Sequence record: SRR20825019_415
DNA length: 45,540 nucleotides
Reading direction: 5' to 3' (one strand)
Part shown: positions 1-45,540 of the stretch, in pieces
Numbering within the stretch: position 1 is the first letter of the stretch
Layout: each line of letters begins with the position of its first letter
Translations under genes and position numbers: made by a program
Notes under the pieces: model-generated
The model's input: the letters and a program-made list of their open reading frames with translations, nothing else
Told to the model about the DNA's origin: nothing
The model's database searches: none

Positions 1-30
1 ACGCTTGCCCGTATCGACAGGGCGCTTGCG
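1..30. repeat. Terminal direct repeat (circular assembly overlap), copy 1
   Basis: acgcttgcccgtatcgacagggcgcttgcg is identical to 45511-45540. Confidence 0.97.
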
Positions 31-180
31 ATTCTCGCGCGCATCATGCGCGATCAGGGCGACCTGTTTGAAGACGGGCAACTGATGGCGCTGGCCAAGA
101 AGCTTTATGACGAACGCAACCGCATCAGCCAACCCGCCGCACTGGAAAACCTGATGTCCGATCTGATGAAATCGGCATAA
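1..180 (+). CDS. 3' part of a junction-spanning small protein (72-78 aa; starts at GTG 45454 or ATG 45472), convergent on int
   Basis: Reading across the junction gives VTIAITMKGARRIDTGDTITLARIDRALAILARIMRDQGDLFEDGQLMALAKKLYDERNRISQPAALENLMSDLMKSA*, TAA at 178-180; GTG lies 1 nt after the upstream TAA. Confidence 0.75.
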   Translation, partial: TLARIDRALAILARIMRDQGDLFEDGQLMALAKKLYDERNRISQPAALENLMSDLMKSA

Positions 181-1480
181 GCGATATCTTCAAAAGCCAG
201 TCGCGCTTTTGCGCCAGTGACGGCCCTGCCCCGTATTTCTCACGATGGAATTTATGCCCCATCAGGGCCGCGGCGATCTTGTCCGGCGCTTCGACCGCCG
301 TTAACCGATCCTCGAAGCAATGCCGCAGCGAATACAGGCTTTGCCTGCCATGCTCGAACGCATGATGATCGCGCATGAACTTGTTCACCGCATTGGAAAA
401 CCCGGTATTGTTGCCAAGATACCGCACGATCCCGCCCGCATTGATCAATGCCGCCGCCGCGGGCAACGCCCCGCCAACCAGCGGTATCTGCCGTTCTGAT
501 GGTTCGTTCTTAAGCTGCCGGATCCGGTTCGGGCTGATCTGGATATAGGGCACCTTGCCATCAAGCCGGATATCATCGGGCAGCAATCCGCATATCTCGC
601 TGGGCCGTGCCCCGGTTTCGGCCAGTATCGCGGTAATCAGGCGGGCTTCATCATTCATCCCGGCCATGATCGCAAGCGGCGATAACACCACGTCATAGGC
701 CCATTGCGCCGATACGGTTGCGCCGCGCTTTTTGCCGCCCGCCTTTTTGGTGGCAAAGGAAATATTGACGAACGGATTCGCACGCCCGCCCAGATAGGCA
801 TCGCCAATCGTGCGGAACATGGCGCGCAGGCTGTTGAATTCCTTGTTGGCCGATTTGGGCGAAAGCCCTTCCTCGGTCATGCGCCGCGACCATCTGGCGC
901 GAAACGCCAGCGCGTCGGCCCGCTCGATCTCCGACACCACCTTGTCGCCGATTTCATCGATGAGGCTGGCGACGGATCGCCTGTACGGACCAAGGGCGAC
1001 CTTGATCTGCCGGTCGGACTTGCCAACCCGCTGATCGCGCGTCAGGCTTTCATATTCGGCAAACAGCCCCGACAGGCGCAATTGCGGCTCGGGGGCAGCG
1101 CCCAGAACGGCCGTCGTGATCCGCCGGTCATCGACCCCGTCAAGGGCTTCAAGGCGTTCGATCACCTCGCCCGCCGTCGCGTTCACTGCCAGGTCATCGG
1201 CGGTGCGATATCGCCAGCCCAGCCGCCCGGCCAGCGCACGGGCATTGGCATAACGTTCGGCAATCAGGGTCGCCTTGCCGGTCGCGCGCAGGTCATCCCA
1301 ATAGGCCATGACCCGGTCATTGACCGCGCCGACACGGTCACACGCCATGTCATAACTATCGGTCTTAAGCGATATCTTGACCTCTCGCCCCAGCACATCC
1401 TCAAGATCCGATGGTACGCGGCGACGATAGGAATATTTCACCCCGCGCCGGGTGATATATCTGCGCGCATTCTCGCCCAT
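125..1480 (-). CDS. int: Tyrosine recombinase/integrase with DUF6538-like N-terminus
   Basis: TGARPSEI (R), LKN (K), YSLRH, MGH, KYG catalytic motifs; N-terminal YSYRRRVPSDL...ISLKT; start taken at ATG 1480 because the upstream in-frame extension covers the attP arm repeats. Confidence 0.93.
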   Translation of the reverse strand: MGENARRYITRRGVKYSYRRRVPSDLEDVLGREVKISLKTDSYDMACDRVGAVNDRVMAYWDDLRATGKATLIAERYANARALAGRLGWRYRTADDLAVNATAGEVIERLEALDGVDDRRITTAVLGAAPEPQLRLSGLFAEYESLTRDQRVGKSDRQIKVALGPYRRSVASLIDEIGDKVVSEIERADALAFRARWSRRMTEEGLSPKSANKEFNSLRAMFRTIGDAYLGGRANPFVNISFATKKAGGKKRGATVSAQWAYDVVLSPLAIMAGMNDEARLITAILAETGARPSEICGLLPDDIRLDGKVPYIQISPNRIRQLKNEPSERQIPLVGGALPAAAALINAGGIVRYLGNNTGFSNAVNKFMRDHHAFEHGRQSLYSLRHCFEDRLTAVEAPDKIAAALMGHKFHREKYGAGPSLAQKRDWLLKISLMPISSDRTSGFPVRRVG

Positions 1481-1492
1481 GAATCCCGCCCC

Positions 1493-1528
1493 GTGTACCA
1501 AAGTGTGTACCAAAATGTGTACCAAAAC
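1493..1528. repeat. attP arm-type sites: 3 tandem 12-bp repeats GTGTACCAAAA(T)
   Basis: gtgtaccaaagt gtgtaccaaaat gtgtaccaaaac directly upstream of int. Confidence 0.85.
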
Positions 1529-1627
1529 CGAAGGCGCGAGGGTATTCATACCGCGATCATACGTCAAGCGCGACGAATGCCAACCACATAAACCATTGTT
1601 TTTGTTTTGTTATTTGGTGCGGAAGAG

Positions 1628-1652
1628 AAAAAAGCGCCCGTCTTGGGCGCTT
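1628..1652 (-). terminator. Intrinsic terminator after the tRNA 3' fragment
   Basis: Minus strand aagcgccc-aagac-gggcgctt followed by a T run. Confidence 0.8.
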
Positions 1653-1659
1653 GTTTCAC

Positions 1660-1678
1660 TGGCGGACAAGGAGGGATT
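1660..1678 (-). other. attP core: 3' end of a tRNA (Ser-like)
   Basis: Minus strand AATCCCTCCTTGTCCGCCA = T-arm 3' half, acceptor stem, G discriminator, CCA; lies between the two arm-repeat arrays. Confidence 0.8.
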
Positions 1679-1747
1679 GGGACCGATCTTACACTTATCA
1701 TCAAGTGTTTGTTTTTGCTTGTTTATTAAACTTATTGATTTTGCGTT

Positions 1748-1780
1748 GTGTACCAAAATGTGTACCAAAATGTGTACCAG
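1748..1780. repeat. attP arm-type sites, second array
   Basis: gtgtaccaaaat gtgtaccaaaat gtgtaccag, same orientation as 1493-1528; IHF-like AATCAATAAGTTT on the minus strand just before it. Confidence 0.85.
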
Positions 1781-1823
1781 TTTCGGTGCGATGACGACGG
1801 CCTAGAAATCGGGGATGATAATA

Positions 1824-1838
1824 GAACAAAACAGGAAC
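1824..1838 (+). promoter_or_regulatory. Alphaproteobacterial LexA (SOS) box
   Basis: GAAC-AAAACAG-GAAC matches GAAC-N7-GAAC exactly, 17 nt before ATG 1856. Confidence 0.75.
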
Positions 1839-1855
1839 AATCAGGATAAATAAAA

Positions 1856-2209
1856 ATGCCCGATTGGGATGGTTACATCACGCTGCGCGATGCGGCCCGG
1901 CATGATGATCACATGTTCGTCTATTGCGCGAACCATCTATGCGATCATGGCGGGGTTTTACGCCTTGGCCCACTGATCGAACGGCATGGCCCTGATATCG
2001 GACTGGGCGATATCCTGCGCAGGATGCGCTGTCAGGTATGCGGACATCTGGGCGCATACCCGCGCGCAACGACACACAGTGCTGATCACATCGCCAAGCC
2101 ACTTTATTGCCCGCTACAAGGGCGCGGGCACCGGCGGTGCCTGCCCCTGACCGAATGCGTCAAAAGCTGCCGCCTCGGCCCCACACGGGCCGGGCGGCAA
2201 CAGCATTAG
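1856..2209 (+). CDS. Small Cys/His-rich putative zinc-finger protein, probably SOS-regulated
   Basis: CANHLCDH...RCQVCGH plus a second C-terminal Cys cluster; own AT-rich upstream region with LexA box. Confidence 0.75.
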   Translation: MPDWDGYITLRDAARHDDHMFVYCANHLCDHGGVLRLGPLIERHGPDIGLGDILRRMRCQVCGHLGAYPRATTHSADHIAKPLYCPLQGRGHRRCLPLTECVKSCRLGPTRAGRQQH

Positions 2210-2439
2210 GAACGGCATGCCCGCAATTCCGACCGCACCCGGCCATAATCGATCATGGCACGTTCCAACGCCGAACCATCCGGCAGGGCTTCCAGTTCAT
2301 CGGCAAGACGCCCCTGAAATTCCACACTATATTCGATCACCGGCGGACAGACGGCAGAATCAGAATTTGCCGTTGCGCAGCCGGTCAACAACACCGGCAC
2401 GATCAGAAGGGGCAGCAGCAGCCGCTTTGCGTTGTGCAT
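2206..2439 (-). CDS. o-spanin (Rz1-like lipoprotein)
   Basis: Lipobox LLTGC after a hydrophobic stretch; CPP; overlaps the i-spanin 3' end; last gene of the lysis cassette. Confidence 0.8.
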   Translation of the reverse strand: MHNAKRLLLPLLIVPVLLTGCATANSDSAVCPPVIEYSVEFQGRLADELEALPDGSALERAMIDYGRVRSELRACRS

Positions 2440-2599
2440 TGACGTTCTCCAGGTTGCGCGCCATGGTTTCGACCCGTTCGGCCTGCCGCCCCGCCTGCCG
2501 GGCGGAAAACAGCACCAGCAGGACGGCAAGAACCGCCCCGCCGATGATCGCGATGCGCATCCACGCACCCGACAGAAACGCGCCAATAGCCGCGATCAT
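2360..2599 (-). CDS. i-spanin (Rz-like)
   Basis: N-terminal TM segment plus short helical domain, directly after the endolysin. Confidence 0.78.
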   Translation of the reverse strand: MIAAIGAFLSGAWMRIAIIGGAVLAVLLVLFSARQAGRQAERVETMARNLENVNAQRKAAAAAPSDRAGVVDRLRNGKF

Positions 2600-3243
2600 A
2601 CCAGCCCCTTTGCACGGTCATTCAGCCGGGCATAAATAGCCCATCCCGCGCCAATCGCGCCCAAAACGACACACCCCCATTTGATCACGTCAGACAGGTA
2701 TGCGTATTGCTCAAGCGTGGACGAAATGTCTGCCGCTACAGGGCCGACAACCGCCATGACACCAGCTACAGACGCACCCTTGATCGTCCGCGACTGCGAA
2801 AGCGGGCGTTGCTGATCCAGCGCATCCTTGGCACTGACCGGCGCAGGCGTATCGATATCATTAAAGAACAGGTGGCCTGCGGTTTCAAAGCAAGGCACTT
2901 TGCCTTTGGCCCAGAATGTCTTTGAACGCACCGCGCGGGTCAGGTAATGCGTTGCCGTGCTGGTCTGATCTTCAAGCCGTCCCTCGACCGCAAGCTTGGC
3001 AATTGCACAGCATTTGTCAAACCACGCACCGGATGCACTCATGATCCGCGACAGGTTCGGGTCGTTCTGATTCCAGCAGGAAAACTGCCACGCCTGTTTG
3101 CACACCGCAGCCGGGGTTGATGGCCAGTTGCGATACCCAACCCGGTTCATCACAACACAGGCAATCGCCTGTGCATCCGCAACGTCATTTGCCTTGGCCT
3201 CGCCATAAATCGTCCGGGCCAGCGTATCAATCTGCAAATCCAT
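2596..3243 (-). CDS. Endolysin, SleB/Hydrolase_2-type, with C-terminal hydrophobic helices
   Basis: LARTIYGEA, VVMNRV, WQFSCWN, ATHY, GHLFF motifs; C-terminal TM-like segments. Confidence 0.88.
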   Translation of the reverse strand: MDLQIDTLARTIYGEAKANDVADAQAIACVVMNRVGYRNWPSTPAAVCKQAWQFSCWNQNDPNLSRIMSASGAWFDKCCAIAKLAVEGRLEDQTSTATHYLTRAVRSKTFWAKGKVPCFETAGHLFFNDIDTPAPVSAKDALDQQRPLSQSRTIKGASVAGVMAVVGPVAADISSTLEQYAYLSDVIKWGCVVLGAIGAGWAIYARLNDRAKGLV

Positions 3244-3244
3244 A

Positions 3245-3442
3245 TTAACCCCCACTTGCCAACGCAATGATCAGCAGGACCACAAAGACGATGACGCCAG
3301 TCACAGCCCCACCGGCAACCCCGGCAATCGTCAACCAGACACCACCGATCAGAAAGAACGCACCAACCCCGCCAATCACGGCACCGGCAACGGCAAACAC
3401 CCAGATCACCGGATCACGCATAAGATCACGTAGCAGTTTCAT
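3245..3442 (-). CDS. Small 2-TM membrane protein in the lysis cassette
   Basis: 65 aa, almost entirely hydrophobic/Gly; overlaps the holin stop codon. Confidence 0.65.
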   Translation of the reverse strand: MKLLRDLMRDPVIWVFAVAGAVIGGVGAFFLIGGVWLTIAGVAGGAVTGVIVFVVLLIIALASGG

Positions 3443-3771
3443 TTTTCCGTCCCTTTCGGTGCATAGCGCACAAGCAACTTGTCCAGAAGGACCTCGCCAC
3501 CCCGCGGCCCCAGCCATGAACAAACGCCGATGCAGGCGATCTGCTGGCTGCCGACAAGGTCAAGATAACTGGCAAGGCCGACACCGACCGCGCAGCAAAG
3601 AACCGCCATCGGCAATTCCCACAACAGGTCCCACGACCAGAACCGTCGCTGCCCAACCCGCACCAAGCGATGATGCCAAAGCAGCCGCACCATTAGCGAA
3701 AACGCCAGCAACGGCGCATTCAGCTTGAGGATCGCGGCCCAATCGAAATCCGGCGGTATGTTTTCCTGCAC
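3439..3771 (-). CDS. Holin (LydA-like)
   Basis: About 3 TM segments, FWSWDLLWELPMAV motif, upstream of the endolysin. Confidence 0.75.
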   Translation of the reverse strand: MQENIPPDFDWAAILKLNAPLLAFSLMVRLLWHHRLVRVGQRRFWSWDLLWELPMAVLCCAVGVGLASYLDLVGSQQIACIGVCSWLGPRGGEVLLDKLLVRYAPKGTEK

Positions 3772-3812
3772 CTTGTCACCCCCTGATGCATGAAGTCGGC
3801 ACTGATCGTTGC

Positions 3813-4133
3813 TTACGCCGGGCTGCCGATATCACCGCGCGACGCCGGAACAGGGGCGACCGGACGCCATCCCTCGCCGCTTGCCAGAACGCAGGTCGCA
3901 CCCGCCGGATAGGTAAACAGGATTGACCAGCTTTCGCCATCTGGCGAGGCAAGCACTTCCAGAACCCCGCCATTGGCCGTGATCCCCTCGGCCACCGGCA
4001 CCTCGCCATATTGCGCGCCCAGATGCGCTATCACCCGGTCGCGGTCGACGCACACGGGTTGGGCGGCAAAAGTGGGGTGCGATGGCAATAAAAAAAGGAC
4101 CGCGAACATCGCGATCCCGAAATACTTTTTCAT
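3813..4133 (-). CDS. Exported hypothetical protein
   Basis: Signal peptide MKKYFGIAMFAVLFLLPSHPTFA; two Cys; YGE...SW...TCV.ASGEGW pattern. Confidence 0.75.
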   Translation of the reverse strand: MKKYFGIAMFAVLFLLPSHPTFAAQPVCVDRDRVIAHLGAQYGEVPVAEGITANGGVLEVLASPDGESWSILFTYPAGATCVLASGEGWRPVAPVPASRGDIGSPA

Positions 4134-4167
4134 ATCTGAAACTCCGTTACACGGTCAAAATGTGGAC

Positions 4168-4836
4168 TTATTCACATTCGATGTGAACGTAACCACCTTG
4201 CCCCGGATGGCCGTTCTGCCCCCACCAGCCACCTTTGCCGCCGCCGCCGGTATCGCCTTCATTTCCACCACGACCAAACAGGCGCGACGTGCCATCCATT
4301 CCAGCCGGTGCCCCAAGATTGAACTGACCAGCACTGGTGATTTCGGTCGGCCATGTATATGACCCACCCTGATCGCTGGTATTCGTCGCGATGTTGCCAC
4401 CAACGCCGCCCGGCCCCGGCTGCCCGTTGCCGCCATACCCACCCTGCGCTGAACCGGCAATCATCTTGAACCCGTTGGGCCATGTGATTTCAGTATGTGT
4501 CGGCGCGGTGCCACCATTACCACCCGGATATACGCCTGCGGCACCGCCAGTCGGAATAGTCACTTGCAGGTTAATTCCGCCTAGCGCGCCACGCACATCG
4601 AACATTCCCTTGGCACCTGATCCGCCGCCGCCACCCGCCGAATTGGCGTTACCGGCACCACCACCACCACCGGCACCGTTGATCCAGAATTGACAGCGAT
4701 CAGACCCGGCCGGAATGGCATAGGTGGTGTTGGTTCCCGCCCCAAAATCCTTCTGGCTGGCTGCGTGAACCGCGAAAGGCATGACGAAAAGCGCGGCTGC
4801 AAGAGCCACGCTTCGCAAAAAGCACATAACATTCAT
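4168..4836 (-). CDS. Glycine-rich protein with signal peptide
   Basis: Hydrophobic N-terminus ending VHA; GAGGGGGAG and GGGGSGA repeats; C-terminal GQGGYVHIE as in tail-associated Gly-rich domains. Confidence 0.72.
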   Translation of the reverse strand: MNVMCFLRSVALAAALFVMPFAVHAASQKDFGAGTNTTYAIPAGSDRCQFWINGAGGGGGAGNANSAGGGGGSGAKGMFDVRGALGGINLQVTIPTGGAAGVYPGGNGGTAPTHTEITWPNGFKMIAGSAQGGYGGNGQPGPGGVGGNIATNTSDQGGSYTWPTEITSAGQFNLGAPAGMDGTSRLFGRGGNEGDTGGGGKGGWWGQNGHPGQGGYVHIECE

Positions 4837-4850
4837 GATTTTTACCTTGC

Positions 4851-5882
4851 TTATCCGCCACCGAACGGCAGCGTAAACCCAGAAATATCAACCTTCAAAA
4901 ACCGACCAGCGGACGGGGTTGACCACGTGTAGAAAAAGTTTCCTGTATAAGGAATTTGAATTTGTGATGTGTTGAAGTTGCGGTTTCCCGCAGTGTTCTG
5001 ACCGACATACATACGGATGAAGTCATTGGCAGCGATATGTCGCAAAGCCGCATAAGCATCTAGCGTCGTGTCTGTTTGCTGAGCCTCAACATTAGCGGTC
5101 AAACGACGTGCAATCGGCGGAACAAACGCACTGTAATCAATCGCCGTTTCAGTTGTTGCCTGACCAGCAGCTAGTACGTTCTGTTGAGCGTAATAAGATA
5201 CGCTGTTGCCATACTGGAAAAACGGGATGAAGTTGGAGCTTGCATTGTTCCTGACCGCCCCAACCAATGCCGAATAATCGTATCCTGTCGGCTTGTTCGG
5301 AGCTGTAGAACTTGCCGAAAGCAGTAAAGCCCCGGTTCCGTCACTTTGCGCAATTGCGTGGATGTAATAAAAAGTACTTGGGGCTTCCAAACCTGTATCG
5401 AGGCCGTTAACACCGGAAGTTTCAATATCCAGCGTACCTGTCATCGTGGCATAAACAATTGCGCCACCACTGTCCTTAAGCGCGATATCTTCGATGCTAT
5501 AGCCGATCTGATAGTTCGGATTTGCAGTGTTGCTGTTGATGTTGATGCTTTCGGCGATACCGGCAGGCACTTGCGTTGCAATCCCCGATAAACCGGAACC
5601 ATCACCATCGGCCCGCAACAGCCCTCCGGAACCACCTGCCGCGACATCAGAAACGCGCAAAATTGCACTGGCAAGCGGACCATGATCTATCCACGCCGTG
5701 TTCGCCGCATTGCGCTGTTTCAGATGACCTGTATTGGTGTCGTTCCAGATCATATAGGCTTCGGTGACCGATGGTGCCGTTGCGCCTGAATTACCACTCA
5801 GGATCGCCTGCAAGACATCATTGTTATCGACGCGATATGCCGCACCTGAAGCGTTCGCAAGGACATAATCATGCTGCGCCAT
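4851..5882 (-). CDS. Tail fibre / receptor-binding protein
   Basis: MAQHDY...NSGATAPS...IWNDT...LKQRNAANTAW N-terminal fibre module; follows the tail tip gene; C-terminal half is visibly AT-richer. Confidence 0.78.
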   Translation of the reverse strand: MAQHDYVLANASGAAYRVDNNDVLQAILSGNSGATAPSVTEAYMIWNDTNTGHLKQRNAANTAWIDHGPLASAILRVSDVAAGGSGGLLRADGDGSGLSGIATQVPAGIAESININSNTANPNYQIGYSIEDIALKDSGGAIVYATMTGTLDIETSGVNGLDTGLEAPSTFYYIHAIAQSDGTGALLLSASSTAPNKPTGYDYSALVGAVRNNASSNFIPFFQYGNSVSYYAQQNVLAAGQATTETAIDYSAFVPPIARRLTANVEAQQTDTTLDAYAALRHIAANDFIRMYVGQNTAGNRNFNTSQIQIPYTGNFFYTWSTPSAGRFLKVDISGFTLPFGGG

Positions 5883-5885
5883 GGC

Positions 5886-6206
5886 CTATGCCCCCTTTTT
5901 GCGGATTGCCGCAATCCATTTGGCCGTACTGGCCGGCAGCGATATACCCGCTGCATCGGCCAATGATTGCAGTGCATCGGCAATCGCCATATCCGGCTTG
6001 ACCGCCAAGGTGTGGCGCACCGGAACAAACTTGGTTTTGCAATCCGAAAGCCGGTATTGTCCGGGTTTCAGGTCGCAATCGGCAGGCACAATGAACCGGC
6101 CAGTCGCATCCGAAACCTGTTCCTTGCCCTGATACAGACCATCTGAATCAATAATGGCCACCCATTCCGTATCACCGGAACGGGCAGCCGCTTTACGCTT
6201 TGCCAT
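5886..6206 (-). CDS. Hypothetical tail-region protein
   Basis: 106 aa, tightly packed between the tail tip and fibre genes. Confidence 0.65.
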   Translation of the reverse strand: MAKRKAAARSGDTEWVAIIDSDGLYQGKEQVSDATGRFIVPADCDLKPGQYRLSDCKTKFVPVRHTLAVKPDMAIADALQSLADAAGISLPASTAKWIAAIRKKGA

Positions 6207-6218
6207 TTATGGATATCC

Positions 6219-8840
6219 TTATGCCAGATCGGCGGCTGTTACCCGCAGATCGCTGACCTCGACATTGTAAGACTGATCGGAAACCGACAGCCGCGCTTCG
6301 AACGACACCGCCCGGCAATTGACCTCGGCAACGTCAAGACGTTGCCATTCCGACCAGACCGGCGAACCGGTCGGATCATCATCGGTGGTGCGGAACCACA
6401 CGGAACAATCCCCATCACCCCCTGCACCGCCGTCAAACGAGTCCCATTCATCCACGGTCCCCGCACGGTCATCGACCGTGTCGATCACACTGACGACCAG
6501 CAACGTCACCGACGCGGTCAGCCGCTTGCGCGACTTGGTTGTGAAATCGAACCCCGACGCAAAGCCGTATGTGCCGGATGTTACAATCCCGCCATAGGCA
6601 TCCAACGATGCAACCGCATCAAAATCGGGAATGTCATCGATCAACCCCTCGCCGGGCAGCAGAAGCTTGCCATCGGCAACAATGGTGCCGTCCAGATCAC
6701 CCGACCATGCCGGGTTTTCGACCACTGACCCGATATCGGCATATTCAAGTATCGTTGCCGCATCGGTCGATATGACCGCCGGATCCGACGCCGTGCCGCT
6801 GGCATCGACAAACTGCACCAGGTACGAACCAGCACGCAGCGCGACATTCGCCTGCACCGATCCGCCCGGCAACGGATTGCCAATCGTGCCGCTATTGTAA
6901 AGTTCCGCGCCAGACAGGGATGACGACCAGCGAATAAGAACTTCGCCACCCTGCAACACATCCAGATCGCCGGATTGATCCCATTCCAGAATCGCGAACC
7001 CGCCAAGGCTGCGGATGGTCAGGCCGGTTGGCGCGGTCGGCTTACCCGAAAGGCCGTAAATCTCCCGCCGTACCGTGACATAGTCCGAACTTGCCCCGAC
7101 CCGGTTGATCGCCTTGACCCGGATGTCGTAAATTCCCGGTGTGGCGTCAAATATTTCAAACCGTGGCGAATCCACCCGCGGCTTATCATCCCATTCCAGC
7201 GCACCGACTTCGCGGATTTCGAACTGATAGGATACAACAAACCCGTCATCGGCCTCGCCCGCTACCAGAACGATCTTGGACTTGACGCCGCCGCCATCGC
7301 GGGTCGAATACAAAACCTCCGTCACATCCAGACCATCGGGCGGGGATACATCACCGGGACCCGGCAAGGTATTGGCCGCCGATGCCGCAACGATGGTTTC
7401 GTCGTCGGCGGTCCAGTCATAGACTGCCGATGCCGTCTCGCGCAGCGTGATATCGACACCCAGCCGGATCACGTCGCCATCTTCGCGGGGGGCCAGACGC
7501 CAGGTCACCACCTCGAACGGTTTGTTATCCCAGCCATAGGCCGACCTGGTAATTCCGACCACATCGCCGACCTGCACCGCAAAAGCCTTGAGGTTGCATT
7601 TAAGCTCAACCTCGGCCTGCAGACGGTTCTTGAACAGCGCCTGCTTCTGCAACCGCTGCCCGCAGGCCGGGGACGTGGTGAACAGGAATTCACGGTCGAC
7701 CGCGATTTCGCGACCCTGATCCTCGGCAATGAAGGTTGCCGATTTCAGAACCGGCAGGTCGGTCGGCTGCCAAAGGCTTTCGGGCGAGGAATATACCCCG
7801 CGCACCACGTTAAACAGGTCACGCTTTGACTGCCGGGTCCGTACCCGGATCGGGCCGTCAAGCCAGCTTTCATCGATTTCGATTTCCGGTGTGCGATAAT
7901 AGCCCGGCAGGATCGACCATTTTCCGCCCGCACGTGTCGCAATACCGCCACCCGGATTAAGCAGTTCGCGCAGATTGTCGCCGACCGGATTGCCGGTATC
8001 GATCACCCCCGAAACGACGTAACGTTTTTCGGTGCCACCCGCCGCCAGCGTGACATCCTCGTCACACACATTGGCCGACGCGATCAGGGTATCTTCCTCT
8101 ATCGCCTCATAGCCCGAACCGACACCGTCGGAAATCTTGACATAGTCCGCGGTTACCAGCGCCCAGTTATCGGTGTAACCGGTCGTATCGCTGCGCGGGT
8201 CATAGATATCTTTCTTGCCCTTCACCAGGCATTTGATCTGCGGGATGCCGCCCGCATAAATGTCCTGGTCATAGGTCAGTTCACAATACAGCTTGGCGCA
8301 TCCGCGCTGCCGATGATCAACCGTCCATTCGCTGTTGCGTGCCCGCATCGCGGCCAGCAGGTCGGCATCGCCTGCATCCGTGCCGTCACCCTTCCAGAAC
8401 CATGCAAACCCGGCATATTTGCCGATGGCATTGCCTGTGCCCGATCCGGAAAACACCTTGGTATCGCCAAACCAGATATCGCCGATTTCCTCGACCGGAT
8501 GACCGGTCAGGGTGATCAGCCATTGCAGCTTGCGCTTGCCATCGGTGACATTCATGTATGTCACCGGGCCAGAAGCCTGCACCTCGCCATAAATGATCGG
8601 GCGGGTTGCCAAAGGCTGGCGCACCATCTGGGTCCGGCTTGAAAGGGCAGAGGCCGCCGTGATACCCGCAGCCTTCGATTTCGCAGATGCGCCGAACGCA
8701 GACGCCGCAGCGACCGAAACAACCGCACCCACCACAGCACCGGCAAGACTTGCGATCCAGCCCGCCGCAAAGGCCGCAACCGCCGCCTTGGTCCCGGCCG
8801 CCGCCGCTGCTGCTGCAATGACCGGGATCACCTGTGGCAT
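6219..8840 (-). CDS. Tail tip / host specificity protein (J-like, FN3 domains)
   Basis: 873 aa; RPIIYGE, VKGKKDIYDPR, NVVRGVY...WQPTD, YDIRVKAINRVG (FN3-like). Confidence 0.88.
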   Translation of the reverse strand: MPQVIPVIAAAAAAAGTKAAVAAFAAGWIASLAGAVVGAVVSVAAASAFGASAKSKAAGITAASALSSRTQMVRQPLATRPIIYGEVQASGPVTYMNVTDGKRKLQWLITLTGHPVEEIGDIWFGDTKVFSGSGTGNAIGKYAGFAWFWKGDGTDAGDADLLAAMRARNSEWTVDHRQRGCAKLYCELTYDQDIYAGGIPQIKCLVKGKKDIYDPRSDTTGYTDNWALVTADYVKISDGVGSGYEAIEEDTLIASANVCDEDVTLAAGGTEKRYVVSGVIDTGNPVGDNLRELLNPGGGIATRAGGKWSILPGYYRTPEIEIDESWLDGPIRVRTRQSKRDLFNVVRGVYSSPESLWQPTDLPVLKSATFIAEDQGREIAVDREFLFTTSPACGQRLQKQALFKNRLQAEVELKCNLKAFAVQVGDVVGITRSAYGWDNKPFEVVTWRLAPREDGDVIRLGVDITLRETASAVYDWTADDETIVAASAANTLPGPGDVSPPDGLDVTEVLYSTRDGGGVKSKIVLVAGEADDGFVVSYQFEIREVGALEWDDKPRVDSPRFEIFDATPGIYDIRVKAINRVGASSDYVTVRREIYGLSGKPTAPTGLTIRSLGGFAILEWDQSGDLDVLQGGEVLIRWSSSLSGAELYNSGTIGNPLPGGSVQANVALRAGSYLVQFVDASGTASDPAVISTDAATILEYADIGSVVENPAWSGDLDGTIVADGKLLLPGEGLIDDIPDFDAVASLDAYGGIVTSGTYGFASGFDFTTKSRKRLTASVTLLVVSVIDTVDDRAGTVDEWDSFDGGAGGDGDCSVWFRTTDDDPTGSPVWSEWQRLDVAEVNCRAVSFEARLSVSDQSYNVEVSDLRVTAADLA

Positions 8841-8843
8841 TCG

Positions 8844-9263
8844 TCAGACCCTCCAGGCACGCAGGCCCGATTTGATGGATAGATAAACCAGACCGGCGGC
8901 ACCCTGTGTCGCCCAGCGTGGGCCGACACAGATCGCAAGCGCCTCGCCCTCGTCGGTATTGACAAGGCCAACATCACCGCGCCGCGCCATCAGAACCGGG
9001 ATTTCCGGCCAGCCAAGCCCGGCGGTGATCTTTTCCGCTGTCGCTGCAAGCCCGCCACCGGCAAAGCGTTTCAGCGCGCCATAGGCCCCGGTTTTCGTCT
9101 TGTATTTGCCGCGAAAGGCGCGGGCCGGATCGATCCCGGTGATTGCCTGCAACCCGTCACACACGGTCAGGCAGCAATCGGCAGAACCCCACGAAAAAGA
9201 CCGCCTTGCGGCGGCCTGTTGCCAGTCTGACAGTTTGCTTTCCCAAAGTGGCAATCGCGTCAC
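8844..9263 (-). CDS. NlpC/P60-like tail protein (DUF6950-like)
   Basis: FSWGSADCC...ARRGDVGLV motifs; GTGA overlap with the upstream gene. Confidence 0.8.
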   Translation of the reverse strand: MTRLPLWESKLSDWQQAAARRSFSWGSADCCLTVCDGLQAITGIDPARAFRGKYKTKTGAYGALKRFAGGGLAATAEKITAGLGWPEIPVLMARRGDVGLVNTDEGEALAICVGPRWATQGAAGLVYLSIKSGLRAWRV

Positions 9264-9823
9264 TTGATCTGCCCCCATGTGATTTCGGTATCCTGCAGGC
9301 GGTTGACGAACTCGAACCCGCGATCATCCGGGTAAATCGCCTTCTGATCTTCATCGGTAAACCGCCGGACTTTCGACCGTTCCAAATCGACCAGATCGCT
9401 TTCGACCGTCACCGATATCGTGATCGTGGTGGCGTCATCATCGATCACCGGCACGTCGGTCAGTCCGGAAAACGCCTTGTACGGCGTGCCGATCAGAACG
9501 CCAGTATCGGACATCGCCCCGACATGAAGATCACCCGGCAGGCCCTGCCGCATTTCGGTCAGCGTCAGCGACAGGTATTCAATCGGAATCCCGGACAACT
9601 GGAAGGTCAGGCCGTTGGCCTGGATTTCCTCGGTTTCCTCGATTTCCGATATGCCGACGAATTCACCGCCGCCCAGCCATTCAAACCCGCCCCACGAAAT
9701 CGGCCCGATCCCGGTCCACATCCGCACATCATCAGACGCTGCGCCGATGCGCCCAAACAGAACCGGCATCAACCGGTCGCCCGACAATTGCGCCAGCAGA
9801 TCCGGATCAATGTCGGTTCTCAT
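9260..9823 (-). CDS. Minor tail / hub protein
   Basis: RMWTGIG, RRFTDEDQ...YPDDRGFEFV...ITWG; position in the tail operon. Confidence 0.78.
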   Translation of the reverse strand: MRTDIDPDLLAQLSGDRLMPVLFGRIGAASDDVRMWTGIGPISWGGFEWLGGGEFVGISEIEETEEIQANGLTFQLSGIPIEYLSLTLTEMRQGLPGDLHVGAMSDTGVLIGTPYKAFSGLTDVPVIDDDATTITISVTVESDLVDLERSKVRRFTDEDQKAIYPDDRGFEFVNRLQDTEITWGQIK

Positions 9824-10455
9824 GTGATGTACTCCATCGCCCCGAAGGTGATGCCGTCGTAATAATCACCGGGATTGCCGCGCCACTGCCCGGTTTCGCC
9901 GGGCTTGAGACGAAACACACCCTTGGGGTCGCGGTAAACCACCGTTGCCCCGTCGACATAGGCCGCACGGGTGGCGGGCCAGATATCGATATCGGCCGCA
10001 CCGGTCATTTCATCGGTGATTTCAACATCGTTCAGAACCATGTGCAGACGCGATGCGCTGCCACTGCCAAGCTGGATATAATCGCCCTTCCGCAAGGCAA
10101 AGCCGTCCGGGTCGTCCGTTGTCCAGTTGATCGTCGATATGGTGCGGATCCGCGCGGCATGCGCCCCCGCAAGCTGCACGGTCACCACGTCGGTGTTATT
10201 CTGCGGGAACCGCGCCAGCGGGTCATTGGCAAGAAACGGGTTAAGCGGCCCGCGACATTGGAGAAGAAACACCTGCATCGCCGTGACATCCGCCCGGCGC
10301 TCCGGCGCGAACGTCATGGCGATATCCCATCGCTCCCCCTGATTGGCCTGCGCCTGCCCCTGAAAGGTAAAATTGGAAATCGCCAGCCCGACGGAATTGA
10401 CCGGGGTGACGGTTATTTCCATCGGTACAGTTGGCAAGGCAATCGGATCGGTCAT
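9820..10455 (-). CDS. Distal tail protein
   Basis: Follows the TMP; FTFQGQ...GERW, LRKGDYIQLG, PKGVFRL. Confidence 0.75.
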   Translation of the reverse strand: MTDPIALPTVPMEITVTPVNSVGLAISNFTFQGQAQANQGERWDIAMTFAPERRADVTAMQVFLLQCRGPLNPFLANDPLARFPQNNTDVVTVQLAGAHAARIRTISTINWTTDDPDGFALRKGDYIQLGSGSASRLHMVLNDVEITDEMTGAADIDIWPATRAAYVDGATVVYRDPKGVFRLKPGETGQWRGNPGDYYDGITFGAMEYIT

Positions 10456-10458
10456 GTT

Positions 10459-12444
10459 TTAACGCCCCCTGATTGCCCGCCCGGCACTACCGCCGCGTCG
10501 TGCCTGATCAGACACGGCATTTACGGCCCGTTTGTTGAATGTGCTGTCAATGCGCCGCACTTCGCCGCCAATCGCCGTGATGGCGGTTTCAAGCCGTGCC
10601 ATCCCCGCCTGATCGGCACCGCGCGCATCGATATTGAATATCGCCGACGGCCCGCCGGAATTGGCGGCGGGCATTTTCGGCATACGGATATCGACCGGAA
10701 TCTTGCCAGACGGCACCGGAACATAAGCCTCCGGCACCGAACCCTCGCCGAACATCGCAAGTTGCGGCGAATTGGCGATGCCACCCTCGGAATATTGCCG
10801 CAATGGCAGCTTGCCGCGCGATGTCATGATGCCGCCATCGGCAAAGGCAAACATTGATCCCCAGTCAATACCACCGATGGCACCACCAATCGCATCCGCC
10901 GCTGGCTGGGCGATTTGCTGCTGCCAGACCATTTCGGCAATCGACATCGCAAGCTGATCCACCTTGCCCCGCGCGTCATCCGCCCAACCGCCAAGATCGG
11001 AAAAGGCATTACCCAACACACGACCGACTTCCTTGCCGGTTTTGTTCAGCTTTTCGTTGGCCTTGGTCAGATCATCCGCTGCCGCCGATGCCGCCCGGCC
11101 ATAGGTTTCCTGACTGATCGCGCCCTCGGCCAGCAATTCGCGCAGCCGTTCGATTTCGTCGTTGTATTTTTCCTGTGCGGTGCGGTTGGCTTCGGTGACC
11201 CGCGCACCTTCCTCCATAACCTTGGCTTCACGATCAAGGGCATCGTTCAAATCTTCCAAACGTTGCTTGTAATCGTAAACATCACCAGCCAATTGCCTGA
11301 TGAGGATACCTTGCGCACTTGCACCATCAACACCGGCACGGCGCAGCGCGTTATTTACCTCAAGCTCGCGATTGGTCATTTCAAATGCGGAAAGCTCGTA
11401 CTGCAGAGCTTCGATCACAGCACCGATTTTTTCCGCCTGCCGCTCCGCATCATCCGCAGCTTTTTTGCGCGATTTGTCGGCCTCTTGCGACGCCTTGAAT
11501 TCCTCGCTGGAATCAATCGCTGCGGTCATACTGTCATTCAGATCGTCGAATTTTGCCTGCAATTCGGCAATTTCGTTGATCTGATTCTGATAGACACCCG
11601 CATCAATCGGTTCATCACCAATACCGAACATCGGATCGTTCGACATGGCGTTGATGCGCTCGATTTCTGCCTTTCTGATTTCCAGCGCAGCCTTGGCCGC
11701 TTCCAATCGCGCCTTGGCGGTTTTCAGGATTTCGTCGCGCTCATCGCGCAGGAGTTCGGCACTTTCTTTCTGCTGATCGTTCAGCTTTTTAATGAATTCC
11801 TCGGCCTTCTTCACCGACTTTTCATAAGCTTCAAGGCTGGTTGCGGCTTCATCGGCTGATTCGCTGGTATCCCAGAACGCAATCGCCAAAGCCCCGGCAA
11901 TGGCTGCCGCAGCGCCAATAACAGCACCCCACGGACCGAAAGCCCCAAGCAACTGCGATGCCTGCTGCGTTAGGGCCACAAGCACATTCTGTCCGCTGGC
12001 AACCTGCACCGCAAAGTCACCGACCTGATAACCTGCCTGCTGTGCGATAGCACCAAACCGGCGGTAATTCGGCACGGCCTTGACGACCGCATTGTCGTTT
12101 GCCGCGACCGCAACACCCGCCTGATTGAGTTTTGCGACATAGGCATCAAAACGGTCGTTTAACTGGCGATAGGCGGCATTGGCTTCTTTGGTAGTGATAG
12201 CCCCCTTTTCCAAAGCGAGACGAACCTTGTCCGACTGGCGCTCAAGATTCTGACCTGCACGAGCCAAGGGGTCCAAAGACGCCTGAAGCTGATTGAACGC
12301 CTTTGCGGCCCGTTTCGTGCTGCGGTCCATATTGGTCGAAGTGGTATCAACCAGCCGACCAGCCCGTTTGAAGTTCGCTTCAAGCCGTTCAAGTTCCGCA
12401 TCAATCGAAACGGACATACCGACTTTTTGCAGTTCGCCCGCCAT
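10459..12444 (-). CDS. Tape measure protein
   Basis: 661 aa, Ala/Glu-rich and helical; QAGYQVGDFAVQVASGQ...QQASQL; C-terminal FADGG...MFGEGS.PEA. Confidence 0.92.
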   Translation of the reverse strand: MAGELQKVGMSVSIDAELERLEANFKRAGRLVDTTSTNMDRSTKRAAKAFNQLQASLDPLARAGQNLERQSDKVRLALEKGAITTKEANAAYRQLNDRFDAYVAKLNQAGVAVAANDNAVVKAVPNYRRFGAIAQQAGYQVGDFAVQVASGQNVLVALTQQASQLLGAFGPWGAVIGAAAAIAGALAIAFWDTSESADEAATSLEAYEKSVKKAEEFIKKLNDQQKESAELLRDERDEILKTAKARLEAAKAALEIRKAEIERINAMSNDPMFGIGDEPIDAGVYQNQINEIAELQAKFDDLNDSMTAAIDSSEEFKASQEADKSRKKAADDAERQAEKIGAVIEALQYELSAFEMTNRELEVNNALRRAGVDGASAQGILIRQLAGDVYDYKQRLEDLNDALDREAKVMEEGARVTEANRTAQEKYNDEIERLRELLAEGAISQETYGRAASAAADDLTKANEKLNKTGKEVGRVLGNAFSDLGGWADDARGKVDQLAMSIAEMVWQQQIAQPAADAIGGAIGGIDWGSMFAFADGGIMTSRGKLPLRQYSEGGIANSPQLAMFGEGSVPEAYVPVPSGKIPVDIRMPKMPAANSGGPSAIFNIDARGADQAGMARLETAITAIGGEVRRIDSTFNKRAVNAVSDQARRGGSAGRAIRGR

Positions 12445-12887
12445 CACACACCCTCGCGCAAAGCTTCGCGGATCGCCTGGACGATCAGCCGTTCGATTTC
12501 ATCACGGTTGCCGTCCATCGCACGCTCAAGAATGCGAAGGGCCGGGCGTTTCGGCACGCGCATCGTGAAACGCCTGCCATTGCGACGATAGGAAACCTCG
12601 CCGCCCTTGGTCCCGCCATCAAGAAACCGGAACCAGAAATGATCTTCCGCAAGGTCACGGGTCGGCAGGCCGATATCGTAGGAAAGCCCGCCATCCCCGG
12701 CCAGAATCGTCAAACCGTCTCGTGCATGCGGGCCGGGGTTGCTGGCGTCAATCGGCGTCAACGCCTCCATATCGAACAGCACAAGCTGTGCTGCCTTATG
12801 CAGGGCTTCCTCGACATTCTCACGGATCCGCGACGGAATACCGTGCTGCAGCGCCGCCACCAGTTCCTTTGTTCCGGTGACGGGCAT
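12444..12887 (-). CDS. HK97 gp10-like tail completion protein
   Basis: VTGTKEL, LTPID, FWFRFLDGGT, PALRILERA motifs. Confidence 0.72.
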   Translation of the reverse strand: MPVTGTKELVAALQHGIPSRIRENVEEALHKAAQLVLFDMEALTPIDASNPGPHARDGLTILAGDGGLSYDIGLPTRDLAEDHFWFRFLDGGTKGGEVSYRRNGRRFTMRVPKRPALRILERAMDGNRDEIERLIVQAIREALREGV

Positions 12888-12892
12888 GGCGG

Positions 12893-13138
12893 CTATCTCC
12901 GTGACGGTTTCCAGCCCCGAAGGGCTGCCCGCAATTTGTCGGCGACTTCATCCTTGGATGGCTGCCGTGTTTCCGGTTCGTCATCGACGCCATTGCTTTT
13001 GCGCAGGAAATCGATGCGGCCATCAAGCGCCAGCAGAATGCGCGGGACCGGCGTTTGCATCGCCTGTTCATCCGACCAGCCAAGCCATCCGGTCGCATAG
13101 CGATAAACAAGGTCCCACCATTCATCAAGGCTTACGGC
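12893..13138 (-). CDS. Tail assembly chaperone T segment (-1 frame)
   Basis: Frame after GGGAAAG reads AVSLDEWWDLVYRYATGWLGWSDEQAMQTP...RR*, stop at 12893-12895. Confidence 0.8.
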   Translation of the reverse strand, partial: AVSLDEWWDLVYRYATGWLGWSDEQAMQTPVPRILLALDGRIDFLRKSNGVDDEPETRQPSKDEVADKLRAALRGWKPSRR

Positions 13139-13518
13139 TTTCCCGGCGCTTCATCCGCATCGCCCGCATCATCGGCAACATCGTTGCCATCAATGATCGG
13201 GCGTCCGCCATTCAGAAGAACCGTGATGTAATTGATCAGGTCCGCGCCAAGCTTGGCCTTGTCCGGCTCCTGCCAGATGGTCGTGACCAGATCGTCATAT
13301 TCCGACGGCTTAAGCTTCAAGCCAGCCCCGGCAACGATAATCTGGGCCATCGCGTCGAAATCAAGATCACGCACCTTGCGATAGGCCGGGTTAAGGCCAC
13401 CGGCAAAGCTGTTGATCATCCGCACCGCGGATAGTTTCGGCGCAAGATAATGAACAGTGCCCGCGACCGTAACGGTCAGTTCCGGGGCCGTGGCAACAGC
13501 CTGTTTTGTCTTGGTCAT
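13132..13518 (-). CDS. Tail assembly chaperone G
   Basis: 128 aa after the tail tube gene, ends APGKP with G GGA AAG. Confidence 0.82.
   Translation of the reverse strand: MTKTKQAVATAPELTVTVAGTVHYLAPKLSAVRMINSFAGGLNPAYRKVRDLDFDAMAQIIVAGAGLKLKPSEYDDLVTTIWQEPDKAKLGADLINYITVLLNGGRPIIDGNDVADDAGDADEAPGKP
13138..13144 (-). other. -1 ribosomal frameshift site GGGAAAG
   Basis: Same heptamer as lambda G/GT, in G GGA AAG phase. Confidence 0.85.
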
Positions 13519-13550
13519 CTGGATACCTTTCGGGGATCGGGGGAAAAGAT

Positions 13551-13581
13551 GGCGGGCGCGAACCCCCGTCACGCGCCCGCC
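13551..13581 (-). terminator. GC hairpin after the tail tube gene
   Basis: ggcgggcgcg / cgcgcccgcc stem followed by atcttttcc on the minus strand. Confidence 0.5.
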
Positions 13582-13596
13582 TGCCGCGGCAATCTG

Positions 13597-14067
13597 TTAA
13601 ACGGCGGCGACTTCAATCGGTCGGGTATTGATCCCGATATTACAGGTGGCACCGACAACACTTTCAGGACTGCCAATCTGACGACGGAACGACATCACAC
13701 GCCCGCGGAAAAAGAATGTCGTCGGGCTGGAAGGCGAACCGGTCCCGGCATCATTCAATGTCACCTTGAACGCCCATTCGTTGTCCGACGCCAACGCAGC
13801 CTTGCATTGGTTCTGCCCCGTATCATCCGGGTCATAACCAAGCTGCAAAGGCAGTGACCCCGGATCCTCGGTGCCCTTGAACTTGCGCACCAGACGATCC
13901 GCAAGCGAGACATGGGTAATCGTCGAAAATTCCGCCCCGAATTCACCCAGATCGGTAATTTCAGCAACTTCAAGGTATGTTTCCGCCTCGAACGCCGACT
14001 GCGTTGCCGCGACAGATGATCCGTCGGAAATAGAAAGTGTACACCCGGCCGCTGTTTGCACGGTCAT
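13597..14067 (-). CDS. Major tail (tube) protein
   Basis: EITDLGEFG, RKFKGTEDPG, FFFRGRVMS motifs. Confidence 0.85.
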   Translation of the reverse strand: MTVQTAAGCTLSISDGSSVAATQSAFEAETYLEVAEITDLGEFGAEFSTITHVSLADRLVRKFKGTEDPGSLPLQLGYDPDDTGQNQCKAALASDNEWAFKVTLNDAGTGSPSSPTTFFFRGRVMSFRRQIGSPESVVGATCNIGINTRPIEVAAV

Positions 14068-14112
14068 GGCAATGGCTCCTTAGTTTTGCATGAAATGGCC
14101 GTCACGGCCGGG

Positions 14113-14490
14113 TTAAGGCCGGATGATCGCGCGCAGCGTCACCCGCCCGGTATAGGTCGTTCCGTCAACATCCTTTGACGTCGTCACCCGCTCGAACCGC
14201 AGGTTTTCACACACCCCGGAATCCATTGCCGGGCACGTGTTTTCCGTGGCGGTGCGGATGGTATCGGCAATCTGCTTGACTTCCTTGCGACCGGCATAAT
14301 CCGACCAGATCGACAGATAGACCATCACCGTTTCCCGGTACTGATCCAAGGCCCGGCTGTTTGACACCAGATCGGCATCAACCACCACATACGGATATTG
14401 CGCATCATCTGGCACATCATCGTAAACAGGACAGGACAACACCCCATCCAGCAGGGTGACGATGGCCTTTTGCAGATCAAGGCTGCTCAT
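14113..14490 (-). CDS. Tail terminator (DUF3168-like)
   Basis: LQKAI...VYDDVPDDAQYPYVV...IWSDYAGRKEVK. Confidence 0.85.
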   Translation of the reverse strand: MSSLDLQKAIVTLLDGVLSCPVYDDVPDDAQYPYVVVDADLVSNSRALDQYRETVMVYLSIWSDYAGRKEVKQIADTIRTATENTCPAMDSGVCENLRFERVTTSKDVDGTTYTGRVTLRAIIRP

Positions 14491-14837
14491 TGCACCGCCC
14501 CCGTTTCCGCCTCGATCACGCGATCAAGGGCACGCGCCACATCCGGCGCATGACGGATATCAAACACCAGCCCGCCCCACGAAAGCCGGTCACTCGCGGT
14601 TAAACCCGCCCAAACACCGGCATTGCGCGATGTGAACCGGTATCGTGATACTGCCCGCTTGGCATCGCCAACCGCACTTTCATCGCCGCTGATCTGCAAA
14701 CATTCCGCCCAGACCGTGCCGATATCGGCCCATGTTTCGGTTGCACCGCCATATCCATCCGGCGTGCGCGTGACGCGCTGCACCGTGACCCGCTGATCAA
14801 ATGCGCCAGCCCCGGCATTTCGCATCTTGCGCCGCAT
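14487..14837 (-). CDS. Head closure / head-tail adaptor
   Basis: QRVTVQR...DGYGG..ETW....TVWA. Confidence 0.85.
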   Translation of the reverse strand: MRRKMRNAGAGAFDQRVTVQRVTRTPDGYGGATETWADIGTVWAECLQISGDESAVGDAKRAVSRYRFTSRNAGVWAGLTASDRLSWGGLVFDIRHAPDVARALDRVIEAETGAVQ

Positions 14838-15448
14838 CAGAACACCTGCCGGAACGGGCTTAACAGCCAGTCCACCGTTTTGTTTTGATGGATTTCGAAA
14901 TCAACCGATTGCGCCTCGCGATGCTCATACAGATCGGCGATCAGAAGCAGCCCCGCATTGCGGATTGCCGCCGGAACGTCGTCCGCCGCATTGCCGTAGC
15001 CTGCCACAAAGGTCACCGTCACCGCATCAGGCACATCGCGGGTTGATGGCCATGTCTGACTGTATGCCGGCACAATGTGCGACGGATATTTTCCGCGGTT
15101 CACGACCTGATAAAGGCCGCTATCCAGGGTGATTTCATCGCCGTCATCGTCGATATATTCAATCGCCGATACCGTTTGCAAGGGCGGCAACGGTAACCGA
15201 ATGGCGCAGGATCGCTGCGGAAAACGCGGCAATTTCATTTGCCATGTCTGCGTGATCAGGGCGCGGCCCAAAATGCCGTCAATCCCGTCAAGATGGCTTT
15301 GAACCCCGTCGCGATAGATCGCAATCAGGTCCTTGTCTTCTGGCGCTGCCGGGCTGCCGGAAAGCGGCACGCGCAGATGTTCATACACCCGCGCATCTTC
15401 CATGAAATCCGCTGCCGGGTCGGCAGTTCGTACCAAACTGTAATCCAT
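14837..15448 (-). CDS. Head-tail connector (gp6/gp15-like)
   Basis: GRALITQTW, LPLPPLQTV, VTFVAGYG, VPAAIR, LYEHRE. Confidence 0.87.
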   Translation of the reverse strand: MDYSLVRTADPAADFMEDARVYEHLRVPLSGSPAAPEDKDLIAIYRDGVQSHLDGIDGILGRALITQTWQMKLPRFPQRSCAIRLPLPPLQTVSAIEYIDDDGDEITLDSGLYQVVNRGKYPSHIVPAYSQTWPSTRDVPDAVTVTFVAGYGNAADDVPAAIRNAGLLLIADLYEHREAQSVDFEIHQNKTVDWLLSPFRQVF

Positions 15449-15461
15449 CACCGCCCCAACG

Positions 15462-15486
15462 AAAAAGGGCCGCTCGAAGGCGACCT
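15462..15486 (-). terminator. Putative intrinsic terminator
   Basis: Minus strand ggtcgc-cttcga-gcggcc followed by cttttt. Confidence 0.5.
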
Positions 15487-15563
15487 GCGCGAAACCTGAA
15501 ACATTTGACATAACTTATAAAGCAAGCGTAGCATTCCACCCTTGATTGCAAAGGGAGTCTCAA

Positions 15564-15857
15564 ATGCGCACCGCCCCATTCATTATTATCGCAGCGACAT
15601 TACTCACCGCGTGCGAGACAACCGACCGCGCTCGCGCTACTGAATTCGAACCACTACCAAATGGTGAATTTAGATATCGCGCCGATCAGCTTTATCCGTA
15701 CACGAATGAAGACCTGATCCGCTGGATGGAAACATCATTATCGGAAAACAACTACTGCCAGAATGGTTATCAAATCACAGAAACCAAAGAAGTTGTTAGG
15801 GCTCAAACGATATTTGGCACCGCAATGTCCAAGATTTTCTTTGGCAAATGCAAATGA
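15564..15857 (+). CDS. Lipoprotein moron (paralog of 45138..45452)
   Basis: Lipobox LTAC; SD GGGAG; AT-rich; antisense to the late operon. Confidence 0.8.
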   Translation: MRTAPFIIIAATLLTACETTDRARATEFEPLPNGEFRYRADQLYPYTNEDLIRWMETSLSENNYCQNGYQITETKEVVRAQTIFGTAMSKIFFGKCK

Positions 15858-15932
15858 ACATGACGATAGACAAACTTAAATAGGCATCTGGACAAGTAAC
15901 CGATACCAAAGCACATCAGATTTTCTTTCCAA

Positions 15933-16514
15933 TTACACGTCCCACGGCTTTGGCACCCCGTGGTAGGCAACAATCGCCGCGTGATCCGGGACGCCTTTGA
16001 GGCAATGTACCTTGTAACTGACAACTTCCCGCCCGAAGCGCGACGGGGCACGTTTTAGTGCGGCGGCAATAAATCCCTGATCGCCCCAGCAATCGCGATG
16101 ACGGCACCGCGCCATTGCCCCGTGCGGATCCGCACGAAACGCCTCATAGACCTCTCCCGGTGCATCACCGCACCATCCCATCACACCGGATGCCGGAAGA
16201 TCGGGCCGGTAGAAATCCGACAGCATGGTAAATTCGCGCACCGCCAGCGGCGCGATATCACCGACCACATCGGTATCAAGATCAAGATAGATCACCGACC
16301 CGGCAAACAGGCCGGGACGAAACAATTCGATCTTGGCAAACCAACCCGGCCAATCGTGCAAAAGATCAATACGATCACAATCGACCGAAACGTCAGACAG
16401 GCACACAAATCGCGCCGATGGCGTCGCCGCTTTCACCTGACCCTGCAGGCGCGATACATGCCAAGCCTGGTATTGCCCGCCGCTTCGCAAAACGCTGACA
16501 ACGGTCAATCCCAT
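15933..16514 (-). CDS. GT-A fold glycosyltransferase (GT8-like)
   Basis: GWFAKIELF, IYLDLD (DxD), ASGVM, GDQGFI, YHGVPKPW. Confidence 0.82.
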   Translation of the reverse strand: MGLTVVSVLRSGGQYQAWHVSRLQGQVKAATPSARFVCLSDVSVDCDRIDLLHDWPGWFAKIELFRPGLFAGSVIYLDLDTDVVGDIAPLAVREFTMLSDFYRPDLPASGVMGWCGDAPGEVYEAFRADPHGAMARCRHRDCWGDQGFIAAALKRAPSRFGREVVSYKVHCLKGVPDHAAIVAYHGVPKPWDV

Positions 16515-17056
16515 GCGAAAACATAATCCTTGTTAAACCGCGCCACGCATCTTGCGCCCCATTCTTCCATCAGCCGATTGGCCGCAAAAGGCGCAACGCC
16601 GTATCGCTGGCAAAGCCCGTTTTCCTCGATCATGACAACCGGCCGGTCACGCAGGATTATCCGCATTGCGCCCAGCAAGGCGAACCATTCGTACCCCTCG
16701 ACATCCAGTTTGATAAAATCGACATCGGCAATATCAAACTGGTCTAGCCGCACGATTTCAGTGCCATTACCTAATGCGACATGGGTTTGCCCGGTATTTT
16801 CCGTGCCAGATTGCATCGAACAACGGCCCCGCAATGCACCAAGGGCGGATTGGCAGACAATCGCACGCGGGTCGATCTTCTGGCAAAGGTCAGTCGGCTC
16901 GAACGCATAAACCGTATCGAACCTGTCACACAAAACCGATGTAAAAATCCCGCGATGCGCACCGCCATCAACCGCCGTGCGCCAGTTTTTCACGAATTTT
17001 AGCGCACCTTTCAGATGGGCCATGTCGTGATGATCAGGAAGGTCTTTCAAGGTCAT
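16505..17056 (-). CDS. FkbM-family SAM methyltransferase
   Basis: VDGGAHRG, VYAFEP, VDFIKLDVEGYE, RPVVMIE. Confidence 0.88.
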   Translation of the reverse strand: MTLKDLPDHHDMAHLKGALKFVKNWRTAVDGGAHRGIFTSVLCDRFDTVYAFEPTDLCQKIDPRAIVCQSALGALRGRCSMQSGTENTGQTHVALGNGTEIVRLDQFDIADVDFIKLDVEGYEWFALLGAMRIILRDRPVVMIEENGLCQRYGVAPFAANRLMEEWGARCVARFNKDYVFAWD

Positions 17057-17097
17057 GCCACCAACCCACCCTCAGACTTGACCGACGGATTATAAAC

Positions 17098-17367
17098 TTA
17101 ATCCATCAGACTGATTTGCTCACCATCTTCGAACTCGATGGATTTGACACGTCGCCACTTTTCCACCCCGTCACGGAGAGGATTAACAAAGAACGCTGCC
17201 TCTCCACTGATTTCGATTTCAGCCATGGTTATGTATATTTTGGCACATGACGGCACATCGACCGAAATTCCCCACTCGACGGCAGAGACGCCACGCAGCT
17301 CGTGCCCATCAGCAGAAACAATCTTGGTTCCGTGTGGTGTGCCGTCTGAGGTAATTTTCACATCCAT
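17098..17367 (-). CDS. Hypothetical protein (89 aa)
   Basis: MDVKITSDGTPHGTKI...; SD GGAG; overlaps the upstream stop codon. Confidence 0.6.
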   Translation of the reverse strand: MDVKITSDGTPHGTKIVSADGHELRGVSAVEWGISVDVPSCAKIYITMAEIEISGEAAFFVNPLRDGVEKWRRVKSIEFEDGEQISLMD

Positions 17368-18005
17368 GGGATATTCTCCAACCCCATCCGGGGAAAACAT
17401 TCAAGCCGCGTGTGCCGTGACGCATTGATCACCTGCACCCCGGCCCGGTCCAGATCGGGCAGCATGGTTTCGAAATTGGCCCGCCAGCGGGCGAAATCGT
17501 GATCCTGCGGGTTGTTCAGACCCGTCGGATGGTCCCCGAACCAGTGACGTCGGCCGTCATCGGCCACCCCCATGTCATAGCCCAGCAGAATGATGCGTTT
17601 TGCCCCAAACAGCACCGCCAGATTGATCGCCTGATATCCGCCATTGGCCCCGCGATGGATCACCGGGGGATTTAACGATATCCCCGGTTCATCAACACTT
17701 GGCACATGGCGCAGGCCGTGTATCAGGCTGGCTTGGCGGTCCTGGGTCCATTTTTCGCCGTCGAAGGCTTTGACGCCGTTGTGGTGGTCCCACCATTTTC
17801 CGTCGCAGGCGTAGAGGACGTCTGCGCCGCCGGTTCCGTCGGCTCCGATGGCGAGGTGCCAGGCATTGTTGACGGCGATGATCCGGCATCCAGCAGATCG
17901 GGCGTATTCGATGTCTGATCGGTCAAGGCTGGGTCCGTTTGCGGCGATGCAGACTGTTTGTCCGCGCCAGCGTCCGGCCCATTCGACTTTTTTGTCGGTT
18001 TGCAC
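17358..18005 (-). CDS. DUF115/MAF-like or sialyltransferase-like glycosyltransferase domain
   Basis: CIAANGPSL, IIAVNNA, ADVLYACD, NGGYQAINLAVLFGAKRIILLGYDM, VINAS. Confidence 0.75.
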   Translation of the reverse strand: MQTDKKVEWAGRWRGQTVCIAANGPSLDRSDIEYARSAGCRIIAVNNAWHLAIGADGTGGADVLYACDGKWWDHHNGVKAFDGEKWTQDRQASLIHGLRHVPSVDEPGISLNPPVIHRGANGGYQAINLAVLFGAKRIILLGYDMGVADDGRRHWFGDHPTGLNNPQDHDFARWRANFETMLPDLDRAGVQVINASRHTRLECFPRMGLENIPWM

Positions 18006-18178
18006 CGCCCGGTTTCCTCGGCAATGTCGGCAACACGCTGCGGCACCTGCCCGTCACCAACCGCCGCGCCATCGGCCACGACTTCATAGATGCCAGGCTG
18101 CACATCGCGCGGATGCATTTCACCGTTAAAGCACGCCTTGAATGCACGGGTAATCTGGATTTTTGCGAGTTTTGCCAT
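17723..18178 (-). CDS. Small head-operon protein with a Ser/Thr/Pro-rich tail overlapping the downstream GT-like gene
   Basis: ATG after the cement gene; about 64-aa N-domain plus an 87-aa tail with 42 S/T/P, 1 Arg and no Cys/Trp. Confidence 0.7.
   Translation of the reverse strand: MAKLAKIQITRAFKACFNGEMHPRDVQPGIYEVVADGAAVGDGQVPQRVADIAEETGRCKPTKKSNGPDAGADKQSASPQTDPALTDQTSNTPDLLDAGSSPSTMPGTSPSEPTEPAAQTSSTPATENGGTTTTASKPSTAKNGPRTAKPA
17987..17993 (-). other. Candidate -1 frameshift site A_AAA_AAG
   Basis: ACA AAA AAG in the frame of the 18178 ORF; the -1 frame is the GT-like ORF (AAA AAA GTC GAA TGG). Confidence 0.55.
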
Positions 18179-18185
18179 ATTAAAA

Positions 18186-18213
18186 CAGGGTGCCCGACCC
18201 ATCGGACACCCTG
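18186..18213 (-). terminator. Hairpin/terminator after the cement gene
   Basis: Minus strand cagggtgtccga-tggg-tcgggcaccctg followed by tttt. Confidence 0.6.
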
Positions 18214-18244
18214 CCTTTCACTTCAAATTACGTCAGATCGGCGA

Positions 18245-18718
18245 TCAGTCAGAAGTCGGCGCCAGCGCAGGATTGCCCAGCACGGCCACGAATGCCATCG
18301 GCGTTGCACCAGGCGTGTTTGCCGCGGTTGCGACCACACGGACATAGCGTTTCGTGCCAATATAGCCGACGCGATAAACCGTATCGTCCTCGGCGGCGTC
18401 ATCAACTGTCAGGAACACACCGGTTGAAGCATTTGGCGCAGTAACCGGCGATTTTGCCGACCCGACCAGCACATCATTGGCATCGGTCACATCGGTAAAA
18501 TCGGATGACTGGCTGTCACTGTGCTGCAGCTTGAACGCCCAGGACGGCTGCGGCGAGTTGGCGATATTTGCGACCGCCCCGACGCTGATCAGGAATTCCG
18601 ACGAAGAAAAACCGGCAAGATCAACGCCATTTGTCGGCGTCACGGTTGCGGTTGGTGCCCCGACATAGTGCGACACCGCCTTGATATTGGAATGAAGATC
18701 ACGACGGATCATATCCAT
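18245..18718 (-). CDS. Capsid cement/decoration protein
   Basis: Directly after the MCP; NGVDLAGF, LQHSD, VGYIGTKRYVRVV (beta-rich). Confidence 0.72.
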   Translation of the reverse strand: MDMIRRDLHSNIKAVSHYVGAPTATVTPTNGVDLAGFSSSEFLISVGAVANIANSPQPSWAFKLQHSDSQSSDFTDVTDANDVLVGSAKSPVTAPNASTGVFLTVDDAAEDDTVYRVGYIGTKRYVRVVATAANTPGATPMAFVAVLGNPALAPTSD

Positions 18719-18746
18719 TCTCCTTTGATGATAAATAAAAAGGCAA

Positions 18747-18771
18747 TGACCGGCTGTTTAACAGCCGGTCA
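18747..18771 (-). terminator. Inverted repeat after the MCP gene
   Basis: tgaccggctgtt-t-aacagccggtca followed by a T-rich tract on the minus strand. Confidence 0.6.
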
Positions 18772-18782
18772 CGTGTCACAAA

Positions 18783-20168
18783 TCAGGAAGCAGAAGCCTT
18801 GACCAACTTGATCGCATCGAAGTTGCGAACATCGCCGCCTGTACGCTTCGCAATATAGAAGCCGACATAAGGCTTGTTGGTAAGGTTATCGCGGATCAAA
18901 CGGAAGCCCGAACGATCAATGATCTTGTAGCCCTGCTGGAAGTTGCCGAACGCGATAGAGAACGAGTCCGCGCCAAGATCAGGCATGTCTTCCAGATTGG
19001 TGATCGGGCAACCGTGGATATCGAACTGCAACGCGCCTTCAATCTGGCTCATGCCGATCAGATAACGGCCTTCCGCATCTTTCAGCTTGCGGATTTCCGC
19101 CTCGACCGTGCGGTTCATCGTCCAGCGCGCACCCGCGCGATAGTTCGGGTGAAGGGCAGCGATGGTATCGATCAGACAGTTGGCGTTTGCCGCCCCGTTG
19201 GTAAGGGACGGGAACGCGCCAGCGTCACCCATCGGGATATATTGCAACTTGCCCCATGCCCGACCGGCCTTGTCGGTGGTGGTAACAGCGGTATCCTTGT
19301 AAGCAAGGAAGCCTTTCGGCTTCATGACGCCATCGCCGCCGACAAACGCGGTGTTTTCAACGCGGCCCATTTCGTCCTGCGTTTCCTGCACCAGCCAGCC
19401 TTCGATATCAAGGCTGGCATCGTCCAGCATGTCCTGGGTGATTTCAGGATAGGCATACTGTTCATGCACTTCGATGCGCTGGGTGCCAACCGTCGGCGTA
19501 TCGGTCGCCGGACGCGCCGAACGCTCCCCGACCCAGCCGCCTGATGTACCCTTGCTGGTTTTGTAAGGCGCAGTCCAAGCGGAAGTTCCAATCGTGGTTA
19601 CGCTGGAAATCTGGCGCATCGGCGAGGTATCAAAGATACGCTGCACCATTTCGGTGGAAACCTCGGTCGGCACGAAATAGCCGCCTTTCGGATCGGAACC
19701 AACCGAAAGCGCATTGCGGATTTCCGGCGCTAGGTTATCAACATTGCCCTCGCGACGCACCAGCGTATCAAAGGCTCCGCGATATTCCTGATAGGCTTCA
19801 ATATCGGCGGCATCACCAACCGCTACCCGTTTGCCACGCGCCAAAGTCATGAAACGCGCGGCATTCTGTGCCAGTTCTGCACCATCGCCACCACCAGGAC
19901 CACCGATCAGGGCGCGCTGGGCGGCTTTCTGCGCCGTTTCCAGCGCAGCTTTGAGTGCGGTGATTTCGGTATTCATGTTGTCGACGGTTTCGCTGTTGGC
20001 CTTGCCTTTCAGCGCTGCGTCGTTTTCGGCCCGCATCTGCGTCATCAGGCCCTCGATCTTGGCGACAATCGCCTTTGGATCGCTCAAATCCGGGTTCGGC
20101 GTCGGCTCTGGACCGTTGAAAGCGGTGATCGCCACCGACACAGCCGCATTTTTAACAATCGCGTTCAT
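18783..20168 (-). CDS. HK97-fold major capsid protein
   Basis: Delta-domain-like coiled N-terminus; GGYFVP, GDGVMKPKGFL, IAFGNF, KRTGGDV. Confidence 0.95.
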   Translation of the reverse strand: MNAIVKNAAVSVAITAFNGPEPTPNPDLSDPKAIVAKIEGLMTQMRAENDAALKGKANSETVDNMNTEITALKAALETAQKAAQRALIGGPGGGDGAELAQNAARFMTLARGKRVAVGDAADIEAYQEYRGAFDTLVRREGNVDNLAPEIRNALSVGSDPKGGYFVPTEVSTEMVQRIFDTSPMRQISSVTTIGTSAWTAPYKTSKGTSGGWVGERSARPATDTPTVGTQRIEVHEQYAYPEITQDMLDDASLDIEGWLVQETQDEMGRVENTAFVGGDGVMKPKGFLAYKDTAVTTTDKAGRAWGKLQYIPMGDAGAFPSLTNGAANANCLIDTIAALHPNYRAGARWTMNRTVEAEIRKLKDAEGRYLIGMSQIEGALQFDIHGCPITNLEDMPDLGADSFSIAFGNFQQGYKIIDRSGFRLIRDNLTNKPYVGFYIAKRTGGDVRNFDAIKLVKASAS

Positions 20169-21064
20169 CGCGTCATGCTCCGTTCAAGATTTTCGGAAAA
20201 GGCCGACAATTCGGCCCAGAATTCTGCGTTTTCGGCGTCATCACCAGCATCCCGCTGGTCATCTGCTTGATTTCCGCGCGCCGCCATTGCCTTGGCCTGC
20301 GCACGGGAATGCCCGGCATCCCGCAGGGCACGTTCGGTATCGCGAATGGTCGGTCCGGCTGACTGCGCGGTAAATCCGCGCAGCCCGTCCGGCACCTTCG
20401 CAAAACAGGAAAGATCAAACTTGGCTTTAGCTTCCTCGGCCTTGCCAACCACATCAGCAAAGCCGTTTTCACGGGCATCTGCCGCCGAAAGCCAGGTTTC
20501 ATCGTCCATCATTTCGACGATTTCGGCACGATCCATGCCGGTGCGCGCCGCATATGTGTCGGCAAGCGCCCCGTCGATCTGTTCCAGAACCGCTGCAACA
20601 TCGGAAATCGCGTTGCGATCCCCGACGGCCAGCGTCCATGCATTGTGGATCATGAAGAATGCGTTATCGGCGATGGTGATCTTGTCACCTGCCATCGCGA
20701 TCAGGGATGCCGCAGATGCTGCAAAACCCGTTACCTCGACCTCGACCCGCGCCTTATGCGCGACCAGATCGTTGAACATCGCAATGCCGTCGAAAACATC
20801 CCCGCCCGGCGAGTTGATCCGAAGCCGGATCGTGCCGCCGGTCACATTCCTAAGCTGCTGGCGGAAATCCTTGGCCGAAACGCCCCAAAAACCGATTTCG
20901 TCATACAGATCGATTTCGGTGACATCCCCGGCGTTCTGCACGTCGAACACCCGGCCACTCGCCCGGTTAAAAAACGGGCGAGCGGTCGATTGTGTCAACC
21001 CGTCCGGCATTGCGATGGGCGCAGGCCCGTTAAAGAACCGCTGGCCGTTATTCAGTCGCCGCAT
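20165..21064 (-). CDS. ClpP-like (S14/S49) prohead protease
   Basis: INSPGGDVFDG, AASAAS, MIHNAW, ETWLSA. Confidence 0.93.
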   Translation of the reverse strand: MRRLNNGQRFFNGPAPIAMPDGLTQSTARPFFNRASGRVFDVQNAGDVTEIDLYDEIGFWGVSAKDFRQQLRNVTGGTIRLRINSPGGDVFDGIAMFNDLVAHKARVEVEVTGFAASAASLIAMAGDKITIADNAFFMIHNAWTLAVGDRNAISDVAAVLEQIDGALADTYAARTGMDRAEIVEMMDDETWLSAADARENGFADVVGKAEEAKAKFDLSCFAKVPDGLRGFTAQSAGPTIRDTERALRDAGHSRAQAKAMAARGNQADDQRDAGDDAENAEFWAELSAFSENLERSMTR

Positions 21065-22319
21065 TGTTCGCCTCCGCCTTACGGTTCATGCCTTTGAACG
21101 TGCCATCATCAGGCTGCATGTTGCTTTCGATAATGTAACCGTCACCACCCGCATCATCGCGGTTGTTCATTTCTTCCAATCCGCGCCACTCGTTCGGGTT
21201 GATCACGCCGTTGCGGCGCTGAATTGCCAGACCTTCCTGCCGTGACTTGAAATCACCACGCAGCAATGCATTGGTGTTGAACTTGCAGTAAAGGTCAGGA
21301 TCGCCCATAAGATCGCGCTGTGCGGCCTGTTCCCACGCCACCAGGTGCGGCATCAGACTGGAATTCACATATTCCAGCGATTGGTGTTCGATATTGCTGA
21401 ATGTTGCCCGGTCCAGATCGCCGATCTTGTGCGGCGGAACGCCAAAAATGCCGCAAATTTCGGTGCGGTTGAATTTACGGCTATCAAGATACTGCGCATC
21501 TTCCATAGTCAGGCTCATGGGGTTGTATTTCACCCCCTGATCCAGAACCGCAATGCGCCCGGTATTTTCGACGCCGCTATAAAGCGTTTCAAAGTCGGAT
21601 CGCATCGCTCTTTTGTCTTCTGGCCCGATTTTGGCCTCAGCTTCCAGAGTTCCGCTTGGCCGCGCCCCATTAGCAAAGAACCGGCTGCCATGTTCGCGGA
21701 GCGCAAGCCCATCGCCGATGGTTTCCCGGTAATGCGCCACCGTATTAAGCCCGGTAACACCATCATCCGACGGCCCGCGCAGGTGAAACACCTCTTTTTG
21801 CTCAAGGACAACGCGCCGTCCGTCCTTGCGGGTATATTCGTAGGTGATCGCAAGGGTGCGATCATCCTGCTTTGGCACCACACGATCCGGATGCAGGGGA
21901 ATAAGTTCCTGTATCCGGTTGCCAAATCCACGGACAATAAGAGCATAACCATTGCCGCGAAGCAGCTTCGCACGCTGCTGGAACTGCTTGAACTCGAACG
22001 CGGTCTGCCATTCGTTCGCGCGCACCTTCAACAGGCTGTAAAGCGGATCATCCTTTGCAGGTTCGCGGCGATCCCCCGTTTTCCGATACAGAACAAGCGG
22101 TAACGCCGCGATATCATCCTGAAGAACACGCACACACGAACCGACAGCAGCGAGTCGCGCCGCCGTGGTGTTATTGACCACCACACCGGATGACGAACGG
22201 GAATCGCCGACCAGTTCCCGAATGGCTTTTTCAAGCTCCATCGGGTCGGTGATGCGGTTTTCATTGCGGGGACGACCGCCAAGCCCGGTCAGTTGTCCAA
22301 GCTTACTAAACAGGCCCAT
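21048..22319 (-). CDS. HK97-family portal protein
   Basis: LLRGNGYA, FFANGARPSG, IFGVPPHKIG, FSNIEHQ, LLRGD. Confidence 0.95.
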   Translation of the reverse strand: MGLFSKLGQLTGLGGRPRNENRITDPMELEKAIRELVGDSRSSSGVVVNNTTAARLAAVGSCVRVLQDDIAALPLVLYRKTGDRREPAKDDPLYSLLKVRANEWQTAFEFKQFQQRAKLLRGNGYALIVRGFGNRIQELIPLHPDRVVPKQDDRTLAITYEYTRKDGRRVVLEQKEVFHLRGPSDDGVTGLNTVAHYRETIGDGLALREHGSRFFANGARPSGTLEAEAKIGPEDKRAMRSDFETLYSGVENTGRIAVLDQGVKYNPMSLTMEDAQYLDSRKFNRTEICGIFGVPPHKIGDLDRATFSNIEHQSLEYVNSSLMPHLVAWEQAAQRDLMGDPDLYCKFNTNALLRGDFKSRQEGLAIQRRNGVINPNEWRGLEEMNNRDDAGGDGYIIESNMQPDDGTFKGMNRKAEANNAATE

Positions 22320-22331
22320 CGGCTGCCCCCG

Positions 22332-24125
22332 TCAACCGAACATGCTGCCCGGCTCATATGAAATAACGTTGCTGTCTTCTTCTGCCGAAATCATCCGGCC
22401 CAGCGCCATCAGCATCGCGACCACGCCATCGATCTTGCGCATGTCCTTGCGGGTATCCGGCTTGATCGGGCGCATATTGCCGCTGTCATCCATCTTGACG
22501 GCGGTATTGGCGATCATCCAGTCCATGACAGGATTGCCGTCATGCGCAATAGAACCCTCAAGTACCAGCCGTTCCAACTCGCGGCACGGTGCCGCCATGC
22601 TGACGAAACCCTGCCCGCAGGCAACACACAGCACGTCACGTTCCTCAAGATGCTGGATCAACTGACCGGCGAAATACCGGTCATAATCTACTTCCATCAC
22701 CTCGAATTCGTTGATCAGGCCGGTATTGCCGGCGTCATCCCCGATAATGAAATGCTCTATGGCGTCATAGTTTGTTGCCGTGCCCTCGGTCTGAAAAATC
22801 AAACCGTCGCGCAGCCAGACATCGTATGGCACCGCCTGATCTACCCGGCGTTTCTCAATCGTGCCGAACGGCACCCAGAAAAACGGCATGATCTTGACCG
22901 GTTCACCGGGATCAACAGGCGGAAACACCAGAACAAGGGCCGTAATGTCGCTAACCGCGCCGAAATCAAGCCCGATATAGCACCGACGCCCCCGCATGGA
23001 TGCGCGATCATATACAGTTTCGCAGGCGCGCCATTTCTCGATATCGAGCCAGATTTCCGACGTCTGGCTCCAGACATTCAGATAAAGCCGCATCTTCGAC
23101 GCCAAGGCAGACGGGTTATCTTCCGCCTCCTTGAATTCGGCTTTAAGGCCATCGGCGAACACCGAAATTCCGTAATTCGGGTTGGCTTTTTTCCAGCTTA
23201 TTTCGTCAAACGGGTCATCGCCGGGATCGATCGAACAGATAAACCCGAACCAGCCATCGTTTTCGAACAGCCCTTTCAGGACATTGACCGTGTAATCATG
23301 ATGTTCGCGGCAGATCGAATGCGGATCCGCACCAGCCGTGGTGATTTCCACCGTCAATGGCTGTTCGCGGGCACCTGTCCCTGTACGCAGAACGTCAATC
23401 AGCAACCGGTTGGGATGCGCATGGACCTCATCAATGATGTTGCAATGGCTGTTCAGACCATCCAGACGCTTGCCGTCCGCCGAAATATACTTGAACACCG
23501 AAAATGATTTCGGATGCTCCATGTGATGCGCCCGTTCCCGGACGCGCTTGCGCAAAACCGGGCTGGTGCGCGCCATTTTGGCGGCTTCATCAAAAACAAT
23601 CTTCGCCTGGTCGGCCTTGGTGGCGGCGGCATAGACCTGCGCGCCCGGCTCACCATCGGCGACCATCATGTAAAGCCCGATGGGCGACAGGAACGTCGAC
23701 TTGCCGTTTTTTCGCGGCACCTCGATATAGGCCATGCGAAACCGGCGCTTTTGGGTCGATTCCCACAGCCAGCCAAACATTACGGCTGTGCAAAACGCCT
23801 GCCAGTTCGCCAGTTCAAAGACCTGCCCGCCCCATTTCCCCGTGGAATGCCGCAGATATCCGAAAAACCGGATCGCATGATCGGCACGCGGGATCGAAAA
23901 ATAAAGCCCGCGCTTCGGACCATAGACCAGATCGTCAAGATGGCGCTGGCATGCGGCAATCCGCAGCTTGCAGGCCGGTATTTTTCCCTCGACAACATCC
24001 AGCGCATAGATCGTGCTGACATGGCCAAGCACCGCTTCGGGCACCTTCTTTGCCAGCACGGCACGGGTAACCTTGCGGGCTTTGCGTTTACGTGACCCGG
24101 TTGCTTGCGAAGTCGTCGAAGTCAT
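22332..24125 (-). CDS. terL: Terminase large subunit
   Basis: VPRKNGKS (Walker A), IIDEVH (Walker B), ITTAG, KANPN, GLDFG, KIDGVVA. Confidence 0.96.
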   Translation of the reverse strand: MTSTTSQATGSRKRKARKVTRAVLAKKVPEAVLGHVSTIYALDVVEGKIPACKLRIAACQRHLDDLVYGPKRGLYFSIPRADHAIRFFGYLRHSTGKWGGQVFELANWQAFCTAVMFGWLWESTQKRRFRMAYIEVPRKNGKSTFLSPIGLYMMVADGEPGAQVYAAATKADQAKIVFDEAAKMARTSPVLRKRVRERAHHMEHPKSFSVFKYISADGKRLDGLNSHCNIIDEVHAHPNRLLIDVLRTGTGAREQPLTVEITTAGADPHSICREHHDYTVNVLKGLFENDGWFGFICSIDPGDDPFDEISWKKANPNYGISVFADGLKAEFKEAEDNPSALASKMRLYLNVWSQTSEIWLDIEKWRACETVYDRASMRGRRCYIGLDFGAVSDITALVLVFPPVDPGEPVKIMPFFWVPFGTIEKRRVDQAVPYDVWLRDGLIFQTEGTATNYDAIEHFIIGDDAGNTGLINEFEVMEVDYDRYFAGQLIQHLEERDVLCVACGQGFVSMAAPCRELERLVLEGSIAHDGNPVMDWMIANTAVKMDDSGNMRPIKPDTRKDMRKIDGVVAMLMALGRMISAEEDSNVISYEPGSMFG

Positions 24126-24576
24126 CGAACAAATCACCCTGCCCTACGGCACTGTTCAACGCCCGCGCGGCACTCGGCGTCATGCCGAATTCGGCAAAAA
24201 GACGCAGTGCGGTGCGCCGGGTTTCGTTGAACTGCGCGACCTCCGGCCGTGATTTCATCTGTTTTCCGTTGCGCCCGAATACCTCATAGGTCTCCCCAAG
24301 CGCCCGGAAGGCGTCTCGATATTCCGCCATCTTCGCCAGGCAATGGCACAACTCGACCAGCGACCACACGAACAGCGGGTCAAGGCGGTTCCTTTCCGCT
24401 AGCGCGGGTGCCACATCATCCCAGAAACGCGCCACATCTTTCGGCATGCCAGACGGCTTCAACGCCGCCGCCTGTTCAGCAGATTCGCGCTTGCGCGCTT
24501 CTGGATCGCGACTGCGACCATCAACGGTCAGCGGTATAACGTTATCTTTGATATCCGGCTTTCGTCCGCGCGCCAT
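24088..24576 (-). CDS. terS: Terminase small subunit (P27 family)
   Basis: MARGRKP, RPEV, EFGMTPSAAR. Confidence 0.9.
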   Translation of the reverse strand: MARGRKPDIKDNVIPLTVDGRSRDPEARKRESAEQAAALKPSGMPKDVARFWDDVAPALAERNRLDPLFVWSLVELCHCLAKMAEYRDAFRALGETYEVFGRNGKQMKSRPEVAQFNETRRTALRLFAEFGMTPSAARALNSAVGQGDLFDDFDDFASNRVT

Positions 24577-24659
24577 GTCATCACCTCATCGACGGAAATC
24601 ACCCTGTTCCCAAGGCTGCCCGGCTTCATGACCAAGGGCTTTTCCTGATGGGTTTTTCC

Positions 24660-24740
24660 TTTTCAATTTCCCACGCACAAACACGTGACCACCCAGTCGG
24701 TCGTGGGTGGTTGGGGGCTAGGGATTTGACCCTCCCCCAC
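24660..24740. other. Putative cos region
   Basis: Between HNH and terS; GGGGAGGGTCAAA...GACCG...GAAATT layout on the minus strand with dyads ACCACCCA/TGGGTGGT and GACC/GGTC; exact cut site not determined. Confidence 0.5.
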
Positions 24741-25116
24741 CCTGGGCGACGCTGCGCCCGAAAGCGCCATCCTCGGTCGCCGTCTTGACATCATGGTGAT
24801 GCTTGCAAAGCGGCTGCCAGTTCGACCGCCGCCAGAACAGCTTCTGATCACCCTTGTGCGGCACGATATGGTCAACGACCGATGCCGCCGTCACCATGCC
24901 ATCCGCCTCGCAGCGACAGCACAGTGGATGTTCTTTCAGGAATGCTTCACGCGCCTTGCGCCATTTCGAAGTGTATCCCCGATCATTGGATGACCCGCGC
25001 CGCTGATCATCGCGCTTGCGATGTTCCTGCTTATGCGCGGCGCAGTATCGCTCCCCCGGTTGCGCCAGCCGACCACACCGGGCCAAGGCACAGGGCTTGG
25101 TCGGTAGTGCAGGCAT
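24718..25116 (-). CDS. HNH endonuclease (terminase-associated)
   Basis: RGYTSKW...HPLC..C...VVDHIVPHKGD...NWQPLCKHHH. Confidence 0.9.
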   Translation of the reverse strand: MPALPTKPCALARCGRLAQPGERYCAAHKQEHRKRDDQRRGSSNDRGYTSKWRKAREAFLKEHPLCCRCEADGMVTAASVVDHIVPHKGDQKLFWRRSNWQPLCKHHHDVKTATEDGAFGRSVAQGGGGSNP

Positions 25117-25249
25117 GGACACCTCGCAAAAGACTGCGGCGGCGTCCCGAAGGATCACCGCCGCCAAGTCTGAGACATTCAGGGAGAAAACATCCAATGT
25201 GCATAGGCCATCATCAACCGGATACACTGGGAGACATCAACCACCAAAG

Positions 25250-25330
25250 ACAAAACGCCCGCTGGATTTCTCCGGCGGGCGCTTCTATGGCGGTCTGAAA
25301 AGTCAATACAGCATCAGCCGCATTTGTCAA
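25250..25330 (-). promoter_or_regulatory. Late promoter plus terminator (pR'/tR'-like)
   Basis: TTGACA at 25330-25325 at the end of the Q-position gene, then hairpin cgcccgccgga-gaaa-tccagcgggcg with ttttg. Confidence 0.5.
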
Positions 25331-25904
25331 ACATCTTTTTTCGACTGTTCCACGGAAGTCGCGCAATTGCGGGCAATTCAATGACAATGCCCAGCCTTGT
25401 GCTTTGCCCCAACCTCGTGGCAAGCAGGCTGAGCATGTCCCAGATCATGATATATTCCAGCCGCGATTCTTCGACCTCGCGCCGCGTCGCTGCCGAATGC
25501 ACCCGAACCCCGCCCGGATACCAGAACGGCATATCACCCGACCGCGCCGCGTTGACCATATCGCGCACCGGCTCGACCCGGCAGGCCGCCATATAGCCCG
25601 CCATCCGCCCCGGCAGATCATTGCCGATCATCCCGGCCAACGCCCCATTGCGCCATTCATGATCCAGCATCAGCACATTCATCCAGATCAGTTCGGCATC
25701 CGCATCAAGATCCGCCCCGCGAATAATCCCGCCGCCATCGATCCGCGCACGCAACTCACCGATCCGGGCCATCGCACCCGTGACCGAACCACCGGGCGAC
25801 AGCATCCGCGTTTCGTCATTGGCGGCAAAAGCCTTGTCCGCCTTCTGGTCGCGCACCACCCATTGCAGGGCCGACCAGACATCCATTACATCGCGCTTTG
25901 CCAT
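25314..25904 (-). CDS. Putative late-gene regulator (Q position)
   Basis: Last early gene before the late promoter and HNH; function inferred from position only. Confidence 0.55.
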   Translation of the reverse strand: MAKRDVMDVWSALQWVVRDQKADKAFAANDETRMLSPGGSVTGAMARIGELRARIDGGGIIRGADLDADAELIWMNVLMLDHEWRNGALAGMIGNDLPGRMAGYMAACRVEPVRDMVNAARSGDMPFWYPGGVRVHSAATRREVEESRLEYIMIWDMLSLLATRLGQSTRLGIVIELPAIARLPWNSRKKMFDKCG

Positions 25905-26074
25905 TTCTCTGCCTCCACCCATTTCCCATACCTGTCAGACCATCTTTTCAATGTGCCAGGCGACGTTGACGTGTCTAACCATGCCTGCCCATCTTCGACA
26001 AAGCGCGGAGTTACTCCGCTCAATACCGATTCCGGGGTAAGTTTTTTGCCGACCGCTTCATCCTGTTTTGCCAT
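25886..26074 (-). CDS. Hypothetical protein (62 aa)
   Basis: ATG just downstream of the origin; overlaps the next gene. Confidence 0.5.
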   Translation of the reverse strand: MAKQDEAVGKKLTPESVLSGVTPRFVEDGQAWLDTSTSPGTLKRWSDRYGKWVEAEKWQSAM

Positions 26075-26076
26075 GT

Positions 26077-26298
26077 GTAACGCTCCGATTTTAGGCGTTA
26101 CATTTTTTGTTACGCCTAAGTTATTGATATATATATCTTGTAACAATGTAACAGGTGTAACAGTGATTATATACGTATGCGCACGCGCGCACACATGGAG
26201 GCTTATAACGGTGTTACATGCGTTACATTGTTACAAGTATTGTTTTTCAAGGGGTTATCCGTAACAAAAAATGTAACACCAATCCGGTACAGCGTTAC
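26077..26298. repeat. Replication origin: 12 GTAAC/GTTAC iterons in dyad symmetry
   Basis: Copies at 26077, 26097, 26109, 26140, 26148, 26157, 26213, 26222, 26230, 26261, 26273, 26294; AT-rich; directly after the helicase. Confidence 0.82.
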
Positions 26299-26380
26299 AT
26301 TCCACCATTCAGACCCTGCCACAGCATGAACAATTGCGAAGCACCGCTTAATCACAGGGGTGCGGGGTGGTGGTGTTGGA

Positions 26381-28165
26381 TTACGGATCACCATCCTGAC
26401 CGCCCCCCTTGAGAATGTCCAGCGGGATTTTGACGAAACGTGAAATACCCCCGCCAAATCGCCCGGACTTATCCCCGTTGATCGCGCCGGGTATGCGCGA
26501 TAGCGCCTGCCGGTGCACCCCACCCTGCCAGCGTGTATCACGGAACAGCTTGGCAAGGGCCGTGTGCTTGTTCGCCACCAGAAGCCACTTGAATTCACCG
26601 GGCGCGTTGTCATTGTCCTTGGCAAGCCGCAGTCCATAGGCCGGCAGTATCCTTTCGGCCATGCGCTTGCCATCATCGTATTCGTGGACAGCGCCATTCA
26701 TGCTGGCAAGAATATCCTCGATCATCTGCCCGACCGTCGGTCGATCCCCGCCGCGCCAAGTATCCACCTGACAGGACATCAGATGGTTCAGGCATTCATC
26801 TGATTCGCTGTCATTGACCTCCGGCGTATCAAGCCCCCATTCCGAAAGCTGATCGGCGGCAACCGCCGGGTCGATCACTTCATCATGCAAAAGCGTCTCG
26901 ACCGCCGCCAGAACCGGCGCAAACTTGTCCGTCATGCGCCGGGAATAGGACGACGCACCCAGAACCCCGCGATAGACCAGCATGTTCGACAGAAACCGGG
27001 AATAGCCCAAAATCATGCGTGACCAGATGCGCGGGCCAAGGTCACGAATGGCGGCTTCCCGCGCCTCGAATTCCGCGATCTGCTGCGCATTTGGCGTCAG
27101 GCGGGTCATTTCGACAAAGTGAATGCGGGTCTGATCCTGCGGTTTGGGTTCGGGATGCAGGATCGATCCGAAGACAAACTGCGCGGTGATGCGCTGCAAA
27201 ATCGCTTTCTGATCGGCACTGGCACGGCCAACGCCTGCCTGATCGGATGAAAAGCCAAGCCTTGCCAGTTCCATTGCCGCCGCTGCGCGTGGCCCCGGCT
27301 CCATTTCATCAAGGAAGATCGGCCTTGCCGCGCCCTTGAGTGCGGCGCGCGCCCACGCTGCCGATGCATCCGATGACCGCAATGTGTAATCAAGCCCGCC
27401 AATCGGCTGCGTCAGAAGCTTCAACAACTCCGTCTTGCCCATGCCCGCATCACCCGTAAGCCACAGCGTCGGACGACGATCCAGCGCCCCGCAAACACAG
27501 ATCAGGCCCATGATGCCAAGGCAGATTTGCGCCCCCGAAGGCTCAAGGAAGTTCCAGCTTTTGATATGGTCATAGACCATCTTCATCTGGGCGGTATTGG
27601 CCGGTTCGAACATCGCCGGGCGCAACTGCGCGGGCAAGGGCGGCTGTGCCGGATAGACCCAGCCATCGTCAAGGGCCGCACCCGCATCAATCGATTTCGC
27701 CCCACTTGACAGCATCAGCTTGTCACCGCAATGCACGATCAAACCGCCGCGCACGTCTTTCCACACGCCAAGCCCGCGCACCTTGTCCGGGCTGAAAATC
27801 CCCTTTTTGGCGCATTCCATGATCAGCCATTCACCGGTGCGCGGATAATCCGGCCCGACATAGTCACCATCCTTGTTAAACTTCGGAAAGGCCCGCCCGG
27901 CCCATTTGGCTTTTTGCTCCATCAGGGCGGTGATTTCCTGCCGGTTGCCAAGGCTTTTCGCCACCAGATCGCGCAACTGCCCGGATGGCGTGACAAAATA
28001 AAACCGCCCGTCATTATGGCCCAGGCACTGCACCGGGCACGGCCCGGCATCAGCCAGCATCGATGCATTATCCGTATCCGGGTCGATAAACGGCGTATCG
28101 GCATCGGTATCGTCAATCGGGTCGAATGCGTCATTTTCGTTCGCGGCATCAAGCTTCTTTTTCAT
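26381..28165 (-). CDS. Replicative helicase-like P-loop NTPase (P4 alpha/SF3-like)
   Basis: GDAGMGKT (Walker A), IFLDEME (Walker B); follows the primase. Confidence 0.82.
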   Translation of the reverse strand: MKKKLDAANENDAFDPIDDTDADTPFIDPDTDNASMLADAGPCPVQCLGHNDGRFYFVTPSGQLRDLVAKSLGNRQEITALMEQKAKWAGRAFPKFNKDGDYVGPDYPRTGEWLIMECAKKGIFSPDKVRGLGVWKDVRGGLIVHCGDKLMLSSGAKSIDAGAALDDGWVYPAQPPLPAQLRPAMFEPANTAQMKMVYDHIKSWNFLEPSGAQICLGIMGLICVCGALDRRPTLWLTGDAGMGKTELLKLLTQPIGGLDYTLRSSDASAAWARAALKGAARPIFLDEMEPGPRAAAAMELARLGFSSDQAGVGRASADQKAILQRITAQFVFGSILHPEPKPQDQTRIHFVEMTRLTPNAQQIAEFEAREAAIRDLGPRIWSRMILGYSRFLSNMLVYRGVLGASSYSRRMTDKFAPVLAAVETLLHDEVIDPAVAADQLSEWGLDTPEVNDSESDECLNHLMSCQVDTWRGGDRPTVGQMIEDILASMNGAVHEYDDGKRMAERILPAYGLRLAKDNDNAPGEFKWLLVANKHTALAKLFRDTRWQGGVHRQALSRIPGAINGDKSGRFGGGISRFVKIPLDILKGGGQDGDP

Positions 28166-29315
28166 GCATTTCACCCCTGATCACGTCATTCCAGTCTTTT
28201 CCGGCAGGCGGGAAAATCACCCGCGACCGGTATCCGATATTTGAAAATTTGCGCCGTGCGCGCTCAAACAGGCACCGGGCGGCAATCGGATCCTTGCTGT
28301 CATTATCGGCCAGAACCGATATGTCGCGGACCGCCTCCGCATCCCGCCATGCCAGCATTTCATCGCCCCATGGCGGACGATATCCCGGCTGGCTCATGGC
28401 CGGTTCCTTGGAGGGATAGCGCCGCTTTGGCACATCGCGCCTTGGCTTCCCCTCGCCCAGGCCATGACCGGCAAGATTGTCAAGACTATACGCCGCAACA
28501 AACCCCCATTCAGGCCGCCGGATCATCCATGTCAGGGCATTTTCAATACCCTCCGCCACCCCTATATGCGCCCGCAATGGCGTCAGGTAAATGCCGCACC
28601 CGCTGATAAGCGGGATCGCGGTGCGCACCTTTTTGGACGGCAACACCTCGCCCGTATCCGGGCAGATGACCTCCGCCTTGCCGCCGCCATCGGCCCGCAA
28701 ATATGTCATATGCAGCCCGGCAAAACTGCGATCCGGCATCAGCATCACCGCCACCATCACCGGAAACCGCCCGATGATCTTGCCGTCATGCCAGTAAGGA
28801 TAATCATTCAGGCACCCGATTGTCGGGATTTCCACCCCCGGCCAGCATTTGCGCGACCGCAGGTAGGTTTCGACGGCACTGCCCACCATCGGGGTGCGGG
28901 CGGCAAAGATATTGCGCAATTTCACCGCATCGCTTTGCTTGGCCTTGGCCTGTTCCCGTTCGCGACGTTCCGCCTGTTCGCGCGATTGCCGTGCGAGCCT
29001 TTCGCGTGCCACAGGGTCATCGATCCCGGCGTCGGCCGCCAGAATCCGGATCGCCTCGACCGGCTTGATATTGCGGATTTCGGCATAAAACCCGATCAGA
29101 TCACCCGACCAGCCACACCCGAAACAATGGATAATCCCCTTGCGGTCATTGACCGTAAAGCTGCCCGATTTTTCGGTGTGGAACGGGCACAATCCGACCC
29201 GCTCCACCCCATGACGTTTCAGCTTTACAAACGGCTCCACCACCTCGGACGGCCGATACCGCGCCTTGATGGCATCAGCCATGTCCGCAAGGGTGTGTTT
29301 GAGGGTTTCAGCCAT
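28149..29315 (-). CDS. DNA primase (CHC2 zinc finger + Toprim)
   Basis: CPFHTEKSGSF...HCFGCG; VAEGIENA; LADND; KDWND. Confidence 0.9.
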   Translation of the reverse strand: MAETLKHTLADMADAIKARYRPSEVVEPFVKLKRHGVERVGLCPFHTEKSGSFTVNDRKGIIHCFGCGWSGDLIGFYAEIRNIKPVEAIRILAADAGIDDPVARERLARQSREQAERREREQAKAKQSDAVKLRNIFAARTPMVGSAVETYLRSRKCWPGVEIPTIGCLNDYPYWHDGKIIGRFPVMVAVMLMPDRSFAGLHMTYLRADGGGKAEVICPDTGEVLPSKKVRTAIPLISGCGIYLTPLRAHIGVAEGIENALTWMIRRPEWGFVAAYSLDNLAGHGLGEGKPRRDVPKRRYPSKEPAMSQPGYRPPWGDEMLAWRDAEAVRDISVLADNDSKDPIAARCLFERARRKFSNIGYRSRVIFPPAGKDWNDVIRGEMHEKEA

Positions 29316-29728
29316 CAATCACCATCCCCGGACCACGCCCAATCCGGATCGATCCACTTTTCAGCGCATGGCAACCAGCGTTGCGGCGTGAAACCACAAT
29401 AAAGCCGCTGGTCGCCACCCTCGCGATTAAGCGGCATCACCGCACACCAGTCTCCCTGCGCGTTGTCCGGGTCATAGCAGGCACAACAGGCTTGCGACTT
29501 GTAGAAATTGGCGACATGGACATTCCAGAATCCTTCGACCCAGCCGAAATCCGACGTTTGCAACAGGATCGTCGTGCCATCCGTGGGCGCACTATCCATT
29601 TCCCGCCCGACATTCAGCACGTCAAGCACCCGGCAGGCGCGTAGGAATACCTTGGTATATCGAAACGACCCCTTGAGATATCCGGTCGCATCCGCAATGT
29701 AACGGGCCAGTTCCTCGTTGGATTGCAT
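29315..29728 (-). CDS. Hypothetical protein (DUF551-like segment)
   Basis: MDSAPTDGTTILL...GFW...PQRWLP; TGATG coupling. Confidence 0.6.
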   Translation of the reverse strand: MQSNEELARYIADATGYLKGSFRYTKVFLRACRVLDVLNVGREMDSAPTDGTTILLQTSDFGWVEGFWNVHVANFYKSQACCACYDPDNAQGDWCAVMPLNREGGDQRLYCGFTPQRWLPCAEKWIDPDWAWSGDGD

Positions 29729-30141
29729 CACGCACCCCCTTTCACAGCCTTGGCTGTTGACCATTCAACCGTATAGGTCGTAACGACCTTCATCGGCAGA
29801 TCGCAATGCGGGCAATTGGTTTCGTATTCCTCGCCCTCACCCCGATAATCTTCCATTTCCGGGTGGCTTTCTTTGCCGCAATTCGGGCATTTCAGACAAT
29901 CGCGCCACTCGCTATCGTCGTGGTCATCGCTGTCATAACCGGCAATAAGTTCCGCCTTGTTTTTCCGGTCGCACGGCTGGCAAAGGAACCCGCCATGCGT
30001 TCCCCATGGGATTTCCGCAAGCTGCGCGCGCGGCGTTCCGCATTGGTCACAGACATCGTGCTTTTCGCATTTGCCACGAAAGATCGCTGGCGGCGCACCA
30101 TCACATACCCAGCACTCTGATTTTTTGGCAGTATCAACCAC
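29728..30141 (-). CDS. Multi-CxxC zinc-ribbon protein
   Basis: Five CxxC pairs; SD GGAGGG before GTG 30141. Confidence 0.65.
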   Translation of the reverse strand: MVDTAKKSECWVCDGAPPAIFRGKCEKHDVCDQCGTPRAQLAEIPWGTHGGFLCQPCDRKNKAELIAGYDSDDHDDSEWRDCLKCPNCGKESHPEMEDYRGEGEEYETNCPHCDLPMKVVTTYTVEWSTAKAVKGGA

Positions 30142-30898
30142 GATAATCACCCTCCCAAACAACGCGCCCGATGACGACCCCGACGGGGATCAGCCATTTG
30201 ACGCCGGAATCATAAATCTTGCAGCGGTCGAACCATGTTTTGATCGGCGGATCGCCCAGGATGGTGACCACAATCGGGCCTGCGCCATCCTCGACCCGGA
30301 TCACAACCGCACGCTCGCCGCGCTCTGGCTCCGCATCGCGGGTATCGACAATCACCTGCCGCCCCTCGATCATAAACAGGGCCTGCCCCTCGGTCAGGCG
30401 CGGCAGATCACCCCGCGCCAATGGCAGGGCGGGCTGCGGCGCAGGAGCCACCGGCAGATGCGGCGTGATCGATGCCATAACCTGCTGCGTGACCTCCGCC
30501 ACGATCTTGCGGCGCAGATCCGCATCATCGGCCATGTTACCGGGCGCGGGTGCCAGCCCTTCCAGCACATCGAGAACCCAGCGCCGGAAATCCTTCGCCC
30601 GTGGCGTCTTGGCCAGCATGGCGATCAATTGCGCGCCGCGCGGACTGAATATCCGGACGCTGGCGGGAGCCGCCTGCCGCCCCGTCCTCAATTTGAGGAC
30701 ATGGGCCATATCATCGGTAAATTCGTCCTTGTGTCGATTGAACATGTTCGACAGCTTGCGCGGATCCGCAAAACCTAAAGCCCGCGCAATATCAGGGCCG
30801 GTCACCCAAGGCACACCGCCACGATCAATAATGGAAATTTGAGTATTCTGGAAAGTCAGCGTCGCGGGCAGATCGCGCGCAGTTTCATGCTTGGTCAT
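30134..30898 (-). CDS. Bro-N antirepressor-like protein with shared C-terminal domain
   Basis: PWVTGPDIARALGF...VRIFSPRGAQLIAMLAKTPRAKDFRRWVLDVL. Confidence 0.85.
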   Translation of the reverse strand: MTKHETARDLPATLTFQNTQISIIDRGGVPWVTGPDIARALGFADPRKLSNMFNRHKDEFTDDMAHVLKLRTGRQAAPASVRIFSPRGAQLIAMLAKTPRAKDFRRWVLDVLEGLAPAPGNMADDADLRRKIVAEVTQQVMASITPHLPVAPAPQPALPLARGDLPRLTEGQALFMIEGRQVIVDTRDAEPERGERAVVIRVEDGAGPIVVTILGDPPIKTWFDRCKIYDSGVKWLIPVGVVIGRVVWEGDYRG

Positions 30899-30961
30899 GT
30901 CAAAGCCCTCTTGATGGCTGTTAAACAGACCACCAACGAAGCTTTGAAGGACCGCGCTGGT

Positions 30962-31038
30962 GGCGGGAGGCTTCAAACCTGTCAAGAGGCAGGCGGGTTT
31001 ATTCCCCCGAAGGGTCTTATATTCACCGCCCTCCCGCC
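30962..31038 (-). ncRNA. C4-like antisense RNA (locus 1)
   Basis: Closing stem ggcgggagg/cctcccgcc, ccttcggg hairpin; loops CCTCTTGA and GGTTTGAAG are complementary to sites at 31105-31126 and 30907-30950 (the latter covers the antirepressor SD). Confidence 0.65.
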
Positions 31039-31160
31039 CTAAGCGAGAAGATGCACCCGGATTCCGGGCACAAAAATAGCCGTAACTGACGTGACGGCTA
31101 ACCGTCTTGAACAGGGAGTTTGAAGGCCCCCACGGCGGATTTTTCCCACCGATGGGCGTT

Positions 31161-31221
31161 ACCTTACGCCCCCTGCCCGCGATAGTCAATATTGACGTGC
31201 ATGCAACCTTCGGCGCATGAT
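31161..31221. promoter_or_regulatory. Back-to-back sigma70-like promoters
   Basis: Palindrome GTCAATATTGAC (31185-31196) supplies TTGACT-N17-TAAGGT (minus) and TTGACG-N18-CATGAT (plus). Confidence 0.55.
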
Positions 31222-31252
31222 CACCATCCACACACAACCGGGGGATAGAAAC

Positions 31253-31810
31253 GTGATCACGATGGATATTGAAATCTACCACGAGGAAAACAGCGAACTG
31301 CCAGACGACACCACATATCCCGCCGCCGTTTGCACACCAGAAGCCATAACCGCCTCTGGCGGCAGGCTGGTCTGGACCAACCCGCCAAGCCTCGTGATCA
31401 ATGGATGTAAAAGCCCCGGTATCGCTTGGCTGATTGCTGCGACACACCTGTTCGGCGAAGCGCAACGCGTCGAGGCATCCCTTGCGCCGCAGCAAAAACC
31501 GACCGTGCAAAATGCCGCCTTCACTTTTACCCATGCCGACGACGAAACCGAGACAGAAACCTTTGTAACCGGCATCATCACGGCCCAGAAAGCGGTTATC
31601 CACATGAAAGAACTGGCCTGCTATCTTGGCAACCAGTCGTTTTCGTCTGATATCCTTGCAGCCGACGCCGCCTATCGTGGATTTTTCGCCATCACCAAGG
31701 GCCTTGGCAACGTGTCGAGCAGCATCCAGATCAAGGTCATTGGATCCCGTCAGGAGATAGCCGAACTGGGCAAGAATAACCGGCTGCCGGGAAACCTCGC
31801 GTCGCTGTGA
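31253..31810 (+). CDS. Hypothetical protein antisense to the left operon (moron-like)
   Basis: Protein-like composition; GGGGGA SD before GTG 31253 (alternative ATG 31262); own promoter. Confidence 0.7.
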   Translation: MITMDIEIYHEENSELPDDTTYPAAVCTPEAITASGGRLVWTNPPSLVINGCKSPGIAWLIAATHLFGEAQRVEASLAPQQKPTVQNAAFTFTHADDETETETFVTGIITAQKAVIHMKELACYLGNQSFSSDILAADAAYRGFFAITKGLGNVSSSIQIKVIGSRQEIAELGKNNRLPGNLASL

Positions 31811-31815
31811 GAGCA

Positions 31816-32154
31816 TCACGCCCTCACAGTCTTGGGAATAAAGCCATCCTCGGCATAGGGCCGGGACGGGTTGAACTGCACCTGGTATCCCATCGCCTTC
31901 ATGGCCGGGATATATTCGGGAAACACGCTGATGATCGGCGGCACATGGTTATGCCCGCAGCACGATCCATTCGTGCGAATACCCGCCATCCACAGCGCCA
32001 GCACTTCATCGACCAGGCAACGGTCAATGCAGATGAGGCCCGAAAGCCCCGCCGCAATCCGCCGGGCGCGATACTCCGCCATATGGGCGGGCACATCGAA
32101 CGTCACCTGATTCTCATACGTCCCGACCCGGACATGCTTCGGACAATCACACAT
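31816..32154 (-). CDS. Hypothetical protein with a TYW3-like motif
   Basis: IDRCL...LW..GIRTNGSCCGH. Confidence 0.6.
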   Translation of the reverse strand: MCDCPKHVRVGTYENQVTFDVPAHMAEYRARRIAAGLSGLICIDRCLVDEVLALWMAGIRTNGSCCGHNHVPPIISVFPEYIPAMKAMGYQVQFNPSRPYAEDGFIPKTVRA

Positions 32155-32351
32155 CACCAACCCCCGATCCTGCGCAGCAACAGTATCCGAACGCCTGTTG
32201 ATTTGACCGTCACCGTGGCGACATGCGCGAAATCGGGACGGGCCGAGAAATCCAGCAGCGGCCCGAACAGGACCGGCATCAGGATGCACCTGCCAAAATC
32301 ACCGGACAGATGCAGCACACGCGGACTAAAGGCTATCGGATATCTGGACAT
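32154..32351 (-). CDS. Hypothetical protein (65 aa)
   Basis: TGATG coupling at both ends. Confidence 0.5.
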   Translation of the reverse strand: MSRYPIAFSPRVLHLSGDFGRCILMPVLFGPLLDFSARPDFAHVATVTVKSTGVRILLLRRIGGW

Positions 32352-32548
32352 CACAGCCCCCGACACTTGGCACAATGACAAAGAACAACACGCGGGGTGC
32401 TGGCGCGCAGGCAGGCTTTAGGATTGATATCCGCGATGTCGTCGGCGATGTTCCGCAGACGCTTATGACCGACATTTTCCGCCAATCTCAGCATCCGCAA
32501 TTCTTCGAACGATAGCGCAGTCAGTTCATCGACAAAATGTACCGTCAT
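32351..32548 (-). CDS. Hypothetical protein (65 aa)
   Basis: TGATG coupling at both ends. Confidence 0.55.
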   Translation of the reverse strand: MTVHFVDELTALSFEELRMLRLAENVGHKRLRNIADDIADINPKACLRASTPRVVLCHCAKCRGL

Positions 32549-33219
32549 CACAGTTCCAGCCCTTCTGGGATATGCTGCATATATTTGCGAAGCTGGCGCG
32601 GCTTGCGCTCAAGACCGACCTGTATGCTTGCATCCGTTACGCCGCAGTGCCGCTTTACCAGTTCAATCATGACCAGCACATCGCCGATTTCTTCGCCCAA
32701 CCGGGCAGCATTATCGTCCGGTTGCCCCGGCTGCGTTTCGTCGAGGCCGAAACGGGTGGCCTTGCTGGCGCGCCCCGCCACCTCACGCTTGAGTTCCGCG
32801 ACCGCACCGGCGACCGGCGTGCGCGGATTGGACACCCGGTAATCGGTCAGGATCGGGCTTTTGCCCTCGGCATCGAACCAGGCGGAACGCTTGCGCCCCT
32901 GTTCGGACCACACCACCAGCCAGCCATGTTCACCGCGCAGATCGACCGCGCTGCCCGCTTCCAGAACCATCATCGCATCATGATGGCTGGCCCCGGAAAC
33001 GCCCGCCTGCCCCGGCTCATACAGAACGATGATATCCCGGTGATAATCGACGCGCTCGTAAGTCCGGCGCACCGCAAAGCCCGCGACCGTCAGATCGGTG
33101 ATCAGGTTGTCGACAACATCCGGTACCGGGCGGTTTTCATTGGCCGCTTCGCGCAGCGTGATTTCCATCACTTGCGCGAAACTCTGCTTTGCGGGCTTCT
33201 GCTTCTTTTCCGCAACCAT
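32548..33219 (-). CDS. Hypothetical protein with a partial MazG-like C-terminus
   Basis: SKATRFG...N..RLGEEIGDVLVMIEL. Confidence 0.6.
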   Translation of the reverse strand: MVAEKKQKPAKQSFAQVMEITLREAANENRPVPDVVDNLITDLTVAGFAVRRTYERVDYHRDIIVLYEPGQAGVSGASHHDAMMVLEAGSAVDLRGEHGWLVVWSEQGRKRSAWFDAEGKSPILTDYRVSNPRTPVAGAVAELKREVAGRASKATRFGLDETQPGQPDDNAARLGEEIGDVLVMIELVKRHCGVTDASIQVGLERKPRQLRKYMQHIPEGLEL

Positions 33220-33611
33220 CACACACCCCCGACCGTATCGAATGACGACCGGGCGCGGCGGTTGTCATTTGCCGCCTGGCAATGTTCCGCCAGCGAGAAT
33301 TTGGCACCGGGATAAGGTAGCCGCAAATCATGCAGACCGGCCTTTTCCAGAACCGCATTGGCAAGATCAACCATCGCGGGCACGGATATCACCGCACCGG
33401 AAACCCGGCAGGCATGTCGGCCATTGATATATTCCGCCCGCCGGTCGATTGCGGTGCGCAGCACATTCAATGCCTTTTCGTGCGGCGGCTGGGCGGAATG
33501 CCTGCTTGCCGCAATCCGCAACAGCCCGATCAGGTCAAGCGGGCTGGTCACAGGGCGCGGCGCGGATCCGCGCGCGGCGGCTGATTCGATATCGGTCACG
33601 GGATTTGTCAT
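33219..33611 (-). CDS. Hypothetical protein
   Basis: SD GAGGG, 130 aa, contains AANDN. Confidence 0.6.
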   Translation of the reverse strand: MTNPVTDIESAAARGSAPRPVTSPLDLIGLLRIAASRHSAQPPHEKALNVLRTAIDRRAEYINGRHACRVSGAVISVPAMVDLANAVLEKAGLHDLRLPYPGAKFSLAEHCQAANDNRRARSSFDTVGGV

Positions 33612-34283
33612 GTCGTCACCCTCGCATGAACAGAAATGGATCGAAGACCGGGCAGCACACCAAGCGGAAAACAAGGTTTTGACACATCAAACGCCGCACG
33701 GCCTTCTATTGCGGCGACCCCGCCCCGGTCTTCAAACCGGGGTCGGGGTTAAGGTTTTCGGGTGGCAGTCCGGTCGCTAGCCGGATGGACGGCGGGTTAC
33801 GCCGCCTACGGATGGGATGCCGGTCGGCAAGCTGTCATGTGGCACCATCCGTATCGCCCTTTCTCTGCCGATTGGCGCACATTCACCGCCCAATTCGGTG
33901 CGTTACGGCAACCCGCGTGACCCGCTGGCGGGTCGGAACCGGCCAATTCATGGACCGGGGTGAAGATTTCCACCGACCGCAATCGCAGGCAGGCAAAAAT
34001 CCGGATGATCAGGGCAATCAAAATCACATCTTGCCGCCCTTTCTTTTTGCTCGTGTCGGCCAAACTCAGGCCGTGCCGCCCGATGCGGCTGTTTCACCCC
34101 AAAACCCCGACCCTGCCTTCAAGCGGGGTAACGGGGCTGGGTCCGGTCGCGAGTGCGGAGAGCTTGGAGGCAGCACTCCACCGGATGACGGGGTTATTTC
34201 TGCATCAGGATACGGCCCGTCTGATCCCTGTCGGGTCCTGTTGATGGCACTGCCCAGCCACCAACACCCCACCCGCCGGGGCC

Positions 34284-35138
34284 TTACAAATCATCTATCT
34301 GCATGATGTCCTTTTCCTCGCCACATCGCGGGCATTCCGCAGGGGCCAATGTGCCAATGCCGGTCGCATATTTGTCGTGGAATTCCTCGCCACATGCCCC
34401 GCACCGCAAAAGCCCCAATTCATCCCCTGCATCATCAGAATCAAACAGCGATGGCGCGCCGCAGGCATCATTATCGTTGCGGTAATTCACCACCCGCGCA
34501 CCGGGTGCCGGCATGAACAGATCAAGGTTATCCATCGAAGGTTTCGCCAGCAGGTCATGCAGGGTTTCCGCCCGGGTCCAGTCCCGATCCCAGCCAAACC
34601 AAGCGCATTCCATCGTCGGGCGACCTATCCCAAGGAAATCGGGCCGCCAGGTCAGCTCAAGCTTCCAGTGCGGACGATGGCGGCGATACAGGCCAAGCCG
34701 GTTGGCTGCGTGGAAATAGGTCGATTTCAGCAACAGCCAGACCTCGGCAACATGCATGCGCATCGCATGTTCGATGAACGCCGCCGGGTGATCATCGTCA
34801 TAGGCCGGATTGGTGATGATGATCGATCCGCGCGGCCGCATGACCGACAGGAAATTGACCCCGCCGGTGCCATATCCCCGATCAATCAGATCCGTCCCGA
34901 TCACCTTGCAGCCATGGCTTTCCATCACCCGCGCCGGAACGCCATCACCGCATTCCGGGTCCCAGATGCGTTTGCCTTTAAGGTGCGGCATCCGGCGAAA
35001 CAGCGCCTCGAACACTTCGGGCGGCGTCGGATAGAAATCATTTTCCTGCCGGTCGCGAACAGGCTCGATAAGTTTGTTGCCGACAACCGTAAGCGATTTT
35101 TTCCGCCCGCCAACCATCGCTGCACCAAGGGCCACCAT
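34284..35138 (-). CDS. Amino (N6A/N4C)-DNA methyltransferase-like protein with C-terminal Zn ribbon
   Basis: NDFYPTPP, IWDPECGDG (motif I), TDL, IITNPAY (motif IV variant); CGAC...CPRC. Confidence 0.75.
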   Translation of the reverse strand: MVALGAAMVGGRKKSLTVVGNKLIEPVRDRQENDFYPTPPEVFEALFRRMPHLKGKRIWDPECGDGVPARVMESHGCKVIGTDLIDRGYGTGGVNFLSVMRPRGSIIITNPAYDDDHPAAFIEHAMRMHVAEVWLLLKSTYFHAANRLGLYRRHRPHWKLELTWRPDFLGIGRPTMECAWFGWDRDWTRAETLHDLLAKPSMDNLDLFMPAPGARVVNYRNDNDACGAPSLFDSDDAGDELGLLRCGACGEEFHDKYATGIGTLAPAECPRCGEEKDIMQIDDL

Positions 35139-35338
35139 CACACACCCCCGTCAAGATCGATGAAACCGGCAAAGGCAAAGATGCGCTTGGCCTGTTTGTC
35201 ATGGTCATAGGCTTCGATCAGCCATTGCGGCTCCCTGTGCCAGTTATTGGCCCCGAAAAAGATACGCTCCGGCGTGATGCGGCGCTGCGAAACCTCGCCC
35301 CGCCAGTTCCGGTATTGCGCAACAAGCGGTTCAGCCAT
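35138..35338 (-). CDS. Stand-alone WYL-like domain protein
   Basis: YRNWRGEVSQRRITP..I.FG...WLIEAYD.DK.AKR.F. Confidence 0.7.
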   Translation of the reverse strand: MAEPLVAQYRNWRGEVSQRRITPERIFFGANNWHREPQWLIEAYDHDKQAKRIFAFAGFIDLDGGV

Positions 35339-35990
35339 GATCGTCACTCCGATAATCCGGCAGCCATTTGAACAGGCCGCATTGCTTGACCCGTGCGATC
35401 ACCTTGCCCAGCATCTTGTGCGCCGATGGCTCGACCGCATCGCATTCATCGCCATACATCCGGTCCAGATGGGCCGCGATGGCGGCGATATGCCGCGCGA
35501 AATCGGTGGTGAACATCGGTTCGGGCGCATGGGTATCGACCCATTTGACCAGCAACAGGGACACCATCAGAACCTTGATCGATTGCCAGCCCCCGGCATT
35601 CTTGTCGAACATCGGTTCAAGGGCCGCCATCACCGCCCGGTTGGCCTCGCGTTTGAAGTCCCACCACTGGCCGGGCAGCATCAGATCGGCCCAGACCTGC
35701 AAATCCGCCATCATCGCCGCAACAATCGCGCGATTCTCGGCATCGTCCTGGTCATAGGACAGATAGATCGACCAGATCAGCTGCGGGAAAAACGCCTTTT
35801 CGGCACAGTCAATTTCATTGATCCGGCGCGGTCGCTTGGCCTCGACCGTGACCGGCAGATTACGCCGACGGCCCCCGAAACCGATCTGTTGCTTTACCGC
35901 CGGAAGCGACATGGTTGCGCGCGGCAACACATCGTTGGATGGCACCGGCACATGCGCCAAAGGCAGGACGGGTTTGCGCATCGCGGTCAT
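35331..35990 (-). CDS. Hypothetical protein
   Basis: 219 aa, ATGA-coupled within the operon. Confidence 0.7.
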   Translation of the reverse strand: MTAMRKPVLPLAHVPVPSNDVLPRATMSLPAVKQQIGFGGRRRNLPVTVEAKRPRRINEIDCAEKAFFPQLIWSIYLSYDQDDAENRAIVAAMMADLQVWADLMLPGQWWDFKREANRAVMAALEPMFDKNAGGWQSIKVLMVSLLLVKWVDTHAPEPMFTTDFARHIAAIAAHLDRMYGDECDAVEPSAHKMLGKVIARVKQCGLFKWLPDYRSDDHG

Positions 35991-36232
35991 GGCTTTGCCC
36001 TTTCCGCCCGCCTGATCGCCTGCGCCAGCCGGACGCTGGCAGCCCCTTCCGGCTGATCATTGATCGCCTTTTCGGCATCCGCCGGGCTCAGATTGCATAG
36101 GGCCGTCAGAACCGCCTCCGGGGTCATCCCCGCCAAGGCTTCCTGCGGCGCACGCGCCAGAAGATCAATCAGCAAACCGCGCGCGGCATCGATCAGTTCC
36201 TGATAGGGATCGTTTTTGACGGGGTTGCTCAT
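35987..36232 (-). CDS. Hypothetical protein
   Basis: 81 aa, ATGA-coupled. Confidence 0.68.
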   Translation of the reverse strand: MSNPVKNDPYQELIDAARGLLIDLLARAPQEALAGMTPEAVLTALCNLSPADAEKAINDQPEGAASVRLAQAIRRAERAKP

Positions 36233-36729
36233 GCCGCACCCCCTACCAGCTTGGATCGCGATGATGGAAATGCATGAACATTGCTGATGACCGCGACGGC
36301 ATTCTGCAGGGTTTCCAGCAGATTGATCATCGCCTCAAGGTCCTGCTTGGCCTCGCGATGGTCAAGGATGCCATCGGCCATATGCTGCGAATGTTGTGCA
36401 AGAACCTCCGCGGCATGCGCCATCGCCTGATGAATGGTGACAGCACCGGGCGAAAGCTTTTCCGCCTTGCCAAGCCCGGCCAGCGCAAGGATTTCATTGG
36501 AAAACGTGGCGGGCAGAAAATTTGCAATCGTCAGGAAATTGACCATGCCCGGCAGGCTTTCACCATCGCGATAACATTCAAGCGTCCGGGGCTTGATCAC
36601 ACCACCCTTTGACAAAGCCTTAAGCGTGATCGCCTTGTTTTCCGCATCATAGGTGCCGACATGGCGGCGGAACGCGCCGGTAAAAACCGACTGTACCGCT
36701 TCATGGGCAATTGGGGGTGTATTCGCCAT
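36229..36729 (-). CDS. CII-like phage regulatory protein
   Basis: After cro; HTH-like TLECYRDGESLP; ADGILDHREA motif. Confidence 0.65.
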   Translation of the reverse strand: MANTPPIAHEAVQSVFTGAFRRHVGTYDAENKAITLKALSKGGVIKPRTLECYRDGESLPGMVNFLTIANFLPATFSNEILALAGLGKAEKLSPGAVTIHQAMAHAAEVLAQHSQHMADGILDHREAKQDLEAMINLLETLQNAVAVISNVHAFPSSRSKLVGGAA

Positions 36730-36776
36730 AAAACAATTTCCCGTTGTATGAGAACTTAAATGCTGTCGGTAGCCCG

Positions 36777-37037
36777 CTAGGCCGCCTTGGTCTGATCGTC
36801 ACCCCGGTCGGCCTTGGCGGCCGACGGGGCACCGGTATCATTCGCCGCCATCATGAAATCGGCGGGGATAACGGCCTCAAATTTGCGAATTGTATTGGCG
36901 GTCGGGTTCCATTCCGGGCTGTCAATCTTGCGAATTGCGGCCTCATTGACACCAGCCATCGTGGCCAGTCGATAAATCGCAAAGCCCTTGTGATGCCGCC
37001 ATGCCCGGATACGGTTCAGATTTGCATCAATCGACAT
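36777..37037 (-). CDS. cro: Cro-like HTH regulator
   Basis: RLATMAGVNEAAIRKI...WNPTANTIRKFE; divergent from the repressor. Confidence 0.8.
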   Translation of the reverse strand: MSIDANLNRIRAWRHHKGFAIYRLATMAGVNEAAIRKIDSPEWNPTANTIRKFEAVIPADFMMAANDTGAPSAAKADRGDDQTKAA

Positions 37038-37059
37038 TGTTCACTGCCTTTTCTTCTGA

Positions 37060-37115
37060 TGATGAACCCAACATATTCGGCATTTATAACTATTGTCAAC
37101 GATAATTCGTACTAT
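37060..37115 (-). promoter_or_regulatory. Leftward early promoter/operator
   Basis: ATCGTTGACAAT (37103-37092, contains TTGACA), identical to 37971-37982; CGATAATTCG near-palindrome. Confidence 0.6.
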
Positions 37116-37193
37116 TTGCCGATAACAATGCGAACCTGTTGCGCGCACAATGCCGAAAACCAAGAAACAGCAGGACATTTGGAGCAGGAGAAA

Positions 37194-37862
37194 ATGACAG
37201 ATCCGATTGAAGACCAGCGCCAAAGCTTCAACAGATGGCTGGAAAGAACCGGGCAAAGCACACTGGCGGTAGCCAAACGCGCGGGCATTAATGAATCGGC
37301 ATTGCGACATTACAAGAACGGCAAAACCCGTGACCTGCGCATGGAAAACAAACTCAAAATCGCGCAGACGCAGCACGCCAAACTGTCTGATATTTTCGGG
37401 GAAACCGCGCAACGATTTTCGTCGCCGCCGCCCGCAAGCATTGCCGCATCATCGGGCGTACCATCGGCAGAACCGCCAATGTTTGGCGGTGCGGTTCCCG
37501 TGGTCGGCAGGGCGCAAAACGGGCGGGTGATCGCCACAATCTTTCCGATTGCCTATGTCGAGGCACCGCAGAACATGACACTGTCCGGCAATGTCTATGC
37601 CGTAAGGGTCGCCAACACACTTAACATGCCCCGACTGAGAATGCGCGAAACCGTTTTATGTTCGCCCGATGACCCCGTAGCACCGGGCGACGATGCAGCC
37701 ATCCATGACACCGACGGCGAAATACACCTGATGCGGTGCCTTGAAAACAGCCACGAACACGGTTTCACCGGCACGATTTACAGCAACGAAGGCAAAAAGA
37801 TCACAATACCAGCCGACGCCATCGTCAACGTCGCCCGCATTGTCGCCATCTATCCGGCGTAA
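37194..37862 (+). CDS. cI: CI-like repressor: XRE HTH plus degenerate S24-like domain
   Basis: VAKRAGINESALRHYKNG HTH; VPVVGRAQNG, YAVRVANTLNMP, PGDD, VARIV; SD AGGAG. Confidence 0.85.
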   Translation: MTDPIEDQRQSFNRWLERTGQSTLAVAKRAGINESALRHYKNGKTRDLRMENKLKIAQTQHAKLSDIFGETAQRFSSPPPASIAASSGVPSAEPPMFGGAVPVVGRAQNGRVIATIFPIAYVEAPQNMTLSGNVYAVRVANTLNMPRLRMRETVLCSPDDPVAPGDDAAIHDTDGEIHLMRCLENSHEHGFTGTIYSNEGKKITIPADAIVNVARIVAIYPA

Positions 37863-37885
37863 AAGGTCGGATTCCCCGACCTTTT
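37861..37885 (+). terminator. Bidirectional-type terminator after cI
   Basis: aaaaggtcgg-attcc-ccgacctttt. Confidence 0.75.
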
Positions 37886-37941
37886 ACTAGCTCAACAGAT
37901 AGTCAAGATCGGATATTCCGACACTGAGCGCAGTTTTCTGC

Positions 37942-37996
37942 CGTTATTATTCGTTATTTTATCCTAATTAATCGTTGACAATTACGAATATTAACG
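37942..37996 (+). promoter_or_regulatory. Rightward early promoter with inverted operator-like 12-mers
   Basis: TTGACA at 37975; CGTTATTATTCG (37942-53) and CGAATATTAACG (37985-96) are near reverse complements. Confidence 0.6.
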
Positions 37997-38037
37997 ACAC
38001 CCTTTGCCCGTTCAATACAGCAAAGGGCGCTTTTGCG

Positions 38038-38826
38038 ATGAATGCACAACTTCAAGCCTTCAATGACAACTCCGCTACCACACTGTCTTACAACGGGGCG
38101 GCGATTCGGGTTAATGACGACAAACTGAACCTGACAGATATGTGGCGCGCTGCGGACAGCGACCCATCCCGTAAACCGGCGGAATGGCTTCGTTCGGCAG
38201 ATGCGCAAAAATTCTGCTTGTTCTTGGCTGACAGTTTAAATGTGGAAATTTCCCACCTTTTAGAGATCGGCAAGGGCAGAACCGGAACGACGGCAGCCCA
38301 CTGGCAGGTCGGCATGGCCTATGCCAAGTACCTGTCGCCGGAATTCCATATGTGGTGCAACACCGTTGTTCGCGAACGGATGGAAGGCACCACCACCAGC
38401 CCGACCGACATCCACCAGCAGCTTAATGATCCGACCGCATTGCGCGGCCTGCTTCTGACCTATTCCGAAAAGGTCATCGCACTCGAACATCAGATCGAGG
38501 AAGCCAAACCAAAGCTGGATGCACTCGACCGCATCGCGCAGGCCGATGGCACCATGTGCATCACCAACGCCGCCAAGGTCCTGCAGATGCGGCCCAAGGA
38601 CCTGTTTGCATGGCTGGCGCAAAATGGCTGGACCTATAAGCGGCCCGGCTCCGCCGCATGGCTTGGCTACCAGTCGAAAACCGCGCAGGGCCTTCTGGAA
38701 CACAAGACGACAACGGTCTGGCGCGGCGACGGCTCGGAAAAGGTGACCGAACAGGTGCGCATCACGGCCAAGGGTCTGACCCGCCTTGCCACCATCATCA
38801 AACCCGCCATTGCGGAGGTTAAATGA
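38038..38826 (+). CDS. KilA-N + ANT (KilAC) antirepressor
   Basis: LNLTDMWRA...PAEW...YAKYLSPEFHMW; KPKLDALDRIA..DG..CITNAAKVL...ITAKGL. Confidence 0.9.
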   Translation: MNAQLQAFNDNSATTLSYNGAAIRVNDDKLNLTDMWRAADSDPSRKPAEWLRSADAQKFCLFLADSLNVEISHLLEIGKGRTGTTAAHWQVGMAYAKYLSPEFHMWCNTVVRERMEGTTTSPTDIHQQLNDPTALRGLLLTYSEKVIALEHQIEEAKPKLDALDRIAQADGTMCITNAAKVLQMRPKDLFAWLAQNGWTYKRPGSAAWLGYQSKTAQGLLEHKTTTVWRGDGSEKVTEQVRITAKGLTRLATIIKPAIAEVK

Positions 38827-38956
38827 CCCGCACTGCCCTCAATTTTAAGGGGAGCACCGGCGCAAAATTGCGCCGGTGGTGATCTTCGCCACAACCAATT
38901 CACTCACCGCAGAATTGCGCTAAGTGACGTTTCCATAGACCAGATTGGAACCAACC

Positions 38957-39511
38957 ATGAAACTCTCAAACGAAATCCGTGACAACATCATCAAAGCCCT
39001 GATAAAGCACCGATTCGCAGCCGATCAGGAAGCCATTGAGCAGCAGGAAACCGCGCTCGCCGACAAACTCTATTGCGACTATTACGGACCGACGACACGC
39101 AAACTGATGAACAGCATGCCGGACGGCGCTTTGCCGGTCACGCGCGATACCTTTGTCAACTTCGCCGGGTGCCGGGACACGTTGAAATTTTCCAGCGAAC
39201 GGCGCTGCTTCTATATCGACCGCTATAGCGGATCGACCATGCGCGGCACAGCGTACGACGCGCAACACGCCTTTACCCTTGAATGGACCGCACTGGAAAA
39301 CGCCCGCAAGGATTTGAAGGAACGGAAATCGCAGGCAGCAGCCAAGGCCGAAGCCGTTTTGAAAAGCGTTGGTTCATCCAAGCGCCTGCTTGAAATCTGG
39401 CCCGAGGTTGAACCCTTCCTGCCGCCAGAACCGGCCAAGGCTCAACTCCCCGCGACCATCACCCAGGACCTTAACAAGGCCCTCGACCTGCCGGTCGCCA
39501 ACGCCGCATGA
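38957..39511 (+). CDS. Nmad5-like protein
   Basis: MKLSNEIRDNII...SSKRLLEIWPE...LP. Confidence 0.7.
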   Translation: MKLSNEIRDNIIKALIKHRFAADQEAIEQQETALADKLYCDYYGPTTRKLMNSMPDGALPVTRDTFVNFAGCRDTLKFSSERRCFYIDRYSGSTMRGTAYDAQHAFTLEWTALENARKDLKERKSQAAAKAEAVLKSVGSSKRLLEIWPEVEPFLPPEPAKAQLPATITQDLNKALDLPVANAA

Positions 39512-39527
39512 CCTGAAAGGAACCCCC

Positions 39528-40265
39528 ATGTTCAAACCACACGAAACCGCCTATCAGGTCGCGCGCCAGAACTTTCTGGCCTACGCGGCGGCCCATGAAC
39601 AGGGTTGCGCATCCGATGAAGATCGCGCAACCGCCCGCGAACAGCTTGCCAGAACCGACTGGCTGGCCAGCGTGATTGATCAGCTTGATTGCCTGCGCAA
39701 TCATCAGGATCAAGTGTCTGATCGCAACGCGCATACCCGTGCGCTGGGCGATTTCTTTGCCCTCGCCGACGAGGCGACCGTTGGCGATTATCCAGATGAT
39801 TTCAAAAGTGACAAAGCCAAAGCGATCAACCTGGTCATCAGCAACGCCACCCGCTGGCGCAAGCAGATCGCCGAATGCGGGGCGGGCTTCAACCCGCTTC
39901 TGATCGCAAGCGATATCGTGGTTCTGCAGAAGAAGATCGACCGGATACTGTTCGGCCACGAAACCTTCAGGGCCCATCAGATCCGCGATTGCACACCGTC
40001 GCGCATCGCCTTTTGCGTCGAAACCACCCGGCCAACCGCCGACAACGCGGCAAATGATGCAGGCGAAACCGTGCATATCGCCTGGTGCGCCGAACACAAA
40101 CCGGGATCAACCCGCATGGATTCCCTGATCGGCCCCTATGCCACCCTGTTTTACGCCACCCGCATCGCCAACGCGATGAACCGCGCCATCGGCATCACCC
40201 AGCCCGCCGCAACCGAACTGACCGGCAACAGCCTCCGCATGGCCCGGCTGATTGCGGCGGCGTGA
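39528..40265 (+). CDS. Hypothetical protein
   Basis: SD AAGGA, 245 aa. Confidence 0.7.
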   Translation: MFKPHETAYQVARQNFLAYAAAHEQGCASDEDRATAREQLARTDWLASVIDQLDCLRNHQDQVSDRNAHTRALGDFFALADEATVGDYPDDFKSDKAKAINLVISNATRWRKQIAECGAGFNPLLIASDIVVLQKKIDRILFGHETFRAHQIRDCTPSRIAFCVETTRPTADNAANDAGETVHIAWCAEHKPGSTRMDSLIGPYATLFYATRIANAMNRAIGITQPAATELTGNSLRMARLIAAA

Positions 40266-40276
40266 AAGGAACCATC

Positions 40277-41467
40277 ATGACCAAAATAGAATGGACCCAG
40301 CGCCCCGGCACAAAGGGCGAGACATGGAACCCGATCCGGGCGCGGAACAAGGCAACCGGCGGCACCGGCCATTTCTGCACCAAAGTCAGCGCAGGCTGCC
40401 AGAACTGTTACGCCGCCGACTTCCAGAAGCGGTTCAAAAACCCGGTGCGCTATGCCGCACAGGATGCCGATCAGGTCGAAATCTTCCTTGACGCTATCGT
40501 GGTCCGGCAGCCTTTGATGTGGAAAAAACCGCGCACGATCTTTGTGTGCAGCATGACGGACCTGTTTTACGAGGGACACTGCGACGAATGGATTGACGAT
40601 ATCTTTGCCATCGCAGCCCTTTGCCCGCAGCACACCTTTATCGTTCTGACAAAACGGATCGAAGCCACCCGGCAATACATGACATCGATCGACAATAACG
40701 ACGGTGGCAGGCTGGAAGGTTTCCGCGATGCCATGATTGAAGGGGCCGCGCAGCGCATCCACTTTGAACGAACCCGCGAAGATCCTTCGATGTGGCTGGC
40801 GGTTCATCTGCCCCTGCCGAATGTCTGGATCGGCACCAGTGCCGAGGATCAGGCAACCGCCATTGAACGCATCCCGACCCTGTTGACCACACCGGCAGCG
40901 GTGCGCTTTATCAGCGCGGAGCCGCTGCTTGGCCCTGTGGAACTGGATAACCTTATCATTGCCGATCTCCCGACCGGCGAATGGAGCTTCAATTGCCTCG
41001 ATAACGAAGGTCTCGATATCGAAGATGACGAAGCCTTCAAGGGCGCGACCATCGACTGGGTCATCTGCGGCGGCGAAAGCGGCCACAAGGCCCGCACGAT
41101 GCACCCGGACTGGGCGCGATCTCTACGCGATCAATGCAAGGCGGCGAGCGTGCCGTTCTTCTTTAAGCAGTGGGGCGCATGGTTGCCATGGGAATCTGCC
41201 GACGCTCCGTTCTGGCTGTCACAAAATGATGCATACGTGGACGGCCACAACCTGTTTCCTAGCGAAATGGAAAGCGATCCCAATTGGAATGATGGGTTGT
41301 CATTTGTTTCGGACGGCGAATCACATGCCGTATTCCAGAAGGTCGGCAAAAAAGCCGCCGGACGCCTGCTGGACGGCGTCGAACACAACGCCTTTCCAAC
41401 CGTATCCGCCAACGAAAACCGGACCGCCGAAAGCGAATTGGTGAAGTCCGGCACCTTCGCCGCATGA
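40277..41467 (+). CDS. Gp37/Gp68 (DUF5131) family protein
   Basis: TKIEWT...TWNP...CTKVSAGCQNCYA, IFVCSMTDLF, LTKR, SAEPLLG, WVICGGESG, FFFKQWG. Confidence 0.9.
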   Translation: MTKIEWTQRPGTKGETWNPIRARNKATGGTGHFCTKVSAGCQNCYAADFQKRFKNPVRYAAQDADQVEIFLDAIVVRQPLMWKKPRTIFVCSMTDLFYEGHCDEWIDDIFAIAALCPQHTFIVLTKRIEATRQYMTSIDNNDGGRLEGFRDAMIEGAAQRIHFERTREDPSMWLAVHLPLPNVWIGTSAEDQATAIERIPTLLTTPAAVRFISAEPLLGPVELDNLIIADLPTGEWSFNCLDNEGLDIEDDEAFKGATIDWVICGGESGHKARTMHPDWARSLRDQCKAASVPFFFKQWGAWLPWESADAPFWLSQNDAYVDGHNLFPSEMESDPNWNDGLSFVSDGESHAVFQKVGKKAAGRLLDGVEHNAFPTVSANENRTAESELVKSGTFAA

Positions 41468-41570
41468 ACCCGATCCTGCCCCTTGCGAAATTCACCGCCT
41501 GCGCCCTGATCGCGATTGCGATCGGGCAGCAGGCCGCAAGGATCAGCCAGTCAGAAAAGGAACCGACCCC

Positions 41571-41984
41571 ATGGTTACCAGACTTCAGCCTTTCACCATC
41601 GCCGCATCAGCCTTTAGCGACGATCAGATCGCGGCCCTTCGCGACGCAGCCAACGACACCACCCCAGGCCCGCTTCGCCTTCACACGCCCGACGATATCC
41701 TGTGCGACCCCCGCCGCGCCCGCATGGCAAAAATCCTTGCCGACCATGCCGACAACGCCCTGCCGACCATGGGCGAACGGCTTAACGTCGTGGTGATGGA
41801 CCCGGCAGGCCACCCGCACCAGCATCGCGGCATGATCCGCCCCGCCACCTGCGTTGCCGCCCTTCCCGGCGGTCGCATCCTGGTCGATTTCCAGTTCCAC
41901 GCCACCACCAAAGACCGCGAAAGCGCATGGGTCCACATCACCCAATGCACCTTCCCGGACCGGATTGCGCGGGGGAATGCGTGA
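41571..41984 (+). CDS. Hypothetical protein
   Basis: SD AAGGA; coupled to the next gene. Confidence 0.6.
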   Translation: MVTRLQPFTIAASAFSDDQIAALRDAANDTTPGPLRLHTPDDILCDPRRARMAKILADHADNALPTMGERLNVVVMDPAGHPHQHRGMIRPATCVAALPGGRILVDFQFHATTKDRESAWVHITQCTFPDRIARGNA

Positions 41985-42511
41985 TGCGCTATTTCATGAT
42001 CAAATCTGGGCCGATGCTCGACAGGGCCAACGACTATCGCGCACGGCACGAATACGGCTTTGACGCCGCCACCGAGTTTGCCAAGAAATATGGCGGCACC
42101 CGTTTCTGGTCCGGCCTTGACGGTCGGCTGATCGGCATCACGGCAGTAAGGAAACCCGGCCCGGAATGGATACGGGACCGCAAGCAGGGATACTGGCACC
42201 CCTCACGCGACAGCCGAAAAAAAGCAGCCATGGATATCTGGGATGAAATTCGCATTCTGCCACCCATCCCCGGCTATGACCGCCGCAATAGCGAACCCGC
42301 CCTTTGGCTGGGTATCGACACGGCCTGCCGCTGCCAGCTTGGCTATAAGGACGATCTTTTCTACCTGTTCCTGACCGACAAAAACATGCTCGGAACGTCG
42401 GTCAAGGACCAGTTGAAAATCATCGCCGATCTGCCGGTGCCCGAAGGCTGCGAAGAAATCAGCGAGGCAAAACTTAATCTGCTGCTGGCAGAACGGGAGC
42501 AGGCAGCATGA
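41984..42511 (+). CDS. Hypothetical protein
   Basis: TGATG and ATGA coupling, 175 aa. Confidence 0.68.
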   Translation: MRYFMIKSGPMLDRANDYRARHEYGFDAATEFAKKYGGTRFWSGLDGRLIGITAVRKPGPEWIRDRKQGYWHPSRDSRKKAAMDIWDEIRILPPIPGYDRRNSEPALWLGIDTACRCQLGYKDDLFYLFLTDKNMLGTSVKDQLKIIADLPVPEGCEEISEAKLNLLLAEREQAA

Positions 42512-43191
42512 CAACCCTGCGCGTACTCGTAGGATGCGAGTTTACCGGCACCGTGCGCCGGGCCTTTGCTGCCCGCGGGCACGACGCATGGTCGTGCGAT
42601 CTGCTTCCCGCCGAAGATCGATCGAACAAGCATATCACGGGCGACATTCGCGATATCCTGGCAGACGGCTGGGACTTGCTGATTGTCGCCCACCCGCCTT
42701 GCACCCGCCTTTGCCGGGCCGGGCGGCGCTGGCTTTCGGGCGAGGGCTTCATGACCCCACCCAAAAAGCTGCCGCGCGGTCGCACATGGGAAAGCATGAA
42801 ACAGGAATTCAAGGACGGGGTTGACCTGTTCACGGCCTGCTGGCGTGCGCCGGTTGATCGCATCGCGATCGAGAACCCGGAAATGCACGACATAGCAAAG
42901 GCCCACATGCCCGATGACCTGCCAGCCCCGCAGATGGTGCAGCCCCACCATTTCGGGCACCCGGAATATAAAAACACCGGCTGGTATCTCAAAAACCTGC
43001 CGTGCCTGACACCGACCCAAAAACTGCCAGAACCCGAACGCGGCAGCGACGAATGGAAAAAATGGTGCCGGGTCCACCGGATGCCACCCGGCCCGGAACG
43101 GGCAAAGGAACGCAGCCGGTTCTTTCCCGGCATGGCCGACGCCTGCGCCGACCAGTGGGGCGGCTGGGCACTTGAAAGGATTGCAGCATGA
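42508..43191 (+). CDS. Short C5-cytosine DNA methyltransferase-like protein
   Basis: VLVGCEFTG...SCDL, AHPPC (motif IV), IENP (motif VI), FPGMADACADQWG. Confidence 0.8.
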   Translation: MTTLRVLVGCEFTGTVRRAFAARGHDAWSCDLLPAEDRSNKHITGDIRDILADGWDLLIVAHPPCTRLCRAGRRWLSGEGFMTPPKKLPRGRTWESMKQEFKDGVDLFTACWRAPVDRIAIENPEMHDIAKAHMPDDLPAPQMVQPHHFGHPEYKNTGWYLKNLPCLTPTQKLPEPERGSDEWKKWCRVHRMPPGPERAKERSRFFPGMADACADQWGGWALERIAA

Positions 43192-43472
43192 AACGCAAAC
43201 TTACGATAACCCTGTCACTCGAACTCGACGACATTGAGCCTGGAAACCGCGAGAAACTTGCGCGGCAGGTGGATATGACGCCGGATGAACTCCACAATCT
43301 GGCGTACCATAGCACGGCGGAAATTGCCAACGCATTCGCGGATCAGGCCGTCCGGCACTTCAACGATATCAAGTCGTCGCACGATCTCGACGAGTTTCTG
43401 AGATACGACCACATTTACGCATCCATCGCCCGCTGGGAAATCTTGGATTGCACGGCTATCGGGGAGGATTGA
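43188..43472 (+). CDS. Hypothetical protein
   Basis: 94 aa, ATGA-coupled. Confidence 0.65.
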   Translation: MKRKLTITLSLELDDIEPGNREKLARQVDMTPDELHNLAYHSTAEIANAFADQAVRHFNDIKSSHDLDEFLRYDHIYASIARWEILDCTAIGED

Positions 43473-43475
43473 GTA

Positions 43476-44057
43476 ATGAAAACCGAAACGAAAATACTGT
43501 ATCACAGCGCGGAAGCCGCAAGCCTGCGGCAGGTCACCGGCTGGGTCAGTTCCACCGGCCGCTTCTATGGCAATGACGAACGAACCGCCCGATACGACGG
43601 CTGCACCCACAAGCTTTGCGAGGAATGCGGGAAACACGAGCACCAGCGCAACTGGACATGTTGCGATGAATGCCGGGCAAAGCACGCGGAACAACGCTAC
43701 AACGCGATGCCTTATGCCGAATGGGACGACGGCATGGTCTATTCCCAAACGCTTGATCGGTTCTTTAATGATGAAGAGGAACTGCGCGAACATCTTGCCG
43801 ATAATGACGACCTGCGGGCCGAAACCCTGCGGCTGGTCATCTGTGAACCGGAATACGCTCCCATCATTGATATCGATGAAATTTGGAACGATTACCTGCC
43901 CGAAGACATGTATCTGTCGGATGTTGCACCGGAACTGGCCGACGCCATCGCCAAGGTCAATGACATTCTGACCGAAACAAAACCGATCCTGTCTTGGCGA
44001 CCGGGCAGTTACCGCACGGCACTTGCCGCCAGCGGTGAAGAAAGCAGCGCCGCATGA
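43476..44057 (+). CDS. Phage hypothetical protein with Zn-finger motifs
   Basis: TGWVSSTGRFYG.DE..ARYDGCTH..CEECG...CDEC; SD GAGG. Confidence 0.75.
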   Translation: MKTETKILYHSAEAASLRQVTGWVSSTGRFYGNDERTARYDGCTHKLCEECGKHEHQRNWTCCDECRAKHAEQRYNAMPYAEWDDGMVYSQTLDRFFNDEEELREHLADNDDLRAETLRLVICEPEYAPIIDIDEIWNDYLPEDMYLSDVAPELADAIAKVNDILTETKPILSWRPGSYRTALAASGEESSAA

Positions 44058-44062
44058 CATTC

Positions 44063-44091
44063 TTGACCGCGCAAATCGATGGGCGTAACAT
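44063..44091 (+). promoter_or_regulatory. sigma70-like promoter of C4 locus 2
   Basis: TTGACC-N17-TAACAT. Confidence 0.65.
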
Positions 44092-44187
44092 TCCCGCCGT
44101 CATGGACGCATCCATGGCCGGGATTGGTCTCCCGTCTGTCAGAAGGCGCTCGAACCGCGCCCAACCTGTTGATGCGCGGTTTTCTTA

Positions 44188-44261
44188 TGGTCGGGCGTGT
44201 GGGAGCACCTTCGGGTGCGCCGCTCCTTCTGGCGGTAAGGCCAATCCTGCACGTCCGATCA
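44188..44261 (+). ncRNA. C4 antisense RNA (P1 C4 / P4 CI-like)
   Basis: Stem tggtcgggcgtgtggg/cctgcacgtccgatca, gcaccttcgggtgc hairpin; b' CTCCTTCTGG and a' AGGCCAATCC pair with a1 44121-30, b1 44139-46, a2 44267-75 and b2 44299-308 (SD). Confidence 0.82.
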
Positions 44262-44314
44262 CCAGAGATTGGCCTCTCTGTGATCGGGTTATACCCTATC
44301 AGAAGGAGGTCGCC

Positions 44315-45205
44315 ATGAGCGAACCAACCAACGCCCGGACTCTGTCCGCGTCAGACCTGAATACATCAATCGCTAAAGACGAACCCCGCATCCGTGATGA
44401 ACGGCTGGGCGAATGCCTTGGCATGGCCCGCCCGCGCGATATCCGCAAACTGATCGAACGCAACACCGCAGAACTTGAGGGCTTCGGACCACTGCGCCAC
44501 CGTGGCGCGATGGTCGAAATAGGGTCAAGGGCCACACGGGAAGTCAAGGAATACTGGCTGAATGAAGAACAGGCTTTACTGATCTGCATGTTTGCCAGAA
44601 CCAGCCGGGCGCAAGCCGTCCGGCGCGAGGTGATCACGGTTTTCACCGCATGGCGGCAACGGCGCATGCCAATGATCCTGCCGGCCGCGTCGCGCAACTG
44701 GCACCCGACCCGCGCCGAACAGCGCGAAATCAATTCCCGCGCCAGCGCCTTGCTGCAGGCCCATTTCCACCCGGTCCGCGACATGATCATCGCCCAGATG
44801 AAACAGGACCGCGCCAAAGGCATCGTCAAGCAGGCGCGGGATTACGGCATTCGCCACCTGCCCGCCGCCAATGACAGAAAGCCCTTTGATCATGCGATAT
44901 TCGTGATTGACGGGCAGTATATCACCGCCGACTGCACCGCCACCACCTACTGGCCCGGCGACCAGGTGATTGCCATCAATACCGAGGATGGCAGCGGCCC
45001 CGACATTTTCACCATCGCCGAAACCGCCATCCCCAAAAGCTGGTTTGACAGATGCCACCTTGCCAATCCGCGAACAGCGCGCGACCATGTACGACCGGTC
45101 GTTGTTGTGATCGGGATAATTGTCAAGGAAGGTTGCAATGAAAAAACACGGATGGATGGCGATCACCGCAGTGATCATCGGGGGATTGACCATGACGGCA
45201 TGTGA
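44315..45205 (+). CDS. Antirepressor-like protein with shared C-terminal domain
   Basis: EPRIRD..LG..LG..RPRDIRKLIERN..EL...EYWLNEEQALLICMFART..A..VRREVI; SD AGGAGG. Confidence 0.8.
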   Translation: MSEPTNARTLSASDLNTSIAKDEPRIRDERLGECLGMARPRDIRKLIERNTAELEGFGPLRHRGAMVEIGSRATREVKEYWLNEEQALLICMFARTSRAQAVRREVITVFTAWRQRRMPMILPAASRNWHPTRAEQREINSRASALLQAHFHPVRDMIIAQMKQDRAKGIVKQARDYGIRHLPAANDRKPFDHAIFVIDGQYITADCTATTYWPGDQVIAINTEDGSGPDIFTIAETAIPKSWFDRCHLANPRTARDHVRPVVVVIGIIVKEGCNEKTRMDGDHRSDHRGIDHDGM

Positions 45206-45452
45206 AAGCACGGACCGCCAAAACCACACCCGTTTCACCCCGGTCAGCGATACCGAATTCGTATGGGATGGAACCGTTCTTCTGGGGTACTCCGATGAAG
45301 ATCGGGAACGGTGGATGCGCGAAGATGTTGCGCGCTATGGCATGTGCCCGAACGGGTTTGGTGAAATTGACCGGCGCGTCTATTCGCAAAGCGACAGCAT
45401 CCTGTCCCCGGATCGGCTCCTGATTCGCGGGCGATGCAAACAAGGGGGATAA
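45138..45452 (+). CDS. Lipoprotein (paralog of 15564..15857)
   Basis: Lipobox MTAC; SD AAGGA; shared TDR, RWM, CxNG and GxCK motifs. Confidence 0.8.
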   Translation: MKKHGWMAITAVIIGGLTMTACESTDRQNHTRFTPVSDTEFVWDGTVLLGYSDEDRERWMREDVARYGMCPNGFGEIDRRVYSQSDSILSPDRLLIRGRCKQGG

Positions 45453-45510
45453 TGTGACCATTGCGATCACCATGAAAGGTGCGCGGCGCATCGATACGGG
45501 CGACACGATA

Positions 45511-45540
45511 ACGCTTGCCCGTATCGACAGGGCGCTTGCG
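45511..45540. repeat. Terminal direct repeat, copy 2
   Basis: Identical to 1-30. Confidence 0.97.

Follow-up and report, generated by a model that had tools for sequence, protein, structure and literature searches.

The window analyzed here, a stretch of 45,540 nucleotides, is a temperate HK97-type siphophage or prophage, and the closest protein match is from Thalassospira. A cassette of enzyme genes lies in its head operon, all on the minus strand. The genes for the major capsid protein (MCP) and a 157-aa head protein are followed by a Maf/DUF115-like gene, an 89-aa ORF, an FkbM gene, a glycosyltransferase (GT) gene with a GT8-type fold, and then the head-tail adaptor gene. In the order of transcription of the operon, the features are:

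18783..20168, minus strand: MCP of the HK97 type that has a delta region at its N terminus (Phage_capsid E 5.4e-70, residues 162-457 of 461; phrog_10)
18746..18772, minus strand: terminator-like hairpin with a 12-pair stem and a T-run, directly 3' of the MCP gene
18245..18718, minus strand: 157-aa head-module protein (phrog_5707, function unknown, E 3e-21)
18182..18217, minus strand: perfect hairpin of 16 bp with UUUU after it, separating the 157-aa gene from a small ORF
17358..18005, minus strand: Maf/DUF115-like enzyme core, 215 aa, first GTG at 18005
17098..17367, minus strand: 89-aa protein of unknown function, its start overlapping the DUF115 stop
16505..17056, minus strand: FkbM-family SAM methyltransferase, 183 aa (PF05050, TIGR01444, phrog_8156)
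15933..16514, minus strand: small GT-A glycosyltransferase with a GT8 (retaining) fold and DxD motif, 193 aa (phrog_1962, E 6e-46)
15564..15857, plus strand: lipoprotein-like ORF with an LTAC lipobox, from translation
14837..15511, minus strand: head-tail adaptor, which bounds the cassette downstream (phrog_442, E 1.5e-19; TIGR02215, 67.4 bits versus 39)

The original prediction, made from the letters of the DNA, had named the three enzyme genes and placed them as listed, and ORFs, families and folds all agree with it. Their assignment to the head operon also stands, with the MCP and 157-aa genes upstream, the adaptor gene downstream, and the position widely kept in other phages. The genes had been described as tightly packed. 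This is correct within the cassette, where the GT and FkbM genes overlap by approximately 10 nt, as do the 89-aa ORF and the DUF115 gene, but not at its downstream edge, where the gap between the GT and adaptor genes is 420 nt and contains an opposite-strand ORF that had gone unmentioned. As anticipated, none of the three enzymes has a signal peptide or transmembrane segment (the top Kyte-Doolittle 19-residue mean is at most 1.39 in all three).

The opposite-strand, lipoprotein-like ORF has no family match in Pfam, PHROGs or NCBIfam. A promoter-like site (TTGACA-18-TAGCAT, a 10/12 match) is located at 15505-15534, and the GC content of the region (15001-16000) is 0.516. This ORF is probably a moron that lies outside the enzyme set. 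The small hypothetical ORF of the cassette, first read as 17098-17400, more likely starts at ATG 17367, with GGAG 8 nt before it, giving 89 aa. Its product has no match in Pfam, PHROGs or NCBIfam and is present in only one (L004) of 83 loci.

MCP is a candidate acceptor or docking partner for the enzymes. The 157-aa protein, which had been called capsid cement, could be a decoration or cement protein. Serine and threonine make up 20% of its residues, it has no Pfam or PDB sequence match, and its homologues are found after MCP at related loci (L004-L007, L054, L077). The nearest named cluster in the atlas (Bbp16 on 18% of members, score 0.92) is a lead only. The hairpin downstream of the 157-aa gene (fold of 18172-18246, -29.9 kcal/mol, z -3.98, with 0 of 200 shuffles equally stable) probably attenuates read-through into the cassette. 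Elsewhere in the window there are nucleotide-modification genes, Nmad5 (38945-39511) and DUF5131 (40085-41467).

Enzymes of the cassette

The GT had been predicted to be a GT-A glycosyltransferase with a DLD motif, and the match to phrog_1962, the GT8-type fold and the invariant DxD bear this out. Both aspartates of D78-L79-D80 are conserved in 33 of 33 aligned homologues. The family also has a conserved C-terminal stretch resembling H-G-x-P-[KR]-P-W, a candidate for the GT8 metal-binding His motif. A profile of the GT matched Skp1 alpha-GalT (6mw5, E 5.8e-6) and glycogenin (E 1.4e-4) in the PDB. In Foldseek, the AF2 model (pLDDT 97.1) matched glycogenin (E 6e-9, TMq 0.68), and LgtC and GlyE too. 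PmgQ of phage P1 is 32.6% identical to the GT (E 8e-25). The protein is below the cut-off of Pfam Glyco_transf_8 (PF01501; E 0.061, 13.3 bits versus 24.3). The FkbM SAM methyltransferase, likewise expected, passes the cut-offs of both PF05050 (Methyltransf_21, 43.2 bits versus 22.7) and TIGR01444 (fkbM_fam, 42.7 versus 37.7).

The third enzyme was said to have a DUF115/Maf/sialyltransferase-like domain, and two results agree: a match to phrog_4603 ("alpha-2,3-sialyltransferase", E 7e-45) and a Maf fold. The best fold match of the AF2 model (pLDDT 94.9) is Maf (PDB 5mu5; VIA Z 16.3, rmsd 2.9 A over 182 residues), followed in the VIA ranking by MptE (8sd5, Z 11.1) and Cst-I (2p56, Z 10.2). 5mu5 is also first in Foldseek (TMq 0.65), and the model aligns to residues 263-512 of 5mu5 only. 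G24, S26, N46, D68, D144, H154 and H159 are invariant in 35 of 35 DUF115 sequences. A profile of the protein found nothing significant among PDB sequences (best E 0.26), and the protein falls below the cut-off of the Pfam MptE-like model PF01973 (28.9 bits, E 1.2e-6, versus 34.6; residues 115-149 only), as do the fused homologues P0049, P0035 and P0015. The DUF115 protein is probably a CMP-activated acidic-sugar transferase. We are confident that the three proteins are glycan-building and glycan-tailoring enzymes.

A small upstream ORF and a candidate frameshift site

The interval covered by the original prediction ends at 18178, which is the ATG of a small ORF that overlaps the DUF115 gene in a different frame. 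The features here are:

17723..18178, minus strand: small ORF, 0 frame, 151 aa, from translation
17987..17993, minus strand: slippery heptamer A_AAA_AAG, read in phase by the small ORF, whose -1 frame at this site is the DUF115 frame
17922..17987, minus strand: stem-loop 3' of the heptamer, from the fold of 17900-17993

This upstream ORF (ATG 18178), with its in-phase A_AAA_AAG and the DUF115 gene in its -1 frame, had been missed and is probably what is new at this locus. Residues 1-58 (18005-18178) are a conserved N-domain that aligns with 9 relatives, and the remainder, which overlaps the DUF115 gene, is rich in serine, threonine and proline. An "S/T-rich protein" had been proposed as one possible acceptor of the glycan. 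Most likely it corresponds to the part of the small ORF (18178-17723) that runs on over DUF115 in the alternate frame, and it is probably a by-product. In a synonymous-shuffle test, we did not see selection on the length of this tail (p 0.043 here, mostly 0.1-0.5 elsewhere).

We strongly infer that the Maf-like enzyme is made at least partly by programmed -1 ribosomal frameshifting. Ribosomes that start on the small ORF at 18178 would slip at A_AAA_AAG and continue in the DUF115 frame, and the product would be a fusion of approximately 260 aa, consisting of the 58-aa N-domain and the enzyme. There are 8 copies of A_AAA_AAG in the window, counting both strands, and approximately 0.003 would be expected in phase inside the 39-codon overlap. 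The stem-loop (-32.2 kcal/mol, z -2.54, with 1 of 200 shuffles equally stable in this window) could stimulate frameshifting. The tail-chaperone gene of the same phage has a classical G_GGA_AAG site at its end and an 82-codon extension in the -1 frame. L004, a contig that is 91% identical, keeps both the heptamer and the frames, which makes a sequencing error unlikely.

The enzyme could also be made without a frameshift because the DUF115 frame has its own GTG at 18005, 9 nt downstream of a Shine-Dalgarno-like GAGGA. It is conceivable, if doubtful, that there is no recoding in this phage, that the two are ordinary overlapping genes with the enzyme starting at GTG 18005, and that A_AAA_AAG is a relic or a chance occurrence. 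Gene callers place the start of close homologues there (P0002 and P0003 begin MQ..KK), an in-frame start is present in 36 of 63 representatives, and in P1, pmgO starts at an ATG of its own, with an unrelated ORF upstream. However, the in-phase heptamer is hardly expected by chance and is followed by a hairpin; the N-domain, the -1 layout and a heptamer recur at loci that lack a start; and natural in-frame fusions of the two parts exist. This alternative concerns production of the enzyme alone and is compatible with any target.

The loci without a start argue for frameshifting. There is no ATG, GTG or TTG in the DUF115 frame between the upstream stop and the GPSL motif at 53 of 122 loci, versus 8 of 205 control genes from the same loci (portal 1/63, adaptor 4/36, Hc1 0/39, major tail protein 0/18, TerL 3/18, GT8 0/16 and FkbM 0/15). 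Among the 63 representatives, 27 lack a DUF115 start, and 23 of these 27 have an overlapping upstream ORF that makes DUF115 -1. An in-phase X_XXY_YYZ heptamer is present in 16 of the 27 and a canonical heptamer is absent in 11. Over all 63, the heptamer is in phase in 26, versus 6 in each of the two remaining phases. A simple phase count in the independent genome_contigs set showed no in-phase enrichment, with the heptamer in phase in 11 of 46 loci and off phase in 11 and 6. The heptamers belong to types that are usual in bacteria: A_AAA_AAG, C_CCA_AAG (phage D3), G_GGA_AAG, A_AAA_AAC and C_CCT_TTG (TvV S20).

A hidden Markov model of the N-domain found the domain upstream of DUF115 at 58 of 130 loci. 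At 55 of the 58 its frame makes DUF115 -1, with 25 of these 55 being seeds of the model and many of the others near-copies of seeds; at 3 the frame is shifted otherwise and at none is it the same. In four database proteins (P0049, P0059, P0055 and P0035; phmmer E 2.7e-9 to 7e-6) the N-domain is fused in frame to DUF115. We consider it very likely that the frameshift is real in the family, and on balance we favor its use in this phage.

The N-domain might dock the enzyme onto the capsid protein or procapsid. We predicted a complex of the N-domain with MCP residues 155-461 and the 157-aa protein, using three chains, unlike in the calibration, and no alignments. The score was 0.57, compared with 0.00 for the best of 3 controls and 0.00 when MCP was replaced; contact agreement between runs was at least 100% and partner pLDDT at least 76. 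Of 78 solved complexes, 51 came up to the mark that we used, as did 2 of 108 mismatched pairs; with scores of 0.60 or below, only 5 of the 78 solved complexes did so, and all 4 passing mismatches (of 180). This prediction hints that the N-domain may bind the capsid protein.

Relatives in other phages

The place of DUF115 between the capsid genes and the adaptor gene is conserved. Among the best 80 of 590 confirmed viral contigs with a DUF115 relative, 60 have a portal homologue upstream on the same strand and none has one elsewhere. The adaptor homologue is downstream in 51 of these 80 and upstream in 2, and 36 have both portal and adaptor. The partner genes vary and are of the sugar-tailoring type. 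The 62 ORFs between DUF115 and the adaptor at 34 representative loci include a phrog_1962 glycosyltransferase at 8 loci and methyltransferases of five PHROG families at 10, and also second DUF115 paralogues and a sulfotransferase-like gene.

The cassette is not peculiar to this phage, nor is it confined to alphaproteobacterial phages, since its homologues include pmgO, pmgP and pmgQ of P1 and orf7 of D3. Members of phrog_4603 are the DUF115 protein, P1 pmgO, D3 orf7 and PAJU2 ORF010, the last of which has the depositor's label "structural protein". pmgQ belongs to phrog_1962, and pmgP to the paralogous phrog_2111. In the available part of PMC10695390, pmgO, pmgP and pmgQ are dispensable for plaque formation, and the virion proteome table in the available part of PMC9024508 has PmgC and PmgG only among Pmg proteins. 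Our literature search found no paper on this arrangement.

Candidate targets and comparison with known systems

The cassette and the frameshift suggest that the phage sugar-coats its own head. The set, in the late head operon, combines a Maf-like transferase with a retaining hexosyltransferase of the GT8 type and an FkbM methyltransferase, all of them cytoplasmic. As the head is assembled, the three could attach a short methylated glycan to one of its proteins, MCP or the 157-aa protein. The hairpins after the MCP and 157-aa genes, along with a low frameshift yield, might keep the enzyme far rarer than its substrate. Virion glycosylation is our interpretation and the choice of target follows from gene position; we give a virion head protein an even chance of being the target. 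The full proposal, a late, frameshifted, capsid-docked glycan set that modifies a head protein, is the best explanation that we have and about as apt to fail as to hold. The glycan sites of mycobacteriophages, according to Freeman et al. in 2023, are reportedly S/T-rich C-terminal extensions of the capsid and tail-tube proteins. MCP and the tail tube have no such extension here: MCP ends 4 residues past its Pfam domain (457 of 461), and the major tail protein, at 156 aa, has no tail. The phage encodes no sugar-nucleotide pathway, and of the 5 host genomes with a related prophage, only 3 have a NeuB-family synthase.

Because GT8 enzymes also build LPS cores, a target in the host envelope fits the folds equally well. 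Acting from the cytoplasmic side, the enzymes might modify LPS core, O-antigen, flagellin or some other glycoconjugate of the surface, perhaps blocking adsorption of progeny or rival phages to infected cells, and the head operon would then be a tolerated insertion site. The GT8 fold is that of the LPS/LOS galactosyltransferase LgtC and the Maf fold that of a flagellin glycosyltransferase, the PHROGs category of phrog_1962 is "moron, auxiliary metabolic gene and host takeover", and what is probably a true moron, the lipoprotein gene with its promoter-like site, lies on the opposite strand at the same junction. The P1 homologues, in the parts of the sources noted above, are nonessential and missing from the virion table. 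We nevertheless consider host modification unlikely. The cassette genes are co-oriented and overlapping, have no promoter of their own, and have a GC content like that of their neighbors. The position of DUF115 is exact in 51 to 60 of the best 80 contigs, with unrelated capsid types, and the enzyme is translationally joined to a head-module domain. Late expression would presumably leave little time for remodeling the envelope.

It is less likely still that the DUF115 protein is not a glycosyltransferase but another nucleotide-dependent enzyme, such as a regulator resembling SteA or a pyrophosphokinase resembling MptE, with a head protein or small molecule as its substrate. Its fold does match the MptE HPPK (8sd5, Z 11.1), SteA (9hmy, Z 10.4) and thiamine pyrophosphokinases (Z 7 to 8), its sole Pfam match is the MptE-like model, below cut-off, and the profile search of PDB sequences is silent (best E 0.26), but Maf stands far above the other folds (Z 16.3, 182 residues) and the gene is accompanied by glycosyltransferases, sugar-type methyltransferases and a sulfotransferase-like gene. 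Glycosylation or methylation of phage DNA is very improbable: partner methyltransferases in L056 and L083 match phrog_2675, labelled DNA methyltransferase, but the folds belong to enzymes that act on proteins and glycans, the genes are in the head module and not the replication module, and separate nucleotide-modification genes (Nmad5, DUF5131) lie elsewhere in the window.

Returning to modification of the head, we speculate, tentatively, that a large unrecognized class of phages of Gram-negative hosts glycosylates its own heads by means of a frameshift-tethered Maf-like enzyme. If so, the class would take in the D3-like phages of Pseudomonas, the Thalassospira-type phage described here and uncultured HK97-type phages in their hundreds. 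Through a conserved -1 frameshift, a minimal acidic-sugar transferase of the Maf-like type would gain a small domain that binds the capsid. In this way a few enzyme molecules would be tethered per assembling procapsid and might stay in the virion, a possibility at which the PAJU2 label hints. How often ribosomes shift frame would determine the amount of enzyme relative to capsid. The glycan could then be diversified by GT8, methyl- and sulfo-transferases that are exchanged between phages.

The relatives in Escherichia phage P1, Pseudomonas phage D3 and PAJU2 resemble the cassette in their genes. pmgO-pmgP-ppp-pmgQ of P1 encodes the same protein families, but in P1 these genes are not adjacent to the capsid gene, and pmgO starts at an ATG of its own. 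In D3, the small ORF, the -1 layout and a C_CCA_AAG recur directly after the MCP gene. D3 (orf6.5/orf7, orf12/orf13) and PAJU2 (ORF010-012) have DUF115 with phrog_6804 and another methyltransferase family instead of GT8 and FkbM.

In mycobacteriophages, as here, GT and methyltransferase genes lie in a structural operon. According to the available part of PMC4351075, cluster O mycobacteriophages offer a precedent for a block of GT and O-methyltransferase genes among the head genes, and Corndog gp35-38 (O-methyltransferase, glycosyltransferases and GlcNAc-transferase), encoded inside the head operon and absent from virions, are proposed capsid modifiers. Glycosylation of the capsid and tail tube has since been reported in Che8, Corndog and Myrna, according to a second-hand citation in the available part of PMC12363180. 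Unlike the phage studied here, these phages have actinobacterial hosts, and the available parts of these sources mention no Maf-like enzyme and describe no frameshift.

The phage GT has the fold, profile and DxD of GT8 enzymes (glycogenin, Skp1 alpha-galactosyltransferase, LgtC and GlyE). In contrast to these enzymes of 260-400 aa, it has 193 aa and belongs to a phage-specific family (phrog_1962). Similarly, the DUF115 protein and Maf (motility accessory factor) of Magnetospirillum, a flagellin nonulosonic-acid O-glycosyltransferase (PDB 5mu5, PF01973), have in common the central catalytic fold, the GPSL glycine-rich turn and conserved His and Asp positions, and like Maf the phage enzyme is predicted to be protein-directed. 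Unlike Maf, it has 215 aa (versus 632 for 5mu5), has no flanking domains, and is given a 58-aa head-module domain, apparently via a frameshift. Lastly, the arrangement resembles the -1 frameshifts of dnaX and lambda G/GT, with an in-phase X_XXA_AAG, a downstream hairpin and two products with a common N-terminal part, which here are predicted. It differs from both in that the downstream frame has a possible start of its own, and in that a whole enzyme domain would be appended to a small head-module domain.

The three enzymes and their place in the head module

By its genes, the window looks like a temperate siphophage of the HK97 type, and the integrase gene at one end would suit either a prophage or a whole temperate genome. 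The head and tail genes, with the three-enzyme cassette among them, are arranged as follows.

Features of the window (coordinates, strand, description)
24088-24576, minus: small terminase
22332-24137, minus: large terminase
21048-22319, minus: portal
20165-21064, minus: ClpP-type protease
18783-20168, minus: major capsid protein (MCP)
18245-18718, minus: 157-aa protein (phrog_5707, function unknown), next after the MCP gene and before the cassette
18178 (ATG) to 17723, minus: small ORF in the 0 frame, overlapping the DUF115 gene
17358-18005, minus: DUF115 (Maf-like) enzyme
16505-17056, minus: FkbM methyltransferase
15933-16514, minus: GT8-like glycosyltransferase
14837-15511, minus: head-tail adaptor, downstream of the cassette
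14487-14837, minus: head closure, followed by the tail terminator
13597-14067, minus: major tail protein
10459-12447, minus: tape measure
125-1567, minus: tyrosine integrase with an N-terminal DUF6538 domain, at one end of the window

Among protein matches to the glycosyltransferase, the nearest comes from Thalassospira xiamenensis (94% identity). A nucleotide search of phage records gave a single match, 189 nt of the capsid gene shared with three Pseudomonas phages.

The original prediction described a cassette of three enzymes with no hydrophobic stretch in any of them. This observation stands, because the enzyme matches (including curated models), the folds and the absence of hydrophobic stretches agree. 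The DUF115 protein matches phrog_4603 (E 7e-45), and its match to the Pfam MptE-like/DUF115 model falls under the cut-off. Its AlphaFold model (35-sequence alignment, pLDDT 94.9) is most similar to Maf, a flagellin glycosyltransferase, in that protein's central domain (5mu5; VIA Z 16.3, rmsd 2.9 A over 182 residues). Other VIA matches are well lower: the MptE pyrophosphokinase (Z 11.1), SteA (Z 10.4), the sialyltransferase Cst-I (Z 10.2) and eukaryotic sialyltransferases (Z about 8). The methyltransferase passes both FkbM models at their curated cut-offs. The glycosyltransferase matches phrog_1962 (E 6e-46), and its profile finds solved GT8 structures, namely Skp1 alpha-galactosyltransferase (E 5.8e-6) and glycogenin (E 1.4e-4). 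Its model (pLDDT 97.1) superposes on glycogenin, LgtC and GlyE, and both aspartates of the DLD motif noted earlier, D78 and D80, are invariant in 33 of 33 homologues.

Other features of the genome lie outside this set. An ORF on the opposite strand (15505-15857, plus), between the glycosyltransferase and adaptor genes, encodes a lipoprotein-like protein (MRTAPFIIIAATLLTAC...). A promoter-like TTGACA-18-TAGCAT is found just 5' of it, in a region of low GC content (0.516), and the ORF is probably a moron expressed in the lysogen. In the early region (38945-41467, plus), a DUF5131 gene comes after one for Nmad5 (nucleotide modification associated domain 5), and the two are a candidate for a separate DNA-modification pair.

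A probable frameshift into the DUF115 gene

The DUF115 enzyme is probably made, at least in part, by a conserved and so far unannotated -1 frameshift from the small upstream ORF, judging from sequence comparisons. In the window, 18 codons 5' of GPSL, a conserved motif near the start of the enzyme core, the small ORF reads ACA AAA AAG. Its phase is thus that of the slippery heptamer A_AAA_AAG, and a -1 slip there leads into the DUF115 frame. This heptamer occurs 8 times in the window, counting both strands, so the number expected in phase within the 39-codon overlap is ~0.003. A stem-loop is predicted 3' of the heptamer (z -2.54), and the heptamer and frames are kept in a contig of 91% identity. 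Speaking against a frameshift, the DUF115 frame of the window has a GTG at 18005 with a Shine-Dalgarno-like GAGGA.

Many related loci have no such start. Among 122 loci, 53 have a DUF115 frame with no ATG, GTG or TTG from the preceding stop as far as GPSL, versus 8 of 205 for seven other genes in the same loci, a control restricted to hits with alignments starting near the query N-terminus. We dereplicated 84 loci to 63 representatives, dropping loci with an ORF of fewer than 120 residues after GPSL (at least L068, which the contig end truncates). The DUF115 frame is start-less in 27 of the 63; an upstream ORF overlaps it in the required frame in 23 of these 27, and 16 of the 27 have a canonical heptamer in phase. 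Heptamers are in phase in 26 of the 63 representatives, versus 6 and 6 in the other two phases. An independent set of 46 genome contigs includes 15 start-less loci, 12 with the overlap and 10 with a heptamer, but the plain phase count over all 46 gives no enrichment (11 in phase versus 11 and 6). Of the 27 start-less representatives, the other 11 lack a canonical heptamer, and we did not locate the shift site in loci of this kind (e.g., L008, L010, L011, L057 and L069).

The first 58 residues of the small ORF form a conserved domain, here called the N-domain. An HMM built from 25 N-domains was used to search up to 480 nt upstream of DUF115 in 130 loci, and found the domain in 58: in 55 the frame of the domain puts DUF115 at -1, in 3 it is the other shifted frame, and in none is it the enzyme's own frame. 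Thirty of the 55 were not seeds of the model, many of them being close copies of seeds. Fusion of the two is a natural architecture, seen in four database proteins in which the N-domain and the enzyme share one frame (E 2.7e-9 to 7e-6). The N-domain had no hit in PHROGs and no usable hit in the Atlas; in Pfam it matched only DUF7210, and weakly (E 0.012 for the homologue P0015; E 0.008 for one of ten A3 members).

The same layout is found in phage D3 (5691-6409 of the D3 locus), in orf6.5 and orf7, with the heptamer C_CCA_AAG. As annotated, orf7 begins after the conserved GPSL strand, so that the N-terminal strand is omitted. The frameshift was missed in the records that we examined for D3 and for Tetraselmis viridis virus (TvV) S20. 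Public annotations split or truncate the DUF115 gene in both, as D3 orf7 and TvV S20 TVGG_00049/00050. TVGG_00049 is also short, and its upstream ORF contains C_CCT_TTG. In L077 (5334-6346), the upstream ORF overlapping DUF115 is a homologue of the 157-aa head protein itself, with no separate N-domain ORF between them.

In the window, the MCP and 157-aa genes are each followed by a strong hairpin with a U-run (18746-18772 and 18182-18217, minus strand). The second has a perfect 16-bp stem (z -3.98), and the ATG of the small ORF lies 6 nt 3' of it without a Shine-Dalgarno sequence.

Distribution and partner genes

Protein searches confirmed 2008 of 2174 candidate relatives of DUF115 and 878 of 1020 of the glycosyltransferase. 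Annotated counterparts of the DUF115 protein include P1 PmgO, D3 orf7 and PAJU2 ORF010, and the counterpart of the glycosyltransferase is P1 PmgQ. P1 PmgP belongs to a paralogous family, phrog_2111 (6153-6779 of the P1 locus). Because this family is weakly matched by DUF115 proteins, P1 probably has two Maf-like paralogues, pmgO and pmgP, plus the GT8-like pmgQ, with the phosphatase gene ppp as separator. TvV S20, annotated with the green alga Tetraselmis viridis as host and classed in the tailed phages (Caudoviricetes), has a ten-gene version of the cassette between the head genes and the head-closure gene.

The position of DUF115 is nearly constant. Of the best 80 of 590 confirmed IMG/VR contigs with a DUF115 relative, 60 have a portal homologue upstream of it on the same strand and none has one elsewhere; an adaptor homologue follows it in 51 contigs and precedes it in 2. 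The partners vary: GT8 homologues occur in 12 of the 80 contigs, FkbM homologues in 9 and both in 7. Across 34 representative loci, the interval from DUF115 to the adaptor holds 62 ORFs; among them are phrog_1962-family glycosyltransferases in 8 loci and methyltransferases of five PHROG families in 10, along with more DUF115 paralogues, a sulfotransferase-like gene and unknowns such as phrog_6804. DUF115 adjoins the adaptor with no partner genes in five loci. DUF115 thus resembles a constant "anchor" enzyme whose tailoring partners can be exchanged, as in glycan-diversifying loci.

These results support the original interpretation in part and widen it. The cassette was presented as alphaproteobacterial; it appears instead to be one version of a widespread head-module system, with homologues in P1 and D3 and a probable -1 frameshift. 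In the literature searched, mostly outside subscription journals, we found no description of DUF115 or Maf-like enzymes in phage head modules, nor of a frameshift at DUF115.

Possible targets and relation to known systems

We give a head protein an even chance of being the target. The basis is the fixed place in the head operon, the translational link to a head-module domain, a weak docking prediction and a precedent in the head operons of mycobacteriophages (accessible parts of PMC4351075 and PMC12363180). The complex prediction of the N-domain with MCP residues 155-461 and the 157-aa protein scored 0.57 (best of 3 controls, 0.00), which is weak support from a run without alignments and with three chains, unlike the calibration. 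Replacing the MCP reduced the score to 0.00; runs agreed in 100% of contacts, and partner pLDDT was at least 76. Of 78 solved complexes in the calibration, 51 reached the mark, as did 2 of 108 mismatched pairs; at scores of 0.60 or less, those reaching it were only 5 of the 78 and all 4 mismatches that passed (of 180). We take this as a modest hint that the N-domain may dock on the capsid protein. The PAJU2 homologue was deposited under the label "structural protein", which points the same way. The P1 enzyme, which has no N-domain, is absent from the virion table in the accessible part of PMC9024508, and P1 pmgO, pmgP and pmgQ are given as dispensable in that of PMC10695390.

The main rival is that the enzymes act on the host envelope and not on the virion, since enzymes of the GT8 and Maf types usually work on LPS and flagellin. 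As to the donor sugar, the phage has no sugar-nucleotide pathway of its own, and of five host genomes that carry related prophages, three have a NeuB-type synthase.

If a head protein is modified, the 157-aa protein is a reasonable candidate acceptor. It is 20% Ser plus Thr, with several invariant Thr and Ser, and the MCP and tail tube have no extra S/T-rich tails. It was earlier called a capsid cement: its position as a head gene after the MCP is borne out, and the cement name is unproven, its one lead being an Atlas cluster with Bbp16 on 18% of members. Searches of PDB by sequence and by profile, and of Pfam, gave no match for the protein.

The "S/T-rich protein" also proposed as acceptor is most likely a by-product, the 0 frame reading on over the enzyme gene (17723-18004). 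Shuffling synonymous codons of the DUF115 frame, 2000 times for each of 63 representatives, did not show selection for the length of the tail in most loci (p 0.043 for the window; 0.1 to 0.5 or 1.0 for most relatives). The tail's conserved motif, STPATENGG..., is what the conserved LYACDxxWW gives when read at +1, a +1-type overlapping frame in GC3-rich genes should be rich in S/T/P, and in one relative (L007) the 0 frame is closed after 4 codons of overlap.

If the cassette does glycosylate virions, glycans on the particle would be common in proteobacterial phages, among them relatives of the classical phages D3 and P1. This would have consequences for phage therapy (through immune clearance), for interactions with receptors and defences, and for particle stability; glycosylation of mycobacteriophage virions is reported to change their recognition by antibodies (cited in PMC12363180). 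The frameshift would add a case of recoding to the head module, distinct from the well-known one in the tail chaperone, and a simple logic for bringing a low-copy enzyme to the assembling shell. It also gives P1 pmgO, pmgP and pmgQ, long labelled "putative morphogenetic function", a role that can be tested.

The logic would be like that of mycobacteriophage virion glycosylation, but the enzyme families and the acceptor layout differ. To our knowledge, virus-encoded glycosylation of tailed-phage particles has been reported for only a few mycobacteriophages. Two of the enzymes resemble Maf and GT8 but miss the Pfam thresholds and are much smaller than characterised members, and the third resembles FkbM enzymes. 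The phage's own tail-assembly chaperone (13132-13572, minus) offers an internal comparison: it has the classical frameshift site, G_GGA_AAG near 13143, at codon 144 of a 146-aa ORF, with a -1 extension open for 82 codons, to about 12893. The recoding proposed at DUF115 resembles that of dnaX and G/GT.

Follow-up and report, generated by a model that had tools for sequence, protein, structure and literature searches.

We examined a 45,540-nucleotide stretch of DNA from sequence record SRR20825019_415, hereafter the window, in which two overlapping reading frames lie on the minus strand between capsid-side genes and a head-tail adaptor. The first is a small open reading frame (ORF) that runs from an ATG at 18178 and ends at 17723 (17723..18178; 151 amino acids [aa] plus stop). 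Within it, the codons ACA AAA AAG (17995-17987) contain the heptamer A_AAA_AAG at 17993-17987, in phase with the ATG. A tandem -1 slip on this heptamer would make GTC (17987-17985) the next codon, which lies in the frame of the second, 215-aa ORF (17358-18005). The fusion would then consist of 64 codons read before the slip, from ATG 18178 to AAG 17989-17987 (17987..18178), and 209 codons of the -1 frame up to the stop at 17360-17358 (17358..17987, with base 17987 read twice), for a total of 273 aa. We refer to the first part, which both products would share, as the N-domain, and to the second as the enzyme. Without slippage, the N-domain is followed by an 87-aa tail that overlaps the enzyme gene. 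The coordinates and lengths in the original prediction, according to which a -1 slip on an in-phase A_AAA_AAG leads into a glycosyltransferase-like ORF and yields about 273 rather than 151 aa, all proved correct.

Several further features surround the heptamer. The enzyme frame is open from 20 codons before the heptamer, which is 16 codons before a GTG (18003..18005) that could serve as an independent start for the 215-aa enzyme. A GAGG (18016..18019) lies 10 nt before this GTG and 22 nt before the heptamer, so the GTG with upstream GAGG that had been pointed out earlier is present. A candidate stimulatory stem-loop (17930..17981) begins 5 nt 3' of the heptamer. The gene directly upstream (18245..18718, minus strand) encodes a 157-aa match to phrog_5707 and always neighbors this type of N-domain: a homolog is also directly upstream in all 10 relatives examined, with nine of them aligned to the window copy. 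In the Atlas cluster closest to this protein among those with a name, Bbp16 is attached to 18% of members (score 0.92), and we take this as no more than a lead. Downstream on the same strand is a cassette (15933..17400) composed of an ORF with no family match (17098-17400), an FkbM methyltransferase (16505-17056), and a glycosyltransferase (15933-16514).

The enzyme matched phrog_4603, which is labeled alpha-2,3-sialyltransferase, over residues 22 to 211 (E = 7.3e-45), in a collection (PHROGs) that has no curated cut-off. Its match to the Pfam family PF01973 (MptE-like) covered only residues 115 to 149 and, at 28.9 bits, fell short of the curated cut-off of 34.6. The structural model of the enzyme (pLDDT = 91.1) superposed on the central domain of Maf (5mu5) over 185 residues (Z = 16.3, rmsd 3.1), and Foldseek assigned a probability of 1.00 to both 5mu5 and 1ro8, indicating a catalytic-core fold. 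By fold, these predictions support a Maf/CstII-like glycosyltransferase core, in line with the label "glycosyltransferase-like" that had been given to it from sequence. The scores for MptE (8sd5, Z = 11.1), an archaeal kinase, and for Cst-I (2p56, Z = 10.7) are similar, however, so the label applies to the fold and not to a particular activity or donor sugar. As in Maf/CstI/CstII proteins, which have a GT42-like or MptE-like fold, the core superposes, and Maf too carries extra domains around it; unlike in them, only the core of about 209 aa is present here, with a Pfam score under the family cut-off.

The N-domain is less easily placed. Its AlphaFold model has a mean pLDDT of 81.8, and a profile search of the whole library found 244 clusters that match it at E ≤ 0.001. 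None of 10 members matched Pfam, there was no match among PHROGs, and Foldseek against the PDB returned nothing below E = 0.29; we do not regard the weak Foldseek rows for GINS and the lambda gpFI C-terminal domain as evidence of relationship. The DNA of the unit had no match among cultured phages, nor did the N-domain in a tblastn search of the same phages. The N-domains of the family fall into two groups, for which hhalign gave a probability of 29% and E = 6e-4, so a common origin of the two groups is unproven. Among the best 150 of the 244 library matches, the small proteins are 48 to 195 aa long, apart from one of 2127 aa; none of these matches is fused in frame to the enzyme, and the 195-aa match has a different tail. 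When we looked for longer proteins homologous to the N-domain, we found only two products of frame-0 ORFs (151 and 168 aa).

Coding signals change frame at the heptamer. Between about 18170 and 18020, GC content by codon position agrees with frame 0; from about 17990 on, it agrees with the enzyme frame. We then compared the window with three distinct close relatives. Before the heptamer, 18 of 20 substitutions are synonymous in frame 0, and none are synonymous in the enzyme frame. Past the overlap, 44 changes are synonymous only in the enzyme frame versus 9 only in frame 0. From the heptamer on, the -1 frame is open, encodes a conserved protein, and carries the coding signal. Judged by these substitutions, the N-domain part and the enzyme part are both under purifying selection.

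The original prediction had described the frame-0 tail as acceptor-like, which our comparison does not support. The tail is rich in Ser/Thr/Pro/Ala. Substitutions within the overlap follow the enzyme frame, with 15 changes synonymous only there versus 7 only in frame 0; elsewhere in the gene, the ratio is no different (Fisher P = 0.22). Across the family, frame 0 extends past the start of the open enzyme frame by anywhere from 4 to 159 codons (69 loci), and the extension is short in most relatives with the window's own N-domain type. The length of the tail in the window is borderline unusual under synonymous shuffling (P = 0.05), but this signal is not general.

To place the window among its relatives, we compared 119 distinct enzyme-encoding loci, drawn from 154 fetched loci and the window. 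The loci came from the best 80 of 585 IMG/VR relatives and two smaller sets; because they are mutually related and were sampled by best match, locus counts overstate independence. A small N-domain ORF lies upstream of the enzyme in 71 of the 119 loci, and its relation to the enzyme frame is -1 in 69, in frame in one, and +1 in one. The in-frame case (L038) is a natural fusion of N-domain and enzyme. In 51 of the 69 loci with the -1 relation, the stretch from the stop upstream to the GPSL motif contains no ATG, GTG, or TTG in the enzyme frame. Since 54 such loci would be expected from codon composition, start codons are not depleted in the enzyme frame, and their absence is no signal by itself. 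By comparison, where no N-domain was detected (48 loci), the enzyme has its own start in 46; in the other two (L048 and L117), the ORF upstream is of the -1 type and contains an in-phase G_GGA_AAC or A_AAA_AAG.

An in-phase heptamer of the form X_XXY_YYZ was found in 56 of the 69 loci. The types are many (among them A_AAA_AAG, C_CCT_TTG/T, G_GGA_AAG, A_AAC_CCY, C_CCA_AAC/G, G_GGA_AAA, and T_TTT_TTT). The remaining 13 loci have no canonical heptamer, and slippage there would depend on imperfect or tetramer-type sites (for example, T_TTT_N, C_CCC, or G_AAC_CCT). In the junction windows of the 82 loci with a -1 type upstream ORF, heptamers were in phase 83 times, compared to 23 and 9 times in the other two phases. 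We clustered the 68 of 69 loci long enough to align at 60% enzyme identity. Of the resulting 15 clusters, 12 have an in-phase heptamer versus 3.7 expected from codon shuffles, and none of 200,000 simulations reached 12. In one locus (L068), frame 0 stops two codons after G_GGA_AAG. In phage S20, whose enzyme frame has no start, a series of four TGA codons in that frame ends right before an in-phase C_CCT_TTG. Layout and in-phase heptamer are thus both conserved in homologs. Conservation of the heptamer and natural in-frame fusions had been named in advance as a check on the proposal that a -1 slip joins the N-domain to the enzyme, and the family provides in-phase heptamers of varying type and at least one such fusion, along with the prevalent -1 layout and the frequent lack of an enzyme start.

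Downstream of the heptamer, the region 17981-17930 can form a composite stem-loop of -26.1 kcal/mol (z = -2.54; 3 of 200 dinucleotide shuffles were as good). A 3' hairpin had earlier been called weak. The composite structure is stronger than that, yet significance is lost when the region is cut longer or shorter (z = -1.41 and -0.51). All four close relatives retain the stem-loop. Two one-sided changes leave pairing intact, one pair is broken, and none of the changes is compensatory; the arms of the stem-loop code for conserved residues. Across the family, downstream folding is mildly better than in mononucleotide shuffles (mean z = -1.13; 15 of 56 below -2). A search of Rfam returned no frameshift element and only one sub-threshold snoRNA row, and a search for tRNA genes found none. 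The signal for the tau/gamma frameshift of Escherichia coli dnaX combines A_AAA_AAG with an upstream Shine-Dalgarno (SD) element, about 10 nt before the heptamer, and a downstream hairpin. The window has the identical heptamer, with the candidate stem-loop 5 nt downstream. However, the slip in dnaX truncates the protein while the slip here would extend it, and there is no SD-like element about 10 nt before the heptamer. With the GAGG at 22 nt, its spacing suits an SD for GTG 18005 better than a dnaX-type stimulator.

Based on these patterns, we think it probable, and hold this with good confidence, that the small ORF and the Maf-like glycosyltransferase ORF form a single -1 recoding unit. Most ribosomes would stay in frame 0 and produce the 151-aa protein, an N-domain with a non-conserved tail. 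A fraction would slip by -1 on A_AAA_AAG and continue into the enzyme frame, giving the 273-aa fusion of N-domain and enzyme. The downstream stem-loop may aid slippage, and initiation at GTG 18005 may add free enzyme beside the frameshift product. That ribosomes slip at this site in vivo, and how often, is something that we infer. The N-domain could then serve to target or assemble the enzyme, the proportion of the two products may matter, and the enzyme, together with the methyltransferase and glycosyltransferase encoded downstream, could work on a glycan on the virion or at the cell surface. A more specific version of the unit's role is unlikely in our judgment. According to it, the N-domain docks on the capsid or on the phrog_5707 protein, which is possibly cement-like, the frameshift holds copies with the enzyme at a fixed, low proportion to plain ones, and the enzyme, as a Maf-like nonulosonic-acid transferase, is brought to or built into the head and glycosylates the virion. 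If true, tailed phages would have a second widely conserved frameshift that sets a ratio, this one in the head module and comparable in spread to gpG/gpGT.

The strongest alternative to recoding is that these are two ordinary overlapping genes. Translation from ATG 18178 would give only the 151-aa protein, the enzyme would be translated from GTG 18005 by way of the GAGG, and the heptamer would be a Thr-Lys-Lys coincidence. We counted A_AAA_AAG eight times on both strands of the window versus 5.2 expected, and 17 of 100 shuffles reached eight; therefore, the bare motif is no more common than chance, as a coincidence would have it. What exceeds chance is the phase of the heptamer, its placement at the switch in coding frame, and its recurrence in homologs. 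The GTG follows the GAGG at a 10-nt spacing and lies 23 codons before GPSL, where 23 stand-alone homologs have their first in-frame start 18 to 25 codons before that motif, and a comparable GTG was chosen by the annotators of phage PMG1. Because this is roughly the position at which stand-alone enzymes begin, the clade could make the enzyme without slippage. Although the GTG is present in all four distinct clade members, the Arg-Cys codons of frame 0 fix it anyway, and the sole substitution between GTG and heptamer is synonymous in frame 0 but not in the enzyme frame. An out-of-frame overlap of 282 nt would also be unusual for two independent genes, and most of the family has no such start while keeping the same layout and in-phase heptamers. 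On balance, we consider two ordinary genes quite improbable.

Fusion could also result from transcriptional slippage, in which RNA polymerase adds an extra A, or from phase variation of the A run in DNA, but we find this very hard to credit. The site is a run of six A's, and one related contig (L008/L015) has five. However, six A's are short for efficient slippage by bacterial RNA polymerase, and the heptamers of most homologs (for example, C_CCT_TTG, A_AAC_CCY, and G_GGA_AAG) have no long homopolymers, which fits tandem tRNA slippage. Phase variation finds no counterpart in length heterogeneity across assemblies, though contigs hide rare variants. The heptamer is unchanged in three distinct groups of close relatives. 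That the locus is instead a single in-frame fusion gene, broken by a sequencing or assembly error in an error-prone homopolymer or by a recent inactivating mutation, seems next to impossible despite the five-A contig and the in-frame fusion L038, given that contigs from three runs in three studies, at word depths of about 7 to 500, show the same A run and no indel, that all other close relatives have six A's, that the frame break occurs in 69 distinct loci, also at non-homopolymer sites, and that both coding parts appear to be under purifying selection.

Tailed phages are known to have few conserved programmed frameshifts, of which that of the tail assembly chaperone G/GT is the textbook case. 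Xu, Hendrix and Duda reportedly described in 2004 that its -1 frameshift (gpG/gpGT, with G_GGA_AAG in lambda) is conserved in tailed phages. The same frameshift is listed among phage frameshifts in the passages of PMC10885494 that we covered. The unit described here resembles gpG/gpGT in placing a predicted -1 slip at a canonical heptamer in a structural operon, with short and long products that share an N terminus, and in conserving layout while sequence and heptamer type vary; locus L068 even uses G_GGA_AAG. In contrast to gpG/gpGT, the proteins are unrelated and the extension is an enzyme, the unit sits in the head module beside the capsid or phrog_5707 gene rather than upstream of the tape measure gene, and many family members carry the enzyme alone with its own start. 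We rejected identity with the chaperone itself, which is encoded between the genes for the major tail protein and the tape measure, where the unit does not lie. We also looked for a canonical heptamer at 12700-13140 of the window and found none.

Insertion sequences of the IS3 family make their OrfA/OrfAB transposase by frameshifting, commonly at A_AAA_AAG. As proposed here, a small N-terminal domain appears either by itself or, after a -1 slip, ahead of a catalytic domain, and the small product can compete with or regulate the fusion; unlike in IS3 elements, the frame-0 ORF in the window has no early stop past the site. Identity with OrfA/OrfAB was rejected because the -1 frame encodes a glycosyltransferase-like core and no DDE transposase domain, and we found no transposase or DNA-binding families in the N-domain or the enzyme part. 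In phage T7, 10A/10B is a capsid protein extended by frameshifting. For Lactobacillus phage A2, a capsid-protein extension by frameshift is cited as reference 41 in the covered passages of PMC10885494. These systems likewise use a frameshift in the head gene region to make a minor extended variant, but the protein that would be extended here is not the major capsid protein. Our literature search, which covered listings, abstracts, and passages of PMC10885494 and of the D3 capsid preprint, returned no description of this frameshift. The unit appears to be another conserved frameshift of tailed phages, in the head module, that would join a small domain to a glycosyltransferase-like enzyme.

The same unannotated layout recurs in many phages, apparently including Pseudomonas phage D3. 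We searched the loci of D3, PAJU2, P1, S20, Psp6, Mulvp2, and PMG1 with the profiles of both N-domain groups and obtained nothing at E ≤ 0.01; therefore, the resemblance of the small ORFs of D3, PMG1, S20, and Psp6 is one of layout and, by these profiles, not of sequence. Annotated genes downstream of the enzyme include a methyltransferase (D3, PAJU2, and Psp6) and a glycosyltransferase (S20 and P1). A cassette that combines the enzyme with a methyltransferase and a second glycosyltransferase bears on glycosylation of phage virions or surfaces. The many heptamer types at one homologous junction offer recoding biology a natural series for studies of efficiency, and cultured phages with this layout (D3 and PMG1, with a C_CCA_AAG site) make the unit directly testable. 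There are consequences for annotation as well, as gene callers split or truncate the enzyme, also in the 51 metagenomic loci whose enzyme frame lacks a start. Among GenBank entries, this applies to D3, S20, and Psp6, and the entry for PMG1 places the enzyme's GTG start inside the small ORF.

Lastly, a terminator-like hairpin with a run of four T's, read from the sequence, lies directly before ATG 18178 (18182..18213, minus strand). It falls below the T-run rule of the terminator scan. Comparable hairpins precede the small ORF in four other loci (L061, L062, L081, and L135), and in phage PMG1 one such hairpin is annotated as a terminator.

On the minus strand, the frame opened by ATG 18178 (frame 0), which encodes a small domain (the N-domain), includes the codons ACA AAA AAG at 17995-17987. 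As originally predicted, these place the heptamer A_AAA_AAG (17993-17987) in the phase needed for tandem -1 slippage. The codon read after a slip (17987-17985) falls in the frame of a 215-aa ORF (17358-18005) for a Maf/CstII-like glycosyltransferase-like protein (the enzyme), and the predicted sizes were also correct: 64 plus 209 codons, or 273 aa, after slippage and 151 aa in frame 0. The bare heptamer is not rare, with 8 copies observed versus 5.2 expected on both strands of the window, so the case for frameshifting rests entirely on context. From that context, we consider it probable that a real -1 ribosomal frameshift takes place at A_AAA_AAG, where the ribosome would slip by -1 to yield an N-domain-enzyme fusion alongside the short frame-0 product.

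Relatives were collected by several searches. The N-domain alone returned 8 loci, all near-identical, and the enzyme returned 46 viral loci. A profile built from 18 enzymes (A1) added 80 further loci, the best 80 of 585 confirmed relatives, together with 20 loci in bacterial and metagenome-assembled genomes. The enzyme was present in 154 of 155 sources and absent from locus L007. De-duplication on 300 nt inside the enzyme gene left 119 distinct loci. Iterative profile searching, seeded with 34 sequences from the small upstream ORFs, detected an N-domain ahead of the enzyme in 71 of these loci.

In 69 of these 71 loci, a -1 shift is needed to pass from the N-domain to the enzyme; the two are in frame in one locus (L038) and in a +1 relation in another (L091). 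At the junction, from the upstream stop to the conserved motif GPSL, the enzyme frame lacks ATG, GTG, and TTG in 51 of the 69 loci, and an X_XXY_YYZ heptamer in phase with the upstream small ORF is present in 56. Where no N-domain was detected (n = 48), the enzyme has its own start in 46 loci, many about 21 codons before GPSL; the remaining two (L048 and L117) have a -1-related upstream ORF with an in-phase G_GGA_AAC or A_AAA_AAG. Across the 82 loci with a -1-type upstream ORF, junction windows contained 83 heptamers in phase versus 23 and 9 in the other two phases. Because many loci are close kin, we clustered 68 of the 69 at 60% enzyme identity, leaving out one whose enzyme sequence was too short to align. 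In-phase heptamers occurred in 12 of 15 clusters; codon-order shuffles predict 3.7, and 12 was not reached in any of 200,000 simulations. A cluster was scored positive if any member was positive, a rule that favors large clusters; by majority rule the count was 11 of 15.

The type of heptamer varied from clade to clade. A_AAA_AAG was found in the window's own clade and in L033, L116, L117, and L130; C_CCT_TTG or C_CCT_TTT in L060, L061, L063, L081, L084, and L135; A_AAC_CCY and C_CCA_AAC/G in the large L017/L092 cluster; G_GGA_AAA in L087 and L123; T_TTT_TTT in L027; and G_GGA_AAG in L068, where a frame-0 stop follows two codons after the heptamer. A canonical heptamer was absent from 13 of the 69 loci. 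By inspection, several of these hold a tetramer-type or imperfect candidate site at the equivalent position: the L021 group has T_TTT_N, and other loci have C_CCC or G_AAC_CCT. In L029, L030, L032, L034, and L024, the capsid gene is followed by small ORFs that look N-domain-like by eye; they went undetected in the profile search, and they stand in a +1 relation, ending near the enzyme's own start.

Both the N-domain and the enzyme parts are coding, and the frame changes at the heptamer. GC content at the three codon positions agrees with frame 0 between about 18170 and 18020, then with the enzyme frame past about 17990. We compared substitutions between the window and close relatives of three distinct groups (L002, L004, and L006). 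Of the 20 that lie upstream of the heptamer, 18 were synonymous in frame 0 and none in the enzyme frame. In the downstream overlap, 15 were synonymous in the enzyme frame only versus 7 in frame 0 only; past the frame-0 stop, the numbers were 44 and 9, and the two ratios did not differ (Fisher P = 0.22). The frame-0 tail itself is 87 aa long and rich in Ser, Thr, Pro, and Ala, and its 76 open codons exceed the mean of 26 in synonymous shuffles of the enzyme gene (P = 0.05). The original prediction had called this tail acceptor-like. That view was not supported, since the tail is short in most relatives with the same N-domain type and substitutions in the window's copy follow the enzyme frame; we read it as a probable side effect of the overlap rather than a conserved acceptor.

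It is possible that the enzyme is made solely by independent initiation, which we regard as unlikely. The predicted GTG 18005 and the GAGG 10 nt upstream are both present. This start has a plausible Shine-Dalgarno sequence, is common to the whole clade (4 of 4), and lies 23 codons before GPSL, near the first in-frame start of 23 stand-alone homologs (18 to 25 codons before GPSL). However, GTG 18005 is also fixed by the frame-0 codons. Frameshifting and initiation at GTG 18005 may both be in operation. As for RNA signals that could accompany frameshifting, a stem-loop at 17981-17930, starting 5 nt after the heptamer (-26.1 kcal/mol, z = -2.54), is preserved in four relatives, none of which shows a compensatory change. 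Folding was not significant in other cuts of this region, downstream folding across the family showed a weak tendency, and no Rfam family matched.

Sequence error, transcriptional slippage, or phase variation is a still poorer explanation. The six-A run is real, and contigs of three runs from three different studies span it without an indel or any other difference, at a contig level where rare variants would stay hidden. One close relative (L015 3001-3015, the same contig as L008) has five A's rather than six at the slip site, which brings the third frame into register with the enzyme. This could reflect an assembly error, a defective variant, or natural run-length variation; de-duplication within the enzyme gene merged L015 with its six-A relatives.

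The enzyme part matched phrog_4603 in PHROG (E = 7e-45; labeled alpha-2,3-sialyltransferase) and, below threshold, MptE-like in Pfam. The closest superposition of its structural model (pLDDT 91.1) was with the Maf flagellin glycosyltransferase 5mu5, over the central domain (Z = 16.3); MptE, an archaeal kinase (Z = 11.1), and Cst-I of Campylobacter (Z = 10.7) came next, and Foldseek gave a probability of 1.00 for 5mu5 and 1ro8. On these superpositions, the predicted fold is Maf/GT42-like, a claim that stops short of activity and donor sugar. The N-domain belongs to no Pfam or PHROG family. Its model (five short strands, one helix, and a final strand; pLDDT 81.8) had no significant match in the PDB. 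A profile of the window's N-domain type matched 244 clusters in a 50%-identity library. Among the best 150 of these, 148 were 48 to 168 aa, one was 195 aa, and one was 2127 aa; the domain started at or near residue 1 in almost all, and none was fused in frame to the enzyme. A second, larger N-domain group (A4) resembles the window's type only weakly. A possible role for the shared N-domain, as a targeting or assembly module for the enzyme, is suggested by analogy with IS3 OrfA/OrfAB, with gpG/gpGT, and with the domains that flank the Maf core.

Relatives of the enzyme were found in 74 GenBank phage records. In Pseudomonas phage D3, the major head gene is followed by the small orf6.5, which the enzyme frame overlaps; the junction has an in-phase C_CCA_AAG, and the annotated orf7 start excludes GPSL. 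PMG1 has the same arrangement, with the enzyme annotated from a GTG. The cultured "Tetraselmis viridis virus S20" has four TGA codons in its enzyme frame, the last directly before an in-phase C_CCT_TTG, and that frame has no start codon. Psp6 carries T_TTT_TTG about 40 codons before the core. PAJU2 and Mulvp2 encode the enzyme alone with its own start, and in P1 the enzyme PmgO is annotated from a start of its own, its frame overlapping the small pmgN ORF in the other relation. D3, PMG1, S20, and Psp6 appear to share the layout, a claim that leaves aside homology of the small domain; N-domain profiles matched nothing at E <= 0.01 in the loci of these four phages or of PAJU2, P1, and Mulvp2. 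No such frameshift is annotated in the GenBank records of these phages, and at this junction it is apparently undescribed in the portions of the literature searched; a catalogue's supplementary tables may list it. The enzyme gene is annotated in truncated form in D3 (orf7), S20, and Psp6 and is nearly all unannotated in Mulvp2. Homologs in PAJU2 and Klebsiella phage Eowyn are called "structural protein" in the original records, which may reflect detection in virions.

Directly upstream of the N-domain, a phrog_5707 homolog was found in 10 of 10 examined relatives of the window's N-domain type, always between the capsid gene and the N-domain. The window's copy (18245-18718, minus; 157 aa) is highly conserved, with 70% mean column identity over 10 sequences (9 of the 10 homologs aligned with the window's copy); its nearest named Atlas cluster, with Bbp16 on 18% of members, is a lead only. 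A terminator-like hairpin followed by four T's (18182-18213, minus) directly precedes ATG 18178, and a stronger one (18772-18746, minus) follows the capsid gene. Hairpins of this kind also lie ahead of the small ORF in L061, L062, L081, and L135, and PMG1 has one in its annotation, which suggests that transcription may be attenuated ahead of the enzyme cassette. Downstream of the unit come genes for an FkbM methyltransferase and a glycosyltransferase, along with a small ORF of 100 aa (17098-17400, minus) that belongs to no Pfam or PHROG family and overlaps the enzyme gene end by 43 nt. An opposite-strand 103-aa ORF (15546-15857, plus), flanked by the head-tail adaptor gene and the glycosyltransferase cassette, has a lipoprotein-like N terminus, a hydrophobic stretch followed by Cys, and is possibly a moron. 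Runs X6 and X7, which come from two studies and are labeled with different organisms, each contain the segment 17700-18300 on a single contig of about 45.5 or 49.7 kb at high word depth (about 230 and 500, respectively), and three more runs of the second study, labeled with other organisms, contain all sampled words.
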